Positions 1-64,000 of a stretch of DNA of 64,000 nt are shown one piece after another. Positions within the stretch are counted from its first letter, which is position 1; the number at the start of each line of letters is the position of its first letter. The stretch spans positions 434,001 through 498,000 of the forward strand of contig QPGO01000017.1 of NCBI GenBank assembly GCA_008632985.1, in the 5' to 3' direction. The notes under the pieces are model-generated. The model was not told the DNA's origin and searched no databases. It was given only the letters and a program-made list of their open reading frames with translations. Source of the stretch: Psammoneis japonica. Lineage: Eukaryota. A program made the position numbers and the translations under genes.

Positions 1-412
1 AGAAGCCTCCCCCGTGTGAGCCAAGTTAATCTGTTTGTTTGGTTGGATGTGACTTCTCTACAAATTGTCACTCATGCTGCTGTGAATTGTGCTTGCATCT
101 CAAACATCGTGTTCAAAGCCACTTGACATTCTCGTCATTTCATTCTGTGGTTCGATGGACCTGGTCATCCCGGTGAAGATGGCAGAAGATCTCGCCGTCC
201 TTCACCGATCTTTTGCATGAGCGTCCTGTTTTGGTTTTGCCGTGACAACGTCCAGTCGGAATGGGAGACACTGCATCGTTCGGCTCCAAGTCAGCGTTGC
301 TGCCTTGTTGGCCAAGGCCTCGGGCTTCTTAGATTTTGCAGTGGCGGAGGCTTCTGTTGAATCAAGAAAGGCAGATGATGTTCAGTGAATCACAGCCCAC
401 ATGTGGCATTCA

Positions 413-3400
413 TCAAATGCCGAATGCACCAGAAGGAACCCTTTCGTTCTTGCTAATCGTTGCTGCCTTTGCCTTCGAAATGCCATCGCAGAACTGGTCT
501 TCCGTGATTTGGCCAGTGGAGCATTCACGGGTCATTTGGTTTTTGAGAATCATTGAGCGGAGCGGCACGCAGAGACCCTTGAGCACCACAAAGTCAGACT
601 CTGGGGTGACATCTTCCATCAAGATTTGAAAACCCTGCTCTGTGGCAGCGCGACAAATCTGAAACAGGCACTTCAAGTCGTCACTGTCACCCACCTTGAA
701 TCCGTCCAAAGCCAAGCTTTTGAAGTGAGCGTGCTGCATCCCTTGCATGCATGAGAAATTTTAGATTGGGGCATGAACCAATGAAATGAACCGAAATGCG
801 ATGTCCACTGCCCGTGTCCTCCTTGCTGGGATCGCCAGTGCCATTCCGGATAAATGCAGGGTCGTTGGTGAAGCACTCACCTTCATCCGAGCATGCGCAC
901 TCTTCAAAAATGAGGGTGCACCTCGAGCCCATCAACGGGCTGAAAATTGCATCTTCAATTATGAGCGTCTTCGCGAAGATAAGGTCAGGAAAATCGTGGG
1001 ACTCAGCGCATCGTTTCCCACAGGTGCGCATTGCCTCTGGCGTGACAGCAGGAAGAGGCTTGTTCTTCTTCGTTGTGACAGTTAGCTCGGATGCTCCGGA
1101 GACGTGTGCGAGGCCCACCAATGCAGTGGACAGCATGTCTTTCATAGCATCAGTTCCTTCAATGCTGACGACTTGGAGAATGTGGCTTTGCCTGTTCCAA
1201 ATGTGATGTGGATGTCTTGCGACTGGGTCAATCCCAGGCCGGGGCCCCACACAGTTCCATGTCTTCTCCGGTGACGTAATCATCGGAACCGATTGACTCG
1301 TCATCACATGACTCTGTGTCACTGGAATCATTCTTTCTGTTGAATGGATTGTCGATGAAGAAGGCTGCCGGCTTGTAATCGCTTGCGAGGATGATCTTGG
1401 TGCTGATTCCGACGAGATCTTGACCGTCCGTTGGTGCGTTCAAGCTAGCTTCGATGAGGGAGGGAACTTGTTCGGCAATGTTGCACACAACGATTGCTCC
1501 GGGGCATTCAGAATCCATGTCGTGAGCATACTTCCAATCGTCGTCGCTGACACCGTTGATGCGCATCTGATGGAGTTCCTTGAGAAGGAGGGCATCCGAC
1601 ATCGGATATCTAGAAATGGGAGAAAAACAAAGAGCTTCAGTGAGTAAGATGCATGAGGCAACACAGAATCTTTAAAATGCTAAAAAACTTACTGTTCGAT
1701 ACGTCTCGAGCCTGCTCCTCCAGAGGCAGAAGGGGTTGTAGCCGCCGGCTTGTTATCGTAACTGCTTCCATTGTCTCTGTCGTGGACGGCATCCGACGTC
1801 GGATATCTGGATATGGTAGCAACACAAAGAGCTTCAGCGAGTAAGACGCATGATGCAACACAAAATCTTTAAAATAATAGACAACTTACTGTTCGATACA
1901 TCTCGAATCTGCTCCTCCAGAGGCAGAAGGAGTTGTAGCCGCCGGCTTGTTGCTTCCATTGTCTCTGTCGTAGAGGGCATCCGATGTCGGATATCTAGAA
2001 ATAGTAGAAAAACAAAGAGCTTCAGTGAGTAAGACGCATGAGGCAACGAAGAATCTGTAAAATGCTAGACAACTTACCATTCGATACGTGTCGAATCTGC
2101 TCCTCCAAGGCATAAGGAGTTGTAGCCGCCGGCTTGTTGCTTCCATTGTCTCCGTCGTGGACGGCATCCGACGTCGGATATCTAGAAATGGTAGAAAAAC
2201 AAAGAGCTTCAGTGAGTAAGACGCATGATGGAACACAGAAATTTTACAGTACTAAAAAGCTTACTGTTCCATACGTCTCAAACCTGCTCCTCCAGATGCA
2301 GAAGGGGTTGTAGCCGCCGGCTTGTTATCGTGACTGCTTCCATTGTCTCCGTCGTGGACGGCATCAGACGTCGGATATCTAGAAATGATAGCGAAACAAA
2401 GAGCTTCAGTGAGTAAGACGCATGAGGCAACACAGAATCGTTAAAATAATAGACAACTTACTGTTCGATACGTCTCGAATCTGCTCCTCCAGAGGCAGAA
2501 GGAGTTGTAGCTGCCGGCTTGTTGCTTCCATTGTCTCCGTCGCAGAGGGCATCCGACGTCGGATATCTAGAAATAGTACAAAAACAAAGAGCTTCAGTCA
2601 GTAAGACGCATGAGGTAATGCAGAATCTGGAAAATACAAGACAACTTACTCCTCCGTAAGATTGTCGCCATCGTAGTGGGCATCTGGCGTCGGATGTCTA
2701 GAAATAGCAAAAAACAAAGGAAATTCGCTGAAAGAAAACAGAATTTGTAGCATGTATATTATGTCAAGAAGACTCACTGTTCAATGCCGCTGTTTTGCAT
2801 CTCCCCCGCTCGATCGTAAGTGCGCTCGTCGCCAAAGTCGGGGAATAAGGTGCGGCTACCGGTAGGGGGCGATTCCGCATCATCTCTATATAAATAATCC
2901 AACAGAAAGACAAAGACATTATCAGTGCAACACTCTCGAGGTAAAAAGGAATTAGTGAAGAGCGAGAAGAATGTGCAGAATGCAAGACCACTTACGGTTC
3001 GGTTATACCGCTTTGTTGCAAGAGGTGAGTAACGATTTTACGACTCATGCTGCCTGCTTCCGTAAGGCTCCCCGCCACGGTCCTACTCACGGTCTCCCTC
3101 ACAGTCTCCTCATACTGGTTCTGCCTGGCAATCGCTCTGTCATACAGCGCCAATCGAAACTGCTGGTTTCTACTGAGCGATTGTGGGTAACCGCCCGCCG
3201 GAGTTTGCACTCCGACAGTCGACGGGAGAGGCGTTGCTTCGCGGCGGTTGAGAGATTGCGGCGTTCTGTTTTCCAACGGAGGTCTCGCGTGCGGAGTCGT
3301 CGTCGTGTGCGCCGATCTCGGATGACTCGTCGAAGCACGGCGAGGCGTTTGGTGTTGTTGGTTCATTGCTGCGGCTTCGGCTTCCTTTTTGGCTAGTCGG

Positions 3401-3534
3401 TGCTTCCGAACTCGTTCGTTGGTTGCGTCTTGCTTGCTCCGCTTCGCTGCTGCCGCTTCCTTCTTCTTTCCCAGAGACTTCTTTTGGTACGCTCTGTCCC
3501 TGGCTTTCCTTTCAGCCTCTTCGTCTGGTTCCAT
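413..3534 (-). pseudogene. Multi-exon gene of unknown function; 5' part largely intact, 3' part frameshifted and TpA-depleted
   Basis: Exon 1 (MEPDEEAERK...) ends at a GTAAGT donor near 2995. Phase-2 exons follow at about 2886-2779, 2697-2650, 2566-2462, 2378-2265, 2181-2078, 1994-1890 and 1806-1693. A long last exon starts at 1609 and continues through the shifted frames 1228-1602, 687-1331 and 413-748, the last two containing no Tyr. Confidence 0.6.
1590..2710. repeat. Tandem repeat, about 188-197 bp unit, about 5.5 copies; each unit is one exon plus one intron on the minus strand
   Basis: The motif GGCATCCGACGTCGGATATCTAGAAAT...AAAGAGCTTCAGTGAGTAAGACGCATGA...ACTTACTGTTCGATAC recurs at about 1590, 1788, 1976, 2163, 2360 and 2548, with a partial copy at about 2680. 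Confidence 0.95.
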
Positions 3535-3732
3535 GAGAAGAAGAAGCTAGCTTGCACCTCAACTGTGCTGTCGTTGGTTCGATGAATGAACTTTTCAGAG
3601 AGAAATAGCGCGTGCGGGTGCAGGTACCGGTACAAAATAACGTGGGGAGATACAGCAGGTCGTAGCTCTCCGTAGAAATCCTACGTAAAAACAATCCTCA
3701 GCGAACAGAATTCTCAAACAAATGTTTCAAGA

Positions 3733-3851
3733 GCGTTTCACGGGCGTTTCACGGGCGTTTCAAAACGAATTTTTTTCGTGTAATTTGTGCGTAGTTTGAC
3801 AAAAAAAAAATGTCAGACGGGTGTCAGACGGATGTCAGACGGATGTCAGAC
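3733..3851. repeat. Two short 11-bp tandem arrays (GCGTTTCACGG x~3; TGTCAGACGGR x~4)
   Basis: Read directly at 3733-3762 and 3811-3851. Confidence 0.85.
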
Positions 3852-4643
3852 CGGGTCAAAAATTTTAATTCAAACGCTGGGGAGAGATGTATAGTATTAC
3901 TTCTACGTGGAACCTACAGAGCGCATCAAAATCTAATGATTGATTCTCGACAATGGCGCTGGTGCCGTTGTCTCTAAGTCTGTACCATGGGCTTCATCCA
4001 GCTCCTGATGAAAATGGACTCACTCTTTGTTGCAGTGAGTAGAGAGCAGAGACTCCACTGCGGGATGTTTCGTGTTTTGTGATTCGATCTACCGTTGACC
4101 GTCGTCTTTCATGAAACACCACGTCGAACTCGTTAACTTTGCGGTGCGAAAAGAATCCTTCGCTTCTACCGGTATTAGGAAGAAGATTTCGTTTCCCAAA
4201 TGTGAAACTACCTTAGGAATGTTGCCGTGGTGTTGCTTTTGATGACGGTCGACAGAGAAGGAATCCACGCAGCTGCCGCCCCAGGCCAGAGATTCTGCCT
4301 TTCACAGTTCTGCGGAATAGAACATCTACGGGTACCTCCACAATGGGTAAAAGCAGAGAATTCACGACGACTACCTGTGAAGAACAACCGGTTGTCCCTC
4401 GCGCCTGCGCCCCCCGTCCACTACACACTGCAAGGTGCTGTTACAGTAATGGGCGGGACAAAACGATACGGTAACTTGGCGCAAAGCTGTAATGCCAAGT
4501 GGGTGTGACGAGAAAAGATTGATGGTGAAGTTACCTGTACAGGCTTACACTGGCTTGAATAATGCGCCAGATCATCTGCAGCGGAATGTTTCTTTCTCAA
4601 CAAGCCCAGTAAGCATAGTGTTGCTTTCTTCAAATGAAGCGAG

Positions 4644-5108
4644 TTGGGAATCAGCAAGAAACAAGACTCGTGGAAAACAATAGGAACAGCCATGCTCACG
4701 AATCAAGTCGAAGTGAGCAAGAGTCAAGCCGAAGCGGCCAAGGCTCAAACCAGCACGGCCAAAAGCTTGGAAACGTCGGCGGGGAGCGTGGACAAAATGA
4801 CTACTGTGCTCGTATCCGCGAATGATGATCGCAGGAACGCGGAAGCCGATGCAGCTGCTTGGAAAGCTGACGCGATTGCTGCGAAAGAGGCAGAGAAAAA
4901 AGCCTTGGCAACGGCTTTGAAAGATCAAAAGGCTCGTGAGGTGTCGGAAGCGAACCATGCGGAATCAGAAGCCAAGGCTGCGGCCGAAAAGGAGGAGAAG
5001 GACCGCGTGATGAAGCATCTTGTTGACGATGATGAAACGGAGCTTTTCTTTGATGCTTCGAAGTATGAGTCGTATGTTGTTGACAAGGGTTCAAATACGA
5101 CTTCTTAA
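4644..5108 (+). CDS. Hypothetical Ala/Lys/Glu-rich coiled-coil protein, probably a last exon
   Basis: 154-aa ORF with protein-like helical composition. No family recognised; start uncertain. Confidence 0.4.
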   Translation: MGISKKQDSWKTIGTAMLTNQVEVSKSQAEAAKAQTSTAKSLETSAGSVDKMTTVLVSANDDRRNAEADAAAWKADAIAAKEAEKKALATALKDQKAREVSEANHAESEAKAAAEKEEKDRVMKHLVDDDETELFFDASKYESYVVDKGSNTTS

Positions 5109-5259
5109 CCAAGCAATGTTGGAGAAGATAAAAAGGAACTATGGGGGTAATTAGTAGCACAGCGTGACAAAACTCTAGAGCCTGTATGATAGTTTTCTCT
5201 CCATGCCATAGGTCGAAATGTTTAGTGGAAGTGCCTTGCCAGAGGTCTTACAAAAAGAA

Positions 5260-5480
5260 AACTCTCTAGAGTAGAAGCCGTGGGAAAAGTAGGCCTACGT
5301 CCTACGTAGCTCTACTCTCTCTCTCTCTACTCTAGAGACTCTAGCTAGAGAGAGTAGAGCTAGCTGGTAGTAGAGCATAGCATTGTTCTCAGGGACATCA
5401 AAAATTAGTCCTCTTTTGTAGAACAGAGGGACTCTAGTAGCTATCTACTACATAGAAGTAGCTAGCTTTATGTAACTCTA
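5260..5480. repeat. CTAG/TAGAG/CT-rich low-complexity tract
   Basis: Repeated CTCTAGAG, TAGCT and (CT)n units. Confidence 0.7.
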
Positions 5481-5829
5481 ATTAAGAGAGTATTTACAAC
5501 ATCATTATCTGACCTCGCTTTTTCACAATACCATAGACCCAAGTCTGGAAGCGATGATGCCAAATGGCGGATATTGCAACCGCAATCACTTTGCAGCACT
5601 AAGAAACTGTATCAGCATCACAGATGCCAGTCACCAGCGACTAGCAAAAGAGCGCTAATAGACTGAATCGAGCTTTCAGTGCAGTATGAAAAGGTGATTT
5701 ATTCGTATTACAGTTGCATGCGGGAATCTTCATCCGCACGCTTTTGAAACGTCCTCACAGAGAGCACAGTTGAATTGGAAGCACCTCGTGACGCAAAATT
5801 TGCCCGCACCGTGGACACGTTTTGCGAAT

Positions 5830-6924
5830 TTACAATCCATTGGCAATCTTGACACTCGTTTCATCGCGATTCCACAACTTCTTCACGAGAGGCGTAAAAA
5901 GTTCATAGGACCATTTCAAATTGAGGAGGCAGAAGAAGAGGTGCAGGGGTATAAAACCCATGGCAATATGTAGCGAATTTCCAGGCACCGCAAGGTAGTC
6001 TCTCGCCTCGCCAAGAATCACTACAAAAACGATCGGAAAGACAATGCAGCGAACAATAATCCACGAAACGTAAAAGGACATCGAAACCAGACTTGTCACG
6101 ACCTTTGGTGTAGCTTTCTCTCTCTTGTATAGGACTCGACGTGCAATGAGAAACCACGTGTTGATTTCAACTGACAAGATGACACCCATGATCCATTGAA
6201 ATTGTGGCCAAAACACCGGGGCCCACAAATAGACCATGGCACAAATGTGATGCTGAAAAAGCGCAACAGAAACAAGTGGTGAGAAGAGGAATCCAACTTT
6301 CTCTTTCCCGATCTATTCATCAGTACAGATAAACATATCAACTCTCACCTTGATAATCACCCCCGGGCTCTTGACACAGCTCGGTACTCTTGACACCCAA
6401 AGCAAGTCGAAAAAGAAGTATGAAATAGTAGCCTTTTGTTTTGACGAAAACGCAACAATAAAAAAGAGATTGAGAATCTAGACTCTGCAGCACACACAGA
6501 CTCGTCGACAATTCTTCAAATGCACTCACTATCCACATAAACATAAAGTATTCACCAGACCACGATTCTGCTGCTCCGTGTCCTTTTAGTATTTTGCTGT
6601 AATCCCAATTAACGAACATTAGAGAAACCATCGGAAACTGCTCAATCGGAAGGAGAGACAACGGGGAGTTGTTAGGTTACTGTACGCCAGAAACAAGCAG
6701 AGAAATCGATGTACGCAACAGCTCCTCTCATAGGTTATTCGTATGCCACTTACCAGTGCGACAAGGTTGAATACGTCGTGACGGTCTCTCGCCTTCTCAG
6801 AATACACGATCGCATTGTCTCCCTCCTGGATCGCGCTCTTTGACTCATTCTTAGAATCGGTCGCTTCGTCCAAACTAGGACTGGACCTTACTGTGTCGGC
6901 CGACAAGCGCGGTCTGGGAGCCAT
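5830..6924 (-). CDS. TLC (TRAM/LAG1/CLN8) domain membrane protein, multi-exon
   Basis: ATG at 6924 and GTAAGT donor at 6753. Hydrophobic exons with an HH motif and SVEINTWFLIARR, matching the TLC E-x-N/S-T-x-F-L pattern. Confidence 0.7.
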
Positions 6925-7991
6925 ATTGATGCCTTGATTGCTTTATGCAAGATTCTTTTGTCGATTGAAACCGGGATTGTGGGTGGCGTTCTTGAGATCA
7001 AGGCGCCTTGCTTACAAACTGTTTCACGCGACTCCAAACACCGAGACGGAGACAAGTTCAGTAAAGCTGTTCTCGTTGGCGATAGGAAGAGACGCAAGAA
7101 GTAAGTAGGTAGGTGTTAAAGCGCTGCGAAATTCGAAAACCGACTCCAATGGAAAACAAAGGCACATAAAACACCGCTTCTTAACAGTAATAACTGCATT
7201 GCTGTTGGATGATTCAAGTCCGCGTCAGCACAGTGTCCGGTGAGCAACACGACCCGTTGGCGCGCGGCAATTATGAATCTGATGATTCTCGTTTTCTTTT
7301 CCATGCGTTCGCGCGCGGTGCACGATACAGTCGCTTGTACCATGTTCGTCGTATGTAAAATATATACGATATTTCTACTTACACAATTTCCAGTACAAAC
7401 AGTATCTATTGAAATTTGGAATCAATTTTTCTCCCTCCGACATCATTCCTACTCCGATCTTTGATCCTCAACGGCCTATCTTCGTGTAATACGAGTACTC
7501 TTAAAACCTGCTAACGAGGCTGGTATTTCACTGATATACTCTCTTGCAACTCGTTATGTTAATCCTAACAGCAGTGCGAGGCACGGTCTGTGAAACGGGG
7601 AGCTCACAACTTGGTCCGCTGTTTTTCTTTTTGGGGCATGCCCCCCTTGTGCTGAGGATTTATTGGGTGATGCTGATGACATCCGTGGACCTTATTTTCC
7701 GTACACTAAATGTGAATCGTTTGAGAATAGCCAAACCTTCAGTCTGACCTCGTAAGCAAAAGTGGATGGACAACAAAAGAGGACGCACGGCCGTAGACGA
7801 CTTCACCACACCATTCTTTCACAGTTAGTGCATTCTAGCAAAGAAAATAATATTTGTTTTGTCGTCTGTTGCATCCTCTAAGGTAGCTTGTTGTCTCGTT
7901 CTCTCTCGCTCGTCTCTTTTTTCACAATTGTGACCCCTGGGGTGCGCTATTTGCGAATTCGTCAATTGAGGAACAAAGACGCAGAAGATAC

Positions 7992-8942
7992 TCATTCCGT
8001 TCTATCGAAATCGCAAAAGTGCTGCTGCAGATGAGATTTTGTCATTATCGTTCCCAATGGAGATTTCTCAATTAATGTCGGTTCTCCATGATCTACGACA
8101 GGCTCCTTCATGACTACGTAGTCCATGAGATTGGATGTCTTTCCAGTACAGGTTTGAATGCAGCCATAGGTTGGAGGTGGCGAATTCCACGTCTTTTCCA
8201 GCTCATTGTACATGTGCATTCGGTCACTACAAAAGTTTGCAAGATATGACTCTGCGTCCACGACTCTGTGGCGATATGAATAGGCACACGAACAAGCCGA
8301 ACAAGCATAAAAAAAGTACCGTAAGCTACCATATGAAAGTGACACTTTAGCAAATAATACAGGGAAACAAACATACCGAAAGAGTGGAGCATAAGGTTCT
8401 TGATCCCCAGAGTAAACCAACGGAAAGACTTGCTGAAGGTATTCCTCAATCGGACATGGGAACGGCAAATGGCTATCCATATCTAGTACAACTGTTCTCC
8501 GACATCTACGTCTTGAGTTCGATGTAAACTCAGTATTTGTTGGTAAGCCTGTGTTTGTTATGGTGGATATGTTGTTGTTGTAGTCGTCGTCACCATCATC
8601 ATCCGACGAACGATAAGTTGTCCACAACAAAATTACATGATAATCCCAAAAGCACGGTTCATGGGGGCTCGCAGCAGCCAACTGATGAAACATTGGAACA
8701 CATTGCATCTCGTTCGAAATAAACACCACATGATAAATACCACCAGGCGAATGAACTTGTAAACGTCGGTAGGCTAACCTCCAAACATTCTCTTCACAAT
8801 AACACTTGACTCTCAAGGATCGTTCCGATGATGCCTCCAACGCAGACGATTGAGCCTCAGTGAGAGGTTTCGAACTGTCGCTTTCACAATCATTCCCCGC
8901 CTTCTGAAATTCAAATAACTTAGACATATCAACTGAGATCAT
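7992..8942 (-). CDS. NTAQ1: Protein N-terminal glutamine amidohydrolase
   Basis: CYCEENVW, WDYHVILL and DMDSHLPFP carry the Cys-His-Asp triad; FCSDRMHM. Probable in-frame intron at about 8270-8376. Confidence 0.9.
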   Translation of the reverse strand: MISVDMSKLFEFQKAGNDCESDSSKPLTEAQSSALEASSERSLRVKCYCEENVWRLAYRRLQVHSPGGIYHVVFISNEMQCVPMFHQLAAASPHEPCFWDYHVILLWTTYRSSDDDGDDDYNNNISTITNTGLPTNTEFTSNSRRRCRRTVVLDMDSHLPFPCPIEEYLQQVFPLVYSGDQEPYAPLFRYVCFPVLFAKVSLSYGSLRYFFYACSACSCAYSYRHRVVDAESYLANFCSDRMHMYNELEKTWNSPPPTYGCIQTCTGKTSNLMDYVVMKEPVVDHGEPTLIEKSPLGTIMTKSHLQQHFCDFDRTE

Positions 8943-9412
8943 GTACACTCAGACGGGTTTTCCTGGAGAGGAGGGACAACTTTAGCGGCAGTACATGGTA
9001 CATCCAATTTCTCAGTTTGACCAGTGTAGGTTATGTTTTCTTTCAAGTGCTGTCGAAACTCGAAAAGTAATTGAATGAATCGATACGTCACATATATATA
9101 TATGTAAATATTTTATTATATGCCTTTTAAAATAAATGTACTTGTATATACTACAGCTCTTAACTTTATGATTACTTTGGGATACACTCGTTCACGAATG
9201 TTTCTGAATATAGACATAAATTGCGGGAAATTTTCAACCGTTGGAGTGCGTAGAAAACATACTGACAGTACGAACAATGTATGAACACGTCGTGCCGAAC
9301 ATTTTGGAGGGGAGCAGCAGTGCGCAACACACTTTTCTCGAGTTGAAACGAACACAACAGCATTCTCCGATCTCCCCCGGAGACAAACCAAACGAGGGGA
9401 GAGGGGACAAAT

Positions 9413-12178
9413 ATGTCATTCACCATGGTATCAGGTGATTCAATACACATTCGCGTATTGGTAGCAAGCACGGGGGTTTGCTACAACATCTCACTGCATC
9501 CGACGGAGCTCACGTAAGTCGGAGTCTTTGTTAGCGTTCTCAGCGGGTTATTCCGGGTTTCTTCATTCGTGTCGACCCCGTCAGTGCACGTTTGGGTGAT
9601 CTTTCATCGATTGGACGAAAGATATCTGTGTATAGGGTGGGCCCAGAGGAATGCTTTGTTGTATGAAGGAGTCCGGTGTGAAACTTGAGAATTCCTTCGA
9701 TGAATTCTTACCGAATTTTGATGGTACCTCTCACGGTATGTTTGATGTATTTTCTTCCTCTGCAGGGTTGCGAATATCCGCCGTCATTTGGCCGCGGCAG
9801 TTCCGCCAGGAGACCAGATTCTGCTTCTCGGTCCACCATATAAAGTACCTAAGGACTCGACATTGCAATCTGAAGAAGTGTTGACTTCGCTTCGTCTGGG
9901 TGATCAGGAGGACAACCCGGTTCTGGAGGAAGGGGATGGCAGCACACAGAAGAATATTCTCTCCGCAACAGAACGGACTGGCGCACGGCGTCTCTTTTTG
10001 TTTTCAAAACAAGCTCTTTCAGAATCAGCTCCGGATCCGCCGCCGTGTCAGCTAGAACCTATGACTTTGCAATTACCTACCGAGCCAGGACCAAGTCCGC
10101 TTACACTGCGCGGGGAACAGGGCGGTTCACCCTCACAATCCACTCCCCCGGTTTTGTCGCCTTTGCACCAAGCTTTAGAAGTGTACGAACGGCGATTCAT
10201 GTTAAACTTATGCCGTGGACGAGCGCTTGCGGACGGAGCGGACATGCGCCTGAATGCGTGTCGAACTTGCGTTTCGGAACAGGCTGTCATGGCGCGAGCC
10301 CTTAGAGCGGCCGTATCGAACCTATCAGATCATTTCAATGGCGCCGCTCGTACACGTACTGAATTCACAACATCCTTTCAAGTCAAAACTGCATCTCATG
10401 CCGCCCTTTTGCAGAAGTTTGAATCTATTCTTCAATCTCTGGCTGGCATTCCTCTTCATCCTGCACTTGTGTCGGTCGCTCGAGCCTCGGGTCGAGTAAT
10501 GGAGACACTGTTGGACACGGTCCCCGTGGAACGCGAGAGAACATGGGCAAATCAATGTAACACATCCCATCAGCGATTGATGACTCTGTTTAGTGAACTG
10601 GATACAGCGTTTAGCCAATTGGGAACAACAGCATCTCGAGAAGAGGAGGCGCGGCTGGATTTGCAAGCTGAAGATGAAATAAAGAAGTTGTGGACGGAGG
10701 TGGATGGAACGGCAAAGACAATTCGTGATAAGCAAGCGGAACGCTTGGAGAAACTGACGGCGGATCACGGGGAGGTAGTGAAGGTCGTGATGAATGCGAT
10801 ATCAGAGGAAGGGGGCAACGCGCAAGATGCATTTACGACGCTTGAGGAAATGTCCAAAGCGTCTGTCAATATTATACCGTCGATGGAGGCTGATGATTTA
10901 ATACTTATGCAATTAATGCAAAAGGTTTCAGACGCCAAAACGCAGGCAATGAAACGCATGAAGAATCGACTCCGAGAAGTTAGCGTATCGCAGTCCGCCA
11001 TTCAACGCGTATTATCGAGTTTGGCCGTCGTGCGAGAAGCCCTCTCACAGCAAAGCGAGAATATGATCCATTTGGAGCACGTTGCGGAGCTTTCTGGCTC
11101 TTATAACGATTTTTTATCTGAACTTCGACGGAGAAGAGCCTACGGTGCTGCAGTTACTTCGTCTTCGGCGGCAATGATGGAGCGGCTAGCTTCGATGAGA
11201 AACGACGAAGTCAAGGCCCGGGAGAAGTTTCTTCGTGGGTCGGGACGTCATTTGATGCCTCCCTTCTTTGAAATTTTTGCTCCCACTTTGGCGACACCTC
11301 CTCCTTTGTTTACGCCGCAATTACCTGCAATGGTTGAGCTGGATACATTGCCGGATGTCGGCCCTGTTAGCGGGGCTACAACGACGGGACCATCTGCGGA
11401 CGCTGCGATGCAGGGTACGGATGCAGCCGGTGGCATAAGCACAGCTTCTTCTCTTACTACTGAAAGCCAGCCCCCACAAGCAATCGAGCCCGTGTCCATG
11501 ATGTCAACAACTGCCGCGAGCAGCACAACTCGCATGGAAGGCACTACTGCGACTGAGAAGCAACCGCAGGAGCAGCTGATTGTGAGTGCAGATGAACACA
11601 GCGCCACGGACGATCTTATCATGGGGCCTTCTGCTCAAGAGGATGCGGCAGCGGACGCCGAACGCAAGACTTTGGCATACGAGAACGCGGTTCTTCGTCA
11701 GGCTTTGGAGCGCATGGGCGGAAAGTCTCCTAGAACTTATATTGATGAGGCACGTGAAAATGATCCTAAAATTCAAGTCGAGCATGCTGCTGCATTAGAG
11801 TTGGCGGCACTGCGTAAGGAGCTGGAAACAACTAAGTCTGAGGCTCGCGCAGCCAAAGATTCCTTACTTGCGGCGAAGAAGAAGAGCGACAAGATCAGCC
11901 ACTCAAGTTTTGAAGTCGGAGATGTTGGTTTGTTCATGCCGACAGGACGTGGCTCTGGTGGCAAACGTACGTATTTAGCATTTCACACAAATTGTCCTCA
12001 TCGGTATCTGTCCACGGATAGTATCAAGGGCACTCCTGATTACGTTGTAGGCAGAATTGTGTACCAAGAGGAACTCATTGCCGGAGAGAGTGGAACCGAC
12101 GCGAACCCTTATGGACTTCATGTTGGAACGAAGTTCTGGGTACTGACCGTTGAACAGTTGGTCGTAAACAACCCATAA
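9413..12178 (+). CDS. ATG11: Autophagy-related protein 11 (RB1CC1/FIP200-like)
   Basis: Exon 1 at 9413-9513, GTAAGT...TGCAG intron, exon 2 at 9766-12178 in frame. Long helical scaffold (ELRRRRAY) and C-terminal Atg11 domain (ISHSSFEVGDVGLFMP, YLAFHTNCPHRYLS, YVVGRIVY). Confidence 0.85.
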
Positions 12179-12487
12179 ATTTAGCTTAACACTTCTCTTT
12201 CTAAATCATTCTAGGCTGTCGTAAAGATCCAGTTTCCTTTGAAGCTTGGATCTATGATAAAGCAGATGGCAAACGGCGGGAACGTCGACGAAAAATAGGA
12301 CTTTATTTTCATCAAATCTAATGAGTTTATGTCTCGTTTTTGATTATCAGCCGGAACGAAACGCAGTCCGAACAATTTCTCTGATAATGAGCAAAAATAT
12401 CACCCAGACAAAATGCGCCGCACTTCGTTAATGTCGTTGCCAGCAACAACGTTCGTAATCTCCCCAACCAGCGCTGGCTTAATATCA

Positions 12488-12918
12488 CTATGCTTTTGTT
12501 TTCGCAGCAGGGGCATTCTCCTTTCTCGCTGCATCTTGTAAAAGCTCTGTGTCAACGTGCTCTGGTGGAATCTGAATATACCGTACAACACTCCCACGTA
12601 CGAAGCAGTTCTGAAGTGCACAAAGCTGTGGGTATTTCTCAGGATTCACTACGTTTACATTCAACAATTTTACGTTCAGGTACTGGTCAACGCTATGAAG
12701 AGTACCCGTTAAAACAACATCGTTCTTAAGTTCAACCGCAATCTCCTTTCCAACCAAGGTCTTGAAAAAAGAATAGAAAATCTGTTTGAAAACGCGAAAG
12801 AATGACACTGTAAGGGCTGGAAGTCACCACGCAGCAACAACTTTCGTTCCGAGACAGATGTTCAGATTCCAAGCATCCGCTTATTGCAATGTTAAAAGGC
12901 CCGTACAGGTCTTACCAT
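12488..12918 (-). CDS. LSM2: U6 snRNA-associated Sm-like protein LSm2
   Basis: FYSFFKTLVGKEIAVELKND...GTLHSVDQYLNVKL...NCFVRGSVVRYI. First coding exon is ATG only (12918-12916), followed by a GTAAG...CAG intron (12915-12782). Confidence 0.95.
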
Positions 12919-15589
12919 TAGATGCGTATCAATTCTCAGAGGCCCTCGTTACTCTTCGTGGTTATCAAGCTGCAGCGTTGTCCTCTCGTCTAACGTCTAA
13001 CGTCGGAAGTACTAATGCGTCCAGCGTCGATTAGTTTTGAGGTGTGAGGTGTGAGCGGCATCAAAATGATTTTTCGCGCGATAAGGCTCTCTACTGGACG
13101 CGAGAAGACGACCTCCTCCGCCAAAGCAAGAAACGCGATGGATTGTGACATTTCGTCTTACAGACCTCCCAGTTGGGAGTGTTCGTCTCCCAAGAAATCA
13201 GCTGATCGAGACGAGGTCAATTCCCCTCCCCCTGGAAACGCAAACAAACAAGGAACGACCCCCCTGCCACATGTTCTTTGAGTCCACGTCTGAGGCAGCT
13301 GCTCGCAAGTCGACAGAGTCAAGTCAAGTGACAAAACAAGGCAGCTCTGGTGTCCGGGAGCAACAACGACTTTGGCACCCCAGAGAACCTGCCTGTCAAA
13401 GCAAAGGACAACCAGGCAACTCTGTCTGATTAAGGAGGACCAGCTGTGCAACCTGCCTTCTTTCCTTTCAAAGATTCTTCTCCATTGTGACATGTTCTTG
13501 AGCCTGGCACCTGGTGACAAAAAGGAGGGTGCGCACACAGGCCCATGCCGCCCCCCATGCTGGCAGAGAACAAGTGCACACATGAGCAAAAAACTCGCTG
13601 TCAACAAGCTCACCAAGGATGCCCTGGTCGATGAAAATCTCCAGGACAATGAACAGACACAATGAAGAAGAAGAAGAAACAAGCCAGTGTGTTGGCGCGT
13701 CCACTCAAGTTAAGAACAGGGCACCAGCAGCCAAAGGCAAGGAAGCTCGAAAGGAAAAAAGAGAAAGGGTGGCTCCTTCTCAAGTTGTCCTTCTCATCTT
13801 CCTCTGCATTCAACGGATCAGCACAGCGCAGTTCTTCCAGCATCTCCATGGGCACACTGCTGTTCTTGGGTGGCAAACTCCAGCACCAGCACCTCAAACA
13901 AAGCAGCACCAAGTTGGCATCCTCATCAGAACAAGAAGGCAGCTGAAAAAAATCTTGTTGGTGGGGATGCCACATGACACCCACAAAATTGTGGGAGCAG
14001 CCAAGTCTCTTGTCATGTGCAACCCCCCCCCCCCCCCCCTTTGTTCACAACTTGCTTGAGTGAGTTTTTGTCCCGCCCTTTCTCTGTGGCAAGAACAATC
14101 CCTCCTCTGCTCTCTTGCAAAAATGTGCCTGACAATGCCACACCTGCGAAAACAATGAAGCAGAAAAAAGGGAGGGTGTCTTGGCCAAACAACCAGGTGG
14201 TGAGTCAGATGGCAAATCAGACAACAATGAGTTGGGAGACAACAGAGAGAGGTGGTGTGAGCTGCACAACAGCAACACACTTGCAACAATGTGGCAGCTG
14301 CACCACAACCAAAGAGCAGCTGCAGCCACATTTCCCCAGGAGGATTGTGACAACAACAACAACTTGACAAAAAGCCTGTGTTCTTGTTGAGGGCCCACTC
14401 ATTGCAAACAAATTGATTTGACAATTAGCCAATCAGCAAAGGAGGAGCCAGACTTGAGGAAATTTGGTCTCAAAGCAGGCAGGTTCTCAACAAGACAAAT
14501 TGTGAATGTTGGCAGTGGTCAACCAAGTCAATGAAACAAGAAACCACAACAACAAACAAAACATTGCTCATTTCTGTGCAATGTTTGCTCTTTCCATGCT
14601 GGCAATGTTTGACATTTGGTGCATGCTCTTGTGCTCTCATTCTGTGCTGTTGCTTTGTTGCTTGCCTTTGTTCCCTTTGTTCTTCAAGCTGCTGTCCCAT
14701 CTTGCAGCCTGTCTTGCATCTCTCAGCATTCTTGGCTGTGCTGGCATTGCATCACACTCCAAACTTTTTGTGTTTCAAATGCAGTCAGTTTTTGCAACAG
14801 CTGGTCATGGTGAGACGTGAAAGCAAAATCTCTGAGAGGAGACAGCAGAGAAGATGTCAGCTTGGCATGTTTTCTTTGGCAAGTGTGGCACAATGCTGCT
14901 GTTTCTACTTGCCGGTGTGCAATGTTGCAGCAGTTTGTTTCTCATCCTTGGCCATTTTTGTCAACTTGTCTGAGCTTCAAGAAACAAAAAATGCAAAAGA
15001 AGGAAAGCATTGTTTTGTTTTTGTTTGCCAAAAGCTGCCTGCTCCCTTGTCACACTTTTGACCACCTGCCTTTCCTGAAGCATTTGTTTGTTGGTTTGTG
15101 CAGAGTTCTGCATGTTGTTGGTGCCTTCCTGCGATGTTGTCATTGTTTGCATGCTGCATTCATGCATCCTGCATTTTTGTGATTTTTTGTGTGGTGGCGA
15201 TGTGCCTTTTTGCCCCAGCCAACAAGCCAGTCAGCCTGGTGATCATTGCCTGTGTGTCATTTTGTAAGTTGTCATTGCAAAAGCTTTTTGTTGCACTCAT
15301 TTGTGAAGTTTCAAATCAGTTGAATTGACTTGAATGAGTCATTTCTTCATTGGCTTTCATTGCCAATGCACTTTGCTTGTGTGTGCACCCCCTCTCCACT
15401 CATTTGGCATCTGGGCATTGAACAGCACCAGTGCTTCAAACAGATGCATCACATCTGTTTTCAAAGAAGATTTGTGTCTCAGTTTTTGTGACCTCAACTG
15501 GCTCTTGTCAAGAATGAAATTTTCACATTTGTGCAGGCCCACTCAGCTTGTTTGCTTGTCTCCGTGTGGGGTGTGCCATTGCAGCAGCT

Positions 15590-17470
15590 GATCTTTGTGG
15601 CTGATCCAGACATGCGCAATGGCACCAACCACCATTCCAACCATTGCAATCTGAGGACACTGCAGCATCTGGCAAACCACAGGCAATGCTTTGAGGGCTG
15701 TTGATTTGGGAGCTGCAAGGTCAGTCTTCTGACGTTGCAGCCATGTTGCTGTGTCTCCAACAGCAGCAGACTTGAACTTCCAAACCCCACAGTGAAAGGA
15801 CCACATGATGGCACCAACCAACCTGGCAAAACTGCAAGCTGAGGGCACTGGAGGTGTCTGGTCAACCCCAGGCAACACTTCAAGAACTGTGGCTGAGCAT
15901 TGGAATGTTGACCTTGTGGTGTTGTGGCCTCACATGTCACCTTGGCCCGCCACTTTGGAAAATTGAACTTCCAAACTCCAGAGTGTGCAAGGAGATCCCA
16001 TGGTGGCACCAACCAGCCTGACAACTGCAAGCTGAGGGCGTTGGAAGTCTCTGGGAGGCCCCAGATGACACTCTGTCAACTGTTGCTGGATGTTGCAAGG
16101 TTGATGTTGCAGTGTCATGGCCCCATGTTGCCTTGTCCCCAATGGCAGCAGACTTGAGCTTCCAAACTCCAGAGTGAACAAGGGGCCCCATGATGGCACC
16201 AACTGACCTCTTGATGGCTGCAAGCTGAGGGCACTGGCAGCATCTGGCAGACCCCAGATGTTTTTCTAAGAACTGTGGTTGGGCATTGCAAGGTCAATCT
16301 TGTGGCAATGTGGCCCCATGTTGCCTTGTCTCCAAGCAACTGCAGCAGCAGGGGGGCAGACTTGCAACTTTTCCAGCTCTAGAGTGCTGCAAGGATCCAA
16401 CCATGTCAATGCCAGCTGACCTGACAGCTGCAGGCTGAGGACACTGACCATGTCCAGTGGAACCCAGGCAACACTCCTGGAACAGTTGTTGAGTGTTGCA
16501 AGGTTGTTGATCCATCTTGTGGTGTTGTGGCCCCATTTCATGTCCCCAACACCAGCAGGGGAGACTTGAGCTTCCAAACTTCAGAGCAAAGCAACTCCAT
16601 GATGGCACCAAAACCAACCTGATGGCAGCAAGCTGAGGACACTGGTGGTGTCTCTGGTGGACCCCAGGCAACACTTTGAGAACTGTGGTTGAGAGTTGCA
16701 AGGTTGACATTGTGATGTTGTGGCCCCATGTCACCTTGTCCCCAACAGCAGCTGACTTGACTTTCCCAGCTGCAAGAGAGTGCAGGGATCCCACAACAGC
16801 ACCAACCAACCCAGCCATTGCCAGCAAAGCACAATGGCTTGTGGCCTCTGGTGCTGGACTCAGGGCAAGATTTCAAGAATGGTTGTTGGGCACTGTGCAA
16901 GGTTGATCCTGCGGTGTTGTGGCTCCACAATGTCACTTGTGCCCAACAGCAGCAGACTTGAACTTCCAAAATCCAGAGTGAAAGGACCCCATGACACCAC
17001 CAGCCAACCTGACAACAGCAAGCTGAGGGCCCTGGCAGTGTCTGGCACACCCCAGGGTGCACTTTGAGAGCTGTGGCTGAGTGTTGCAAGGCTTGTCTTG
17101 TGATGTTGTCACCCCGTGTCACCTTTTGTTCCCCACAGCAGTGGACTTGAGGACTTTCCCAACTCCAAAGTGCAAGGATCTCACAATGGCGCCAACCAAC
17201 TTGACCACAGCCATTGGCAGAGTGCATTTTCAGTCTTTGACAGACCCCAGGTGAACTGTGGTTGGGCACTGCAAGGTTGATCTTGAAGTGTTGTGGCCCC
17301 ATGACATCACATTGTGCCCAACAGCTGTGGACTTGAACCTCCAGTCAAACTCCAGAGTGAATGACTGTGGCCCCATGTCACCTTTTTTTTCAACAGCAGC
17401 AGACCCAATTTTCTAAACTCCAGAGTTGGTTTGGTTGTTGCCAAATGGTGGTGGGTGAAGAGCAAAACTT
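15590..17470. repeat. Diverged tandem repeat, about 195 bp unit, about 10 copies
   Basis: GCAGCAGACTTGARCTTCCAAACTCCAGAGTG, CTGCAAGCTGAGGGCACTGG and GCAAGGTTGATCTTG recur with a period of about 190-200 bp. Confidence 0.9.
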
Positions 17471-18569
17471 CAAGGGGCCATGTGCTGGGAATGCCAGAAG
17501 CACAGAGTTGCCAAACAGCGACAAAATGGCTTGAGGAGGAAAATGGATGATTTTGCAGCAGCATTTTTGAAACAAGTTTCTCTTTGTTGGGGAACCAATG
17601 AAGAGCTGCAACAAACACTCAAGCTGTCCTCTGTTTCATTCAGATCAAAAGTTCAGGCAAGAATGGATCTTGTGGGAGGATCAGCTGGGGTGCAAGAAGT
17701 CAGAAATGTGAGGTCAAGCTTGTTTGTTGATTGCATGCCACACAACTTTTGGAGGCTTGCAGCCTTGTCAAGCTTTCTTTCCAGGCGAGTTGTCAAGAGT
17801 GAGTTTTTGTGGCCAATCTTGTTGACAACACAGTTTTTGCAATGTTGCACCAATCATCTGCTTTGACCTGTTGCACAAAGCTTCAACATGTCAAACAAAG
17901 GCTTCTTTCACCAAAGCCTTGGCTGCAAATGTTGCTCATGCAGTCTGGGTCCTGGAGCTGTGTGCACAGAGAATGCCTGCCCTTCTCTCTGACACGCAAA
18001 TTGGCACTTGGACAAGCATGGCACCCAAACAACCCTCTGCAATCTTTTGCAACAAGAGACAAAACTGGTGCACTTGCAAACCAACAAGGAAGAGCCACAC
18101 AGGCAGTGGGCATGATTTGGTGTTTGCTGGCAGAGAAACCCACTGACACAGCTGAAACAGCCAGAGTGCAATGTGCAAGCATGGAAATAAAATCACAGCC
18201 ATGTCAATCCAGACAACTTGGCACCCAAAAAAGCATTTGCAGCACATTTGTTTTCAATTGACCACTTCAAAGTGGTTTTGAATGAAGCACAGAATTTGAT
18301 TGATGCACTCTGAGATCTCTCTGGGTTGATGTTTGGTTTTGCAAAAACTTGTGATGTGATGACAAGGATGTCAAGTTGGTTGATGAGCACATTTGTGGCA
18401 ACAGAGGAAGCATGAATGATGACAAGGGTGGGGTGACATCATGGCCATTGTGGGGGTGGCTTGACATTGTGAGCTGGGCTCTGCTGGAGTGCAAATTGAC
18501 ACTGGACAGAAGAAAAGGATTCAAGTTTGCAGCTGCACTGTTCATTTGTTAAAAGGGGGCTGGCTCAAT

Positions 18570-19580
18570 GAGAAGTTTGACACTTGAGCCTCCAAACTCC
18601 AGAGTGAAAGGACCCCATGGTGGCATCATGTGGCACCAACCAACCTGACAACTGCAACAAGCTGAGGGCACTGGTGGCATTGGTGGGCCCTCAGCATGTG
18701 ACTTCAAGATCTGCAGCTGAGCATTGCAAAGTTGATCTTGTGTGGTGCAGTGGCCCCATGTCATGTTGTCCCCAACAGCAGCAGACTTGAGCTTCCCAGC
18801 TCCAGATTGCAAGGAACCCATGGTGGGGCCAGCCAACCCAACAAATGCCAGCAGAGGACACTGGTGGTCTTGTCTTTGGTGGACCCCAGGCAACACTTTA
18901 AGAACCATGGTTGGACATTGCAAGGTTGATCTTGTGGCATTGTGGCTCCATGGTGTCACTTTTTCCCCAGCAGCAGCAGACTTGAGTTTCCCAACTCCAA
19001 AATGAAGGGACCACACTGCAGCACCAACCAACCCAAAGACTGGCAGCACCAGTGGTGGACTCAGGCAACACTGCTGTGAGAGCCATGGTTGGGCATTGCA
19101 AGGTTGATCTTGAAGTGTTGTGGCCCAACATCATGTTGTGTCCGCACTGCAGCCTGAGGCCCCCAGCATGACAGTGCCAGCCAACCTGACAACAGCAAGC
19201 TGAGGAGACAGCTGGTGGCATCTGGTGTGCCCCAGGCAACACCCAAAGAACTGTTGTGTGGCCCCATGTCACCTTGTTGCCACAGCAGGCAGTGACTTGC
19301 CATTTCCAACTCCAGAGCACACAAGAATCTCCCATGGTGGCACCAACCAACCTGACAACCACTGGCAGAAGTTGGCAGTCTTTGGTGGACCCCAGGCAAG
19401 ACTTTGAGAGCTGTTGTTGAGCACTGCAGGTTGATCTTCAAGCATTGTGGCCCTGTGTCACATTGTGCCCAACAGCAGCAGGAGCGGACTTGAGCTTCCA
19501 AACTCCTGAGTGAAATGATCCCATGGCAATGCCAACCAACCTTGCAACAGCAAACATGGCGCCATCAACTGCCCCAATTT
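18570..19580. repeat. Second array of the same ~195 bp repeat, about 5 copies, same orientation
   Basis: Same motifs at about 18585, 18780, 18970, 19290 and 19485. Confidence 0.85.
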
Positions 19581-22424
19581 TCAAAGTTGCTTTGTTGCAG
19601 TCACAAGTGCCACGCACTCCTGTCAATGCTGTGGGCTGGTGGCAAATGCATGTTTCATGTGTCCCCAGCTGTGACCCACATGCATCCTGTGCAGCTCATG
19701 ATGTCATGTGTGATGATGCAGCGGCAGTCCATGTGTTTTTGTGCAAGGCAGCATCTGAAATTAACTTGATCATTGCACATCTTGAAGTCACAGTTGCAGC
19801 ATTGCCAGCTCTGTGAACAGCATCTGTGGTGAATCCAGAGTGGGTGGGTGGAAAGACCAGCTTGTTGAGGTGCAAGCATGAGACAGGAGTGCATCTGAGG
19901 AGCCTGGGCACCTGTGACGCCTTCATCATAAGTTGTCACCTTGGGTTGGCTGTGCCAAGAGCCACAAGTTGACTCACCCAGGTGCTCAACAATGCATTTC
20001 CCTGGTGGCTGTGCCACTAAAATCTGTGTCTTCTTGGCTTTGTTGTGGGTGTTTGCTTGATTCAACTGTGTGTGTCAGAATCACAAACTGGTCGTTGCTG
20101 TTGCTGCAGGGGCATTTGGGGCCCCAACTGCACCTGCAAGAACTGTGTTGGCTGCAACTGTGATTGCAACTTTGTTCATCTCTTTTCAAACATTTCATTG
20201 TGTGCGATGATTCCTGGTGCACATTTTCATGCTTGTTGTTGCACTTGCACTCATGATGATTTTTGCACGATCATTGTGGTCATTGTGTCATGGGTGGCAT
20301 TGCTGCGCTGTTTTTGAGCCTCTTTGATGACACACTTTGACATTTTACAGTCAACCACATTGCAGGTGTGTCCAATGTGTGGCTCCTTTTCATTGTGCCA
20401 CTCACACAAACATTTTTGGCAGTGTTTGCCTGGAGAGTCTTCTCAGTTGGTTCTTGCCAAGCAATGTTGCATCTGAGCTGGTCCTGAAGCAGCTCTGGCT
20501 GCCTGGGCCTTTCACTCAGGCTGTTAAGAAAAACAGTGTCCTCATGACATCTTGGTCTCCAGCTTGCAACTGGCTGCACTGCTTGTTTTTGACCACACAA
20601 GGCAAAGCATGTCCACACTGCTTGTCCTTGATGAGCTTGGGATGGTTGTTGAGAGCTTGACCTGAGAGCATCTTGGATCATTTTCAAGAAAATGACTTTT
20701 TGCTTGGCAAGTCAACCCTGGCTCTGGGCGGTCCTTGTCATGTGGGGGTTGCTCTTGTTTTCTGCAGGAATCTCTTTGTTTGCATTGTCAAAGTGCCAGA
20801 TGGCATCACCACACATTGAACTGTGCACCGCCACATTGAAATCTGCCAACCCTGTCTCACAGGTCTTGTTTCCAGTGTGACATGTGATTTGTCTCTTCCT
20901 GGAAACAGCGCCACTCTTTGGGTTTGTTGTTTTCTGTTCTGGCAAAGCACTTGACTTCAGCATGTTCTGTGATGCCTGGATGTTCATGTTCAGGGTCATC
21001 TGGGAGTGCATGAGTGACAAAGTCTGCTTTTCTCAATTGTTTTGTCTTTTTCTTTGAGAGAGTTGAAGTTGGAGAACAACATGAAACACAACTTGGCAGT
21101 GCACTTCCAAGCAACAATTTGCTGATGACCACTGCTGTCAGCATGAATGAGATCAAAATGCCAGAAGTGATGTCACTGTGTGCTGCACAGGCACTGTTTC
21201 TGATTCCATCAGATGTTGCCATTGCTTTGCAAAAGGCAAAATTGCAAGGAGCACTGTCACACACTCATTTGTTGTGATGCTTGGAGTTTGGCTGAGTCAA
21301 AAGATTTTGAGCAAGACTTCAAAGATGTCTTGGATCTTCATCAGCCATTTCTTGCATGGCACGGGCAAGCACAATTGCATTGTCTGTCAAAAGGCGGTTG
21401 GCTCAGTGAGAAATTCATTTTGAAAGAAGAGTCTTTTTGTTGCTGTCAGTCATGTGATGAGAGGAAACACACAGTGGATTGTGACAGGGACAGGGGTGCA
21501 CCATTTTGTCATGCAAACAATGGGCCAGTGGCTGAGTTGTGTGGTGCCCCATGCAACAAAGAGACAACAAGTGCAGCAGAAACACACAAATGCGCACAAT
21601 GGGCAATGATCAAACCAAAGCTCTTCCAAGCAAATGAATCAACTTTGAACAAGATGCCATGCCACAAACAAAACATTGCAAATCAATCACCATCAGCAAA
21701 CCAGCTGTCAACCTCAAATGACAAATCCGGCAATTCCAGATTTTGGTTTGTGGCCAAAAACAAGCCAGCGTCAGAACATTGTTCAGAATCACAGCTGCGG
21801 TGACCACCTTGGTTGATTTTTGAAAAAATGAGACACCTGTCATGGCAAATGCAAACACAGGCAAAATTTTTTTGACTCTTCTGAACAAATCACTTCTTGC
21901 TGCAAACAACAATTTGCAATCTTGCTGTCAACTCTCTGTGCACCCAAATGTTTGATGTGAAACACAAAATGACTGAGCAGTGTGTGCCAGTGAGAGCTGT
22001 TGGACAACAAAAAGACTGGTGGCCAGAAGCTGGCAGTGCTGTTTGCTGGTGTTTTGTTTGTCAGCAAAGAAGCCTGCCCAGAGAGCATCAGTGTCAGGAG
22101 GCACTTGTTGGACCCACCCATGAAAATCAAGTGCTGCAGCAGCATGCTGTTGAGTTGGAGGTCATGCTGCGCACAATTCATTGACAGAGCATCACCAGAA
22201 AAGGAGCTGCAGTTTGCAAAGGGGCTCAACTGACAAAGAAACTGTGCTCAACAATGTGGAACAAGAGCCAGAAAGAGCTCATTTTGACTGCCACTGCCAG
22301 GTTGATTGGGGGTTGGGGGCACAATGGCAAGCATGACTCATGTGTCAAGACGAGTGGGCTGTGTTGCTGTTGTTGTTGACCAAGGACTCTTCCTTGCTTC
22401 CCTTTTCTTGTCTTGAACAAAAAA

Positions 22425-23160
22425 CACCGGCAATGAGAGAAGCAAAACATCATGAACCCACCCACCATTGGACAACCCATTGAATGACATGTGAGACACA
22501 GCAAGAGAAAAAGATCATGTCTGCCTGCTGTCAACAAGGTGTGTGCACTGTGCCTTGAAGAACCAGGCAGAAAGTGATGCAACAAACAAAACACTGAAAG
22601 CAAAAATCATGAGACCATTTTGGGTTTTGGTTGGATGTGGGCAATTGCAAATGACACTCTCTGCAGCACAAGGCAAAATGACTGAGAGATGAGAGCTGTG
22701 CCAAGTGGGCACTCTTCAAAAGGCTCAAAGTCCATTTGATGCTCACATGTTGGTGTGCCACGACAGACACTTGGGTTCAAAAATGGCTGTGGCACCGGCA
22801 ATGAGAGAAGCAAAACATCATGAACCCACCCACCATTGGACAACCCATTGAATGACATGTGAGACACAGCAAGAGAAAAAGATCATGTCTGCCTGCTGTC
22901 AACAAGGTGTGTGCACTGTGCCTTGAAGAACCAGGCAGAAAGTGATGCAACAAACAAAACACTGAAAGCAAAAATCATGAGACCATTTTGGGTTTTGGTT
23001 GGATGTGGGCAATTGCAAATGACACTCTCTGCAGCACAAGGCAAAATGACTGAGAGATGAGAGCTGTGCCAAGTGGGCACTCTTCAAAAGGCTCAAAGTC
23101 CATTTGATGCTCACATGTTGGTGTGCCACGACAGACACTTGGGTTCAAAAATGGCTGTGG
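22425..23160. repeat. Apparently exact 368-bp direct tandem duplication
   Basis: 22425-22792 is repeated at 22793-23160. Identical ORF translations occur at offset 368. Confidence 0.95.
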
Positions 23161-25050
23161 CTGCTCTGCAAGGAAGCAAAGAGTTGTTGTTGGCCATCTG
23201 CATGGGAGTTGACCAGAGACAAAATCAAGCTCACAGAATCTGCAAAGAGAAGTGGCAGTGCAACAAGAAAAAATTCCTTGCCAACTCTCTGCCAGCAGCA
23301 CTGTGTGTGGTGACTGCAGCAAATTCTGCCAAAACAAGTGTGCCAGCTCACTCTGATGCTGTCATCTTCACATGGATCACAGGAAGGTTGCAGGAAAAGA
23401 AGAGAAAAGTGCGGCAACATTGCCATCCTCATGTGGTGCTGCCACCATGGCAAGCTCCAATGTGTTGCACACTGCATGTGCTGAGGCTCCATGAGGAGCA
23501 TCATCTTGTGGGTGGCAGAGAAACATGGGTGCCACCTCCACATGCTGACTGAAGGCAAGCCTCAAAAACTTGGCAACAGCACAAGCAAGGACAAGACCTC
23601 TTTCTTGTCAATTCTTGAGAGAGCTCTTTTGGGACAGATGAAGGGTGCTTTCATGCCAAGGGGGCAAGACCAAGGGAGGAGATCCTGGAGGCTGCCAAAA
23701 GCAAAGAGAAGCCACTCTGCTGGCTGAGTGCAGCACAGGAAAGGTGAGAAATGCATGGGCCAACCAAGGTTGGGCTGGCCCTGGGTTGAAGAGATGATGC
23801 AAGAACTTGGCTGTGCCATGACCGGAGCATAAAAAATGAGAGATAAAAATGGGCAAAAGATTTCTGCAAAGTTGCCACACAGAAGCACCTTTTGCAGTGG
23901 GTGAGCTGAAAAAGAGAAAAGAAGGCAAAGGAGACCAGATTGGTGGGAGAGCATGGTGGTGGCAAAGAAGCAACCAGCTGAGCAGAGGAGGTTCAGACAA
24001 GCAGTTGTTTGTGTCATTTGTGAGGCAACGGCCAGGAGTTGAGCAGCTGCTGTGTCATGAAATGTTTTTTGCTGTGACCTGTGACTCATCAACACATTTG
24101 CTCCAAGCAGAGCCTGCAGCACAGCTGAAAAGACAACAAAAAAAATGTGGAGTGCACATTTGGGGTTTGCCACAAAAAGCTTTTGGGTTGATGCCAATTG
24201 GCCAAATTGGGCGGGTGACAGAATCCTGACTTTTTTAAATCAGAAAATCCATTGGATGATTTGGAAAACCCATTTTTTTTCATTGATTTTCCAAAGTGTG
24301 TGACAACAGTGGTTTTGTGGTGCCAATTTTCCCCCTCCTCAGGGCTCAGCCTTGTGCAATCTTAGAGTGGGAGCACCTCACTGGCACAGCCCCGAGCCAA
24401 AAGGAGTGCACACACGGTGGCTCAGCATGCTCAAGAAGTGGGCCAAGCTCCAACCCAAGATCAAAAAGTTTGAAATCTCAGATTGTGACATTGGGCCAAG
24501 ACCATTGATGCTGATCATCTTTGCCATGAGAGCGAGGCAGAAGAAGCGGGAGAGAAAGTCTCTCTCTCTCACAATGAGCGGATTTTGTTCCCCAGCTCTG
24601 CTCTTTCCTCAGCACTGGCAGCAGCATGGAGAGCCAACACAGTTTCCCTTTTTAACTTCTCACAACAACAAAGGGTCCTTCTGAGCCCGAACATTCTCCA
24701 AAAAGGCTGGGAGAAAGCCAGTCCAGCACCAGTGTTGCAAGTTGCACAACCTGGAGTGCGTGCCCAGGCAGCGCTTGGCTCAAGCGAACTTGGGTTCGCT
24801 GTCTGGAACACATTTCTCTCTGGAGTTCTGCACCCCATCTAAATGAAATTCTGCTAAGGGCACCAGCACTAAGCGGCAATTTTTTTGTTGATTGGTCGTG
24901 TTTCAACTGCTTGTGCCAGTGCAGCTGACGGCAGACCGGCTGACGAAGCAAAAGAATGTGACAAATGACTAAAAACGTGATTAAATACCAAAAAATCGAC
25001 CTCTCCAGTACAGAATGGACGTGGAAATCGTCTACAAATCACACAGAGTT

Positions 25051-25135
25051 AGCCGCTGGTCGTGGGTTCGACCCCCATCTTGAGCACTCCTTGCGGACGC
25101 TCTTGTAACTCAGTGGTCAGAGTGGCGGTCTTATG
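25051..25135 (+). tRNA. Circularly permuted tRNA-Ile(UAU): 3' half 25051-25086, 12-nt spacer, 5' half 25099-25135
   Basis: Joining GCTCTTGTAACTCAGTGGTCAGAGTGGCGGTCTTATG with AGCCGCTGGTCGTGGGTTCGACCCCCATCTTGAGCA gives a 73-nt cloverleaf. D stem ACTC/GAGT, anticodon stem GCGGT/GCCGC with loop CTTATGA, T stem GTGGG/CCCAT with loop TTCGACC. Acceptor GCTCTTG/CTTGAGC has two U-U pairs. Confidence 0.9.
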
Positions 25136-25828
25136 AGTGTGTTTCTTTTACAATTTCTTCTGTACAACGTCTCTTTTCGGTGGACTTGTAGGTGCCGTAA
25201 CGATGGTTTGACCACAACGCTTGACTCCAGTTAGATCGAAAAGTCATGGGGGTCAAGACCAGAACTTTGGCCTTCTCTTTTTGATCCTTGTCTGTGCACT
25301 GTTCCCAATTCATTTCTTGTCTGATGGAGATGTTTTGATTCAGCACAGAGTAAATGCTATCTAATACAAAGTAGAGAAGCTGTCATGTGCAACACGCCGG
25401 GGACAGAGTTTCCCCCTTTTGTTCGTCATAGCTTCCGACGTTCAACCAATGAAACGACTCGGACCAAACGTACGTACGCATGCTACGTACAAGTAGCAGC
25501 CTACTGAGTCACTGTACTGTACAATCACGCGCAAATTCTGCAATCGCTCACATTTTCATCCTGAATCAATCCGAAGAACACTGAAGGAAAGAACGGAACA
25601 GATTCTTGCATCTATTGCTTCTCCTCCATGAGAAAGTGCTCAACTAAGACCTGTGAATCGAGACGATTTTCGCCCTCTCGACACACCAAAGATAGTAGCT
25701 CGCTTCGCCGGATTATCATCGAAGTTTCTCTTTTCGATTGTATTTTCGCCCGGAAAACCCGGAGGTTGAAGTCACGATCTCGTCACAGCGACCGCTGTGC
25801 TGAACTTTTACCTTTTTTGATCGCTTTC

Positions 25829-28309
25829 ATGGACGAAGATTTGATGGCACAAGCGCTGTTTGCTAATCGAGAACTCATAGAAGAGCCTATCGAACGTTCA
25901 GGAATTACATCGAAGCGTCGTCGACCTACGTCTTATAATAATCACATGAGATACCGACAATTTTTTCCGTACACAAGAATCATGGTGATGATGTTGCTGT
26001 TGCAAAGATTCGCGAACTCAATCGTCGCGTATAGTCCAATGAAGCAGTCCCTGACACGAAGCGGATCATTTCTCTCGAGAAGATTTTCAGCATGTAATAT
26101 GAAAATGGCCGCTGATTCACGGGAATTACGGTTCTACTCCGGATCAGCGGCGATTCTGGAACAACACGAACCCCTCTTTGCGAGTGTCGTTGCATCAGAG
26201 GAGATAAGAGACAATCCTAAAGAAAAGCTCAAGTCAGCAAATGGTAGCCCAATACTGCCATTTCTCTCGGCTTCGGGACCCGCTTCTGGTGATGATACTG
26301 GTTCCCTGAACGGAAGACATTCTTCTGACAAGAATAGTAACGTTGAAGTCGGTCCGGCACTCGATCTGTCTAAGGAAGAAGAACGTCTCTTCATTCTGCT
26401 TTCGCAAGTAACTGAAGAGACTGATATTTCGTCAACTTTAAGAGTTGCAGGTGGCTGGGTTCGTGACAAGCTCTTGGCCACGAAAGAATACCAGCATTAC
26501 CACAAAACTGCCAAGGCTGAACGATTAACATCCAAGTCTAAGGCTAAGCCGACAGCCCCGGACGCCCAACAGCCATCAATGGGACGACAGGGGACTAAGG
26601 TCATAACGGACGTCTCCATGCATCCTGTGGATATTGACATTGCGCTTGATGATATGTTGGGACGTGAATTCGCCGACCACTTGAACGAGTTCCTCTCTGA
26701 ACATGGTCGCGAGACGGTGTCGGTTGGCGTGGTTCTGAAGAACCCAGAAAAATCCAAACACTTGGAAACAGCTACAATGAAAGTGGGTAGTTTCTGGATC
26801 GACTTTGTTAATTTGCGGGCCGAAGAATACACTCAAGACAGCCGAATACCTGATCTTATGCGAATTGGAACTCCCGCTGAAGATGCATTTCGACGTGATT
26901 TGACCATCAATGCACTCTTCTACAACATAAACACCCGGCAAGTGGAAGATTGGACAGGACGGGGACTGGAAGACTTGCGTCGTGGTGTTGTGGCGACACC
27001 GTTGGCTCCGCTTACGACCCTTCTAGACGATCCGCTTCGTGTATTGCGGTCGATTCGGTTTGCCGCTAGACTACGATTTGGTATGGATGAAGACTTAGTT
27101 GCCGCAGCGAAAGATGAACGGGTGAGAGATGCGCTCGCCCAAAAAGTGTCGCGGGAACGCGTTGGAGGAGAGGTTGATCTCATGCTTCGGTCGCCAGATC
27201 CTGTGGGTGCAATGAGACTTTTGATCAATCTCGACCTTGTTGACACGGTGTTTCCTGTTGAGTGCTATGTTGCCGACGAACGAGATCGCGAAAACATCTA
27301 CAACGACGGGTTGATCTTATTGACCACGACGCACGACCACGTTTGTGATTGCAAAGCGAATCCTCCCGTTTGGTGTGAGGCCAAGCGGGCCATGAGTACT
27401 GCGGCATTTGGCGTCAATGAACAAATACTCATGGACGATGAGAATGCACGACGATTGCTTTGGTACGCCTCTTTTCTTAAACCTCTCATGGACTATTCGA
27501 ATCGAAAGATTCCAAGTATCACGGCACGACGACGACAAGGACGAAAAGCTAATCGGTCTGTTGTGAGCAAAGTCTTGGTTGACGAATTGAAACGACCCAT
27601 GCGAGATGCCGAGGCTGCAGAGAAGATCATGAAGGCCGCCGATGACTTTACGAGACTCATCAACAGCGGATGTGATTTGTCTGCAATGGCAATACTTGTC
27701 AGTGACGTCAAGATTCAGCACCCGAAAGGGAACACAGAACTGGATGGTTTCGGTGTGACTTGCCTGATGGACTCGCAGCCGGTGGACAGCGAAACAGAGG
27801 ATCACCCGGTTTGGACGCACGCAATGGAGTTCCGATTACTGTGCAGTAAAGTCTTGCAACGGGTAGGGTCGTACTGGAGAGCAGCGTTAATACTCTCACT
27901 ATCGGAACAACTTGTAAACTTGCATATGGAACTGGACTACGCCATCGAAGGTGACGTGGTAAGTAAATTGAAATGTTTGATTATTTTGTTATTGAAGCAA
28001 AGACAACTTATGCTCCTTTCTTCTTGGTTGCCACAGGTGGACGAGAGCCAGGAAGAAAGACGGCAAGGTATTATTCAGAACTACGACGCTTTCGCTGCGG
28101 CGTTGCAACAAATGGGTCTGATTGGCATTTGGAGCCAGAAGCCGTTATTGGACGGAGGGGCGATGAAGAAGGTTCTCCCGCAGATCCCCAAGGGACCGGG
28201 TTTTCGAGAAGTAATGGAAGAGCAGGAGAATTGGATGACAACGCATCCAGGTGGCAGTAAAGAAGCACTTGCGAGACACGTTCAGGATACTTTTCCCGAG
28301 TATGTATAG
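25829..28309 (+). CDS. CCA1: CCA-adding tRNA nucleotidyltransferase (class II) with long N-terminal extension
   Basis: LRVAGGWVRDKLL, DIDIALD, DFVNLRAEEYTQDSRIP, EDAFRRDLTINALFYN and DDPLRVLRSIRFA. In-frame intron at about 27959-28036. True start uncertain (25628, 25829 or 25982). Confidence 0.9.
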   Translation: MDEDLMAQALFANRELIEEPIERSGITSKRRRPTSYNNHMRYRQFFPYTRIMVMMLLLQRFANSIVAYSPMKQSLTRSGSFLSRRFSACNMKMAADSRELRFYSGSAAILEQHEPLFASVVASEEIRDNPKEKLKSANGSPILPFLSASGPASGDDTGSLNGRHSSDKNSNVEVGPALDLSKEEERLFILLSQVTEETDISSTLRVAGGWVRDKLLATKEYQHYHKTAKAERLTSKSKAKPTAPDAQQPSMGRQGTKVITDVSMHPVDIDIALDDMLGREFADHLNEFLSEHGRETVSVGVVLKNPEKSKHLETATMKVGSFWIDFVNLRAEEYTQDSRIPDLMRIGTPAEDAFRRDLTINALFYNINTRQVEDWTGRGLEDLRRGVVATPLAPLTTLLDDPLRVLRSIRFAARLRFGMDEDLVAAAKDERVRDALAQKVSRERVGGEVDLMLRSPDPVGAMRLLINLDLVDTVFPVECYVADERDRENIYNDGLILLTTTHDHVCDCKANPPVWCEAKRAMSTAAFGVNEQILMDDENARRLLWYASFLKPLMDYSNRKIPSITARRRQGRKANRSVVSKVLVDELKRPMRDAEAAEKIMKAADDFTRLINSGCDLSAMAILVSDVKIQHPKGNTELDGFGVTCLMDSQPVDSETEDHPVWTHAMEFRLLCSKVLQRVGSYWRAALILSLSEQLVNLHMELDYAIEGDVVSKLKCLIILLLKQRQLMLLSSWLPQVDESQEERRQGIIQNYDAFAAALQQMGLIGIWSQKPLLDGGAMKKVLPQIPKGPGFREVMEEQENWMTTHPGGSKEALARHVQDTFPEYV

Positions 28310-28452
28310 AATCGGGCGCATTCGTGCCGCAAGGAAGATAATTCCATTCTAGGGGTGGAGAACCCAGCTTCCGGATCGGCGACCCAATATATCCTGAACT
28401 CAACAGTTTACCAGCAAATGTTAATAATCATGCATATTATTTTTCACGCTTA

Positions 28453-28726
28453 ACCGCAGGATCAGTACCGGTGGCTACAGCTCAGCCGTAGATGTAGGAC
28501 CAATCTGCGGTGCTCTTTTAATCACCAACCCGATGACCTAATTTGGGTGAGTTAAATGCCGTTGTGTGGGTGAGAAACCCGTGCGGTCTTTCTTAGTTGC
28601 ATCTTCATTTCTTGCGCAAAACTATGGAACAAAGAATCTAGAGAGTAGACTGACCCGTGAAGGGGTAAGCCCACGAACTACTTCTGCTTGTGGTCGTGCT
28701 TTGTAAGTAAAGAGTTTACCTTACTT
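28453..28726 (-). ncRNA. Putative structured non-coding RNA, family unassigned
   Basis: Several intergenic hairpins whose imperfect pairs read as G-U only on the minus strand. Confidence 0.35.
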
Positions 28727-29240
28727 GGAGATCACAGGTCCACGGTATATGTTAGGCCATTGATGGTGAGAAAACTACTACTCTAGAGTAGGCGTGAGTG
28801 GTGAGTGATGCTTTGCTGTGTGACTGTGTGAACTGTGACCGGTTTAATCGAGTCGAATGAGTCGTCTTTCGCTGGCGCGCCATCACAAATTAAATTATGA
28901 TTTTACAAAAACCTTGATAGTAAGTATCCATTGTTAAATCTTGTATATTTTAACGTCTTTGTTGATTAAGAATATTTTAATCCGTTCCATGTAAAAAAAT
29001 ATATATATTTACGAATGTAGCAATAGCTAACTTTTTCAAAAAATTCGAATGGCAAGCGCGCCGGCGTCGGCACAACCGTGAGTAAACAAAACGGTTGTCA
29101 CAGGCGAGGAGCGGGACGTTTGAACTGTTGCTGACTTTTGCATCGTACTGTACTTGAAAAACAGGGAGAGAAGTTCTTGCCTAGGAACGAATCTCGAGAG
29201 GGAGAGAGATCGTGTTGTAGAGCCAAATCTCACCGACATC

Positions 29241-31875
29241 ATGGCCGCGTCGAGTCTGAATGAATTACGCGCGCGCTATGAGGATTTTCTTCGCAACGAA
29301 GTGAGTGCGATGAACTGATTGCTCTTATTATTTTACATACCGCAATGCACTCACCCCTTGAACATTTTGTTTCAATAGCGACACAACCTCGTGGAACGAG
29401 TAGCAACAGCAGTGGATGACTACGTTCATAAAGCAAAGGGTAATGGGGGAGTCGGAAAGAACGCTTCCGATGCTGTCGGTTGGGGTTGTCCACGAGTGCG
29501 GTATGTTACTGTTTATGTGCACTTGCAAAAGTACCGTTTTGAGTACGTCAGTGTTGAAGGCATCTTACGCGAACACTTGCATTCTTCTTATGTCTTTCAG
29601 AATTAGCATGTCAGAGCTGCGATCCGAAAATCCTCTTCTCGCACAGAACTTACGAACGGATCCGTTCCGGCACCTGAGAGCACTCGAGACGGCTTGTGAC
29701 GCCGTTGCGGCTGAAGAAAGACCGGGCTATGATAAAGAAGGTATGATGATTGTTGCGTGCATGTTACTTTTCTACAAGCGAGCTATTCTCACTTTCCTGT
29801 CGTTCTTCACCTTCTTCACAAAAGGCGTCAAAATCAAAGTCGCTTTGGCGGGTCCCGTAAGTGCCGAGACATCAAGTCCCCGCGACCTTGCCTCATCGTC
29901 TTTGAGGCAGCTCGTGTGTGTGGAGGGAGTAGCAACAAAGGTGTCAGCCATCAAGCCCAAAGTTGTCAAGTCGGTTCACTACAGTAATGCCACGAAACAG
30001 CACCAGGCTCGCGAATATGTGGATGCGACGGATCCACACTTGGGTCTCCAAGCCGTTGATGCATCAGGGAGAGAACTCCCAGACCGAATTATCAATATCA
30101 CTTCTTCTGTCTACCCTACTAAGGACAGCGAAGGAAACCCTTTGGAAACTGAGTTTGGCCTCTCTACGTACAAGGACCATCAGACCATTACGCTTCAGGA
30201 GATGCCGGAACGAGCTCCGATGGGTCAGCTGCCTCGCTCAGTAGAACTCGTGTTGGATTATGATCTCGTAGACAAAGTCAAACCGGGAGATCGAGTTCAG
30301 GTGGTCGGTGTCTACCGCGCATTGTCACTTGCCGCAACGGGGCAATCGTCTACCCCTGGCGTATTTAGGACTGTCGTGTTGGTAAACAACGTGCAAATTC
30401 TGGGTCGGGACTCTAGCAATCTTACCTTTTCTCCGCAGGATGTTCGGGACATTAGATCCCTGGCAAAGCACGATGACATTCTTTCGGTTCTTGGTCGTAG
30501 CTTGGCTCCCTCGATCCATGGTCACACTGTGATCAAGAAAGCCTTGACCCTGCAGCTTTTATCGGGAACGGAGAAGAACCTGGCAAATGGGACCCATCTT
30601 CGTGGAGACATCAACGTTCTCATGGTTGGAGACCCATCTACGGCAAAGAGTCAGTTGTTACGGTCTGCTATGACGATTGCCCCGCTTGCGGTGTCCACTA
30701 CTGGTAAAGGATCATCTGGAGTCGGTTTGACGGCGGCCGTCACGTCGGATCCCGACACAAGGGAGCGGAGGCTTGAAGCGGGAGCAATGGTACTTGCCGA
30801 TCGTGGGCTTGTATGTGTGGATGAGTTTGACAAAATGGGGGAGAACGACAGAGTAGCGATCCACGAAGCTATGGAACAGCAAACCGTCACTATTGCAAAG
30901 GCTGGCATTCACGCTAGTCTCAACGCAAGGTGCTCGGTTCTGGCGGCGGCAAACCCCGTCTATGGACAGTATGATCGGAAACGTCGCATCCAAGACAATA
31001 TTGGGCTTCCTGACTCTCTCCTGAGTCGTTTTGACTTGCTCTTTATTGTTCTTGATCAGCTAGATCCCGACAGTGATAGGAGGATTGCTGCTCACGTGAT
31101 TCGCGGTCACCGATACAGACCAGCCTATGGAGCTCCCGGCCATGATAGCGATTATGATTCGGATGACTCCGACGACGAAGCAGCTGGGGAAGACCCCGAC
31201 AGTCGAAAGCAAACCGTATGGCAGCGCTCTAGTCATCTGACGCAGAACGAATACACGCACTTGAATACGTACGAAGATCCAGACCCTCACTCGAACGACG
31301 TACTGCAACATGACTTTCTCCGAAAGTACCTTCATTTTGCCAAGACACGAATGAAGCCGGTGCTAACCGAGGGCGCCAGGGAGTGCATTGCCAATCGTTA
31401 CGCTGAGATGAGGAGTCGACAGGACGAGCGCACGCTCCCAATCACGGCGCGAAGTTTGGAAACGGTTATTCGACTGGCTACCGCTCACGCCAAGGCCAGG
31501 TTGAGCAACGTGGTGGAAGCGGAACCGGATTGTTCCATCGCTATGGATATTCTCGGCTTTGCTCTTTACCACGAGAACAGTCACAATGTTGCTGGGGGAG
31601 AGAAACGTGCTCAAGTTTCCGATAGTGGAGAATCTGATCAAGAAGACGAAGCTTCTTCAAGTCCTAAACGAATGCGCACGGACGACGACAAGGGCGACGC
31701 CTCCAATGAGTTGAAGCGTCGCATTTGGGATGATTTGGTCAATGCAGACGGGTCTTTACCTATTGACGAGGCATGTGCCGATGAAGAAGATCGTGAAGCA
31801 GTCTTGGAGGCTGCCAACGAAATGAGTAAGGAAGGTCGAGTCATGTTGGCCGATGGGGAACTTTACCAGCTCTAA
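29241..31875 (+). CDS. MCM3: DNA replication licensing factor MCM3
   Basis: GNPLETEFGLSTYKDHQTITLQEMPERAPMGQLPRS, Walker A GDPSTAKSQ, CVDEFDKM and SLLSRFDL. ATG at 29241 with short 5' introns. Confidence 0.95.
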
Positions 31876-32385
31876 TCAATTCGCAATGTCTCTTGGGAAC
31901 TATCTAGCTTGAATATTCTACGATACTAGAGAGAAAGAGGCTACCGTACATGGTTAGTGCATTTTTTTATACATACACTACAGCAGAGAGTTGACCACGG
32001 TCCAACACGGAGAGTGCTCACTGTGACAGTGTCGTTCTCATAGCTGTGCTCTGAGCACATTATGCATACAGTACGTGTTTCATTGGTCGGTGCAACTTTA
32101 TACAAAAACGCTCTACCGGTACTGGTTGAGGCGAGAGACAGACTACGGTAGCTGACGCGGCATGTGAACAATAAAGAATGTTTGAGTCCAACAAAGCGTA
32201 CTATGTTATCATAAGGTGTAAGGTTCAAATAATTGGTACAGAATATTCGGTGGAATTCGGCGTCGTTCTACATTTTTTCTGGAGAATGGAATAGATACAT
32301 CAAACAAGTCTCCGCTTTCCCACTTTTCGAATATCGAAAAGCGTACTACAGGATCAAAGGGACAGGCGTCACACACATGATGCTC

Positions 32386-32970
32386 TCATTGAAGAGCTGC
32401 ACCTGTTGGCAGCTCAAAAATCTTGATCAGATTCCCCCCTCGCCTAAATCTAAACGATCCATAGGCTGACGCCAGGACAACCAAGACAAAAATGGAAAGC
32501 CAATTCAGCCAAGTACGTCTATCTGTAAATTGCGCTCTTGTCACCGCAAGGGCCTGGAGCACGTAGCAGAAAAAAAGAGCCTCGCAAACTGACCTACGAA
32601 ACCGGCCGTCGTCGACAAAACGAATGTGCCAAAGTATCCATCCACACGCAAGTCTCAAGCAACCATACAAACTGCAGGAAAATACAACAAAGATGAGGGA
32701 TATTCTATGCAACAGTGCGAATCCACCTCTTCTTAAAACATGCAACTCACCGCATCGCTTCATGCACTCCGTGAGAGTAACTGCCGCCATTCATTCTCAT
32801 CAATATTCCGTGCGGCGAAAGGAGGGCCATGACCCCAAAAATTACAGACGCCCCAGCATCAACTGCAAACAAGCGATCGAGTTGTTTTCGAGCATCGTTC
32901 ATGATGACATGATGTTACTTATAGTTGTGATAGTACCTTTGTTGTCGAAGGTCGATCGATGCGAATTGGT
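32386..32970 (-). CDS. Hypothetical small multi-pass membrane protein, spliced
   Basis: Hydrophobic ORF segments, with an apparent intron at about 32749-32673. No family recognised; 5' end approximate. Confidence 0.5.
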
Positions 32971-33891
32971 AAAAAGGTAGAGGCAAGGGAGGTACGGTAC
33001 TTCTCTCTCTAGAGGTAGTACTGTAGAAGCGAAGCAAGCAGTAAGCAAGCAGTAAGCAAGAGATGAATGAATGTATGAAGCTAAAGGCAACTTAAAGGCA
33101 CAGAGATCTCTTTTTTCTTTTTTTTTTGAAAGATCACAAACAAGCTCGATCGACGTCGCTCACGTCACTTTGATGGTTGTTGGATGACGCACGTTTTGCT
33201 GGCCGCACACGTACGCAAGACAAACTGGATGAGGCGCGCCATTTTTATTTGTGACTACTTTTGATTTCAAATTCATATCCAAATTGTGTCTGTATACTTT
33301 ATTAATGTCGTTTGTCAGGACTCGCAATACTCTTTCCTATGAAGATGAATATATATTATTTCTTTTGATTATTGACAGTGGCCTGTAATATATATCTATG
33401 TACTTTAGAGCCGAATTTAAATCTGTATTTTTCCTTGTGAACGCGTGCGCGACCGACCGCCATTCACTTCTAAATGATATATAAACATGCTTTTGGCTAT
33501 CATATCTCTATTTTAGTCGCACTTCTGTCTAATATATTGATTGACGTTAAATGACGTTTCTGTTTCGTTGAGTCGTTGTCAGCGAGGCGATAACGTATTT
33601 TTTTGAAATTGATTTCTCATTTGGGAACCCGTAGCTTTCCACGTGACTTTCTCGTACTAAAAAGTCGGACAACCAGCTTGTGCCATCAAGAACGACACAA
33701 GCAAGGGCTTCAACAGAGCAGGAGGTGCGACTGTTTTCTTTGGTGGATCGCGTCGCAAACGCTTACGGCGAGTGTGTATAAAGCAGAAGGGCGAAGCATC
33801 GAAACGCAGTCGAGAGCTTGTCGTGTGCCATCTTTGTGTGAGAGAGGTGCTACTGCGAAACTCGAGAGACGAGAGTTCGTGTTTGAATCAA

Positions 33892-36737
33892 ATGACAGTG
33901 GAAATCACGGCGACTGCTTCGACCGGCTATCTACAACCCAGCACCAATCCATTTGCTAAAAGCTCGCTGAAATCACAAATCATGGCCAGTACCAGAACGC
34001 GTGCTCCTCTTCAACCGCGAAAGCCTAGCGTCGTCTCGTCGTCATCGTCAGGCAGCGATGAGTTTTCGAGCGGAAGCTACATGAATTCGAAACGCTTTCC
34101 TCTGGAAGAATCTTCTCACAACGAAAACAACAAGCGCATCAATTCTTTCGGGAGGGACATGCTAAGGAGAGCGAACGACGTTGCTGATAACTCGAATTCA
34201 AGTACCGTCGCGCAAACAGGAGCACCAACGTTGCCTCCATCGGCGACCTCGCAATCAAGCCGTGCAAGCAAACCGATGCTTCAGCGCAGTGATTCTGACA
34301 CTGTCTCCAAGTCGTCACGTAGTCAGGAGCCGGATACTGTCATCATTGAGGAGAAGCGACGACGATTGAATGGCGAGGGATACACAGTTCATCGGTACCT
34401 ACGTGGAAAGATGTTGGGCAAAGGCGGATTTGCTAAAGTTTATCACTGCACAGCCCTTGATACGAACAAATCTTACGCTGTGAAGATCGTGCCCAAGTCG
34501 AACCTTGTCAAGCCTCGCGCGAAACAAAAGGTAAGAACTATCAGCGGCGTTTTCCCTCCCACGTTTATGTGGTCCGGCAGTTTTCTCACGTTTTTTATTA
34601 ACCATACTCTTTTCTATCCCATCGTAGTTGCAAGCCGAGATCAAGATTCACCGCACGCTCAAACATAAACACATTTGCGAATACAAACATTTCTTTGAGG
34701 ATAAGACGAACTGCTACATCCTCCTTGAGCTATGTCATAAGCAAAGTATGAACGAGTTGATGAAAAGACGAAAGCGCTTGACAGAGCCGGAAGCCGCGTA
34801 CTTTATGAAGCAGCTCATCGAAGCCGTTCGTTATATGCATGATCAACGAGTCATTCACAGGGACCTGAAGCTGGGCAACCTCTTTCTGGATAAGAACTTA
34901 CACATCAAGGTGGGGGATCTAGGGCTTGCAACTCGACTTGAGACGTCCGAGGAGAAGCGAAAGACTATTTGCGGCACTCCCAACTACATTGCTCCTGAAG
35001 TCATTCAAGGGAGCAGAGAGACTCGTGGACATTCATTCGAGGTCGATATTTGGTCCATGGGGGTCATTCTTTTTACGACACTGGTTGGGAAGCCTCCGTA
35101 CGAAGCGAAGGACGTCAAGGCCACGTACCAACGCATCATTGCGAACCAGTACAGCTTCCCTAGCAACTTGAAGATATCCGAGAACGCTCGAGACCTTATC
35201 GCTTCCATGCTGCAATCGAAGCCCCACAAGAGGTGAGATATGAGGAAGAAAGAAACTTAGAAATAGCCCCGAAGATGCTAGCTCACATTCTTCTGTTTTT
35301 TCTTTGTTGTACCTGACAGACCAACACTTGACGAGATTGAGGTGCATGGTTTTTTAACGTCTAATGGCTACGTGATTCCAAGGTCGCTTCCTTCCAATGC
35401 CACTCACGTGCGACCTCAGTGGCAGAAGGACGATTTGGGTAACTTGACTGCAGTCAACGCTCCTGATAACGAGAATACCAACCAACTTTCTCGGAAGAAA
35501 TCACAGCCATCGATGCCGGGTCATTCGACACGCCGTCAGCCATTTGCTTCCAAGGATCCAAACACCGGTGCTTCCAACAGACTTTCGAAAGCCCATGTCG
35601 AGCCGAAGAGCGATGGTACTGTAGCCAACGCTTTCATCAATCCACGCAGTGCTTTGCCAACTTCATCGGCATCGTCTAAACCCCATTCGACGCCCGGTTT
35701 CAAAATCTTTGACGAGACTAAAACTACATCTGAAAAAGCGACCGAGTGCGATAACCGCGAAAAGCAGCTTCAGTCTAGGTCGACTCAAGAAAGTGATGCC
35801 GCGGGCGATTTGGTTGCAAAGACTGCAGCTCTTTCCTTGAACTCAAAGACCGTCAAGGAACCGCCCAAGACTCCCGTTGATCATGATTTGCAGGTGTTGC
35901 ATTCCATTCTTGATAATCTCAATAATGTCTTGGACGATGGAACAGCGAAAGCGGGCTCTCTTTTAAAGTCGCTACCAACGAAACTTGTCTCGGGTGCCGG
36001 GCCATCCAGATGGGTTACTCGATACGTTGACTATACCACCAAGTATGGACTTGGATTTCTCCTGAACGACGGAAGGTAAGGCATTTCAAGGGCTTCAGAG
36101 TGGATAACATACATTGTTTTATACGTATTTTACACTCAATTTGTCTTATTTTGTCTTCTCTTATGTACCAATTGCTTCCTCCAGTTCTGGAGTTTACTTC
36201 AACGATTCAACAAAAGTGGTTCTTGAACCGAAGGGAGAAACCTTTGAGTACATTGAAAGGAGAAAAGTTCAAGTGGATTCTCCAGGCACAAGCGTTTTCC
36301 GTCGAAATGAACCTTACTGCGAAACTTTTTCCCTGTCTGATTACCCTGAAAGGCTTGAGAAGAAAACGACTCTGTTGAAACACTTTCGCAACTACCTGAT
36401 TGATCAGCAGAAACGTGCACAAGAGAAAGGGGAAGAGATTGCCGACGCACAGAGCGGTTCATTTGGAGATCAGTTTGTCTTTCTGAAGAAATGGATACGT
36501 ACGAAGCACGCCATCCTTTTTCGTCTCAGTGACCAAACTGTACAAATCGTCTTTTACGATCAAACTGAGGTACTCCTTACCCCAGACGAGCGTTACATCA
36601 CCTACGTTGACAAGAAACGAGTTCGATCTACGTTTTACTTCAATGATGCGCTAGTTTCAGGGAACCCAGAACTTGCAAAGCGGCTCAAGTACGCAAAGGA
36701 GATTTTGAGCCAGCTGGCGGCGGGACACCGACGTTAA
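33892..36737 (+). CDS. PLK1: Polo-like kinase
   Basis: GKGGFAKVY, HRDLKLGN, GDLGLA and CGTPNYIAPE kinase motifs. Polo boxes WVTRYVDYTTKYGLGF, GVYFNDST and KKWIRTKHAILFRLSD. Four exons; start 33892 or 33982. Confidence 0.95.
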
Positions 36738-36899
36738 ACAAACCTCGCAGCGTTTCGCAGATAGGGATAATTCTCGTTCTCATTTTGGAATCTCATTTTG
36801 GAACCGTGGCTTTGCGCTCAACGTAACTTTATCAGAATACGGGCTTTGTCGAACAAAGCCCCTTAAGTAATCTTAGAAAGATTAGCTATTTATCACTTT

Positions 36900-37140
36900 G
36901 AAGGGAACGCGAATCCAGCCCCCGAATTCGTCTACATTCATTCCAGGAAGGGCCTTCCCTACGATAGTACTCCACCTGCTGCTTTGTCCGCCATCTGTAG
37001 CGTCATTTCTCCGGCACCGGAAGTACTACTAGAGAATACAGCTTCCGGTCGATCAGCAATTCCGCAGAAGAGAGAATTGTTGCGCACGGCTGAAGTGACG
37101 CTGTGGGAAAGGCCCGAGGGAGGTCAACGGTGGACTGTAC
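36900..37140 (+). ncRNA. Putative multibranch structured RNA between convergent genes
   Basis: Four nested stems with G-U pairs readable on the plus strand (coordinates in findings). Confidence 0.45.
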
Positions 37141-37211
37141 CGGTACGTTGAGACTCAAATAACGATAAGGAAATATTGTACCAGTCTTACTTTCTTTGAA
37201 CTCTACTAAAC

Positions 37212-39820
37212 CTACAGCTGCTCCTGCTCAGGGAAAGAGGGGAGCTCATCAAAGTTTTCAAGAAGCACATTTCTGTGTCCATCGCGAGCTAAAGAGAACT
37301 GATTCTTCATTTCCTCGAGAACCACCGACCCTTTGCCGGCAGCGATTAGGTGGACGAGCATGTGTTCAAGGGCGAGGTGTTCAGCCCGGAACTTTGCCCT
37401 TATCAACGGCACGTGCGTCTTCACCTCATCACAAAACGTCACTCCTCTCTTGTAGTGTTCGCCTAACCACTCCTTTTTCAGGTCATCCTCAAATCCCGAC
37501 TGAAGCACGGAGTTTCTCGCAATTTCGGATATATCCGTCATGGACAAATCAAAAGAAGCTCTGGCAACGCTGTACTCTTCAAGCAAAGCGTCGTCAGACA
37601 TGTGAAACAATAGTGGATCATCAGTAGAAAGTGTGACATTCAATCCCCGACGAAACAATTTGGGAAAAGGGTTGTTGGCAATTTTGCAGAATAGAAAGTT
37701 GTTCGACAATGGACTGATGGACAATCCGACCTGCAGAAGAGAAACAGTTGTACGCCAAACCTGGTGAGTTTGGTGTAGGTGAACACCAATAGCTAAAGAT
37801 GGTTATCAAATCACCCACACGGTACTGACCTGATCAAGATAGTATAAATACTGAAGAGAAACTTGGCGATGTAGGTTAATACCGTGGTTGATGGAAGGGC
37901 ATAACATGTACGTCACTGCCAAATGCATAGGGTCACCGGTCTCCCCGGCGTGAGGCCGGAAGGCAACGGTGTTTAGTCCTTTAGCTTTGCGAAGCTGATT
38001 GAGAATCTCCAGATTTGCCCATAGAAAGTAGAGTTGCCAAGAGTATGCAGGATTCTTGTCACTTGTCCAATCCCTTGGACGGCTACAGCAACCCGCCTCC
38101 TGCAACAAAGGTCCAAGTACGTGAGCGCTGAGTGTAAGAGATAACGAACGTTTCAAGAATTTCGACCATGGCAACGGTCACTACATTCTTACCTCGTGCG
38201 ATCCCTCATCATCCACTGAGTCGAAGCCCACAATGTGCGTAAGCAGTTTGGCCACTTCTGGATGCTTCTCTGGGTACAAGGTTGCATCGAACAAAGGACC
38301 AAAAAGATTCTCTAGCATATCAAGAAAAGACCGTCGAGCCTTCCCAGGCTTTTGACTGTACAAACGCCACAACCGTGGGACCTGTATCATCCAGCGGTTG
38401 TGGGACGAAATCACCGGTCCGGGAAACGGGCCGCCTTTCCAGTCACGCAGGACCCACTTTGCTAACTGCAACCATTCATCTCTTTCCATTCCGTAAATAC
38501 TGAGACGCATCTCAGCTGCAGACTTGTGACCCTTTGATGCTTCGTGTCGCGACAAAATGATCTTTGTCAACTCAGCAAAATACCTAGTTGCGACAAGGTA
38601 CAAAAGCCAGAACGACGTAAGCAATCTTTCTCCAACGCGGAACGAACAAGGCAAAAGGAAACCACAAAGCGGAGTTCCACTTACCGCCCATCAATAACGT
38701 TTGATGTCTTTAAAAAGATTTTCCGCATCTGCCCCAATCTGAATGGACTATACTTGGAATTGAAATTGTCAAACCGCTGATAGACCGAGTAGTCTGCTAA
38801 TACGTTGAATGCATCAATAGTTAAGTGGTCCGAATCGAGACCAGCTTCATCAAAAACTTGGCGAAGAGTTTTGCCATCTTCTAGTACGACAGTGTGTCCC
38901 TCATTTTCCAACTTGTCTCGAACGAAATCCACAAACTGCTTAGCACTTGCTGCCGCAGCCAAGTGGATGTGATTATCTACCTTTAGCACAGGAGAACATC
39001 GACAAAGAGTCCGCTGTCAGCAAGATCAACCGTTGAACGAGGCAACTTTGAATTCACTTACTTTCATTGTACGATAGAAGTCTGATCCCAAAAGATTGCT
39101 TTGCTCTTCCATCTCTACTGGACCGTTTGCTGTCATGTGCATTTTGAAGCTGGAAGAGAGCAACTGTAGTCGCTGAAAACAAAATGACCGCATAGCACCG
39201 TGGGAAACCATTTCAACAAGGCGCTTGTAATCCTTGAAGAATTCGTCGACGTTTGGCACCTTGCACAAGTTTGTAGTAGCGTCACTGGTTTTATGCAATT
39301 CGACGACACCGTCATCCCCAAAGGAAAATGTCACATCGTCGTCCGACAAAGAATCCTGCTGTACAGTCGTACCCGCGGAAAGATAATACTTCGATCTCAG
39401 ATTTCGTGCTTCTTGAATGAAACTACACGCAAGTTCGTGCTCTTCCGTGACAGCTCCAGCTCCATAAAAGATAAGAGATCGCGTAAAAGAAAGGGTGTCA
39501 CGGTATGGCCATTGCTCTCCGTTCTAAAGAAAAAAGAATTTGTGAGTTGCAGCGAGGAAAGAACGAGTTTTCTTGACGATTGGTGCACGTACCGCAGGAC
39601 GAGCCCTTGCAGGAGGATCCTGTTGCTTTCTTGGTTTAATTTCTCCTTCTTTCAGTTCGTCTATGTACATCCCACGCTGAGAGCTCAAAAATACATGGTG
39701 GCCGTCCTCTGAATCTCCACCACGAAGGTCTTGAGAACTCCCGTGTGACCAAGCGTCAGATCGTGACCGTCGAAAATGTTCGATAGGATCCGGTGGACCA
39801 TCCGGGAAGTAGTTCGACAT
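37212..39820 (-). CDS. AMPD: AMP deaminase, multi-exon
   Basis: KVDNHIH, FDNFNSKYSP, GFDSVDDE, FRPHAGETG, ISPLSNNFLF, LSTDDPLLFH and EIARNSVLQSGF. N-terminus uncertain. Confidence 0.95.
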
Positions 39821-40575
39821 TGTCAGCGTGTCACTTCCACTTTGAAGTCTTATACAAGTCGTGTTGGAACAACCGCAGTCTCGAGCAAGGCACGAGTGAC
39901 ATCGATGCACTGCAACATCAGTTTCTCAGAACGAACAAGCAGAGCTCTTGCATGCTGTCGTGCGTGTTCATGTTGCAAAGCTGAACCGCGCCTGCCCAAT
40001 GTCAATGTGGTGCGAGATGATTCATTCGATTCGCCTCCACCCTTATTGACCTGCATACATTCGGGTCTGAAGAATATTGTAATGTTCCCAACGGTCGCTA
40101 GTTGGTACAAAAAATACGTAGGCTCTACGTGGAACGAATCATCCGGTTGCTGCACACACCTTCATTCATTCCTGCGGACACGACAGAGCAAGAAATAAAG
40201 GTGACCGTCGCTTTTGCTACCCGACTCCAGCATCAGACCGTGAGTTCATTCTACACCTTACAGTCTCATCCAGTGTCTTTTGCGCGGCGACACCAAGTTG
40301 TACCATCGTTGCGCCGTTTGCTGTACCGGTATAAGGCTTGAATTGTTTCACAGGTATTTTTGCTTCGTGACTTGCGAACTCCTCCATATTTTTTTGGCAT
40401 ACTTTACTCCAGTGTCCACGTCATCGCGCAATCTGGCGCTTTCCTGTTCGCCCGGGTCTCGTGTCTCGTGCACCTTTGTTGTGAACTATCAATCGTACTT
40501 CACTTCTCTGAAAAACCAAGCTTTCCCTGTGAAAACTTCTCACATCGTTTTGCTCTATCTCTATATGCGATAGCC

Positions 40576-42737
40576 ATGTCAGAACGAAATGCCGATATTT
40601 GGTCAACGCGACTGCAGCGAGAGCTATTGGCGTTGACAACGGATGAGGAAGGAAAAGAAAAAGAGGTTGTTGGTGTGTTGCCTCCTTTTATCTCGTTGCG
40701 TGATCACGAGCTCGACATTGTCAAGGGTATTTGTAAGGTGTCGTTTCGGATAGACATACCAGCACCTAAGAAGTCGCCTCCTGCTGAAAGTACCGAAACT
40801 CCCGCCGAGACGACTGAAGCACCCCCGTCGGAAAGTACTGAAACACCTGCTGAAAAGACCGAAGAGAAAGAAGCAGGTACAGCTGAAGAAGTTCCGGATA
40901 CTCCTTCTGTTACCATTGTATTGGATGCATCTCTAGGTACCAAATCGGATGGAACCGTCGATACGGCCGCTCCTGCTTATCCGTTTCTCAAACCCACTGC
41001 AATTCTGAAAGAAGGAGCTCGTCTCTTTCCGGAAGGATCTACGATCAAAGACGGAGACTTTGTAGATATTGACTGTGACTGGACGCCTAGTCTTCATTTG
41101 AATGATGCTGTCCTCAACATTGGTCTCAAAATCAAAGAGAGTATTCTACAGGGGGAGCCCTTTCATGCAGCTCAAGCACCTGCTGCAGACCCGGTTGATG
41201 ACATTGTCCAGGGCGCTCGAAAGATTGGAAGCTTCCTTTCGAAAAGCGCCAAGGGGTTGGTATCACCAGAAGGCCCCCGTGATTTGCGCAGGAAGAAAAA
41301 GAAGCAAGCAGTAAAGAAACCGGCGCAGGCATTCGGTGACGTTAATATTGGAGATGAAATCAATCTGTTGGAAGAACCATGGGTCAATTCCATGGGCGTT
41401 TATTCATGCAAGGCTATTCGGAGACCAAAATTTGTAGAAGAAGCCATGGCATATGGTGCGGCGGCACACGAGGGAACTGAGGTGAGCGGCTTTTTTGATG
41501 AAACTGAGGATGATGGCGAGGTTCCAGAGGACCTTGGCAATTATATGCGTTTGCAGGCAGGCAGCATCTCCAAGGTGTGTCTGGGTTGCTCTTGGTGGTG
41601 ATCATCCATGCACACCTCTACAAGTTGCCTACGCTTATTTTGAATTTTGGATTTTTCTTTGCTCACGTGCTCACCACGCACTGCTTGCTTGATTCTTGTC
41701 TGCACGGCAGGTTGCGGGTGCTGGTTTGTCAGGAGCAGGATCAATGTTTCGATCCTTCACTCGATCAGCGAAAAGTGTGTTAGAGGAGTCGTCTCTCATG
41801 ATTACCCCAACTCATATTATCGAGCTGAAATCTTCGAGATTGAGTTTGAGCACTGGTACTGGTAAGTATGGCTAATCCGTTGTCGAAAGCCGGTGTCTGA
41901 AGCTGATGCTGAAGCCGTCTTTAACAATATCTGCTTCCCGAATTGTTCAATTGTTTGTTTGTAGTGGCCTTTGCTGCGTCTATTGATATGTTGGCAAAGT
42001 TGAAGTTTCGTCGACAGGAATCGATTTCATTGTTTTTCAAGGTCGCTCCCGACGATCCACTCGTCTTTATGTGTCCGGACAGTTTGGACGCAGTTCACCA
42101 GATCCAGTCTGTGTTGAAGCGGCATGGCGTAAAAGGCAAGCACACAAACGCAAGCACTCAGAGGGCGATTAACGAGGCTTTGAGGATAGTAAAGGAGATA
42201 CAGCAAAAGGAGCGAACGCTGGAGTCAGTCCCGACAGTAGAAAGAGTAAACGAAATCATGGATTTGTATCGACAGGCAGCCGAGCGATTTGAAGTCGCTG
42301 GAGATATACGACACGAGGAAGTCATGACTCACATGCGGAAATTCCTCGCGTTGCCTCTGACCGTCAGCATTCTTGATGGAACTTACGAGAAGAAGGTTCC
42401 AAGCGAACCAGCTGCAACTATTGTAGCGTTGCCGCCAAAGGAAGTCCCAGAAGGAGAGGTTCTCGAACGGAGCAACCATCAGCTAGAGGACGACGATATG
42501 TCAACGGAAGGCAATGAACAGAAAACCAACGACGACAGCGCTTTCCATGAAAACATGGACAACATTCTGAAAGAAGCCAAGGAAGATCTAGACAATCTTA
42601 ACCTTTCAGGGGACGAGGGGCTTAATGACCTCCTTACACTTGACGACGAAGAAGGAGGGGACAGTACAATCGCAGACCTTGACGCTATGTTGAACGCTGC
42701 GGATAAAGAGTTGGCGGATATTATGAACTCAGAGTAG
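40576..42737 (+). CDS. Hypothetical protein with N-terminal UBC/E2-like fold and acidic C-terminus, multi-exon
   Basis: TRLQRELLAL, YPFLKP and DWTPSLHLNDAVLNI resemble E2-fold motifs. Spliced to the ORF at 41943-42737. Confidence 0.6.
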
Positions 42738-42878
42738 CCTCATAAGTTGTTGGATTCGTAGTAAGGAGTCCGTTGGCTTTGCTTGAATTATGCCGCCTTT
42801 CTGTTCGCTCGATTCCAGGGCCGCTTAGAATAGCTCTGGTGTAAAATGAATCAAAAATCTTCATCCCCAAATTGCCAT

Positions 42879-44618
42879 CTAGAAACCGTCGCTACCCATA
42901 CGTTGCAATTGTTCCTCGTCGTGCGTAATCCACAATCCACTTATACCCAAATTCGAAGCTGCCGATTCGATGCTGCGTTCAACGCGTGTCTTCGAGTCCA
43001 TGTCAAGGGCAGATGTAGACTCGTCCAGAAGAAGAACATCTGGGCGGGATGCAACAGCCATCGCAACAATAACCCTCTGAGCTTCGCCTCCTGAAAGGAC
43101 TACCCACTCTTTGTCGAGACAGTTGGACCCTAGCCCCCAAGTTTGGACGAGCCTTAGAGAGCTTGCAAGCATTTCATCAAATGATGGAGTACCGCGAGTT
43201 TTGTAGGAACGAAAAGAAGCAACGTTCCGAAGAAAGTCACGTGGTGTGCCTGGCATTTCGACTTTGCGTTGCGGTACATACCGAACTTGTCGTCGCCAAA
43301 GAGTCCAATCTGAAAAATCAGCTTGACGTTTTCCATCAAACAATACTTCACCGCCATCATAGGGAGCTAGTCCAGCCACGGCAAGCAAGAGCTGGGACTT
43401 GCCAACACCTGACGGACCACTCACTGCAGCAATTTCGCCTGGGCGTAAAACAACGTTTACGTTTTGAAACAAGAAACGGCGCCTGTGAGTATCGTTATCG
43501 ATGATTGGTACGGAACGTGATACGCCTTTCACATTGAGTTTCGCAGGCATAGTTTCGTCGCCCGTAATCATTGTTCGAATATCCATTGAGCCTCTTGGTG
43601 AAACGTATGAATATCTGTCTGCAGCTTCGCTACCACCTTCAGACATTAAAGCTTCGATCTCTGAATCATTACCACGTCGAATCAATCCGAAACGTTTGCA
43701 ACATATTCTTCCCGAGTCTGCAAGAAAATTGTGAAAGGATGTTTGCTTCTCTCGTCTTGTGAATCGGTCTGTTCGGAGCATCTCTTTCGTGTCGAACGCT
43801 ACTCTACGAGCAAGCCAAACCTCAATCAGAATTGTGCCAAAGGCACAAATCGCAATAAGGTAAACAATGAGCATTTGATATCGAGCTGCTTCCATTGCCG
43901 GTGTCCCGCCTAGGATTTGGCCCGTCATCATTCCTGGTATGGAAACTAAACCAATAACTGCCATGGAGTTCACCATGGGTGTCGCACCAGTTCGTACCGC
44001 TTCTCGAACAAGACGGGAGCTCGCTTCAATACCAGTCGCGCCAAACGCAAGCAAGAGTTCAATTTCACTCTGCTGCTCCACGAGACTAATGAGCATCGTA
44101 TTAAGCGACAGCGCAATGGCGTTGATACAATTACCAAGAAGCATCCCGACAATTGGAATGACGTACTGGGGGTCCCAGTAAGGATGAGGCCGAATAATTG
44201 CACAGAATGCAAAAATTGACACAAGCGAGACGCTTGTCGAAAGTGCTACCAAAACACAAGAGTACTGGCCTTGAAAAACATATTTTGTTTTCCGAGAAGC
44301 TTCTCTCGCAGCAAGAAGAACCATGAAACAAACATAAACAAGCACCAATCCCCAGTAGTCTAGACCAAGAATAAAAATCGGCTGGAGAATGAAACCGAGC
44401 ACCGTCAGCTGAATAAAGGTTCGAGCACAACCAACCGCAACCGGAGAGGCAAGATCCAAATCCAACTTAATCGACATGAAAGCAATAAGCGCCAATGGCA
44501 CCATCGAAAGCACCAGAAAAGGAATGGAAACATGTACCAATGGTTCCATTGTTACTTCCGCAGTCTTGTGTTGAAGGAGTAGCTCACTGTTGATCTCATC
44601 TTCTCGCTGCATTTCCAA
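42879..44618 (-). CDS. Fused UPF0014 (FetB/YbbM/STAR2-like) permease plus ABC ATPase (FetA/YbbL/STAR1-like)
   Basis: Permease motifs RTFIQL, PQYVIPIVGMLLGN and SIPGMMTGQILGG, then GPSGVGKS, LSGGEAQR, LLLDESTSALD and ITHD, all in one 579-aa ORF. Confidence 0.9.
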   Translation of the reverse strand: MEMQREDEINSELLLQHKTAEVTMEPLVHVSIPFLVLSMVPLALIAFMSIKLDLDLASPVAVGCARTFIQLTVLGFILQPIFILGLDYWGLVLVYVCFMVLLAAREASRKTKYVFQGQYSCVLVALSTSVSLVSIFAFCAIIRPHPYWDPQYVIPIVGMLLGNCINAIALSLNTMLISLVEQQSEIELLLAFGATGIEASSRLVREAVRTGATPMVNSMAVIGLVSIPGMMTGQILGGTPAMEAARYQMLIVYLIAICAFGTILIEVWLARRVAFDTKEMLRTDRFTRREKQTSFHNFLADSGRICCKRFGLIRRGNDSEIEALMSEGGSEAADRYSYVSPRGSMDIRTMITGDETMPAKLNVKGVSRSVPIIDNDTHRRRFLFQNVNVVLRPGEIAAVSGPSGVGKSQLLLAVAGLAPYDGGEVLFDGKRQADFSDWTLWRRQVRYVPQRKVEMPGTPRDFLRNVASFRSYKTRGTPSFDEMLASSLRLVQTWGLGSNCLDKEWVVLSGGEAQRVIVAMAVASRPDVLLLDESTSALDMDSKTRVERSIESAASNLGISGLWITHDEEQLQRMGSDGF

Positions 44619-45226
44619 AATTTCGAGAACTGACTGCCCAAGGCTGACAAGGGGCGCCGATAGATTTTTGGGAGTGGATTTTTCACGAAAAGAACCGCTC
44701 TGAATTCATGACCCATTCGACTGAGACTGATTCGACTGGATCCCCATCGCGCGGGTTCGCGCGTTCTTGCTGCTCTCGGCAGTTTTTTACGTGCTATGTG
44801 CGTTGCGAGTTGCGACGTGACTGCAATGGGCACTCTGTCGAAGCGACAAGAATTACAACGCTGACCGCCACTATCGGCTTTTACCACCGCTCCCGTAACC
44901 CAAGAGGAGAGGTAGAAGTGTCGCCCGTCATAGGAATAAACGAAAGGACTTGATAATGAGAGGCATAAGTGAGCCTTCTCCGAAACGGCAAATGCCTGTG
45001 TCACCCCTTGCTTCAGAAGTGAGTTCGGCCACCGTGTACTGACTCGTATGCTCTTGCATAGCGTGTTGACTCCCACCACTTGAGCGGAGTTGAGCATAAT
45101 TGAATGTGTCAGATCATCATGTCACCCCCTACTCGGTGCTTGGACTCTTTCTCTCTTTCAATGTTCGAGTTTGTGCCTTTTGTTTCTGGCGATGAACGGC
45201 TTTGAAACAGCTTGGAATTGTCTGCC

Positions 45227-46021
45227 ATGGAACGCCTGATTGGGAAGTATCTGATGGATTGCTTACGTCCCTCCTTACATGATTATTCGCTTGTTGCTGT
45301 ACAGGAAGAACGCGAGCAAGCACTGCGTGACTACAAGGTGACTATTGAATACAAGCACTTGAAACAACATGCTCCCGGAGGTGTGTACCTCATTCCTTCG
45401 ATGGACGACCTGAGGCATTTTCATGGTGTTATTTTTGTGAGACGGGGCCCCTTTACCAATGGAATTTTTAAATTTCAAGTTCGACTGCCCGAAAAGTACA
45501 ACGACGTCAACACCTGGCCCAAGATTACATTCTCTTCCTACGTGTACGTCCAGCGTCCAGGGGCAATCGTTATCTTTCACGGCTCTTTTGGAATTTGCTG
45601 ATCTCATTTTCTTTTTTGTTTGTGCAGATACAATCCCCATGTCAACCCCACCACGGGTGAGCTCGATGTAAAAATGGCATATCCGCGTTGGGATCCTCAC
45701 AGACACTATCTTGTTACCGTGTTGACGTATCTCAAAAAGATTTTCTATGTGAAAAACTTTGGTGAAGACGCGAAAGCCAATCCAGAAGCGAGAGAAATGG
45801 CTGAAAACGACCCGTCGTCATATCGGAGGAATGTTGAAAGTTGTGTTCGCGAGTCGCAAAAGAACGTTTACCTAAATGATCCAGGATGCACGGCGAAGTT
45901 TACAGAAGAGACTCTGGCTCATTCCATTCTTCGGGATTTGATGAAGCGTACAATCAAAGACCCGGCGCAAGTGAACAAAACTACCGTACTCAATTTGGTT
46001 GAACAATCCCGTAATGTTTGA
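45227..46021 (+). CDS. AKTIP/FTS/crossbronx-like catalytically inactive E2 variant
   Basis: EYKHL...PGGVYLIPS...HGVIFVRRGPFTNGIFKF; YNPHVNPTTGELDV has Asp at the E2 Cys position. Intron at about 45542-45628; start uncertain. Confidence 0.8.
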
Positions 46022-46286
46022 ATTGGCTCGTTGACGATAATACAATTGGAGGTTTCAAGACGAATGAGAACAAAGTTGCGCACGTTCGCTTTCTAAATCC
46101 TAGATTTCGATTCATAAGATAGCGGACTGAATTATGGTGGGAAGTTGCTTACTGTATTCACTTGAACCGATGTCTCTTCGCCCAAAGTAAGATGACTCAG
46201 CGTGCAGCTTGTTTTAAACTCTCGAATAGGTCTAACGGTAGCCAAACCACAAAACAATCAAGCTGTACTACAAATCATGCTACGAT

Positions 46287-47597
46287 TCAGACTGTTGAGG
46301 ACCATTGGTGTGGCATTTCACGCAACAAACCATACAATAAATGAGTCTGGTCAATCGAGCGAGAAAGTAAACCAACGAAATCTTTCAATCGACAGTTAGG
46401 ATTCCGAATGAGTTGACGACCGGCTCGATTTAGTTCCAAACCATAGAGGAGCTCCTTGTACCCGAGCGGTAAGTCATTCGAAATGGATGTCATTCGATGC
46501 TCCAGTGACCCGCCAATATCCACTCGTTGGATCGTAGCATTTTGCTGAACAGCTTCGGCAATCGCCATGACGCCCCCGAGCATGGGAAAATTACCACGGT
46601 AGCTTAGTCGAACAAGAGAAGTGTTGCGCTTGAGAGCATTTGCTAAATGGATGGTGCCGTCCATATCGATCCAGTTCTGCTCCAAATCAAGATCGACAAG
46701 TGATGTGTTGTTCTGAATCAGGAATGCAAGGGACTCTGTAGCTTGTTTATTTCCCAAGCGACAGTCAATCAGCGTGAGTGACTTTAATGTGCGATTTGCG
46801 GCAAGGGCGGTAGCAAAAGCAGCGGCGCCGGTGGCTCCAACCGTATTGTGGAGTAGCTCTAAACGGGTGAGTGTAGTGTTGAAGTGGAGAGCCCACGCCA
46901 CAGCAACAGAGACTTGAGGATCAACCATGCAATTTTCCAGGCGCACCCCTTCCAACTGTGAACAAGGTCTCTGGAGACTGAGAGCAACAGCTAAAGCGAC
47001 TTCCTCGTTCGTACCACGAAAGTCGAACGTCCTGATGGAAGGATGTGTTTCCAGAACGTCAATGAGGGCCTTGGCTGCATCTGGCTCAATGCTGTTAGGC
47101 GTCGAAGACAGACTCAACCGCCTCAGTGAATAGTTATACCTGAAAGAGCCAGCAAGAGCAAGCAGACTCTGTTGTCCGACTCCACGAACTTCTAACCATA
47201 CGAATCCAGCATCCTGAAGCGCGGCAACGAAAATGTCTTCCTCGCTTCCCCCGGGAATGTTGGACAGGCAAATCTTGTGAACGACAGTGTTTGTAGCAAT
47301 CACTCGAAGGACCGCGTTCACACCAATTCTACCAATACGACTCTGGCTTAAATAAACAAATGTGACGCTGTTTCTCACTTTGAGATGAACAGCATGGCTT
47401 GAAGACTGTTCTCGACCACTATCTTCAAAGTGAACCTCGACGTTCTGGAGCGAGGGAGAGCTTTTCCTCAGCCTTCTCAAGCACTGAACGAGCTCAATGT
47501 TCTTCATTCTGATCACAAGCTTACGCAAAATGATGCATTCATTATAGAAAAGAGAGCAAGAACTGTTGATGTCGATTGTTCTGTCGTACTGTTCCAT
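46287..47597 (-). CDS. Leucine-rich repeat protein (RNI/NLRC3-like)
   Basis: Repeated ~28-aa units such as NTTLTRLELLHNTVGATGAAAFATALAANRTL and NTSLVDLDLEQNWI. Confidence 0.85.
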   Translation of the reverse strand: MEQYDRTIDINSSCSLFYNECIILRKLVIRMKNIELVQCLRRLRKSSPSLQNVEVHFEDSGREQSSSHAVHLKVRNSVTFVYLSQSRIGRIGVNAVLRVIATNTVVHKICLSNIPGGSEEDIFVAALQDAGFVWLEVRGVGQQSLLALAGSFRYNYSLRRLSLSSTPNSIEPDAAKALIDVLETHPSIRTFDFRGTNEEVALAVALSLQRPCSQLEGVRLENCMVDPQVSVAVAWALHFNTTLTRLELLHNTVGATGAAAFATALAANRTLKSLTLIDCRLGNKQATESLAFLIQNNTSLVDLDLEQNWIDMDGTIHLANALKRNTSLVRLSYRGNFPMLGGVMAIAEAVQQNATIQRVDIGGSLEHRMTSISNDLPLGYKELLYGLELNRAGRQLIRNPNCRLKDFVGLLSRSIDQTHLLYGLLREMPHQWSSTV

Positions 47598-47759
47598 TTC
47601 TTGTTGTGGTCATCTCACTGACGCGAGAGGTGGCGTCAATTTTTGGATGTCGCGAACGGAATTTGGAAAGTACACTTTCGGTCATATTGGCGAGCTTGCG
47701 TCCGTTCCGCCACCAAATCAGCCAATGAAAAGCATTCAAAAGTGGCAGAACAAGACCCA

Positions 47760-50700
47760 AAATTTCTGTTCATTCGCCAGCAGCCTTGAAAGATCGAGAT
47801 GAAAACTGAAAAGAAAGCAGTCCAGTTGTGATCAAAGCAAGGAGGAAAGAAGGGCAGAAGAGGCAGTCACGCTGGACAATGCCCATGTGCCACAGGGCAT
47901 GCCATTTTGTTTGCAACAGGATTTGAACAAGAAGAGTGAGACATTCTTGTCCTGTCCCCATCACTCGAGCATGCTTGCTGATGTCTGTGGGGCACAGCAG
48001 CAAGCAAAGCTGCGGCTGGCTGCCGGCTGGCTGCCCAGACCCAGCACAACACCTTGCCATCATCTGCATGTGCAGCAGATGAGTCTCTTTGCAGAGACCA
48101 TGTTGCGGGTGTGCTGCTGCCCCTGTGGGAGAAGAAGCGGGCATGTGCTCTGGTGCCAGAGGTGAGGAGCGGCTTTTGGTCTCACCAGCTTTGCAGGCAG
48201 GGCTGGTCTCGTGCCTGTTCTTGCAGCTGCTCATGCCCATGTGAAAGACAAACAACAGTCAAAACACTTGGTTGGTGTGACTTGAACCCAAGGAAGCCTG
48301 TTTTGGGGTGCATGCACACCAGAGTGGCGTCACAGACGCTGCTGCCACCAGATTTTCCATTTCTCCCAGCACCGCAAAGTGGAGTGATCTTCACATTGTT
48401 CCAAGGCAGTCATCTTTTGGAACAAGAGCAGTCTCACACCACTCAGTTGGATCCAAGCCATGCCAGTCATTGGAAGCTGTTTGAGCACAGCAGCCTCATG
48501 ATCTTGCCCTTGCAAACACAATGTGGCCGCTGGCTTTGTGTTGGTGGGAAATGCCCAGAGGTGTCCACCACAGCATTCTCCTCGTGCTTTCAGATCATCA
48601 GATTCAGCGATCATGTCGCGAACTCCACCACAGTCATGCACATGGAACTTGGCACATGCATTGCCATCTCGAGCAAAGAGTCTGGACAGCAATTCGGAAG
48701 CAGGCCCATTCATGAGCGAGATCAGTGGCTGGATTTGCATCTTCCGCCCAGTCCGCATGACTTTTGGTTCCTGCTTTTACTTTGTGCAGTGGCCAACATG
48801 GTCATTCAATGACCACTCGTGTTCAGAAAGTTTGATGAGCATTTGTGAGCCCTGCGCACCAATCAGTGCACAGCATGGCATGATGTTGGTGCCATCGCAT
48901 TTTGTGAACAAAACCTGCCAGCCTGCTTTTGTGATGATCCGCTTTGATGGATGTCTTCATGGCCACAGAAGCTACATGAAACATGGCATGTCAAGGCAAT
49001 CCCGTCCGAGCAAGCCTTCGAAATGGCAATCACGCTGATCCTCTCACAATTCCAAACTTGACCACCTGATCAAGCATCGACTTGCATCTTGCTGCTGTCA
49101 ATCATCATGCAGGCCTCTCTTCTTCTCTTCACCATGGTGCTCTTTACCATCGTTGACGGTGCTGTTCCATTCCCCATCAAACATGCGCTCTTTTCCTTTG
49201 CCGTCTTCATCGCGTTGAAGCAAGCCGTTCAATTTTCGAGCGTCGACGAGACGTGCGTTGCGACTGTCCGAGTCCTTGAGACCAAACCATCCAAGATGTT
49301 TCCAATCCAGTTTCCCATCGAGTGGTCGAACAACAAAAAGAGAAAGCGATCGAGCACTGCCAGCCATTCTGACGACGTTGAAGACTCTTCTTGTGAAACG
49401 AAAGTGCCCAAAACCGCCATGACCACTTGCAAACGCACCATCCATAAAGTCCACAAGAGCAAACGTTCGAAGGACAAGGAACGTGACTCTCCGTTTGATC
49501 GCCGAAAGATGCAAGCGTTGGCACGTAAAAATCTCATCAATGCCCGTCGCTTTGGCACAAACAAAAAGCCCGCCACTCAGAAGAAGCTCCGTCAGCATCA
49601 ACCGGCCGAAGATGTTCCAATTCTGCTCCGCATGCATCAGGAAGTGCAAGCCGTCAAGCACAAGGAAAAGGTCCAGGCTCGTCGTCGCCAGGAACAGTCC
49701 GCATCGTTGTTGGGAAGCAATCAAGGGAAGAATTCTACTGCACAACATGAGGAGGTGTCTCTGATGCTTTGATTCACTGTGGTGAGGGAACCAACTGGAG
49801 CTGTCCAGTGGGTCGTGACCAACTCACCGAATCATGGAATTTGCTCTCGGTTGCAAGCAAAAATCCAGACAAATGTCCAGCAATTTAGAACAGAAAAAAA
49901 ACACACAGAGCAATCCCACTCAACATCAAATCTGCTTTCGTCATTTAGACTAGAGAGCTGACTTTGTAGCATGTGTGCGTGGCGTGTTAGTTTCAAGTCG
50001 TGTTTGACACGATCCATCTTCTGTCACCTCAATCTTCTTTCTTGCCTTTTCATTGGCATGGCAGTCACTGACATTGGTCAACAAGTGCTTTCAAGAGTCT
50101 TTCGCATGGTCTGTCAGTTGACTTTTAGCTTGAAATGCCATCCAATGGTTGTGGAGCAACACTTTACAAATGCAAATGAGACAAATCTTTGTCATTGTTG
50201 GAACTTCACCTCGGATCCAATTGTCACCTCTCATCTCGGATGCAATTCGGCCATCACCTCTTGGAGTGCACAACCCTGTTTCCTGGCAAGGCGACATTGC
50301 GAAAACAGCAGTGCATGGCTTCTTCTCAGAGCAGAGTGCGTGTGCCGTGCTGTCCATGCACTCATTTCGGGTGACACTTGTGCAAAAGTTTGACAATTTG
50401 ATTTGCTTGCTGGTGGGCTGCACTCAATTTCTTGGCTTGCCTCTGATCGATTGTGTGGCTCCTGAAGCAACTTGACAAAGTCAGGTCCATGAGGAATTGT
50501 CAACCAGCGGTTCAAACCCAGATGAGAGGCAAAACAGCACATCTTGATTTGATCCACATTGACCATGTCCGCAACTCCTGGTGTCTGGCAGATCTCTCGC
50601 ATGTGGCAGAGAATTGCCGGAGTTGAGGCAACGCTGCGTGTGTTGGTTTTTAAGCAGACAATGCAAACTTCATCAAATCGAAGCAATGTCACAAACAAAT

Positions 50701-53700
50701 GAATGTCGCTCCGTCATTTTTCACTGCAATGAATTTTGTTTCTGAAGATGAGTCAATTTGATCAATGAACCGTCAACTGCTCATCGCTGTCGGGCCTGCT
50801 GCAAGTTGCAAAGCCGCAACGGCAAACGCGTCATTGGTGGTTGGATGGATCCAATCATTGACACTGTCGATTGTCATCTGCATTTCAGGTAGAGTCAGCG
50901 TCTGGATTCTTTGCAAAATCGTTGAATTCCAAGTTGAGCACGCATGATTTCCGAGGATTTGTTGCTGACAACAGCACTCAGCTTGGCATCCCGCAGGATG
51001 GGGACCGTGTGCTTGCCATCTGCATCCTTGGCTTCTTCGTGCAAATCTCTCACACTGAAGGAACCAAAAAGAGGGTCCGGGTCGTTGCCCGGGAGAGCCG
51101 TGGGGAAAGGCCCGCCCAAACCAACAGTGTTGTGAAATTCTTCTTCGTCAGGATTGCCAAACACCCTCTCATGGTGCCCGTCGCTTTCATCGTCGGGCCT
51201 TGTCTTGCGCCAAGCAGGGTGCACCACAGTGACAGAAATGCTGTCTTCCAGCCCCTTTAGAGCCCGCATTGGCAGAGCCGATGAGCCCATGGGCATGCGT
51301 TGGCAACATGCAAATGGCAGCGATTCTTTTCTGGAGGGAATTGAGCTCCTTTCTCTGTCATGCTTCAGTTGCAGCACAGAAGAAAACAGCAAGAAATGGC
51401 TTCTAGAGAGTCAAAGTAACCTCTGTGCAGCATCTTGAGGGATGTCGTCCAGAGTCCAAGTGTGGGTCGAAAACCAAAAGGGAAACACATGCAGTCGCAC
51501 TGTGGTTGCTTCATTTCTGAGATTCAGTTGGCTTGATTTCATCATGCGACACCTCCTCCCAGCCCATCTCTGGTGCTGAATGCAGGGAAGACAATGGAGC
51601 CTGCATGATTTTTGGCACATGGTGGCCATTCGTTGTCAATGGAAGCATCGCGTCCATGGCATCACAATGGACAACATAAAAAAAATGGTGACCAAGGACC
51701 AGCTAAATGCACTCGTCGAAACCAGGTTTTGCACACAAAAATGCTGAAGCTGGCTGCGTGTTTCTGCGTAGATGCAGCGCTGATCGATGACGTCACAGCC
51801 TCCCTCCAACACTGCGTGCAGTCTGCGCGCTGCCTCGAACTTCAACAACCGCAACCGCACAAATCCATTGCCCATGGCCAGACCCTGCACGAGATTCTTG
51901 AGATCCTCATGTTTGAACAACTGCACAGCAAAGACCATCACTTGCTTGAGCAGGCAACAGCTGCAAATGCATGTGACAGTGAGTTTTGTGGCTGTCACTT
52001 GTTTCGAATTACTTCTGTGCAGTTGCCAGCTCATCACGAGCAGGTTGCAACGTTTTGGTGTGACACCACATAGAATCCTGGCACGTTTCTACGCACAAGC
52101 GCATTTTTGCACATTTGGCGCAAAATGAGCCCCAAAAACTCAAAAATGTGCACTGCGCATTTAGCCGGTCCCCAATGGTGACTGAGACTACTTGAGACCG
52201 ACTGAGGACCAGGTTCAAGGTGATGTGAGGCACGGACAGACTTCTTTTCTCAACCTCCCTCGCTCGCTTGCTCTCGCCTCACAAATCGCAAAGTGGCGCA
52301 CGTGGCGTGCTCAAGGCATTTCCCTTTCCCCCCTGACCAGCAACAAGAGCATCCCCCACTCCCACCCCCTGACCAGCAATGAGGTCGCAACAACAAACAA
52401 ATAAAAACACCAAGCTGTCCTGTTGTTTGTCGAATCAAGCACCGTTGATCTTGAGTTGTTTGTTCATCAGAGGGACAAAAGAGGTGGCATGAATCACAGG
52501 TCATCATCCCCCACACTGAGCCATTGTGTGCACGTCTTCATTTGTTGGGTGGACCCCTCACTGATCAATCAACATGGCCACTTGTTGGGATCTCACCTTT
52601 TTCATTTGTTTGCATGTGTCCACATTTGCCCTTCATCTGAGTGTTGCCCACCAACATTGTGGTGTTGTTTTTTGCATTCCAACACTTTGGTTCAACAATT
52701 GACGTGCCCGACCAACACATGTTCATGGATGTCCCAGCATTTTCATTGCATGTTCTCTTTTTTTGTTTGCACTCAGCAACATTTCTAATTTTCCGATCGC
52801 AAGTTGTGCGCTCGATGTGTTCATTTTGTTCGATGGGGCATGGTGCATTTCAGCGGCAGCATGAATGGCGGTGCAATCATGAGCACATGCTGTGTGTGGT
52901 GTTTGCACTGCCAATTTGTTGCTGTGGCCATTCACTGTCTCCTCATTCATCACAAAGGTTGTGTCTGCCAAGGTGCACTCTTCTTCTTGATTTCTGTCAC
53001 TCTCTGTTTTACCTGGCACTGCAAGCATCACTCATGTCACTTTCTCCTCAACTGAGAGTGGCTTCTGCTGGTTTCACTGTTCCCCCCTCCAGCCAGAGTC
53101 AACTCTGGCAGTCACCACTCAAGCTCTTAAGGTCAATGAAACTGTCAGCCCAACAAGATTTGAACAAGAGCCAGACACTCTTGTCCTCTTTCTGCAACCC
53201 AAGCTTGCTGACATCTGTGGGACATGGCAAGCAGAGGCCCGAGTTCCAGCCCAGACCTGGTGCAACACCTTGCCACTGCTGTCCACATGGCAGACAAGTT
53301 TCCATGCAAAGACCATCGCAGGTGCCCCCATGGGAAAAGGGGGCCCATGTTCCAGGGTCAGAAGCAGCTTTCAGTCTGGCCACTGGCTGGCTGCAGGCGG
53401 CCAGTCTTTTGCCTGTCACAGCTCATGCCCATGTAAAAAACACATGAACAGCCAAGACACTTGGCCTGTGTGACTTGAACCCAAGCCCACCACTTTGGGA
53501 CACGCGCCAGAATGTGACATTTCAATGCTGCTGACAGATTTTCCATTTCCCGGCCAAGGAACAGAGTCGTCCATTGGCACCACTTGTGCTGCTGAAATTC
53601 ATCACTGCAGACTGTTCACTGTTTCCTTGTTCATCATTTTAAGGTCAACTGCCAAAATTCATTCTTCTTCAACTTCTGTCAGTTTGGCTGCTGTGTGCTG

Positions 53701-54300
53701 CAAAAAAGCACTGCCCCTCTGCCACCCGCCTGCTGCCTCTCTCTTTGGATGCTCCCAGGGCAGGGATCAGCATCAGTCACCATGCAGTGGGTGCAGCACT
53801 TGTCAAAGCATGGTGGCTTTGTTGTGCTCCCAATTTGATGCCAATTTGATGCATTGGTGGCAGTGCACACTCCTGCCAAACACAAAAGAAAGAATTTTGA
53901 CACTCAAGGGATGAGTGCGGAAGAAAGCCAAGCAAACCCAGGTGGTCAAGAACAGTGCTTGTCACCATGCAGCAGAGTGGGGAACATGCCTTACCTCTTC
54001 TCGATTGTGACACAAAAGCTTTTTCGTGAGAGAGCACTTTGCTTTTGCAGCTTCCATTCATGTCATCTGCAGAGCAAAAAGAATCCATCCACCTCAACTG
54101 CTTTTTTGTCTGTACGAAGGGGTGCGTGGTTCTCGAGTTCCGGTGTGTATGCATGGCATGGTGCGGCAACCGGAAACGCACAAAGTGCACGCGCGGAACA
54201 ACAACGACGACGACGGAACGCGATGAGGCAGCGCAGACAGCAGACAGCAGACAGCCACAGCGCAGAACTAACGCAGATCTGAGAGGTGTGGTTGTGCATT
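47760..54300. other. Second TpA-depleted block with decayed gene copies; CpG retained in patches
   Basis: TA is very rare and ORFs are nearly Tyr-free and Cys/His-rich. Contains two diverged copies of one segment (about 47910-48365 and 53150-53550). Confidence 0.85.
50430..51460 (-). pseudogene. Glutathionyl-hydroquinone reductase (YqjG/ECM4-type GST) pseudogene
   Basis: Frameshifted fragments in the correct order: FPPEKNRCHLHVANACPWAHR, RALKGLEDSISVTVVHP, GKHTVPILRD...VVSNKSSEIMR, DWIHPTTN..VCRCGFAT, LFVTLLRFDEVCIVC...REICQTPGVAD. Confidence 0.9.
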
Positions 54301-54337
54301 GAGGTGGGCAGGTGTCTGTCGTTCAGAATAGGCCCAG

Positions 54338-55940
54338 ATGTTACTCTCTATCGCATCAACATTGTCTCGGAGTTCGACAAAACGGTGTTCTTCTCGTTCA
54401 GTTCTGTCGCAAGTAGGGCACAAATGGCTTTCGACCAACGCCGATGATGATGTTCCGGAAGAAACTTCGCCGTCTTCAGCGGAAGCGGCGGAGGCAGACC
54501 CTGAGTCTCTTGACGACATGGAACGTAATCTTCGTCCCTCCGATGTTGTAAAGGAATTAAACAGGCACATTGTGGGTCAGCAGGATGCGAAGCGTGCAGT
54601 TGCGATTGCTATGAGGAACCGATGGAGACGGCGTCAGCTCCCCAAGGAACTCCGCAAGGAAGTGACGCCGCGCAACGTGCTTATGATTGGTCCTACAGGG
54701 TGCGGTAAAACAGAAGTAGCTCGTCGTATGGCTGCACTTGGTGATGCTCCCTTTATCAAGGTGGAGGCTACAAAGTTCACGGAGGTAGGATACCACGGAC
54801 GCGACGTCGATCAAATCATTCGAGACTTGATGGATGTTTCCATGGCTCTCACCAAGAAAAAGCAAACGGAAAAGCTTAAGGATGAAGCGAAAGCCTCAGT
54901 AGAAGAACGAATTCTAGATTTGTTGGTGGGTAGTGCCGAAAACCGAAGCAAGGAGAGCTTCCGCACCTTGTTACGAGACGGTATGATGGAGGATGATGAG
55001 GTCACCGTTGACGTACCCGAAGGAGGCCCTGACAAATCCGGGGGATTCGTCGTGGGAGACAATGGAAATCCCAATATTGCCGCCATGTCCGATCTACTAA
55101 GTCGTATGGCGAGCGGACCTGGAGGAAGAAAGCAGTCCATGGAACGTAGGAAGCTTCCCATCAAGGAAGCTAGAGAAGTGTTGCTCGAGGTTGAGTTGGA
55201 ACGACTTTTGGACAACATTGATTTGAAGAAGGAGGCCATAACAGCGGTTGAAGAGAGTGGGATTGTCTTTATGGATGAAATCGATAAGATTTGTTCCTCA
55301 CGTGACATGATGGGGTCGCGTTCTGCCGATGCGAGTGCTGAGGGCGTTCAGCGTGATTTGCTACCACTTATCGAGGGCACCACAATAAACACAAAGTACG
55401 GAAATGTCAACACCGATTACATTCTTTTTGTTGCTAGCGGAGCATTCCATGCTGTCAAACCGAGTGATATGCTACCAGAGTTACAAGGCAGACTTCCAAT
55501 CCGTGTGGAGTTGAACGGACTTACGGAGGAAGACTTGTACAAAATTCTGACTGAACCGGTAGCCAACGTAAGCCTGTGTTGATATTCTGACATTCATTTT
55601 GAAGCGAGTCTCATGGCGACGCGCATCTTATTAATCTTTTTTCTGTATCCAATAGCTTGTGAAGCAGCAGGTGGAACTGATTGGAACCGAAGGCGTGGCC
55701 CTCAAATTTGAGGACGATGCAATTAGGGAGATTGCTCGAATGGCCGCCGTGTTGAACAAGGACGTGGAAAACATTGGCGCACGTAGACTCCACACTGTCA
55801 TTGAACGCATCATGGAGCATCTTAGTTTCGAGGCGGCGGAGGCGGATGCGAACGACACGCTTGTGGTCAACAAAGCCTTGGTCGAGGAGAGACTGTCGGA
55901 TGTTATTACAAAGACTGACTTGTCTCGATACATTCTTTAG
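54338..55940 (+). CDS. hslU: ATP-dependent protease ATPase subunit HslU (ClpY), probably mitochondrial
   Basis: IVGQQDAKRAVAIA, GPTGCGKTE, KVEATKFTEVGYHGRDV, DEIDKI, GVQRDLLP and ENIGARRL. Ser/Arg-rich presequence; intron at about 55568-55655. Confidence 0.95.
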
Positions 55941-56331
55941 AAAGTCAGACGCAAAGCCGAGTAAAAATATATCATGAACTTAAATTTTCACTACCGACGG
56001 TACGACTTGTGTCGCGTATGGGTTCCAAACTCTAGGTTGTCGTTGCCTCTTTGTCACTGAAAGCACCATTGAGCGTCTTTCATATTTCCAGACCGCTGAG
56101 CATAGTTCTTGTGCTTGTCAGAGCCGTTGTTGAGGAGAGAATTTCGCATGCCGTTACACCCACTGACTTTATACGCATTCTTGAGAAAATCAGATGCAAA
56201 GCCGAGCAGAGACACGGCATCGATGCAATCTTTCAACCGGACAAAGCATTCTTCTCTAGGAGAGAGAGAGAGACGTATCAAGAGAGTGGTCTAGATTACT
56301 GTACAACTACTACCTAGTGGTGCCCAAAATA

Positions 56332-57798
56332 CTAGCTCATATACGGGTCCCAAACCCACAAGTTGGTGAGCCATTTCTCCCCCGTCTGCACTGGGAGAGC
56401 GGCGTGTTGCGATCGTTCGTCTGGGTTACCGTCTGGGAGCAATGAATAAAATAGGACGGCTTTTCCTTTCTCTGGAACGACTTTTAAGGAATCAGGAGTT
56501 TCCGCATTAAGCCACCGAGGAAACGAAGTCTCGCCGCCCGTCATGCCTTCGTTCAAGTAGAGCAGAACCGTAGCAAATCTCATTGTCTGATCTGGATCAT
56601 GTGCTGGCGGAACACTAAAGTCGTGATGTGGCGTATACTGTTCTGTTGGCTTGTAATGAACCAACTGAAGAGTTTCAGAGATGCTAAGCAGCGTTTTTGA
56701 TGGACCATAGGGCACTTCATCGTATGACTGGCGACGTCTCAATAACGCCTCATCAATGCGCAAGACATTTGCGGCTCGACGATAGATTGCATCAATGATT
56801 GGAGATTTCTCTCGCGGTACCCAAGAGTTGTGAGACGTGCGTGTTGCCGAATCTGTTCGAGCCTCCCCACCTTCACTTGCCCGTGTAGTAGACAAGGACA
56901 ACTTCATTCCGGTAGCAAGCTCCATGAAGTGATCCACTTCAACATCCGAGAGGAAGTTTTTGATCTCGAAAGCACGCGGAGAACAAGACAATACTTTCAT
57001 TTGAAACGACTGTTTTGGCTCGGGCGAACGGTACTCTGCGAGTTGACGAGAACCCAACTCTTTTGATTTCGCAGCCGTGTATTGCTTCAACTTGTCCTGG
57101 GGCGGCAGTGATACAAAGTGAGTTTCTTCCGTTTCTATTGTATGGGTTTGACCAAAGTAATCTGCACGCCACATAAAGTGCGTTGGCGGTTGTTGGTACG
57201 GATACAGGGCGATCCACTCTCGTCCAGTTGTCTTTCGGTATGCTTCAGCGAAGAGCAGATTATCCTTGTGCAGCTTGTACATTTCCATCTCCTCATTTGT
57301 CAATTGATTCAAGTTGTTTTCGTCTGAAGGATCGTCTTCGATCGGGTCATACACCATGACTTGTTCATCCGGTTGAACGGTCCATCGCTTCAGAATTTTT
57401 TCAGGCTCATTTCTGGGCGTCAATACGAATCTGTGCCCAGGATATGTCGCCGTTGCTGCAGCTTCAAACGGCCCAATGTCGGAAATATACGTCTTTTGTT
57501 TTCCTCCGTCCCAATACAGCCTCGTCGGATTCGGCGTCAAGTTGATCCACTTTCCAAATTGACCACGAAAGTTTGGCTTGACTGCTGTACGAGTCCCTGG
57601 TGTTTCGTTGTAAAAGGTGCTTACATCCGGCTGTACATATGCCCAGAACGTGACGTTGCCGCCGCTCAGCTCGACCGACATGGTTTCAAACGAAGCGTCG
57701 TGACATATTCCGCCATCGTCGAGCCAGGCGCACGTCTCTTCGTTCGCTAGTATGCACGGAACAAAGAACAACCCTATGATAATTAACGGTAGCAACAT
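56332..57798 (-). CDS. Prolyl 4-hydroxylase alpha-type 2OG-Fe(II) dioxygenase with signal peptide
   Basis: LSCSPRAFEIKNFLS, RTS, LQLVHY...YTPHHDF, RFATVLLYLN..GGETSFP and HAALPV..GEKW. Confidence 0.9.
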   Translation of the reverse strand: MLLPLIIIGLFFVPCILANEETCAWLDDGGICHDASFETMSVELSGGNVTFWAYVQPDVSTFYNETPGTRTAVKPNFRGQFGKWINLTPNPTRLYWDGGKQKTYISDIGPFEAAATATYPGHRFVLTPRNEPEKILKRWTVQPDEQVMVYDPIEDDPSDENNLNQLTNEEMEMYKLHKDNLLFAEAYRKTTGREWIALYPYQQPPTHFMWRADYFGQTHTIETEETHFVSLPPQDKLKQYTAAKSKELGSRQLAEYRSPEPKQSFQMKVLSCSPRAFEIKNFLSDVEVDHFMELATGMKLSLSTTRASEGGEARTDSATRTSHNSWVPREKSPIIDAIYRRAANVLRIDEALLRRRQSYDEVPYGPSKTLLSISETLQLVHYKPTEQYTPHHDFSVPPAHDPDQTMRFATVLLYLNEGMTGGETSFPRWLNAETPDSLKVVPEKGKAVLFYSLLPDGNPDERSQHAALPVQTGEKWLTNLWVWDPYMS

Positions 57799-58117
57799 TG
57801 TTTATCTGTCTTGTATATCTCCTTCTCACTTTCGAGACGCTTCTCCGAGAGAGAGAGAAATGGGCAGAGTATGTAGTTGTTATCGTTGTGTCACATCGCG
57901 AAGCGTGAAGATCTTGGGCTACGTAGAAATACGTAGAAACAATACGATATCTTTTCCTCACGAAAAGCACGAGCACGAGCGCACCTCGCACCTGCACGCA
58001 TGCATCATCGCACTGTTATCGTCATTGCATCGATCGATCATTGAGGGAATCAATCTCATCTCGCATTAACACTTCCCTTTCTTTCCTCATTGTCCTTTAT
58101 CAACAAGCTACAGAGCC

Positions 58118-58913
58118 ATGGCGCCGTCAAATAATATCTTCTTCACTTATGAAAACTTCGCCTTGTCGCTCCCGCTGTTTGCGGTCTGCGGCACCTATGT
58201 GAGTATATGCGGCAGTCTCGCTTTGGAGACGTTGCTTTCGTTCGCGTATGTACAGTACAGAGAATCGGCAAACAGGAAAAGACACTGGGTCTCAGGAGCG
58301 GAAAGTTACAGAGCTTGACAAGAAGATGGTGCACGTCAACATGCTGCGCACATCGCGACTCCTGGCCACACCACGAAGTAACACTTGAATACTTCTTTTC
58401 TTACCACTACACATGTGCGAGAGCAGCCTATGCATTGCATCTCACCTTTTCTTTTACGCCTACACGAAAACAGGCTTATTTCAAATTCATTCCTCTGGAG
58501 GTTGGCGTGCCAATCCTTGCCGTGCTTTTTGGTTTGTTCAAGATCCACTCGTTGCTCCAGTCTCGTAAGTGCTATTTACTTTACCTTGGAATCCTCACTT
58601 TATCGAGAAAGTGATGTTGCCTGTTTTTCTGACATTTATGCAAAAACTACCCATAGGTCGATCGGAAAAGCTACAGAACCTCGACGAGTCCATGGTTCGT
58701 GATCTTGCTGGAGATGAAGACGAAGTGCGCGCAAAAAAGGAAGCGTCCAAAGCAGCAAAGAAACAAAGCAAACGAAACCAGGAATTGAGGCAAAGGCTTG
58801 CAAACGAGAGGAAAAGTAATAACGGCACCAAAGGCGCCAAAGAAGAGGAGGAAGAGGACGACGATGCATTGCACGTGTTTGCAAACAAAAGCAAGGGAAC
58901 AAAAAAGAAATAG
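58118..58913 (+). CDS. Hypothetical small spliced protein, hydrophobic N-terminal part and charged C-terminus
   Basis: ATG at 58118 and GTGAGT/GTAAGT donors at about 58199 and 58565. Lys/Glu-rich final exon ends at 58913. Confidence 0.5.
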
Positions 58914-59289
58914 TTGGCGCAACGTTACCTGCTGGCACCTGGCTGTCATCAATGATGGTACTGTGCTCATACCGGTATAAGATAAACTGAAGACTGACGG
59001 GCTTTGTCAAATAAGGTTTCTTCATTGAAAGATGCAGGTGTGGTTATTTGAAGGTGTATACGAACATTGACATGATAAATAGGCTTCCTTTCCCGCGTTT
59101 GTTAGAAAGATGCTGTAATTATATGATTCACTCTAGTCTACTGTAGAAGGTGAGAAGCTGTCGAAGTTGCTCCCCAGAAGAGTTAGATGGAGTGATCGCC
59201 CTGTTATTCAAAGTCTCGTTCCGTCTAGAGCTAGGGGAGTTTCGTTTGTAATACAATTCTGTTGAGTCGGACACACTGCTGGTAGAGAT

Positions 59290-60950
59290 TGTTTGTGTCT
59301 GCTGTGGCGGTTTGCATCGATCTGATGGTGCAATGGCTGTCGCGCCGTGTCCATTGGGAACTTTTCCAACACAGGTTCTTACACATCTTGGTCCACTGAC
59401 CAGATCCACACAACATGGTTTGTTCACATGTCCCACATCCTCCGTTTGAGAACGAGTGGGAGACATTCCCAGAGGAGCCACAATGGCCATGCCAGTTCCA
59501 ACAAACTTGATTGATGTGCATCCATTGGGTCAACTCAAAGCACTCTGTCAGTGAGATTTTCTCCATCTCGTCTTCAAAAAGCTCCCAAATCATCACAGTT
59601 TTGTCTGTGTTGATGGCTGCAATGGCATCTCCACAACAAACATTGGCTTTTCCCAAATGGGGCTCTTTGGCTGCTGAACCACCACAAGATCTATCTTAAG
59701 AAATTTGGCACAAAAATCTTGCAGTTTTGACTTCCTTCCAAGTTGGTCTCATTGATTTGGGGAGTTCCATGGTTGTTTGCATTGGGCTGCCACAGTGTCA
59801 ATGTGATTTTTCACACATGCAAAACAAGAAGCCACCACAATGGACAATCTGAACAATGTGACGAATTGGCTGGCTCGTTTGTCCTTTTTCTATTTTGTGT
59901 GCCACCAGGCTTCCAAAACAGCATCAGCTCACATGTTCCTGATGCAAGCCCAGAACATTTGTTTGGGTGTGGGAGAAGGTGCACTCCAAAGAGCAGCAAA
60001 ATCTCAAGGAGCGGTTTGAGGTGGTGGGTCTGGAGAAGAAGAGGGGAGGAAATCAAAAAGCTTTGATGGCTCTGAAAGATCAGACGAAGATGTGGGTTGG
60101 GAGCAACAACATGAATTGCAAGGAGCCAACATTCCAGTCAAGGCACACAAGCCAATTTTGAGACCAAGATGGAGCAGCTTGAGATTTGTGAAAAGAAAGC
60201 CAAAACAAAAGCTTGCTCAAAGGATGGGAGGCTGGCACATCAGAAGTGAGGAGCTTGATCTGGCTGATGAGGCCAAACAGAAGACTGTGTGAAGTGCCTT
60301 TGCAGAGCACATTGATGAGTTTTTAATGTGCTTGTGTGGAGGAGACCATGGGAAATGGAGAAGAAGATGAACAAACACAAGATCAAGGAGCTCAGCAAGA
60401 CTGTGCTCCCCAGCTGCTTCAAGCCCCATGTCAACAACAAGGTGAAGGGCACCACATGTGTGTCTTGCAAACGATGATTGACTTGACATTGAGCCATGGT
60501 TGACAACCTTGAGGAAGATGTCAGCCTGGTGCCAACCAAGCACCAGCCTTGCCTGTGCATGCTGTGCAGCGCTGCACAGCTTGCCACTTCCTGAAGTGCT
60601 GCTTTTGGCACCCTCTGTGCTCCAGGAAAGCAACAGGAGGCACAACATGCTGGGACACAGAAAATTGACCACAAAGGCAAGTTGGCCACTTCTTCGTTTC
60701 ACGTGTGGAAAGCACAGCAAATGTTTTTCTGATTCAGACAGTGCGCTTCAATCTGTCTGCAGCTGATCGGACACGTGCACAAGAAGCAACAAAATGGCAA
60801 AACCTCTTGTCACCTGCATTGTTTGCACGCAAACTGTGATCTGTTTCTTGCTTTGTTCAGCTTACTGCAAATCATTTGTGGCCGATCTACGAGTTGCCAG
60901 CATGCTCAGCAAGAACAGCTTTATTAGCAACAGCAGTTGCTCTGCTGGCA
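59290..60950. other. Third TpA/CpG-depleted block
   Basis: Same composition as 13.3-24.95 kb, flanked by normal DNA. Confidence 0.8.
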
Positions 60951-61249
60951 CGTGTAGACCGACGGACAGATTTTCCCATTATCGTCGCGTCTGTGCATCC
61001 ATCCACACTATAGCAATAAATATATCGATTAACGAAGTTCCACAATGCAAAAGACTGCAACGTACAATTTCTACTTGGCGCTACATACGGTAACCTTACA
61101 GGAACTCAGTACTCGCCAATTCGACATTCTAACGGTCACTTTTTCGCAACAAACGGAAAACAAGAGAAACTAGGTACATTCTCACAAGTAAGAGTGTTAT
61201 AACACATCCCTTTTATTCATAGTATAAAAAAGAAAACAGATCTGTCATA

Positions 61250-62152
61250 ATGGGAGACTCTGCCGATTGGAAGGTTGGGGCGAGGGTGACCCTCATCGAA
61301 GGAACAACATACGAACATCTTGTCGGGAGTATTGAGAAAGCTACAGCCAAAACCTTGCTGATCGATCTCGATGGGAAGGATGGACCTCCTGTTCGAGTTC
61401 ACAAGTCGAGCGCCAGGCTCCTCATGACGCATAAAGTGAAGAAAAGGCGAGAATCTGTTGGTGCACGAAAGAACGAAACGAACCCCGTTGACAAGGGCTC
61501 AATCGCAGACGAAGTTCCATCCTTATTGAACCCAACGAACAACGATATCGACACAGATGCCAAGGAAACAACGATGTTTGAGCCCACGATGAGCCCCGTT
61601 CAAGTGATCAAAGGTGTTCACGAAGGCAAGCATGGTGTTGTCGAAAAGGAAACGGACAAAACGGTGACTATAAATTGCCAGGGAGAGCGATTTCGAATCC
61701 TGAAGTCCAGCGTGAAGAAGCGGCCAGCGCATCGAGTGTCATTTGCTTTGCCAGAAATGTCTCCTCAAATGAAGCAGCTCAAGACTACACCGACGGACGT
61801 CCCTTCCAGTGAATTGCGTCCTGTCAAGCTCTTTGGAGGAGAAAGGAGGAAGTCTCTGGAAAGCGTCTTGAAAACTACCAGCGAGAGTGTTCAGCGCAAA
61901 AGACTCACCACCATGTCTATTGCAGTGTTGTTGGTTGCAGTTTTCATGGCTGGGAAGCTCTTTGTAGCCAGTGAGGCGGGGTTTGATCTTGGTGACTATG
62001 CATCAGCTACTACTGATTTGATCTCCACCCACAGCACACAAGTTTTCGAGAACGCGACGTCGATCATGGCCAATGCAAGTCATGGAATACAAAAGATTGT
62101 CAAAGAAGCTGTGTCCATGAACTGGGTTCCTGTGCACTTTCAGGGAGCTTAG
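61250..62152 (+). CDS. Hypothetical protein with two KOW-like motifs and one transmembrane helix
   Basis: RVTLIEGTTYEHLVGSIEK and VQVIKGVHEGKHGVVEKET; hydrophobic IAVLLVAVFMAGKLFV. Confidence 0.6.
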   Translation: MGDSADWKVGARVTLIEGTTYEHLVGSIEKATAKTLLIDLDGKDGPPVRVHKSSARLLMTHKVKKRRESVGARKNETNPVDKGSIADEVPSLLNPTNNDIDTDAKETTMFEPTMSPVQVIKGVHEGKHGVVEKETDKTVTINCQGERFRILKSSVKKRPAHRVSFALPEMSPQMKQLKTTPTDVPSSELRPVKLFGGERRKSLESVLKTTSESVQRKRLTTMSIAVLLVAVFMAGKLFVASEAGFDLGDYASATTDLISTHSTQVFENATSIMANASHGIQKIVKEAVSMNWVPVHFQGA

Positions 62153-62259
62153 GGGTCTTTGTTAAGTTTTGGAACTGATGACGTCGAAACGGGTCGCACG
62201 ACTTCGCTATACCATAAGTTGAAAGTAGTTGAGTTTTGTACTGTAAGAATATTTGTTTA

Positions 62260-63564
62260 CTAGCATTCCTCAGCTTGCTGATATTTCTGAACTTGACCGT
62301 CGAATCGAGGGCGCTGTTGCTCCCAGTACTGCAACTGAAGTTGTGCTTGTTCCGGGAAAGCCGCACAAACAGACAAATCATCCTCCACTTTCGAGCGCCA
62401 ACCGTTCTGGCATTTCTCTGCCACCTGCTGCAGCAGCATGAGGATAACCTCAGGCGTCACAACTGTATCTCCATTAAAGACGTGATCTAGTCGAGATCTT
62501 TCTATGTAACCAAAGGATTGGATCAAGTACAAGATGAACGTGCGAGCATGCTGTATCGGAACTGGTAGCGCCAAGAGACGGGATTGTAGCACAAAGTTGC
62601 CCCGTAAAAAGACTGCGCAACTAGACAAGGCCTCTAAAAGCGAGTAGTCGCTTACAATCGATGGAACACGAGCACGTAAGACCGAGAAGGGTATAGGCCA
62701 ACCTCGATGCATGAATGAGGTTAGCTTCCCACAAAGTAGCGTCACGTCTCCATTGCGAAAATCCGTTTCCTCCATGGCTGATGCCCCAGTCCCCGACCCC
62801 GCCGTCACATAATTAAGACTATGGACGTAACTCACACTTTCATCGTTGGTAGGTGGCGACGTGTGGATACTGCTAGTTGTATTTTGTTCGTGTGAAGAGG
62901 GGCAAACCACTGACTGTAGCACACGACCGTGGGTCGGAGTGCCAGGCCCATGCACTGCCAGAAACTGCCATTCTTCTCCTTCTTCACTGGCTTTCTTATA
63001 AGCATAGCTGCTCTGTCTTGCCAAAGCCGCTCGTTCGGATTCCTTCTTTTGAAACATCACGGGTTTCTTTTCAAGCTTTTTCGGTTCTTCTTCTTCTTCA
63101 GGAAGGAGCGAATCGCCGGATGCCTCGTCAATATGGCTAAAGTCAGGCCGCATCTGAGATATATGTGACAGCGGAATGAGGTGGAGAGCCTTTTTCTGCG
63201 TGACTGAGGAGATTTCCATTTTCCCCAACGCCATATGCGTCGAAATTGGAATCGTATGACTGGTGTGCGTTCGATGTGACAAGTTTATCTCGTCTGGTAA
63301 GTACGAGCGTTCGTGTGTAGCAGGGATGCCCTGGTCAAGTTCCAGCATTCCGTGCCTTGGCTTGATACGAGCAGCCTGGGGGAGGGAGACCGAGCCGTGC
63401 TGCAGAGGAAACTGAATTAAATGAAACTGAGGCGCCAAGCTTGGAGACAAGTACACATCGATTTCCTCGATAATTTCATCATCATCGTCGAGTTGCACTG
63501 AATCTGAATCCATGGGGATGGGATCATCATTCAAAGGTTCAGTCTTGACTGGTGCACCCATCAT
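62260..63564 (-). CDS. POLR3E: RNA polymerase III subunit RPC5 (Sin/Rpc37 family)
   Basis: DDEIIEEIDVYLS, LIQFPL, ARIKP and LHLIPLSHISQMRPDFSHID. Confidence 0.85.
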   Translation of the reverse strand: MMGAPVKTEPLNDDPIPMDSDSVQLDDDDEIIEEIDVYLSPSLAPQFHLIQFPLQHGSVSLPQAARIKPRHGMLELDQGIPATHERSYLPDEINLSHRTHTSHTIPISTHMALGKMEISSVTQKKALHLIPLSHISQMRPDFSHIDEASGDSLLPEEEEEPKKLEKKPVMFQKKESERAALARQSSYAYKKASEEGEEWQFLAVHGPGTPTHGRVLQSVVCPSSHEQNTTSSIHTSPPTNDESVSYVHSLNYVTAGSGTGASAMEETDFRNGDVTLLCGKLTSFMHRGWPIPFSVLRARVPSIVSDYSLLEALSSCAVFLRGNFVLQSRLLALPVPIQHARTFILYLIQSFGYIERSRLDHVFNGDTVVTPEVILMLLQQVAEKCQNGWRSKVEDDLSVCAAFPEQAQLQLQYWEQQRPRFDGQVQKYQQAEEC

Positions 63565-63774
63565 TAGAAAATACTCTCTAATGTTACGTGTACTTCTCTA
63601 TTGACTGCAGCACGATGGCAGAGATGACGGAAAGTCAATCAAGAGTGCCATTGTGGGGAGTTCCAACTGAGAGTGGGAGGGACAAGTCGTCTTTACGGGC
63701 GGCGGACATACAAAGATCTACCGGTACACGTGCGTCTGTCCATCCGTCCATCCTTGTACCGGTGCTGTAAGAGG

Positions 63775-64000
63775 AGCTCAAAGCTCTCAAAACCATCCTC
63801 GCTCGCGTTCACAGCAAAAAAGATGGCGGTCCGCATCACTGGGCGGGCATGCAACCATGGACAGCAGACAGCAGCAGGGAGATGAACTGAACAACAGCAC
63901 AGGACATCCATGAATGCCAAAAGCAAAAGGCAGGGACACTCACAAAATGGGACGGGGATGCACGAATGCGAGCGCGGGGTTCTTTCCTCCTGCCCCCCCC
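63775..64000. other. Probable start of another TpA-free block
   Basis: No TA seen in the last ~225 nt, CpG retained; ends in a C run. Confidence 0.5.

Follow-up and report, generated by a model that had tools for sequence, protein, structure and literature searches.

Five sharply bounded domains in a stretch of 64,000 nucleotides from the diatom Psammoneis japonica (contig QPGO01000017.1, positions 434,001 to 498,000; the whole stretch is called the window below) are nearly devoid of the dinucleotide TpA and rich in TpG and CpA. We suggest, with a probability of about 0.7, that these domains are the product of an ongoing, domain-limited hypermutation of TpA to TpG or CpA which, together with ordinary CpG decay, acts on silent non-coding and repeat DNA. 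The domains, B0 to B4, make up 33% of the window and are listed here with the parts of the main one (o/e, observed/expected ratio).

1–1480, unstranded: B0, TA-poor and truncated by the window edge (TA o/e 0.14, CG 0.78)
13160–24840, unstranded: B1, the main TA-free domain, with 22 TA in 11.7 kb (from TA positions, TA-free gaps and composition)
13828–24392, unstranded: CG-depleted core of B1, within the TA-free domain (from CG positions and CG-free gaps)
13160–13827, unstranded: left shoulder of B1, where CG is kept (19 CG) and TA is nearly gone (2 TA; from position lists)
24393–24840, unstranded: right shoulder of B1, where CG recovers ahead of TA (from position lists)
47686–54000, unstranded: B2, TA-free with patchy CG loss (TA 0.09, CG 0.53)
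59381–60863, unstranded: B3, TA-free (TA 0.07, CG 0.20)
63769–64000, unstranded: B4, onset of a further TA-free domain, truncated by the window edge, with CG present

Between positions 13500 and 24500, the core of B1, TA occurs 19 times versus 730 expected (o/e 0.03) and CG 57 times versus 645 expected (o/e 0.09). CA and TG reach 1.85 and 1.91, or about 1.9-fold, and AA and TT are enriched (1.27 and 1.28), AA and AT having escaped conversion. The corresponding values in 41 kb of normal DNA from the window are TA 0.61, CG 1.05, CA 1.09, and TG 1.12; if TA were as frequent in the core as in the window generally, about 445 would be expected there, and the probability of finding 19 or fewer is 1e-160. 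The longest run without TA spans 3,305 nt (20525–23830). An initial annotation, made by eye from the letters, had put the number of TA in the main block at about 20, with few CG and a large TG/CA excess, and the counts bear this out, with 24 TA and 74 CG in the 11,651 nt from 13300 to 24950. Its description of the blocks as sharply bounded and of the intact genes between them as normal is also correct, as composition shifts over approximately 100–300 nt at the domain edges, and the intervening genes have ordinary composition (TA o/e around 0.6) and intact, ordinary Pfam domains. The sliding-window calculation of TpA and CpG o/e that it had proposed, applied to this window only, recovers the low-TA domains. 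The same annotation had seen one and the same state in the other blocks, which holds for TA, with o/e of 0.14 at 1–1500, 0.09 at 47800–54300, and 0.07 at 59400–60950 and zero TA in B4 (about 63768–64000), and only in part for CG, the loss of which is partial in the first three of these intervals (0.78, 0.53, and 0.20). In B1 the region poor in CG lies wholly within the TA-free domain, and the two sets of limits differ. The outcome is strand-symmetric, with equal counts of TG and CA, and a strand-run test for processive editing found neighboring TG/CA sites to be independent and free of strand runs (z between -0.5 and 0.6).

To see what conversion would produce, every TA and CG in normal DNA of the window was changed to TG or CA in a simulation and the result was compared with B1. 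The simulation predicted CA at 1.90 and TG at 1.95, versus 1.85 and 1.91 observed, and its root-mean-square deviation over the 16 dinucleotides was 0.12, compared with 0.20 for conversion of CG only, 0.30 for TA only, and 0.42 for unmutated DNA; the 4-mer correlation with the block was 0.91 for the simulated sequence versus 0.52. CpG decay alone predicts TG/CA of 1.60–1.63, below the 1.85–1.91 observed, and conversion of CG is in turn needed in the simulation to reach that level. Elsewhere TA has been lost with little or no loss of CG: at 1–1500, where CG is 0.78 and TA 0.14, TG and CA are each 1.43, versus 1.41–1.46 predicted by TA-only loss, and at 49001–49500, inside B2, CG is 1.12 and TA 0.06. 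These TA-only zones, and the CG-retaining shoulders of B1, bear out the earlier claim that TA loss is separate from CpG decay.

Further supporting conversion to TG and CA is a degenerate satellite in B1. The repeats of the blocks are the following.

15618–17426, plus strand: degenerate array of a 193-bp satellite, units 65–77% alike, multi-copy in the genome
18575–19556, plus strand: second array of the 193-bp satellite, with raised contig depth
22425–23161, plus strand: exact 368-bp tandem duplication in B1, both copies without TA
47914–48292, plus strand: left arm of an LTR-like direct repeat in B2, 67% alike to 53151–53485
53151–53485, plus strand: right arm of the same LTR-like direct repeat

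An alignment of 12 satellite units has TG/CA mixtures in 14 of 38 YR columns, whereas the six other classes of double transition are mixed in 1 of 69 (Fisher p 9e-7). One column holds 5 TG, 3 CA, and 2 TA, and another 4 TG, 4 CA, and 1 CG. Since at a given column some paralogous units have TG and others CA, with TA still kept in two, conversion took place after duplication and in place. The test for TG and CA exchange is itself blind to ancestry, a TA origin giving the same mixture as a CG origin, and CA and TG exchange is likewise the top adjacent double difference among normal 197-bp repeats (13 of 50). When these repeats (1587–2719) were polarized by majority as a control, CpG decay gave 8 forward and 2 back changes and TA changes were unbiased at 3 versus 3, all small numbers. 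The simulation, the TA-only zones, the satellite mixtures, and the equality of TG and CA all fit the earlier proposal of TpA to TpG/CpA change on both strands.

The sites that escaped are informative as to rate and context. The ratio of TA to TG plus CA, 19/2578, implies that removal is at least about 136 times as fast as the back-transition, as a steady-state bound that involves no measured generations. Surviving TAs comprise 35 YTAR, 36 mixed, and 0 RTAY sites, versus 278, 912, and 530 in normal DNA (chi-square p 9e-15), and the absence of RTAY survivors is to be set against 1,053 precursor sites. Almost all survivors are thus TAR, an excess that could reflect biased re-creation of TA and not a preference of the enzyme.

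The blocks are gene-free and mostly degenerate, consisting of the 193-bp satellite, an element bracketed by LTR-like repeats, and sequence of no recognizable kind. The initial annotation had proposed silenced or repeated DNA as the target. Part of B1 is multi-copy, with summed contig depth over the array at 15618–17426 reaching up to 1126 versus about 60 in the flanks, but much of it is approximately single copy by contig depth, which makes targeting of repeats no more than a possibility. A search of 115 block ORFs (20 + 95) against Pfam gave no credible match, only sub-threshold chance ones; domains of viruses or transposons were lacking, as were remnants of a reverse transcriptase or integrase. 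The ORF at 690–1439 on the minus strand had 0 matches among 1.84 billion representatives searched with HMMER, the ORF at 49062–49769 had no relatives in viral contigs or the Atlas, and Rfam gave 0 matches over the whole window. Nor was a less-mutated copy outside the blocks found within the window by blastn self-comparison, by exact purine/pyrimidine 30-mers, by blastn of 48.8–50.2 kb against the satellite, or by nhmmer profiles of both repeat families, and for want of such a source copy we infer the direction of change. A set of 80 diatom-like metagenome loci surrounding relatives of MCM3, 414 kb in all, contained no TA-free block except in high-GC loci, a comparison of low power because the loci are mostly short genic contigs. 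The blocks contain no TAA or TAG stops, and long false ORFs result.

On its left side B1 adjoins a spliced gene.

12373–13029, minus strand: flanking spliced gene, with its 5′ end some 130 nt outside the left edge of B1 (spliced record, run X2)

The intron of this gene at 12782–12915 is bounded by GT and AG on the minus strand. The same spliced-RNA-like run gives no cover over 13136–25417 except two 18-nt scraps, which we do not count as silence.

According to the initial annotation such a process was undescribed, a statement that has since become outdated. Mettrop et al. (bioRxiv 10.64898/2026.01.13.699255) describe in their preprint how NCLDV and virophage DNA integrated in the genome of Bigelowiella natans is hypermutated at TpA: in two regions, 230 of 231 de novo mutations were A to G or T to C, all at TpA, at a rate of about 6e-7 per site per generation, roughly 1000 times the genomic background. 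The same preprint reports 124 TpA-poor clusters rich in CpA and TpG, mostly of unannotatable sequence, and its authors favor adenine deamination, with ADAT2 as a candidate. The first report of TpA-specific regional hypermutation dates from 2026 and concerns an unrelated alga, and the phenomenon is known from this single preprint. The thresholds given there are passed by 18 of the 64 1-kb windows here. By analogy, the process in the diatom would be of the same kind as that measured directly in B. natans, here recorded as a long-term signature. No report of TpA-specific hypermutation in diatoms was found in the literature covered, which leaves out subscription journals.

Three rival explanations fare poorly. 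Contamination, or errors of base calling or assembly at modified bases, could be suspected because a single DNA run (X1) of unspecified platform contains the stretch and may be the source of the assembly itself, so that its support for the junctions is not independent. Against this, contigs made from that run with a different assembler span both gene–block junctions of B1 with 0 and 1 differences and flank-like, single-copy depth; the blocks are in physical continuity with diatom genes; and miscalls at a symmetric modification should presumably yield TA and CG calls too, which are absent. An artefact of this sort is scarcely credible. Foreign or mobile DNA might instead have lacked TA and CG already on arrival, through another host or through selection against these steps, and the lack of recognizable relatives in the searches above would be compatible with such an origin. 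The satellite units, however, differ as TG or CA at the same columns, with TA still present in two; the TA-free region and the CG-poor one have different limits; TA loss is common to five separate domains of differing CG state; and known avoidance, in our judgement, falls far short of producing an o/e of 0.03 in non-coding DNA, all of which makes an intrinsic composition very improbable. ADAR-like A-to-I editing of retroelement double-stranded RNA, fixed by reverse transcription, would suit the LTR-like repeats of B2 and the preference of ADAR for a U 5′ of the edited A (cited in the B. natans preprint). It would not explain why AA, at 1.27, is undepleted, why neighboring TG/CA sites form no strand runs, or why promoter-adjoining shoulders and a satellite array were hit too, and the 115 block ORFs yielded no reverse transcriptase or integrase remnant in Pfam. 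Moreover, ADARs are to our knowledge known from animals only, and we regard this route as exceedingly improbable.

Other chemistries acting on DNA are harder to separate from the one we prefer. A TET/JBP-like oxygenase acting on silent chromatin might convert the T of TpA to 5-hydroxymethyluracil or a base-J-like base, with mispairing or faulty repair then leading from T to C. Both kinetoplastid base J and dinoflagellate 5-hydroxymethyluracil favor the T in TpA, which speaks for this idea, and the strand-symmetric outcome makes an event on the A strand and one on the T strand alike in composition. The window holds no TET or JBP gene, however, its sole 2OG oxygenase (56332–57801) being of the prolyl-hydroxylase-type family PF13640, and the authors of the B. 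natans preprint prefer adenine deamination; we consider thymine chemistry unlikely. A single YpR-directed deaminase of both A and C might also clear TpA and CpG with no involvement of 5mC, given that TG/CA is the product of either loss, that B1 and B3 show the two together, and that ADAT2 enzymes deaminating A and C in DNA are cited in the same preprint. Yet the two losses are separable, CG being kept at 1–1500, at 49001–49500, and in the shoulders of the TA-free domain, and in the preprint's B. natans data 230 of 231 hypermutations are A:T to G:C at TpA, with CpG spared. A dual enzyme is for these reasons distinctly unlikely.

In the hypermutation reading that we prefer, the blocks would have been rewritten in place between ordinary diatom genes by two mutational processes confined to domains. 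One would be a TpA-specific change of A:T to G:C on either strand, still active, turning TpA into TpG or CpA at a pace probably at least about 100 times that of the back-mutation that re-creates TA, and working best at T-A-Y. The other, a slower decay of CpG to TpG/CpA, would be restricted to a core inside the TA-free domain and may be due to 5mC. For the first process our tentative candidate is an ADAT/TadA-like enzyme that would be recruited to silent chromatin and deaminate adenine there; the window's 21 long ORFs include no match to a deaminase family. Its purpose may be defense against repeats or foreign DNA. As chlorarachniophytes also have TpA hypermutation, we further propose, as a possibility rather than a firm claim, that diatoms carry a chromatin-domain-targeted form of DNA editing that does not depend on cytosine methylation and in all likelihood deaminates adenine, favoring T-A-Y. 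Across a large part of the genome it would clear silent non-genic DNA of every TpA, to the point of saturation, and it would belong to an old genome-defense pathway of the SAR lineages or beyond, opposite in direction to fungal RIP.

A saturated footprint in a distant and ecologically dominant diatom lineage would show that TpA hypermutation is not a quirk of one species, and the process may be widespread as a means of disabling unwanted DNA. The diatom case adds points that can be tested, namely the T-A-Y preference, TA loss that is independent of CpG loss, and domain limits within about 100–300 nt of the 5′ ends of genes. Such blocks defeat homology-based repeat annotation; transitions leave the purine/pyrimidine pattern intact, and this pattern could therefore be used to trace their origin.

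Several known systems resemble this one in part. Fungal RIP likewise leaves dense transitions in sharply bounded non-genic or repeated DNA, with a dinucleotide signature and ruined coding capacity, but it acts in the opposite direction, making TpA from CpA, whereas here TpA is nearly absent and CpA stands at 1.85-fold. Pol eta mutagenesis at WA motifs, as in the second phase of somatic hypermutation, also changes A to G at an A after T. The WA motif includes AA, however, and AA and TT are at 1.27 and 1.28 here versus 0.03 for TA; as AA is not depleted, the Pol eta-type repair named among the initial candidates is disfavored. We also know of no error-prone polymerase that gives near-complete loss of a single dinucleotide. 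ADAR and APOBEC editing in animals shares the use of deamination-type transitions against unwanted nucleic acid, but their edits are clustered and coordinated by strand, and those of ADAR fall on RNA; here both strands are equal and AA is spared, and the strand-clustered A to G changes of ADAR hyper-editing were not found. Decay of 5mC, known from methylated repeats of vertebrates and plants and from diatom transposons, accounts for change of CpG to TpG/CpA of the kind seen in the B1 core and B3 (CG o/e 0.09 and 0.20), but it cannot remove TpA, and TA loss is seen where CG is intact. In Phaeodactylum, a mutation-accumulation paper gives about 6% of the genome as methylated and a GC to AT bias, with no TpA effect reported in the passages concerned. 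The closest parallel is B. natans. The host here is a diatom, a stramenopile and not a chlorarachniophyte; TA loss is near saturation (o/e 0.03 versus 0.45 in the NCLDV region of the preprint); a core of CpG loss is nested within, while the term CpG has 0 occurrences in the preprint's main text; the diatom blocks carry no viral or transposon domain among 115 ORFs searched in Pfam and include satellite; and there is an apparent T-A-Y preference here, where the main text of the preprint gives no flanking context. In both organisms, as far as the preprint describes its own, TpA alone is hit to give TpG or CpA according to strand and in confined regions, through de novo mutations there and as a long-term signature here, and in both the result is TpA-poor blocks, rich in CpA and TpG, of mostly unannotatable sequence.

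The initial annotation's estimate that 13300-24950 holds about 20 TA where several hundred are expected proved close: the interval contains 24 TA and 74 CG. Between 13500 and 24500 there are 19 TA where base composition predicts 730 (observed/expected, o/e, 0.03) and 57 CG where it predicts 645 (o/e 0.09), with CA and TG at o/e 1.85 and 1.91; across the window's normal DNA (41 kb) the values for TA, CG, CA and TG are 0.61, 1.05, 1.09 and 1.12. Scaled to the TA level of the window itself, the expectation for this interval is about 445 TA (Poisson P(≤19) = 1e-160). Each 500-nt step from 13501 to 24500 has 0-2 TA and 0-9 CG, and normal 500-nt windows have 9-47 and 12-49. The TA-poor state does recur beyond this main block, and the five domains, with limits drawn from TA-free runs, sum to 21,132 nt, or 33% of the window.

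TA-free domains
up to about 1480 (B0)
13160-24840 (B1, the main block)
47686 to about 54000 (B2)
59381-60863 (B3)
63769 to window end (B4)

One DNA sequencing run contained 94% of the sampled words of 12500-22400. Its contigs, which come from a different assembler, include one of 8,731 nt that matches 11000-14039 with 0 differences and one of 25,779 nt that matches 23132-27000 with 1 difference, so both gene-to-block junctions of B1 are bridged. The flanks have a contig depth of 59-62, as against 62-86 for most of the unique sequence in the block. In two stretches, 14.7-17.4 kb and 18.5-19.5 kb, depth rises as high as 1126, and 308 of the 540 contigs there are only 90-95% alike; these two stretches are thus part of a multi-copy family. 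An assembler artefact is excluded; a platform artefact is not, as the assembly itself may have been built from this run.

The genes between the blocks are, as previously described, normal, and belong to ordinary families (ATG11, poly(A) polymerase, MCM3, Polo kinase, an ABC protein and RPC5); the window is diatom DNA, and its MCM3 ORF has its best identity, 75-76%, to diatom transcriptome proteins. The blocks are located between gene 5' ends, and about 130 nt separate the left edge of B1 from a spliced gene:

12373-13029, minus strand, small gene with a spliced record in run X2 (canonical GT..AG intron, 12782-12915)

This spliced record indicates that run X2, a second run, behaves like RNA or cDNA despite its 'DNA?' label. 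Within the blocks, Pfam gave no credible match in 115 ORFs and Rfam no family; one ORF had no match among 1.84 billion representatives, and another had none in viral contigs or the Atlas. Six-frame translation of B1 yields 0.03% Tyr, versus 2.3% for normal DNA, and more Cys, His, Trp and Gln than normal. TGA occurs 314 times, versus 16 TAA and 3 TAG, a scarcity of TAA and TAG that explains the long false ORFs of B1. Several units of the 193-bp satellite in B1 (15618-17426 and 18575-19556) lack TGA in all minus-strand frames, which creates false ORFs as long as 268 aa.

The fate of the lost dinucleotides was modelled by randomly changing all TA and CG of the window's normal DNA to TG or CA. This simulation predicts CA 1.90 and TG 1.95, close to the values observed, and raises the 4-mer correlation with the block from 0.52 to 0.91. 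With CpG decay alone, TG/CA would stop at 1.60-1.63; the lost TAs must therefore have ended up as TG/CA too.

Fit of conversion models to the block (RMSD over 16 dinucleotide ratios)
TA and CG both converted: 0.12
CG only: 0.20
TA only: 0.30
unmutated: 0.42

TA loss and CG loss are separable. In B1 a CG-poor core (13828-24392) is nested in the TA-free domain; the left shoulder keeps 19 CG and 2 TA, and on the right CG is back at 24393-24533, ahead of TA at 24840. B4 and both edges of B3 show this order as well; in B2 it is seen on the left, and on the right the two come back together. Block 1-1500 has TA 0.14, CG 0.78 and TG and CA 1.43 each, where a TA-only model predicts 1.41-1.46, and window 49001-49500 combines CG 1.12 with TA 0.06. 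Log losses calculated from o/e values, relative to normal DNA, would be about 5 times greater for TA than for CG in B0 and about 3 times in B2; in B3 and B1 the two would be approximately equal, each being close to its floor.

Repeats offer a view of conversion in place.

Repeat features
1587-2719, tandem repeats, period about 197 nt, higher-order period 572, 84-92% alike
22425-23161, exact 368-bp tandem duplication inside B1
47914-48292 and 53151-53485, LTR-like direct repeats, 67% alike, bracketing about 5.2 kb of B2

B1 has 17 matches to the satellite profile, whose unit length is near the nucleosome repeat. In a non-redundant alignment of 12 units, TG/CA mixtures occur in 14 of 38 YR-dominated columns, versus mixtures in 1 of 69 columns of the six other double-transition classes (Fisher p 9e-7). 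One column holds 5 TG, 3 CA and 2 TA and another 4 TG, 4 CA and 1 CG; in each, a single change leads from the rare state to either of the common ones, which points to a TA ancestor for the first column and a CG ancestor for the second. CA<->TG makes up 287 of 944 adjacent double differences in redundant HSPs (next class 52) and 9 of 21 in the B2 direct repeats. It is likewise the top class in the 197-bp repeats (13 of 50), where polarisation by majority gives plain CpG decay, with 8 changes forward and 2 back, and for TA the two directions balance at 3 against 3. What the mixtures show is therefore an instability of YR steps, which can resolve in either direction; by themselves they do not show TA ancestry. 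The proposed TpA->TpG/CpA change on both strands fits the composition model, the TA-only zones, the TG/CA mixtures among satellite units and the equality of TG and CA. At 15495-15500, one related genomic copy among the contigs of the DNA run has CA>TG at 15495-15496 and TG>CA at 15499-15500, the same double flips as between units inside the window. Two CG sites are common to both copies of the 368-bp duplication, which therefore arose after most of the conversion. The B2 repeats resemble LTRs left by a dead element; no trace of a reverse transcriptase or integrase was found between them. The 197-bp repeats, unrelated to the satellite, adjoin the TA-poor block 1-1480 and have normal TA and CG content.

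Along B1, TG and CA occur with equal frequency (chi-square p 0.10), and the choice between them is independent at neighbouring sites (z between -0.5 and 0.6), which indicates single-site events on either strand. Surviving TAs differ in context both from normal DNA (chi-square p 9e-15) and from the TG/CA precursor sites of the blocks (p 5e-8).

Contexts of TA (surviving block TAs; sites in normal DNA; block TG/CA precursor sites)
YTAR: 35/71; 278; 1127
TAR on one strand, TAY on the other: 36/71; 912; 2445
RTAY: 0/71; 530; 1053

The cause is either a preference of the process for T-A-Y or a faster re-creation of TAR; we favour the former, because B2, with half its CG still kept, shows the same pattern. 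Background C:G->T:A transitions restore TA from TG and CA. At steady state, the 2,578 TG+CA versus 19 TA of 13500-24500 would place TA removal at least about 136 times faster than back-mutation, and the ratio for RTAY would be higher still (0 survivors versus 1,053 precursors). The process would then be active still, or have been so until very recently.

We read the blocks as a probable saturated footprint of TpA hypermutation, overlying ordinary CpG decay. Two findings make an intrinsically TA-free insert unlikely: the satellite units were converted after they had duplicated, and the limits of TA and CG loss differ. Retrocopying with ADAR-type editing is also unlikely, as neither strand runs nor retroelement remnants are present. 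Pol eta-type repair, one of the candidates put forward initially, is an improbable cause because AA is spared in the block. Among candidate chemistries, we rank adenine deamination by an ADAT/TadA-like enzyme first and thymine oxidation second. The natural tRNA substrate of ADAT/TadA-like enzymes is A34 preceded by U33.

APOBEC and ADAR edits are clustered, whereas the diatom blocks record single-site events on either strand. In 414 kb of other diatom-like loci, mostly genic, no comparable block was found, and mutation accumulation in Phaeodactylum is reported to be GC->AT biased, the mutable contexts being CG, CC and TG (PMC6604790). The initial annotation knew of no description of such a process; a preprint on Bigelowiella natans gives one (10.64898/2026.01.13.699255), and a full-text literature search returned no further description of TpA hypermutation, and none for diatoms. 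The preprint's main text mentions neither diatoms nor CpG and does not give flanking context. In its mutation-accumulation lines, 231 of 302 nuclear mutations fell in two integrated viral regions, and 230 of these, every one at TpA, were A->G or T->C; mutation there proceeded at about 6e-7 per site per generation, versus 3.5e-10 elsewhere, with activity in only some lines, and an ADAT2 homologue is the proposed enzyme (10.64898/2026.01.13.699255). The B. natans genome has 124 TpA-poor, CpA+TpG-rich clusters with mostly unannotated genes. The diatom blocks appear to be of the same kind: by the preprint's thresholds (10.64898/2026.01.13.699255), 18 of the 64 1-kb windows qualify here, 11 of them consecutive.

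What the first reader, a model, noticed from the sequence alone, without database searches (positions are those of the whole stretch)
25036..25149. Circularly permuted tRNA-Ile(UAU) gene with BHB-like termini
Seen: the 3' half (positions 38-73) lies upstream of the 5' half (1-37), broken at the canonical 37/38 intron site. Leader CACACAGAGTT and trailer AGTGTG form a bulge-helix-bulge-like motif: outer helix CACAC/GTGTG, 3-nt bulges TT|A and TG|A, and a central helix with 3 of 4 pairs. The 12-nt spacer contains a TCC-TTGC-GGA hairpin capping the acceptor stem, and TTTCTTTT follows as a likely Pol III terminator. Known: permuted tRNAs occur in Cyanidioschyzon merolae (matured through a circular intermediate), some prasinophytes, a chlorarachniophyte nucleomorph and Thermofilum. 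I do not recall a diatom or stramenopile case, and standard tRNAscan runs can miss such genes.
Basis: partly seen in the sequence, partly recalled or inferred. Interest (0 to 1): 0.9.

Follow-up and report, generated by a model that had tools for sequence, protein, structure and literature searches.

The report
Swapped-halves isoleucine tRNA gene in diatoms
This diatom carries an isoleucine tRNA gene whose back half is written before its front half; the same layout is kept in many related environmental sequences, which extends this rare kind of gene to a major group of ocean algae.

Summary
Window 25051-25135 (+) holds tRNA positions 38-73, a 12-nt spacer, then positions 1-37. ARAGORN reads the rejoined halves as tRNA-Ile(UAU). 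The leader and trailer form a strict bulge-helix-bulge motif that places the junction at 37/38.

The window is diatom nuclear DNA. One metagenome scan with a degenerate 5'-half pattern returned 16 intact units with the same permuted layout, one cut by a contig end, and decayed copies. The stems covary, including the outer leader/trailer helix. All units lack an encoded CCA; most have an upstream TATA-like run and a downstream T-run.

A covariance model built without the window finds only this locus in the window (92.8 bits, E 4.8e-26).

I read it as a functional type II circularly permuted tRNA gene, probably matured through a circular intermediate. I found no published diatom or Ile(UAU) case.

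Open points: no RNA data; no whole genome to test for a conventional copy; a conserved G37; recurrent acceptor-stem mismatches.

The scan had earlier noted a known permuted tRNA in Cyanidioschyzon, not this family.

The parts
24980..24987 (+). TATA-like A/T run (ATTAAATA), candidate upstream Pol III promoter element, 71-64 nt before position 38
   Evidence: All 14 units tested have an A/T-only run of 7 nt or more between about -71 and -24. The window's run is the most distant, so this assignment is weak.
25040..25044 (+). Leader strand of the outer BHB helix h' (CACAC), pairs with 25137-25141
   Evidence: 5 of 5 pairs in the window. All 5 pairs of this helix change on both sides across the family. 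RNAalifold predicts it on the 15 metagenome units alone.
25045..25048 (+). Leader strand of the central 4-bp BHB helix H (AGAG), pairs with tRNA positions 35-32 (25133-25130)
   Evidence: 3 of 4 pairs. The G three nt before the 3' cut pairs with C32 in 16 of 17 aligned rows.
25049..25050 (+). Two leader nucleotides that form the 3-nt bulge together with A38 (25051); predicted cut before 25051
   Evidence: Direct reading. The geometry is as defined for BHB motifs in PMC3978253.
25051..25086 (+). 3' half of tRNA-Ile(UAU): position 38, anticodon-stem 3' strand, variable loop, T arm, acceptor 3' strand, discriminator A73; no CCA encoded
25087..25098 (+). 12-nt intervening sequence between position 73 and position 1, to be removed by 3' and 5' end processing
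   Evidence: Family spacers are 5-14 nt and not conserved.
25099..25135 (+). 5' half of tRNA-Ile(UAU): acceptor 5' strand, D arm, anticodon-stem 5' strand, loop C32 U33 U34 A35 U36 G37
25136..25141 (+). Trailer: one bulge nucleotide (A, with U36 and G37 forming the second 3-nt bulge; predicted cut after 25135), then the GTGTG strand of helix h'
25142..25149 (+). TTTCTTTT, likely Pol III terminator
   Evidence: A run of 4 or more T starts within 18 nt after position 37 in 13 of 16 family rows.

Best explanation
Window 25040-25149 (+) is a functional nuclear gene for tRNA-Ile(UAU) in circularly permuted form. It is type II in the classification of Soma (2014), with the junction at 37/38.

Inferred pathway, by analogy with Cyanidioschyzon merolae:
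1. Pol III starts from an upstream TATA-like element and stops at the T-run. This makes one linear precursor: leader, 3' half, 12-nt spacer, 5' half, trailer.
2. Leader and trailer pair with each other and with positions 32-35 to form a bulge-helix-bulge motif.
3. The tRNA splicing endonuclease cuts after G37 and before A38, and the tRNA ligase joins these ends into a circle.
4. RNase P and tRNase Z remove the spacer, opening the circle at the acceptor stem.
5. CCA is added.

Shown here: the gene layout, the cloverleaf, the BHB, its conservation and covariation in relatives, the lack of an encoded CCA, and the flanking A/T run and T-run.

Inferred: transcription, circularisation, end processing, charging with isoleucine, and decoding of AUA.
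For: Layout and cloverleaf
- ARAGORN calls the rejoined halves tRNA-Ile(tat), with the break at 37/38.
- U8, A14, G18G19, A21, U33, G53, T54 T55 C56, A58 and C61 can be read in the sequence.

Strict hBHBh' geometry
- 5-bp h', 3-nt bulges, and H with 3 of 4 pairs.

Conservation
- One metagenome scan with a degenerate 5'-half pattern returned 119 loci with 123 matches.
- 16 matches are intact units with the same 3' half-spacer-5' half order. One is cut by a contig start (L004). L015/L041 carry decayed copies.

Covariation on 17 aligned rows
- 85.7% of cells are paired, against 74.5% in shuffles and 31-48% when partners are slid.
- 14 of 30 pairs change on both sides; 0 of 500 shuffles reach the covariation score.
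- All 5 pairs of the leader/trailer helix change on both sides, as do 5 of 7 acceptor pairs.
- Example: the window has CACAC/GTGTG, and relatives have AACAC/GTGTT, AGCAC/GTGCT and GGCAC/GTGCC.
- Own leader and trailer pair at 3.75 of 5 on average, against 2.0 for leaders paired with other units' trailers.
- RNAalifold on the 15 metagenome rows alone predicts the outer helix and the anticodon, T and D stems.

Leave-one-out test
- A covariance model built from those 15 rows finds one hit in the window, 25040-25141, full length, at 92.8 bits and E 4.8e-26.
- This lies within the family range of 88.9-106.4 bits. Tandem conventional tRNA pairs score 46 bits or less.

Flanks
- A/T run of 7 nt or more upstream in 14 of 14 units tested.
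- T4-5 run within 18 nt in 13 of 16 rows.
- No CCA after position 73 in 16 of 16 rows.

No partner halves
- No second 5' or 3' half lies anywhere in the window at up to 12 mismatches.
- None lies in the available flanks of the 13 loci that hold 14 of the 16 intact units (the near-duplicates L087 and L093 were not checked).

Demand for the tRNA
- AUA makes up 22 of 155 Ile codons in five long ORFs of the window.

Taxonomy
- The window's CCA-enzyme ORF has only diatoms among its named best hits, at about 55-61% identity.
- L046 carries ATG11 and LSm2 genes 87% and 92% identical in protein to the window's. L018's LSm2 is closest to that of the diatom Minutocellus polymorphus, at 91%.
Against: - No RNA evidence of any kind. 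The junction, the circle and the CCA-tailed end are unobserved.
- No whole genome is held, so a conventional Ile-UAU gene elsewhere cannot be excluded.
- Position 37 is G in the window and in all 16 intact relatives. tRNAs that read A-starting codons normally carry A37 (t6A): 77 of the 85 matches that a crude T-loop rule sorted as conventional in the same scan have A37, and t6A37 is inferred for C. merolae tRNA-Ile(UAU).
- The window's acceptor stem has only 5 of 7 pairs, with adjacent U.U at 5:68 and 6:67. Across the family, U6.U67 and C3.A70 recur.
- The window's TATA-like run lies at -71, further out than in relatives (-24 to -64) and outside the 50 bp quoted for C. merolae.
- The predicted precursor is not more stable than shuffled sequence (z -0.19). 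This is common for tRNAs.
- Decayed copies exist in L015/L041, so not every copy of the family is functional.
Confidence: 0.8

Rival explanations
1. The family is real, but the window's copy is a decaying or non-functional paralogue. The working gene, permuted or conventional, lies elsewhere in this genome.
For: - There are two adjacent U.U mismatches in the acceptor stem.
- The TATA-like run is further upstream than in any relative.
- In L046 and L018 the unit lies directly beside LSm2. In the window it lies about 12 kb from LSm2.
- Decayed copies of the family exist in L015/L041.
Against: - The window scores 92.8 bits under a model built without it. This is inside the intact family's range, while decayed copies score 60.8, 46.9 and 35.5 bits.
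- All invariant columns of the family are kept.
- The BHB is perfect in the outer helix, and a T-run follows.
- Acceptor stems with only 5 of 7 pairs occur in 8 of the 16 intact rows, counted by eye from the alignment.
Confidence: 0.1
2. The gene is conserved and expressed, but its product is not an ordinary isoleucine AUA decoder. The conserved G37 and the acceptor mismatches would mark a different identity, a need for RNA editing, or a non-translational tRNA-like role.
For: - G37 is found in 17 of 17 intact units, window included.
- U6.U67 is unpaired in 13 of 17 rows, and 3:70 in 10 of 17, mostly as C.A.
- Of the 85 matches sorted as conventional in the same scan, 8 also carry G37.
Against: - The anticodon loop is a standard 7-nt loop with U33 and UAU.
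- Discriminator A73 and all the tertiary-interaction bases read are present.
- Conventional genes with the same CUUAUGA loop and fully paired acceptor stems exist, for example L028 and L040. G37 therefore goes with UAU in some lineages without any other oddity.
Confidence: 0.07
3. It is an inert remnant of two adjacent ordinary tRNA genes (or of one rearranged gene), and the flanking complementarity is chance.
For: A tandem duplication is the usual model for how permuted genes arise. L081 does carry two units in tandem.
Against: - The same truncated order recurs in 16 intact units.
- Leader and trailer change in a compensatory way.
- Terminators follow directly after the trailer.
- No outer halves lie in the flanks.
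Confidence: 0.02

Closest known systems
Type II (37/38 junction) circularly permuted tRNA genes of Ostreococcus, Micromonas and the Bigelowiella natans nucleomorph (Maruyama et al. 2010, seen only through Table 1 and the text of PMC3978253)
   Same: The 3' half lies upstream of the 5' half. The junction is at 37/38. The intervening sequence is short (5-64 bp there, 5-14 bp here). A BHB motif sits at the canonical position that a eukaryal endonuclease can use. There are AT-rich upstream regions, and no CCA is encoded.
   Different: - Lineage: a diatom nucleus, not green algae or a green-derived nucleomorph.
- tRNA species: no Ile gene is among the 34 genes in that table.
- The outer helix h' is present and covaries, giving a strict hBHBh' form, whereas the review describes hBH for the green lineage.
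Permuted tRNA genes of Cyanidioschyzon merolae (Soma et al. 2007; PMC3978253 sections 4 and 8 read)
   Same: The gene plan is the same. There is a TATA-like element upstream, a T-stretch downstream and no signals in the spacer. The proposed maturation runs through a circular intermediate. That pathway was shown experimentally only in C. merolae.
   Different: C. merolae has junctions at four positions and extra introns. Its tRNA-Ile(UAU) is not permuted: it carries three introns, and t6A37 is inferred for it (PMC9602550, abstract and passages). The diatom family has one junction type, no further intron and G37.
Conventional intron-containing eukaryotic tRNA-Ile(UAU) genes (yeast type). Intron-dependent pseudouridine 34/36 formation by Pus1 is stated in the abstract of PMC9602550
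   Same: The anticodon is UAU. Positions 32-35 pair with sequence that is later removed. A G three nt before the 3' cut pairs with C32; I recall this as the anticodon-intron pair needed by eukaryal endonucleases, and PMC3978253 section 8 mentions these A-I pairs. The permuted precursor thus offers the same anticodon-paired structure as an intron would.
   Different: The order of the halves is swapped, so the 'intron' is split into a leader and a trailer. Position 37 is G, not A.
Permuted tRNA genes of the green alga Auxenochlorella (PMC12636532, passages only)
   Same: It is a recent example in which tRNAscan-SE gave an incomplete tRNA set and permuted genes filled the gap.
   Different: It is a trebouxiophyte green alga. 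The gene list is in a supplementary figure that I did not see.

Membership tests
Circularly permuted tRNA genes (Soma 2007/2014) | The 3' half is encoded upstream of the 5' half on one strand, separated by an intervening sequence that bridges positions 73 and 1 | tested here: met
   25051-25086, a 12-nt spacer, then 25099-25135.
Circularly permuted tRNA genes (Soma 2007/2014) | The rejoined halves give a cloverleaf with the eukaryal consensus elements (U8, G18G19, U33, U54U55C56) | tested here: met
   ARAGORN calls tRNA-Ile(tat). The listed bases can be read. The acceptor stem has 5 of 7 pairs.
Circularly permuted tRNA genes (Soma 2007/2014) | Sequences beside the junction form a BHB motif (3-nt bulges, a 4-bp central helix, flanking helices of more than 2 bp) | tested here: met
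   Window: h (anticodon stem) 5 of 5, H 3 of 4, h' 5 of 5, and both bulges of 3 nt. h' has 4 or more of 5 pairs in 12 of 16 rows and covaries at all 5 pairs.
Circularly permuted tRNA genes (Soma 2007/2014) | TATA-like sequence upstream (within about 50 bp in C. merolae), T-stretch downstream, and neither in the spacer | tested here: inconclusive
   The T-run is met (25142-25149; 13 of 16 rows). An A/T run is present in 14 of 14 units, but in the window it lies at -71 to -64. There is no T-run in the spacer. Promoter function was not tested.
Circularly permuted tRNA genes (Soma 2007/2014) | The 3' CCA is not encoded | tested here: met
   0 of 16 intact rows have CCA after position 73.
Circularly permuted tRNA genes (Soma 2007/2014) | Circular RNA intermediate, and a mature tRNA with the halves joined | not testable with these tools
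   No RNA holder is listed for the locus. Only DNA contigs of the probable source run could be laid.
Circularly permuted tRNA genes (Soma 2007/2014) | The gene is needed to complete the decoding set (no conventional gene for the same anticodon) | not testable with these tools
   No whole genome is held. Within the window there is no other half or tRNA.
Cytosolic tRNA-Ile(UAU) | Anticodon U34 A35 U36 in a 7-nt loop with U33 | tested here: met
   The loop is C U U A U G A.
Cytosolic tRNA-Ile(UAU) | A37 (t6A), as expected for tRNAs reading A-starting codons (general knowledge; t6A37 is inferred for C. merolae in PMC9602550) | tested here: not met
   G37 is found in the window and in all 16 intact relatives. 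Of the 85 matches sorted as conventional in the scan, 8 also have G37.
Cytosolic tRNA-Ile(UAU) | Charged with isoleucine and reads AUA | not testable with these tools
   The only indirect support is that AUA is used (22 of 155 Ile codons).

The most novel reading that the evidence does not exclude
Diatoms as a group, and perhaps further ochrophytes, encode their AUA-reading tRNA-Ile(UAU) only as a circularly permuted gene. That gene has been kept, with a covarying splice motif, across deep diatom lineages. It would be the first permuted tRNA in a stramenopile nucleus. It would explain a tRNA that standard annotation misses. Its fixed G37 and recurrent C3.A70 and U6.U67 mismatches would point to an unusual modification or editing step tied to the circular pathway.
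Probability: 0.4. Interest if true: 0.8.

Novelty: new member of a known kind. Interest (0 to 1): 0.68.

Why it matters
Permuted tRNA genes were known from one red alga, a few green algae, a green-derived nucleomorph and one archaeon. There were 34 genes in the 2014 review, and Auxenochlorella was added in 2025. A conserved family in diatom nuclei would do four things:

- **New supergroup.** It puts the phenomenon in the stramenopiles, among the most abundant marine primary producers.
- **Long-term maintenance.** It shows that a permuted gene can be maintained for a long time, with compensatory evolution of its splice motif.
- **Missed annotation.** It adds tRNA-Ile(UAU), which standard tools would not annotate in these genomes. 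ARAGORN and Rfam find nothing at this locus.
- **Link to modification.** In yeast this tRNA's intron is needed for anticodon pseudouridylation. The permuted precursor keeps the anticodon paired to removable sequence, which suggests one reason the arrangement is tolerated or favoured.

Diatoms can be cultured and transformed, so the pathway could be tested directly.

Tried and rejected
- **Whole genome.** The genome-wide search for a conventional Ile-UAU gene or other permuted tRNAs could not be done.
- **Sequencing runs.** No RNA holder is listed; only three DNA rows of one sample appear, probably the source.
- **Laying those runs.** One identical Logan contig covers the stretch. This confirms the DNA only.
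- **Earlier findings of this scan.** There is nothing on this genome or sequence. There are only notes on archaeal BHB cases and on a known C. merolae permuted tRNA.
- **MFE folding of the precursor.** It is not more stable than shuffles (z -0.19) and does not give the cloverleaf. I did not use it as evidence.
- **Synteny by tblastx of window 20-30 kb against all loci.** Only the tRNA itself matched.
- **Longer pieces of the metagenome records.** The records are not held.
- **Pfam on flank ORFs.** 89 queries (some ORFs in both calls). The flank ORFs of the permuted loci gave three with hits: ATG11 and LSm2 in L046, and LSm2 in L018. ORFs beside two conventional genes also hit: L028 (Peptidase_S74) and L040 (small GTPase families).
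- **Homologue search with an L043 flank ORF.** It returned only itself.
- **Duplicated-tile ARAGORN scan over all 119 loci.** It was too noisy in tRNA-cluster contigs to reveal other permuted species. It did recall most of the permuted units as Ile(tat) with the break at 38 or 39; L091 was reported at 36, and L099 was not called.
- **Spacer hairpin as a functional cap.** Rejected, because the spacers are not conserved.
- **CCA-enzyme gene 490 bp downstream as a functional link.** I considered it and left it as coincidence, because relatives have other neighbours.
- **Literature searches for a diatom or stramenopile case.** None was found. One search failed on term syntax and was reworded.
Full report
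**What is there.** Window 25030-25150 reads, on the + strand:
- a leader ending CACAC AGAG TT;
- 36 nt that match tRNA positions 38-73 (25051-25086);
- a 12-nt spacer (25087-25098);
- 37 nt that match positions 1-37 (25099-25135);
- a trailer A GTGTG, followed by TTTCTTTT.

ARAGORN and Rfam on the unaltered window report no tRNA. When a script rejoined the two halves by coordinates, ARAGORN called tRNA-Ile(tat) with a normal cloverleaf. When the region was duplicated head to tail, it reported the break as an intron at 37/38. The usual invariant bases can be read (U8, A14, G18G19, A21, U33, G53 T54 T55 C56, A58, C61). There are two oddities: position 37 is G, and the acceptor stem has adjacent U.U mismatches at 5:68 and 6:67.

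**Is it more than chance?**
- A scan of duplicated 130-nt tiles finds this locus and no other in the window.
- The same scan finds none in the reversed window and two poor loci in 1.28 Mb of shuffled sequence.
- No other copy of either half exists in the window at up to 12 mismatches.
- A Logan contig of the probable source run carries the 601-nt stretch unchanged at depth 61.5. The order of the halves is therefore in the reads, although this is not independent DNA.

**Whose DNA?** The window has long, intron-poor eukaryotic ORFs: MCM, ATG11, an ABC transporter and a CCA-adding enzyme. The CCA-enzyme ORF has only diatoms among its named best hits: Fistulifera, Seminavis, Cylindrotheca, Nitzschia, Synedropsis and Odontella, at about 55-61% identity. 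No whole genome is held.

- Most matches are conventional tRNA(UAU) genes, many of them in tRNA clusters. By a crude T-loop rule, 85 are conventional, and 77 of these have A37.
- 16 matches, in 15 loci, are intact units with the window's layout: L016, L018, L043, L046, L047, L048, L063, L081 (twice), L085, L087, L091, L093, L099, L116 and L118. L087 equals L047, and L093 nearly equals L018.
- L004 is the same kind but is cut by its contig start.
- L015 and L041 (one sequence) carry three decayed copies within a repeat.
- None of the 13 loci checked, which hold 14 of the 16 intact units (the near-duplicates L087 and L093 were left out), has a further 5' half upstream or a T arm downstream in the flanks held.
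- L046 carries ATG11 and LSm2 genes whose proteins are 87% and 92% identical to the window's. L018 carries LSm2, whose closest named relative is the diatom Minutocellus polymorphus at 91%. At least these units are therefore diatom DNA. The other contigs are unassigned.

**Structure and covariation.** I aligned 17 rows (the window, 15 of the 16 intact units, leaving out L087 because it equals L047, and L015) and imposed the permuted cloverleaf plus BHB.
- 85.7% of cells pair, against 74.5% in shuffles and 31-48% with partners slid by 1-3 columns.
- 14 of 30 pairs change on both sides, and 0 of 500 shuffles reach the covariation score.
- The outer leader/trailer helix changes on both sides at all 5 pairs. 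The acceptor does so at 5 of 7 pairs, and the anticodon and T stems at 2 of 5 each. The D stem never varies.
- In the strict register the outer helix has 5 of 5 pairs in 4 rows, 4 of 5 in 8 rows, 3 of 5 in 1 row, and 1-2 of 5 in 3 rows. Those last three (L047, L116, L048) pair if one nucleotide is allowed to bulge; that is my reading.
- The central helix has 3 of 4 pairs in 13 rows and 4 of 4 in 3 rows.
- The G three nt before the 3' cut pairs with C32 in 16 of 17 rows.
- Own leader and trailer pair at 3.75 of 5 on average, against 2.0 for mismatched partners.
- RNAalifold, run on the 15 metagenome rows without the window, predicts the outer helix, the anticodon, T and D stems, and 4 acceptor pairs on its own.

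**Leave-one-out test.** A covariance model built from those 15 rows finds a single hit in the window: 25040-25141, full length, 92.8 bits, E 4.8e-26.
- The training units score 88.9-106.4 bits by construction.
- Decayed copies score 60.8, 46.9 and 35.5 bits.
- Tandem conventional tRNAs, which mimic the order of the halves, score 46 bits or less.

**Flanks.**
- Spacers are 5-14 nt with no shared sequence or hairpin. The window's TCC-TTGC-GGA hairpin is probably incidental.
- No unit encodes CCA (0 of 16).
- A run of four or more T starts within 18 nt of position 37 in 13 of 16 rows. L047 has one at about +27, while L099 and L116 have none in view.
- All 14 units tested have an A/T-only run of 7 nt or more, mostly TATA-like, between -71 and -24. 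The window's run (24980-24987) is the farthest.
- These features match those listed for known permuted genes in Soma's review, of which I read sections 4 and 8.

**Mechanism.** The BHB geometry puts the two cuts after G37 and before A38, which restores a 7-nt anticodon loop. By analogy with C. merolae, where the pathway was shown experimentally (review), I infer these steps: transcription as one linear RNA; cutting by the splicing endonuclease; ligation to a circle; removal of the spacer by RNase P and tRNase Z; and CCA addition.

The permuted precursor keeps positions 32-35 paired to sequence that is later removed, just as an intron would. In yeast, pseudouridines 34 and 36 of tRNA-Ile(UAU) are made in an intron-dependent way (abstract of PMC9602550). 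The link to this family is my inference. AUA is used in the window's genes (22 of 155 Ile codons).

**What does not fit.**
- G37 is fixed in all 17 intact units, whereas A37 is the rule for this anticodon. Eight matches sorted as conventional in the scan share G37, so it is a lineage trait rather than decay. Its meaning is unknown.
- U6.U67 (13 of 17 rows unpaired) and position 3:70 (10 of 17 unpaired, mostly C.A) recur. The window adds U5.U68.
- The window's unit is about 12 kb from LSm2, whereas in L046 and L018 it lies beside LSm2.

**Novelty.** Soma's 2014 table lists 34 permuted genes in six algae and one archaeon, with no Ile gene and no diatom. Passages of a 2026 review of tRNA genes in photosynthetic eukaryotes name permuted genes only in red algae, prasinophytes and the B. 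natans nucleomorph, while discussing Phaeodactylum's tRNA count. Passages of PlantRNA 2.0 and of the tRNAscan-SE 2.0 paper add none. Auxenochlorella is a further green-algal case. Full-text searches pairing 'permuted tRNA' with diatom, stramenopile, Thalassiosira or Phaeodactylum, a search pairing Ile-UAU terms with diatom, and a listing of 40 of the 67 papers that hold 'permuted tRNA' since 2011, showed no diatom case. I did not read Maruyama 2010 or Soma 2007 themselves, nor any supplements.

**Verdict.** This is a real, conserved, type II circularly permuted tRNA-Ile(UAU) gene family in diatoms: a new member of a known kind. Confidence that the window's locus is a functional member matured in the known way is 0.8. 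Interest is 0.68.

Noticed in passing
window 25628-28309 (+): The gene 490 bp downstream of the permuted tRNA encodes a tRNA nucleotidyltransferase (CCA-adding enzyme; PolyA_pol head domain, E 6.8e-24). This is the enzyme that would finish this tRNA's 3' end. Relatives have other neighbours, so it is probably coincidence.
   Followed up: partly
L015 815-914, 1075-1168 and 1691-1784 (-); the same in L041: Three decayed copies of the permuted unit lie within about 1 kb, each inside a longer repeated segment. They have a broken T stem, a duplicated anticodon-loop piece and no T-run, and score 35.5, 46.9 and 60.8 bits. The family can therefore be copied and leave pseudogenes.
   Followed up: partly
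L081 294-390 and 452-550 (-): Two intact permuted units lie in tandem, about 60 nt apart, each with its own T-run. The 5' half of the first and the 3' half of the second would look like a conventional gene with a long 'intron' that contains a terminator.
   Followed up: no
L051, match on the - strand (locus 351-379) and the following ~100 nt: This is a conventional-order tRNA(UAU) with G37 that seems to carry an insert of about 28 nt inside the T-loop. The insert includes a run of nine T. It could be a non-canonical intron or a dead gene.
   Followed up: no
alignment A1, acceptor stem columns 73:102 and 76:99: The mismatches U6.U67 (13 of 17 rows) and, at 3:70, mostly C.A (10 of 17 rows unpaired) are the majority state in the permuted family. 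Conventional G37 relatives such as L028 have fully paired acceptor stems. The cause could be RNA editing or a tolerated feature; it is unexplained.
   Followed up: partly
window 9788-12178 (+) and 12515-12784 (-); L046 2-322 and 949-1269: The gene pair ATG11-LSm2 is syntenic between the window and L046. In L046 and L018 the permuted tRNA follows LSm2 directly. In the window nothing tRNA-like lies there, and the unit sits 12 kb further on.
   Followed up: partly
L028 (conventional UAU/G37 gene) with ORF 252-1160 (-): A conventional tRNA(UAU) with G37 lies in a small tRNA cluster next to an ORF with a Peptidase_S74 (endosialidase chaperone) domain, which is typical of viral tail-fibre-like proteins. 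Some G37 UAU tRNAs may be virus-encoded.
   Followed up: no
L022 931-1067 (+): There are tandem repeats of about 108 nt, each holding a tRNA(UAU)-like 5' part followed by an 8-nt-loop variant.
   Followed up: no

Follow-up and report, generated by a model that had tools for sequence, protein, structure and literature searches.

A glutathionyl-hydroquinone reductase pseudogene of the diatom Psammoneis japonica as a probable record of local, strand-symmetric transition hypermutation

Why should a gene copy have lost every one of its conserved tyrosines when most of its other conserved residues are still in place? This question is raised by a broken reductase copy in a repeat-rich part of the Psammoneis japonica genome, lying within the 64,000-nucleotide stretch of contig QPGO01000017.1 that was analysed here (the window). 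An earlier note on this sequence had proposed that TpA dinucleotides are lost there by mutation, turning Tyr into Cys or His.

The reductase copy and the fate of its tyrosine codons

A frameshift-aware alignment to five homologues identifies window positions 51370..50423 (minus strand) as a frameshifted copy of a Xi-class GST/glutathionyl-hydroquinone reductase (GHR), in which the reading frame changes at six points, near 51271, 50939, 50893, 50823, 50767 and 50712. In tblastn searches it is matched by the homologues P0001 (E 2.7e-62; 63.6% identity over 51293-50940) and P0004 (E 2.2e-61), the latter of which matches the solved structures 4uss (E 1e-106) and YqjG 3r3e (2e-76), as well as the yeast omega-like GST 5lkb, and 6gc9 and 3ppu. 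The copy is co-linear with members of the GHR/Xi-class GST family (YqjG, ECM4, poplar GHR1) and retains the family motifs CPWAHR, VPILxD, SSEI, RCGFA, DxRLFxTLxRFDEV and IK..(Y/F).SH. ACPWAHR is kept at 51301-51278, and its Cys-Pro-Trp-Ala (CPWA) is what we take to be the catalytic active-site motif. Unlike other family members, this copy has six frame changes and a replacement of every conserved Tyr; its ORF pieces are all of 171 aa or less, and Pfam GST_N_2 is detected on the largest of them at an E-value of only 0.011. Because of the frame changes and the broken ORFs, it is a pseudogene of the family and not a working member. The frame breaks are real, since other copies carry extra bases at five of the six sites (after 51277, 50887, 50828, 50786 and 50782). 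Protein searches found no paralogue closer than a protein of 64% identity, and the ancestral codons discussed below are therefore those inferred from homologue proteins, the best of which is 64% identical.

None of the nine conserved Tyr columns is kept, compared with 117 of the 143 other conserved columns (82%), 26 of which (18%) have changed (five homologues; Fisher p = 7.5e-7). With column 51319 included and the frameshift placed at 50828, the Tyr-derived codons are six Cys (TGY) and four His (CAY), as listed in Table 1. In the alignment as made, eight of the nine columns hold Cys or His. The ninth was read as TTT at 50826, an artefact of the aligner's placement of the frameshift; its codon is TGC in the frame of 50827-50801, just downstream of a 1-base deletion at 50828/50829. 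The motif strings quoted in the earlier note are all present, including TGC at 51319-51317 and CAT at 51310-51308, which fall in RCHLHVANACPWAHR, the translation of 51322-51278. RDLHEE and GKHTVP are found within ORF 50895-51410, WIHPT within ORF 50773-51147, and RFDEVC and REICQ within ORF 50231-50713, and VCRCGFATC is the translation of 50827-50801 (all minus strand). The codons at 50665, 50656, 50605, 50590 and 50536 occupy the motifs RFDEVY, VYF, NY, EIY and HY, respectively. That Tyr is conserved at such sites in YqjG/ECM4-type proteins is borne out by the homologues, a solved GHR among them, which have Tyr and not Cys or His; the CAT at 51310-51308 is a weaker site, with Tyr at its column in P0001 and 4uss, and Phe or Ile in three others.

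Since a TAY codon must contain TA, all the conserved Tyr were turned into Cys or His, and mutation has struck TA sites far harder than other sites: three TA remain in the 948 bp of the pseudogene, where 39.6 are expected from the window background (Poisson P = 7e-14). The TGY and CAY codons fit the proposed A>G change at TpA. They would follow equally from T>C there, and the two changes are indistinguishable because the process is strand-symmetric and TpA is its own complement. The direction, from TA to TG or CA, is seen across the 35 conserved-column changes, 15 of which revert in a single step of TA type (TG>TA or CA>TA) and four in one of CG type. The remainder consists of two other transitions, seven transversions and seven multi-step changes; part of the decay is thus ordinary, with 16 of the 35 changes being neither TA- nor CG-type.

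Table 1. Features of the window and the evidence for each
Feature	Position	Strand	Basis
Block B0, cut by window edge, partly converted	1..1450		TA o/e 0.15, CG 0.77
Block B1, most extreme; arrays of ~193 bp units	13200..24650		Dinucleotide counts, self-repeats
Block B2, contains the pseudogene (~6.4 kb)	47690..54110		Dinucleotide counts; sharp borders
Block B3	59500..60900		TA o/e 0.06, CG 0.20
Direct repeat, left member; the pair brackets most of B2	47914..48292	+	Self-BLAST, 66% identity
Direct repeat, right member	53151..53485	+	Self-BLAST, alignment with left member
Pseudogene, Xi-class GST/GHR	50423..51370	-	Nearly full length, residues ~43-362 of homologue P0004
TGC (Cys) at Tyr of RYH motif	51317..51319	-	Tyr in 3/3 aligned homologues
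CAC (His) at 51041 and 51011, Tyr of (D/E)LYE and GKYTVP	51009..51043	-	Tyr in 5/5 homologues
CAT (His) at 50847, Tyr of W(I/V)Y	50847	-	Conserved-column alignment
TGC (Cys), Tyr of NGVYRCGFA	50824-50822	-	Translation of 50827-50801
TGC 50665, TGC 50656, CAC 50605, TGC 50590, TGT 50536	50534..50665	-	Tyr in 4-5/5 homologues

Affected blocks and the copies of their repeats

The composition that marks the pseudogene extends over whole blocks of the window. In B1 (13500-24400, 10.9 kb) there are 19 TA and 56 CG, with observed/expected ratios (o/e) of 0.03 for TA, 0.09 for CG, 1.91 for TG and 1.85 for CA; in B2 (47900-54000, 6.1 kb) there are 33 TA and 192 CG, and the ratios are 0.09, 0.51, 1.63 and 1.71. 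TA is more depleted than CG in every block, and its loss runs ahead, with 91-97% of TA lost where CG is only half gone in B2. The window background has o/e values of 0.61 for TA and 1.05 for CG, the 12.6 kb of background outside long ORFs has 0.74 and 1.07, and three introns have TA at 0.72-0.88. The signature is restricted to the blocks, whose borders are sharp (~200-500 bp), and intergenic DNA and introns elsewhere are normal. G+C is the same in the blocks (0.47-0.50), as is the summed frequency of TA, CG, TG and CA, at 0.2415 in B1, 0.2454 in B2, 0.2314 in B3 and 0.2376 in the pseudogene, compared with 0.2383 in the background. The gains fall equally on the two strands, TG:CA being 1313:1244 in B1 and 601:671 in B2, and TG and CA follow each other in random order along the blocks (runs z = -0.18 and -0.23).

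The reductase copy is the only recognisable host gene in the blocks, no transposon protein domain that would bear out the earlier note's mention of transposons was found among 129 block ORFs, and the window showed neither a transposon domain nor a deaminase or methyltransferase. B3 has a diverged, expressed-looking paralogue elsewhere in the genome (X2 record 14; a contig of run X1 at depth 57). Among 80 related metagenomic loci, 0 of 1533 windows carry the block signature, a weak comparison in that most of these loci are short and gene-centred.

Copies of the block sequences have changed independently of each other. TG stands against CA in 19 of the 60 double mismatches that separate the B2 direct repeats, the next commonest class having five; among the internal repeats of B1 the figure is 278 of 907, the next commonest being 53 (overlapping HSPs). 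Such a disagreement between copies requires that the ancestral dinucleotide was TA or CG. From 47968 to 53775, B2 is covered by contigs of 80% or higher similarity at a summed depth of 130-800, against a baseline of ~62, and two contig joints with weak support (47950>53290 and 48056>53276) bypass the DNA between the direct repeats. The pseudogene itself has a summed depth of 273-305, and the earlier proposal that an ordinary gene copy had been hit therefore needs qualifying: it is a reductase gene copy, but a multi-copy one in a repeat-rich block. Other copies, ~88-91% identical and some of them in an RNA-like run, keep TA or CG at sites that read TG or CA in the window. Among the 40 listed of 556 differing places, which lie at 49138-49533 and 59272-59414, outside the pseudogene, 27 are transitions. 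By manual reading, ten of these are TA and five CG in the other copy against TG or CA in the window, one more of each kind runs the other way, two form one TG-against-CA pair and eight are other transitions.

Repetition by itself appears not to suffice, given that a 1.1 kb tandem array (197 bp x 5.6, 1587-2650) has been spared, with TA transitions at 3 of 120 site-copies, compared with 20 of 606 for other sites. On both sides of B2, TA-free DNA reaches ~230-340 bp into DNA of single-copy depth, which may reflect leakage, or a target other than the repeat as such.

Alternative readings

Could the losses have arisen passively, with heterochromatin or late replication and poor repair making TpA and CpG slowly mutable, so that neither an enzyme nor any sensing of duplication is needed? 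This is the most serious alternative, though in our view an unlikely one. It would accommodate the extension of the blocks beyond their clearly repeated part into single-copy flanks, the sparing of the short tandem repeat, and a CG loss that varies among blocks as slow decay would. It does not sit well with the near-complete removal of TA in DNA that still holds half of its CG, although CG is the classic fragile site, or with a hit on 100% of Tyr codons beside the retention of 82% of other conserved residues, which puts the TA rate far above the general one. We know of no TpA-specific spontaneous lesion.

Much less probable is a sequencing or assembly artefact, in which modified bases of silenced repeats (for instance 5mC at CG and an altered A or T within TA) were miscalled as transitions. 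At methylated motifs, base miscalling usually gives A>G and C>T; the blocks also resemble silenced repeats, and no sequencing platform is recorded for run X1. Against this, k-mer contigs of run X1 at an even single-copy depth of ~62 reproduce parts of the blocks letter for letter (records 1, 5, 6 and 7, 0 differing letters), which needs accurate reads, in an agreement that is not independent if that run is the window's own source, as it may be. Copies of the block repeats that have diverged to 80-95% similarity are found together in that run, and the six real frame breaks of the reductase copy have no counterpart in the other copies.

Hardly credible is RNA editing followed by retrocopying, whereby an ADAR-like enzyme would have hyper-edited a transcript from A to I before its reverse transcription and integration. 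ADAR prefers a 5' U neighbour, with which A>G at UA agrees, and the aligned pseudogene has no intron. Editing of one transcript is at odds with strand-symmetric outcomes (6 Cys : 4 His, and TG:CA of about 1:1) that are randomly interleaved, with the loss of CG as well as TA, and with near-complete conversion that also takes in non-genic DNA and ~300 bp of single-copy flank. Not only does the similarity to another genomic copy run 263 bp beyond the coding homology on its upstream side, to 51633 (X1 record 4), but no poly(A) tract was seen downstream of the pseudogene in the window sequence.

Ordinary neutral decay of an old pseudogene, under a genome-wide bias that removes TA and CG from unconstrained DNA, would find some room in a background TA o/e already below 1 and in the many other changes and six frameshifts of the copy; it is contradicted by the normal composition of the unconstrained background and introns, by the sharp block borders, and by the loss of nine of nine conserved Tyr against 18% of other conserved residues, and we give it scarcely any weight. 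Least credible of all is that foreign or transposon blocks never had TA or CG and that a reductase-like sequence evolved inside them, for although the blocks recur elsewhere in the genome and hold no other recognisable host gene, the copy is co-linear with a host-type GHR over ~320 residues with exactly the TA-bearing codons changed. The fate of the Tyr codons, the single-step codon reversions, the dinucleotide mass balance, the TG-against-CA mismatches between repeats and the TA and CG still present in other copies of the public run are five independent tests, all of which uphold the earlier view that TpA loss is mutational and not ancestral composition.

Known mutators and a proposed explanation

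We put at roughly 0.8 the probability that the locus holds a defunct duplicate of a diatom GHR gene in a repeat-rich block subjected to local, strand-symmetric transition hypermutation at the DNA level. On this reading, almost every TpA in the block would have become TpG or CpA in a ratio of about 1:1, site by site and independently, and CpG would have followed the same two routes at a slower pace.

Such blocks are reminiscent of repeat-directed hypermutation in fungi. Papers on repeat-induced point mutation (RIP) include PMC2621366 and PMC7296669. In RIP of Neurospora and other ascomycetes, transition hypermutation likewise forms sharp-bordered blocks in repeated DNA, hits both strands, affects single-copy DNA alongside, inactivates duplicated genes and mobile elements, and marks the affected regions by a dinucleotide signature, and the P. 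japonica blocks similarly hold an inactivated duplicated gene. The chemistry is reversed. RIP occurs in fungal hosts and converts CpA/TpG to TpA (C>T), leaving AT-rich DNA, whereas the diatom blocks have gone from TpA to TpG/CpA (A:T>G:C) at constant G+C; the TpA excess and AT-richness that are hallmarks of RIP are absent, TpA o/e being 0.03-0.09, with TG and CA doubled. RIP is confined to duplications that exceed a length threshold, takes place in the premeiotic sexual phase and relies on a cytosine methyltransferase homologue of RID type. In the diatom blocks the tie to duplication is mixed, with B2 being multi-copy, the 197 bp array spared and ~300 bp of single-copy flank affected.

CpG decay through 5mC, to which the TCG/CpG-targeted hypermutation of transposons in basidiomycetes belongs, likewise changes CG to TG/CA, and in P. 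japonica this change keeps to the blocks that have lost TA. The literature on it includes PMC3318451. The CG o/e of the blocks, 0.09-0.51 where the background has 1.05, matches the gain in TG and CA and on sequence grounds appears to fit such decay, complete in B1 and partial in B2. As the whole cause it was rejected, since cytosine deamination cannot remove TA, of which 19 are left in 10.9 kb. Editing by APOBEC (C>U, on cDNA) or ADAR (A>I, on dsRNA) also produces transitions that cluster and depend on context, in sequence that is mobile or duplicated; papers on it include PMC4866542 and PMC2873906. Such editing is strand-biased and incomplete, unlike the P. japonica changes, which are strand-equal, random in order and near-total, non-transcribed flanks included. 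With strand bias absent, editing of a retrocopy by either enzyme was rejected.

Returning to DNA-level hypermutation, we infer with about even confidence that its two steps have different causes. The TA step would be the work of an active enzyme on silenced or duplicated DNA, a counterpart of RIP with the opposite chemistry, by deamination of adenine at TpA or by a modification that makes the TpA thymine read as C. For the CG step, the cause would be the usual deamination of 5-methylcytosine where repeats are methylated; diatom transposons are CpG-methylated. In the literature searched, no published report of block hypermutation from TA to TG/CA was found.

More tentatively, diatoms, or at least this lineage, may possess a TpA-editing mutator for genome defence, acting on both DNA strands wherever sequence is silenced or duplicated, and accompanied by CpG methylation decay. 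If so, it could be viewed as a chemical mirror image of fungal RIP. Repeats would be driven into a TA-free, CG-free and TG/CA-rich state, and the sequences targeted by the mutator would be left with no TAA or TAG stop, no Tyr codon and no TATA-like motif.

A glutathionyl-hydroquinone reductase pseudogene stripped of conserved tyrosines

Why would a broken gene of the glutathionyl-hydroquinone reductase (GHR) family keep most of its conserved residues and none of its conserved tyrosines? The GHR-like copy in block B2 (see table) is a pseudogene. The motif strings described in the earlier note are present in its minus-strand translations: 51322-51278 (-) reads RCHLHVANACPWAHR, 50827-50801 (-) reads VCRCGFATC, and RDLHEE, WIHPT, RFDEVC and REICQ, together with GKHTVP, occur in ORF pieces; the codons cited there, TGC at 51319-51317 and CAT at 51310-51308, were read correctly from the sequence. 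Pfam places GST_N_2 in the largest ORF piece below threshold (E 0.011). A protein search returned five intact relatives of 313-363 aa with GST_N_2 and GST_C_2 (best 64% identity), and a second, 'near' search for a close paralogue gave six hits, the best at 57% identity; no ~90% identical protein from Psammoneis japonica is among the hits of either search. The assignment to the GHR/Xi-class GST family holds, since tblastn of the relatives against the window is strong (P0001, E 2.7e-62) and another relative, P0004, matches solved GHRs and Xi GSTs (4uss 1e-106, then 6gc9, 3ppu, YqjG 3r3e and yeast 5lkb). Frameshift-aware alignment with the five relatives is co-linear over ~320 residues and contains six frame changes, near 51271, 50939, 50893, 50823, 50767 and 50712. 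Contigs of other copies (~88-91% identical) carry one extra base after each of 51277, 50887, 50828, 50786 and 50782; these sites match five of the six breaks, which marks the breaks as real deletions within the window copy. A loose end by 50708 can be placed on the window by eye if three single-base gaps are allowed; read by hand, it keeps the family reading frame where the window copy loses it.

At the 152 conserved columns, defined by agreement of at least four of the five relatives, tyrosine is kept in 0 of 9 cases and other residues in 117 of 143 (Fisher p = 7.5e-7). Four tyrosines have become His (CAC/CAT) and four Cys (TGC/TGT); the ninth column was scored TTT where the aligner places the frameshift two codons late, and is TGC in the frame yielding VCRCGFATC. 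The column at 51319 (TGC) is Tyr in all three aligned relatives, and the His at 51310 is weaker evidence, its counterpart being Tyr only in P0001 and 4uss. Sorted by the route back to the consensus residue, 15 of the 35 changes at conserved columns are restored by one TG>TA or CA>TA step, four by one CG-type step, two by another transition and seven by a transversion, and the remaining seven need several steps. Thr>Ala, Ile>Val, Asn>Asp and Met>Val are among the 15 TA-type changes, the TA there straddling a codon border. Only three TA are found in the 948 bp of the pseudogene, against ~40 expected (P = 7e-14). The conserved Tyr codons provide an external ancestral reference, and the direction of change is thereby fixed.

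TA-depleted blocks and their diverged copies

By its sequence the window DNA is diatom DNA; its MCM3 ORF shares 65-76% identity with the MCM3 of Asterionellopsis, Attheya, Seminavis, Fragilaria, Fragilariopsis and Pseudo-nitzschia. The remaining long ORFs are ordinary eukaryotic genes. One ORF, of 608 aa, fuses a UPF0014 membrane domain with an ABC ATPase domain, which normally reside on two separate proteins.

Features of the window (X2, RNA-like run)
Feature	Position (strand)	TA o/e	CG o/e	TG/CA	Remarks
Background		0.61	1.05	about 1.1	
B0	1-1450	0.15	0.77	1.43	TA-depleted block
B1	13.2-24.65 kb	0.03	0.09	1.85-1.91	TA-depleted block
B2	47.7-54.1 kb	0.09	0.51	1.63-1.71	TA-depleted block
B3	59.5-60.9 kb	0.06	0.20	1.73-1.76	TA-depleted block
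Tandem repeat	1587-2650				197 bp x 5.6; adjoins B0
B1 arrays	15.6-17.4 kb, 18.5-19.5 kb				~193 bp units, 64-77% alike
B1 tandem duplication	22425-23161				368-369 bp, 100% identical
608 aa ORF	42879-44705 (-)				UPF0014 + ABC ATPase
Direct repeats	47914-48292, 53151-53485				bracket B2
High-depth segments	48936-49903, 51840-52323				in B2
236 aa ORF	49062-49769 (+)				
GHR-like pseudogene	51370..50423 (-)				in B2
Intron, GT..AG	55568-55655				88 bp, X2 contigs
Intron, GT..AG	58199-58473				275 bp, X2 contigs
Intron, GT..AG	58565-58656				92 bp, X2 contigs
B3 ORF	59231-59695 (-)				

The blocks have sharp borders and the same G+C as background, and in every one of them TA depletion is further advanced than CG depletion. 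B1, the largest and most extreme, has 19 TA and 56 CG in 10.9 kb and no recognisable protein domain. Its perfect tandem duplication is either very recent or an assembly artefact; a new duplicate in B1 would offer the process no substrate, as TA and CG have already gone. Stops in the blocks, on both strands, are TGA at about 47-49 per kb versus TAA/TAG at about 1-4 per kb. Since TAA and TAG are nearly absent and only TGA stops remain, all six frames contain numerous long spurious ORFs, enriched in Cys, His and Trp, which can attract false zinc-finger-like matches. Pfam recognised no transposon domain in the block ORFs (36 of at least 130 aa and 93 of 70-129 aa); a few zinc-finger-like matches lay below cut-offs, as expected of Cys-rich TG translations.

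In the public sequencing run X1, DNA contigs identical to the window (records 1, 5, 6, 7 and 8) have an even depth of ~62; X1, of unrecorded platform, may be the source of the window itself. Summed X1 depth at 80% likeness or more is 113-800 over 47968-53775 and 273-305 over the pseudogene, which means that B2, and the GHR sequence with it, is present in several diverged copies. Summed depth is highest in two segments of B2 (about 650-800 vs 62). In the first of these TA has gone but CG is near-normal (o/e 1.12 and 0.77), which suggests a younger insertion; its 236 aa ORF had no relatives in an exhaustive HMMER search of 1.84 billion representative proteins. Run X2 is labelled 'DNA?' yet resembles a transcript assembly, with three GT..AG skips and cover only on genes; parts of B2 lack X2 cover, and such absence is not evidence of silence. 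Two X2 contigs fall on the pseudogene, with 37 differences in 352 bases and with 40 differences and three gaps in 464 bases, and X2 being transcript-like, an expressed relative, ~90% identical, exists. For indels between window and other copies, the listing covers 12 of 110. Among the 40 listed of 556 places where they differ, all within 49138-49533 and 59272-59414, 27 are transitions: ten have TA in the other copy and TG or CA in the window, five have CG in the other copy and TG or CA in the window, two form one TG-vs-CA pair, two run in the reverse direction and eight are of other kinds. A diverged counterpart of B3 lies elsewhere in the genome, represented in X1 (depth 57) and by an X2 contig of 1954 bases (59233-59774, 59500-60900). 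B3 may be another inactivated copy of a gene; its ORF has a weak WD40/beta-propeller lead in Atlas (recognition 1582, under the 2300 mark).

Strand-symmetric conversion of TA and CG to TG and CA

The blocks record a local process at the level of DNA, symmetric between strands, that turned TA quickly and CG more slowly into TG or CA and acted on each copy independently after duplication. Between the direct repeats bracketing B2, 19 of 60 adjacent-double-mismatch columns are TG vs CA and the next class has 5; among the internal repeats of B1 the figures are 278 of 907 and 53, from overlapping HSPs whose counts are not independent. Such mismatches are expected if the copies resolved ancestral TA or CG independently of one another. 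Outcomes are balanced between strands (Cys:His 6:4; TG:CA 1313:1244 in B1 and 601:671 in B2) and follow in random order along B1 and B2 (runs z = -0.18 and -0.23). Symmetry and interleaving make a single-stranded intermediate unlikely and, TpA being self-complementary, render A>G and T>C at TpA indistinguishable. Surviving TA, counted on both strands in 13500-24400, 47900-54000 and 59500-60900, is followed by A in 54 of 116 cases (26 expected) and by T in 10 of 116 (30.5 expected; chi-square 52.6, every site counted twice): TAA/TTA is about twice expected, TAT/ATA about one third, and TAC/GTA is low too. This hints at a broader sequence preference or at the mode by which new TA arises. In the 197 bp tandem repeat the content of TA and CG is normal; the process spared it. 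As a negative control, not support, it shows TA transitions at 3 of 120 site-copies versus 20 of 606 at other sites (tested to 2719, majority-rule polarity); repetition alone is therefore insufficient. On either side of B2, TA-free DNA reaches ~230-340 bp past the clearly multi-copy part.

We put the probability that the TA part is the work of an active editor targeting silenced or duplicated DNA at about one half. Passive mutability linked to chromatin is a less likely source of the TA loss, as the TA rate far exceeds the general rate and TpA-specific spontaneous lesions are not known; both points favour an enzyme. A base-calling artefact is very unlikely, given that accurate k-mer contigs match the window (platform unrecorded) and that the pseudogene has real indels. 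RNA editing followed by retrocopying is also very unlikely in view of the strand symmetry, the completeness of conversion, the accompanying loss of CG and the involvement of flanking DNA. General neutral mutation bias is effectively excluded, because background is normal where unconstrained (TA o/e 0.74 and CG 1.07 over 12.6 kb outside long ORFs; intron TA o/e 0.72-0.88). Native composition of the blocks is excluded by the Tyr test and by mass balance: TA+CG+TG+CA sum to 0.2381 in B0, 0.2415 in B1, 0.2454 in B2, 0.2314 in B3 and 0.2376 in the pseudogene against 0.2383 in background, the constancy predicted by conversion of TA and CG to TG and CA. The proposal of the earlier note that TpA was lost by mutation is thus borne out by tyrosine fate, mass balance, normal unconstrained DNA and TG-vs-CA mismatches.

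The CG part would probably reflect 5mC deamination in methylated repeats; CpG methylation is known from diatom repeats. Hypothetical candidate chemistries for TA would be deamination of adenine within T-A context, oxidation or other modification of thymine at TpA, and adenine methylation followed by deamination. The tRNA adenosine deaminases deaminate adenine in T-A context on RNA. A dedicated diatom TpA DNA editor would be a bolder reading, which we advance only tentatively.

Relation to known hypermutation, and significance

Where repeats are known to be hypermutated in a specific sequence context, the change is C>T, as in RIP, 5mC decay and APOBEC activity. The process described here shares with these its transitions tied to repeats and differs in converting TA to TG or CA. 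As far as our literature searches show, near-complete, strand-symmetric A:T>G:C change at TpA only has no published description from a eukaryote: in the open full-text literature no report of TA>TG/CA repeat hypermutation was found, only RIP, CpG, APOBEC and ADAR work, and a genome paper on Psammoneis japonica could mention it. Among relatives, the signature (TA o/e <0.2 plus TG/CA >1.5) occurs in 0 of 1533 survey windows, drawn from 414 kb of metagenomic sequence at 80 loci that surround MCM3 homologues, a weak test since the loci are mostly short and genic; every low-TA survey window came from DNA with 54-80% G+C and had a TG/CA of at most 1.36.

The signature makes homology searches miss transposons and defunct gene copies, and it creates spurious long ORFs. 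A TA o/e <0.1 with TG/CA >1.6 is a simple detector for silenced repeats in such genomes. If the TA conversion is enzymatic, it would point to a naturally occurring editor of adenine (or thymine) in DNA that is strictly specific for TpA, relevant to genome defence and to base-editing technology, and diatoms, which are major primary producers, would possess a genome-defence system of their own.

Follow-up and report, generated by a model that had tools for sequence, protein, structure and literature searches.

Hypermutation specific to TpA has been described in the alga Bigelowiella natans, in which it affects integrated giant-virus and virophage DNA (Mettrop et al., bioRxiv 10.64898/2026.01.13.699255). 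According to this preprint, A:T>G:C changes at TpA made up 230 of the 231 mutations recorded in hypermutable regions. In mutation-accumulation lines, the A:T>G:C rate in the same region was 6.85e-7, with every such change at TpA, against 3.9e-9 for G:C>A:T (bioRxiv 10.64898/2026.01.13.699255), which suggests that the TA process can run without a matching loss of CG. The process was active in 11 of 15 lines, with an ongoing rate about 1000 times the background, and the portion of the preprint considered here offers an ADAT2-like deaminase only as a hypothesis (bioRxiv 10.64898/2026.01.13.699255). In our literature search, this was the only report of TpA>TpG/CpA hypermutation, and no diatom report of TpA erasure was found.

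Deamination of 5-methylcytosine (5mC) is an established process. In ascomycetes, RIP introduces saturating, dinucleotide-specific transitions into repeats, with short leakage into the flanks, and produces TpA from CpA/TpG. In diatoms, transposons are CG-methylated by DNMT5 (Hoguin et al., PMC9998398), and the portion of that article considered here does not mention deamination.

Here, we analyzed a window of 64,000 nucleotides from Psammoneis japonica. This eukaryotic DNA is gene-dense, with Atg11, MCM, Polo kinase, RPC5, ABC, and AAA genes, and its open part has a CG observed/expected ratio (o/e) of about 1.05, a TA o/e of 0.58–0.66 and a CA/TG value of about 1.1. Five blocks depart from this composition (1–1.6, 13.1–24.8, 47.7–54.3, and 59.3–60.9 kb, and from 63.8 kb onward): TA o/e is 0.03–0.14 and CA/TG 1.4–1.9, i.e., clustered TpA depletion with CpA/TpG enrichment, the rest being normal. 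The total of pyrimidine–purine (YpR) steps is constant in all regions (o/e 0.90–0.98) and, because it is conserved, the missing TA and CG became TG/CA. AA/TT steps are not depleted (80 per kb in open DNA, 85 in cores, 75 in partly converted DNA). GA/TC steps are also reduced in the cores at 13.4–24.8 kb and 59.35–60.85 kb. As reported for B. natans, TpA has thus turned into TpG/CpA on both strands in local regions, leaving TpA-poor clusters rich in CpA and TpG, but the loss is near-complete here (TA o/e 0.03–0.10, versus 0.45 there). The locus also resembles RIP in its saturating, dinucleotide-specific transitions in repeated DNA and short flank leakage; however, TpA falls and CpA/TpG rise here, whereas C>T changes at CpA in RIP raise TpA.

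The blocks differ in how much CG they keep. The initial annotation held that block cores lack both steps, and this is borne out in two cores: CG o/e is 0.09 and TA o/e 0.03 at 13.5–24.3 kb, and 0.13 and 0.05 at 59.45–60.7 kb. From counts, the larger core extends over 13374–24840 and contains an old tandem array of approximately 190-bp units (transversion divergence 0.135); at 15600–19550, the units of this array are 64–77% identical and all their TA and CG are erased. An exact 368-bp tandem duplicate (22425–23161, 100% identical) also lies within this fully converted core, and is either very recent or an assembly artefact. The smaller core, delimited by counts and change points, covers 59290–60863 with short fringes of 58 and 168 bp. 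The block at 47688–54329 (change points, segment table, and counts) has a TA o/e of 0.09 and a CG o/e of 0.53, and is a mosaic: its repeat relics are old and poor in CG, and its gene copies are younger and have retained more of it. Relic A (47801–48600; CG survival 0.27, no TA) and relic B (53141–53560; CG survival 0.24) share about 66% identity, with a transversion divergence of 0.106, and contigs join them. No viral or transposon Pfam match was found among the frames of the blocks; the targets seen are multi-copy DNA, repeat relics, and a copy of a host reductase gene, not recognizable viral DNA such as the integrated sequences reported as targets in B. natans.

Within this mosaic, the open frame at 49089–49772 (684 nt) was initially described as keeping dozens of CG, with about 3 TA and no Tyr. 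It has 45 CG (o/e 1.05), 4 TA (o/e 0.10) and no Tyr codon; its description as CG-retaining does not stand, as sister copies reveal that CG was lost too. From the YpR share of open DNA, 27.5 TA were expected (P 4e-9), and in open DNA a sliding window of 684 bp held at least 11 TA at each of 744 positions, and so never 4 or fewer. When the same Tyr-free protein was recoded in host codon usage, 25.1 ± 4.1 TA were obtained (minimum 12 in 5000 draws), so the missing Tyr does not explain the TA shortage. The same TA-poor, CG-keeping state had been noted in three other tracts, and the counts agree: 13 TA (expected 62) and 75 CG (89) at 1–1500, 3 TA (12) and 19 CG (17) at 54050–54300, and 0 TA (9) and 11 CG (13) at 63775–64000. 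The two short tracts are weaker cases, given that open DNA also yields such counts: no more than 3 TA in 2 of 156 windows of 250 bp, and none in 1 of 173 windows of 226 bp. By change points, the last tract belongs to a TA-free, CG-keeping segment (63779–64000) that starts a further block running past the end of the window. The proposal that this state occurs mostly at block margins did not survive: among the 14 TA-low/CG-high 300-bp windows (of 214), only 2 are edge fringes, while 6 are interior to the 47.7–54.3 kb block, 5 form the 1–1.5 kb tract and 1 lies in open DNA. The frame itself is 1.4 kb inside its block.

From its first ATG, this frame is an ORF of 221 aa on the plus strand (49107–49772) with, as judged by eye, a signal-peptide-like N-terminus and a basic C-terminal half. 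No relatives were found in Pfam, among 250 candidates of 121–387 aa, among 1.84 billion representatives, or in the Atlas. Public contigs over the ORF include several differing sister copies; their depth (500–840, versus 61.5 on the flanks) is not a copy number, and only the presence of differing contigs was used. Among the listed contigs of run X2, those that match closely lie on the flanking genes and those within the block are diverged sisters; an RNA run could look like this, although X2 is not recorded as RNA and lack of cover is no evidence. Among the 40 best supported of 493 differences to sister contigs, there are 20 YpR transitions, 7 other transitions, and 13 transversions. Nine of these YpR transitions place a TG/CA of the window opposite a sister TA and nine opposite a sister CG; in the reverse direction, there is one window CG facing TG and one window TA facing CA. 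In the same best 40 of 493, 9 of 10 TA-type differences therefore run from sister TA to window TG/CA, and AA>AG-type differences amount to 2 towards the window and 2 opposite, i.e., no net AA>AG, as opposed to 9 at TA. As in the B. natans report, other A:T contexts are thus spared, considering also the intact AA/TT steps.

These changes are visible in the protein. Where the sisters have Tyr codons (at 49365 and 49428–49430), the ORF has His (49365) and Cys (49429), and, among the listed differences, five TG/CA steps within the ORF face sister CG, three of them giving His/Cys in place of Arg. At loose contig ends read by eye, 3 of 6 sister CGs at 49586–49615 are CA in the window and, just upstream of the ATG, two TA became TG and one CG became CA; the TTG start assigned initially at 49089 is itself a converted TA step. 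The sister Tyr codons and CGs indicate that the ORF once had Tyr and that its CG count is normal only because the family is CG-rich. A real family frame is probable, as the differences outside YpR steps seem conservative, with 5 of 13 synonymous, and a listed insertion preserves the frame. For the same reasons, the reading of the ORF as a chance frame opened by loss of TAA/TAG, which occurred in 47% of simulated blocks, was dropped. The ORF is a mutated family member and, as far as its sequence tells, a TA-erased, partly CG-decayed copy from a multi-copy family to which no function is assigned. In run X2, one contig matches the ORF no further than its upstream sequence and signal-peptide-like start (49107–49149) and diverges thereafter, which suggests a 5′ module common to another gene.

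The same block contains, on the minus strand at 50423–51355, a frameshifted copy of a glutathione-dependent reductase gene (GST domain), aligned with relatives at 34–64% identity. With misaligned stretches near the frameshifts left out of the count, this copy keeps none of 8 conserved Tyr, all 8 being now His or Cys, and 5 of 6 conserved CGN Arg, with two more CG-type changes. Just 3′ of the ORF, five surviving TAs, each followed by G, are clustered at 49886–49990 in otherwise erased DNA.

At the other end of the window, the minus-strand tract at 1–1607 is TA-erased and largely CG-keeping according to counts and change points. This tract is apparently the last exon, now frameshifted, of a gene; the exon–intron repeats upstream in that gene retain TA. 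These repeats form a tandem array on the minus strand (1573–2760) whose unit of about 190 bp is an exon with its intron (GT...AG, approximately 90–100 nt). The TA edge, at about 1607, falls inside this one gene without a CG change point, and its last exon enters the frameshifted, TA-erased tract of 1–1570. At 1573–2730, the array has 85–92% identity and a transversion divergence of 0.058, and is not TA-erased. It was considered as a snapshot of an early stage and rejected, as it shows no TA excess (0.053 versus 0.049). Since TA is kept at a divergence of 0.058, targeting, rather than age or repetition alone, would decide erasure. The comparison with the duplication trigger of RIP is accordingly mixed: the ORF and reductase copy are multi-copy, yet the 85–92% identical array is spared, which argues against repetition alone as the trigger. 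Residues 70–245 of the frame at 690–1439 had no relatives among 416 longer candidates.

The two losses proceed at unequal rates. Around the ORF, the summed differences to the run X2 sister contigs give a survival of 0.05–0.06 for TA and 0.62–0.71 for CG. Roughly one third of the CG would thus have been lost, versus about 94% of the TA. The resulting ratio of TA to CG loss rates is 6–8.5 over nine background settings, a rough figure obtained from summed counts over four contigs and 1065 bp with an assumed background. In a two-rate model with one exposure variable per window and separate TA and CG rates, equal rates are rejected (log-likelihood 50–55 lower), and the best ratio is about 5 in 500-bp windows, with a plateau from 6 upward in 300-bp windows. 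The deviance per degree of freedom of this model is 1.4, compared with 1.7–1.8 for open DNA about its own mean; as the single-exposure fit is as good as the scatter of open DNA, separate TA and CG maps are not needed. At 49773–50230, 7 TA are kept at a CG survival of 0.37, which goes against the simple two-rate curve. Expressed as rough historical rates, TA loss runs at about 300 times the per-type transversion rate and CG loss at about 40 times the background. Similarly, the TA change reported for B. natans far outpaces all G:C>A:T changes in that DNA.

The two losses are also nested rather than independent. Of the 214 windows of 300 bp, 48 are low in both steps, 14 are TA-low and CG-high, and none is CG-low without being TA-low. 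Among 200-bp windows, the sole case of low CG with high TA is at 5300–5500, an AG/CT microsatellite with an inverted repeat at 5307–5362. Tight co-variation of the two ratios would have spoken against the initial proposal, and the window computation instead gave a relation that is not linear (Spearman 0.48). Uncoupling of TpA loss from CpG loss therefore applies to rate and not to space, in which CG is never lost without TA and one exposure fits both. That TpA conversion is faster than 5mC decay is upheld, with equal rates rejected and a ratio of about 5–8, provided that 5mC is what causes the CG loss.

We consider it likely, if well short of certain, that the same silent domains undergo two mutation processes which differ in chemistry and in speed. 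The faster of them would change TpA to TpG or CpA, best when a pyrimidine follows the A (equivalent to a purine preceding the paired T), and the slow one, about 5–8 times slower, would change CpG to TpG or CpA. DNA that recently entered a domain, such as the ORF, the reductase copy and the 1–1.6 kb tract, would have lost its TA and part of its CG; the same state would be found in the fringes (about 140 bp) in which the domain tapers off; and old DNA would have lost both. Silenced chromatin would carry CG methylation, with its slow decay, and attract a TpA mutator that works within about 2% neutral divergence.

By analogy with Phaeodactylum, we infer that the domains are silent and CG-methylated by a DNMT5-type system, with CG loss presumably arising by deamination of 5mC. 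In agreement with such a system, CG turns into TG/CA only in repeat blocks, genes keep a CG o/e near 1.05, and G/C flanks protect CG in the cores. However, the methylation is a supposition here and would account for the slow half only, as it cannot change TA. The loss of CG may be enzymatic too, because about 40 times the background is high for spontaneous deamination and 5mC occurs without hypermutability in Prasinoderma, according to the part of that study considered here (PMC11884799).

The edges of the blocks bear on whether the TpA process is faster or reaches further. At all six edges with both TA and CG change points (those at 1607 and 63779, without a CG change point, being left out), TA changes farther out than CG, by 278, 81, 23, 214, 58, and 168 bp (mean 137 bp). 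The first offset corresponds to the left-edge fringe of the large core (13095–13373), in which TA is gone and CG intact, and is the only one of the six whose interval (97 to 744) excludes zero; that of 214 bp (95% interval −41 to 563) corresponds to a TA-poor, CG-normal fringe at 54115–54329, just upstream of an AAA-ATPase gene. When the edges were stacked on a data-derived origin, a procedure that sharpens steps, survival over the first 100 bp inside was 0.08 for TA and 0.96 for CG, the latter then falling to 0.25. In simulations, coincident step edges gave a mean offset of at least 137 bp in at most 0.3% of cases; with equal rates, a 600-bp ramp reached this mean in 8% and six positive offsets in 0.5%; and when the ratio was set to fivefold, a ramp of that length yielded a mean offset of 148 bp.

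A TpA mutator might therefore follow a mark or guide other than CG methylation and extend about one nucleosome past the methylated domain, including un- or partly methylated gene copies. The six positive offsets, their rarity with coincident steps, the contrast in the stacked edges, and the TA edge at about 1607 that cuts one gene without a CG change point are all in favor of such a different reach. However, the ramp with a fivefold ratio reproduces the offset, the stack has a data-derived origin, five of the six intervals include zero, and the ORF and reductase copy have lost CG, which places them inside the CG-losing domain. We regard a separate reach as unlikely, albeit worth keeping in view. 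The initial claim that TpA conversion reaches further thus describes the edges correctly, but a graded edge with a faster TpA rate has the same effect; "faster" and "further" cannot be separated by sequence.

Further evidence for two chemically different processes comes from the flanking bases. Among TA steps, 1 RTAY survived of 266 expected, versus 35 YTAR of 145 (p 3e-15). For CG, survival in partly converted DNA does not vary with the flanks (0.58–0.64, p 0.7), and in the cores the order is reversed, at 0.16 for RCGY and 0.05 for YCGR, with G/C flanks protecting; in these cores, TTAA survival is 0.48 and that of TCGA 0.03. A 5′ T, on both strands, protects TA and speeds the loss of CG. The CG steps hardest hit in the cores at 13.4–24.8 and 59.35–60.85 kb are those in TCGA (2 of 65 expected remaining), and the least affected are those between G/C flanks (33 of 174). 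The opposite flank rules, together with the TpA-only hypermutation reported in B. natans, make the TA and CG processes look chemically separate; the chemistry is thus probably distinct, in line with the initial suggestion of a distinct process. The nesting of CpG decay inside TpA loss and the measurable flank rule also distinguish this locus from what is reported in B. natans: in a term search, the words CpG, diatom, flank, and context were absent from the main text of that preprint, whose supplement could bear on the flank rule.

One linked process could also be envisaged, in which repair at methylated or damaged CpG would involve error-prone polymerase patches that miscopy TpA, CG loss being a rarer failure of repair. 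Strict nesting and the good single-exposure fit are in keeping with it, and polymerase eta favors WA>WG. However, the counts above give no depletion of AA/TT steps, AA>AG-type differences are balanced while those at TA are not, and the strong RTAY/YTAR rule points to sequence recognition, which leaves linked repair improbable. Still more doubtful is one deaminase with two activities, strong on A in TA and weak on C or 5mC in CG. The shared domains and the fast, roughly 40-fold loss of CG would suit such an enzyme, and the B. natans preprint cites ADAT2 enzymes that accept A as well as C; on the other side, the flank rules are opposite and only 1 of 211 mutations in a B. natans giant-virus region was not A:T>G:C (bioRxiv 10.64898/2026.01.13.699255). 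Finally, an ordinary expressed gene, naturally Tyr-free and TA-poor, would fit the 221 open codons, conservative sister differences and in-frame insertion, but with 4 TA versus 25 expected for this protein, sisters that carry Tyr codons and flanking DNA equally TA-erased, this case raised initially does not hold and is scarcely credible.

If two processes of different chemistry are at work, the fast one may tentatively be attributed to a TadA/ADAT-family deaminase converting A to inosine in silenced DNA, an assignment in line with the proposal of the B. natans preprint, to which we give slightly less than even weight. At the before/after sites, the A of TAC was changed in 7 of 8 listed cases (p 0.035), or in 9 of 11 when loose contig ends, read by eye, are included; this bias is weak and cannot tell deamination of A from modification of T. 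TadA prefers YAC. The direction of the products deduced from composition is inconsistent between cores and partly converted DNA. Modification of T and an error-prone polymerase are the alternatives for this step.

The proposal that the ratio of the two losses could date silencing is largely incorrect. From 0.67 in open DNA, the TA/CG ratio drops to 0.09 in the ORF and rises again to 0.38–0.5 in the cores, and it separates untouched, early, and late DNA. However, the model curve has a U shape with a flat bottom, such that the ratio is two-valued and saturates early, and late ages depend on CG alone: the ratio stages rather than dates, and as a dating tool is weak. CG survival presumably tracks age, falling from about 0.66 at a transversion divergence of 0.019 (gene copies versus sisters) to about 0.25 at 0.106 (relics A and B, 0.24–0.27) and 0.07 at 0.135 (core array), a trend of three points that depends on the starting CG content of each segment and in which sister divergence bounds the time since silencing without measuring it. 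At all three divergences, TA is near its floor, already at about 2% transversion divergence. From these three points, CG retention would mark young inserts more than margins. A clock of this kind would break if, as reported for 11 of 15 B. natans lines, the process were active in only some lines.

The relation of TpA hypermutation, described in 2026 in one alga, to CpG decay is now visible in another lineage. Action in the same domains, at a several-fold higher speed and with opposite flank rules, argues for a dedicated mutator and not a side effect of cytosine decay, and provides testable numbers: a rate ratio of about 5–8, a fringe of about 140 bp, and RTAY erased with YTAR spared. More speculatively, and with low confidence, a natural DNA adenine editor that prefers T-A-pyrimidine may be recruited to DNA upon its silencing, earlier than CG methylation and extending about one nucleosome past it, and remove the Tyr codons from copies of genes and transposons within about 2% neutral divergence; the succession of TA and then CG loss would order silencing genome-wide, and the system would be common to stramenopiles and Rhizaria. 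If true, the natural occurrence of an A-to-G DNA editor would have implications for genome defence and base editing. In practice, TA-poor, CG-rich DNA would mark copies silenced recently, and annotation should not treat long Tyr-free ORFs from these blocks as functional genes.
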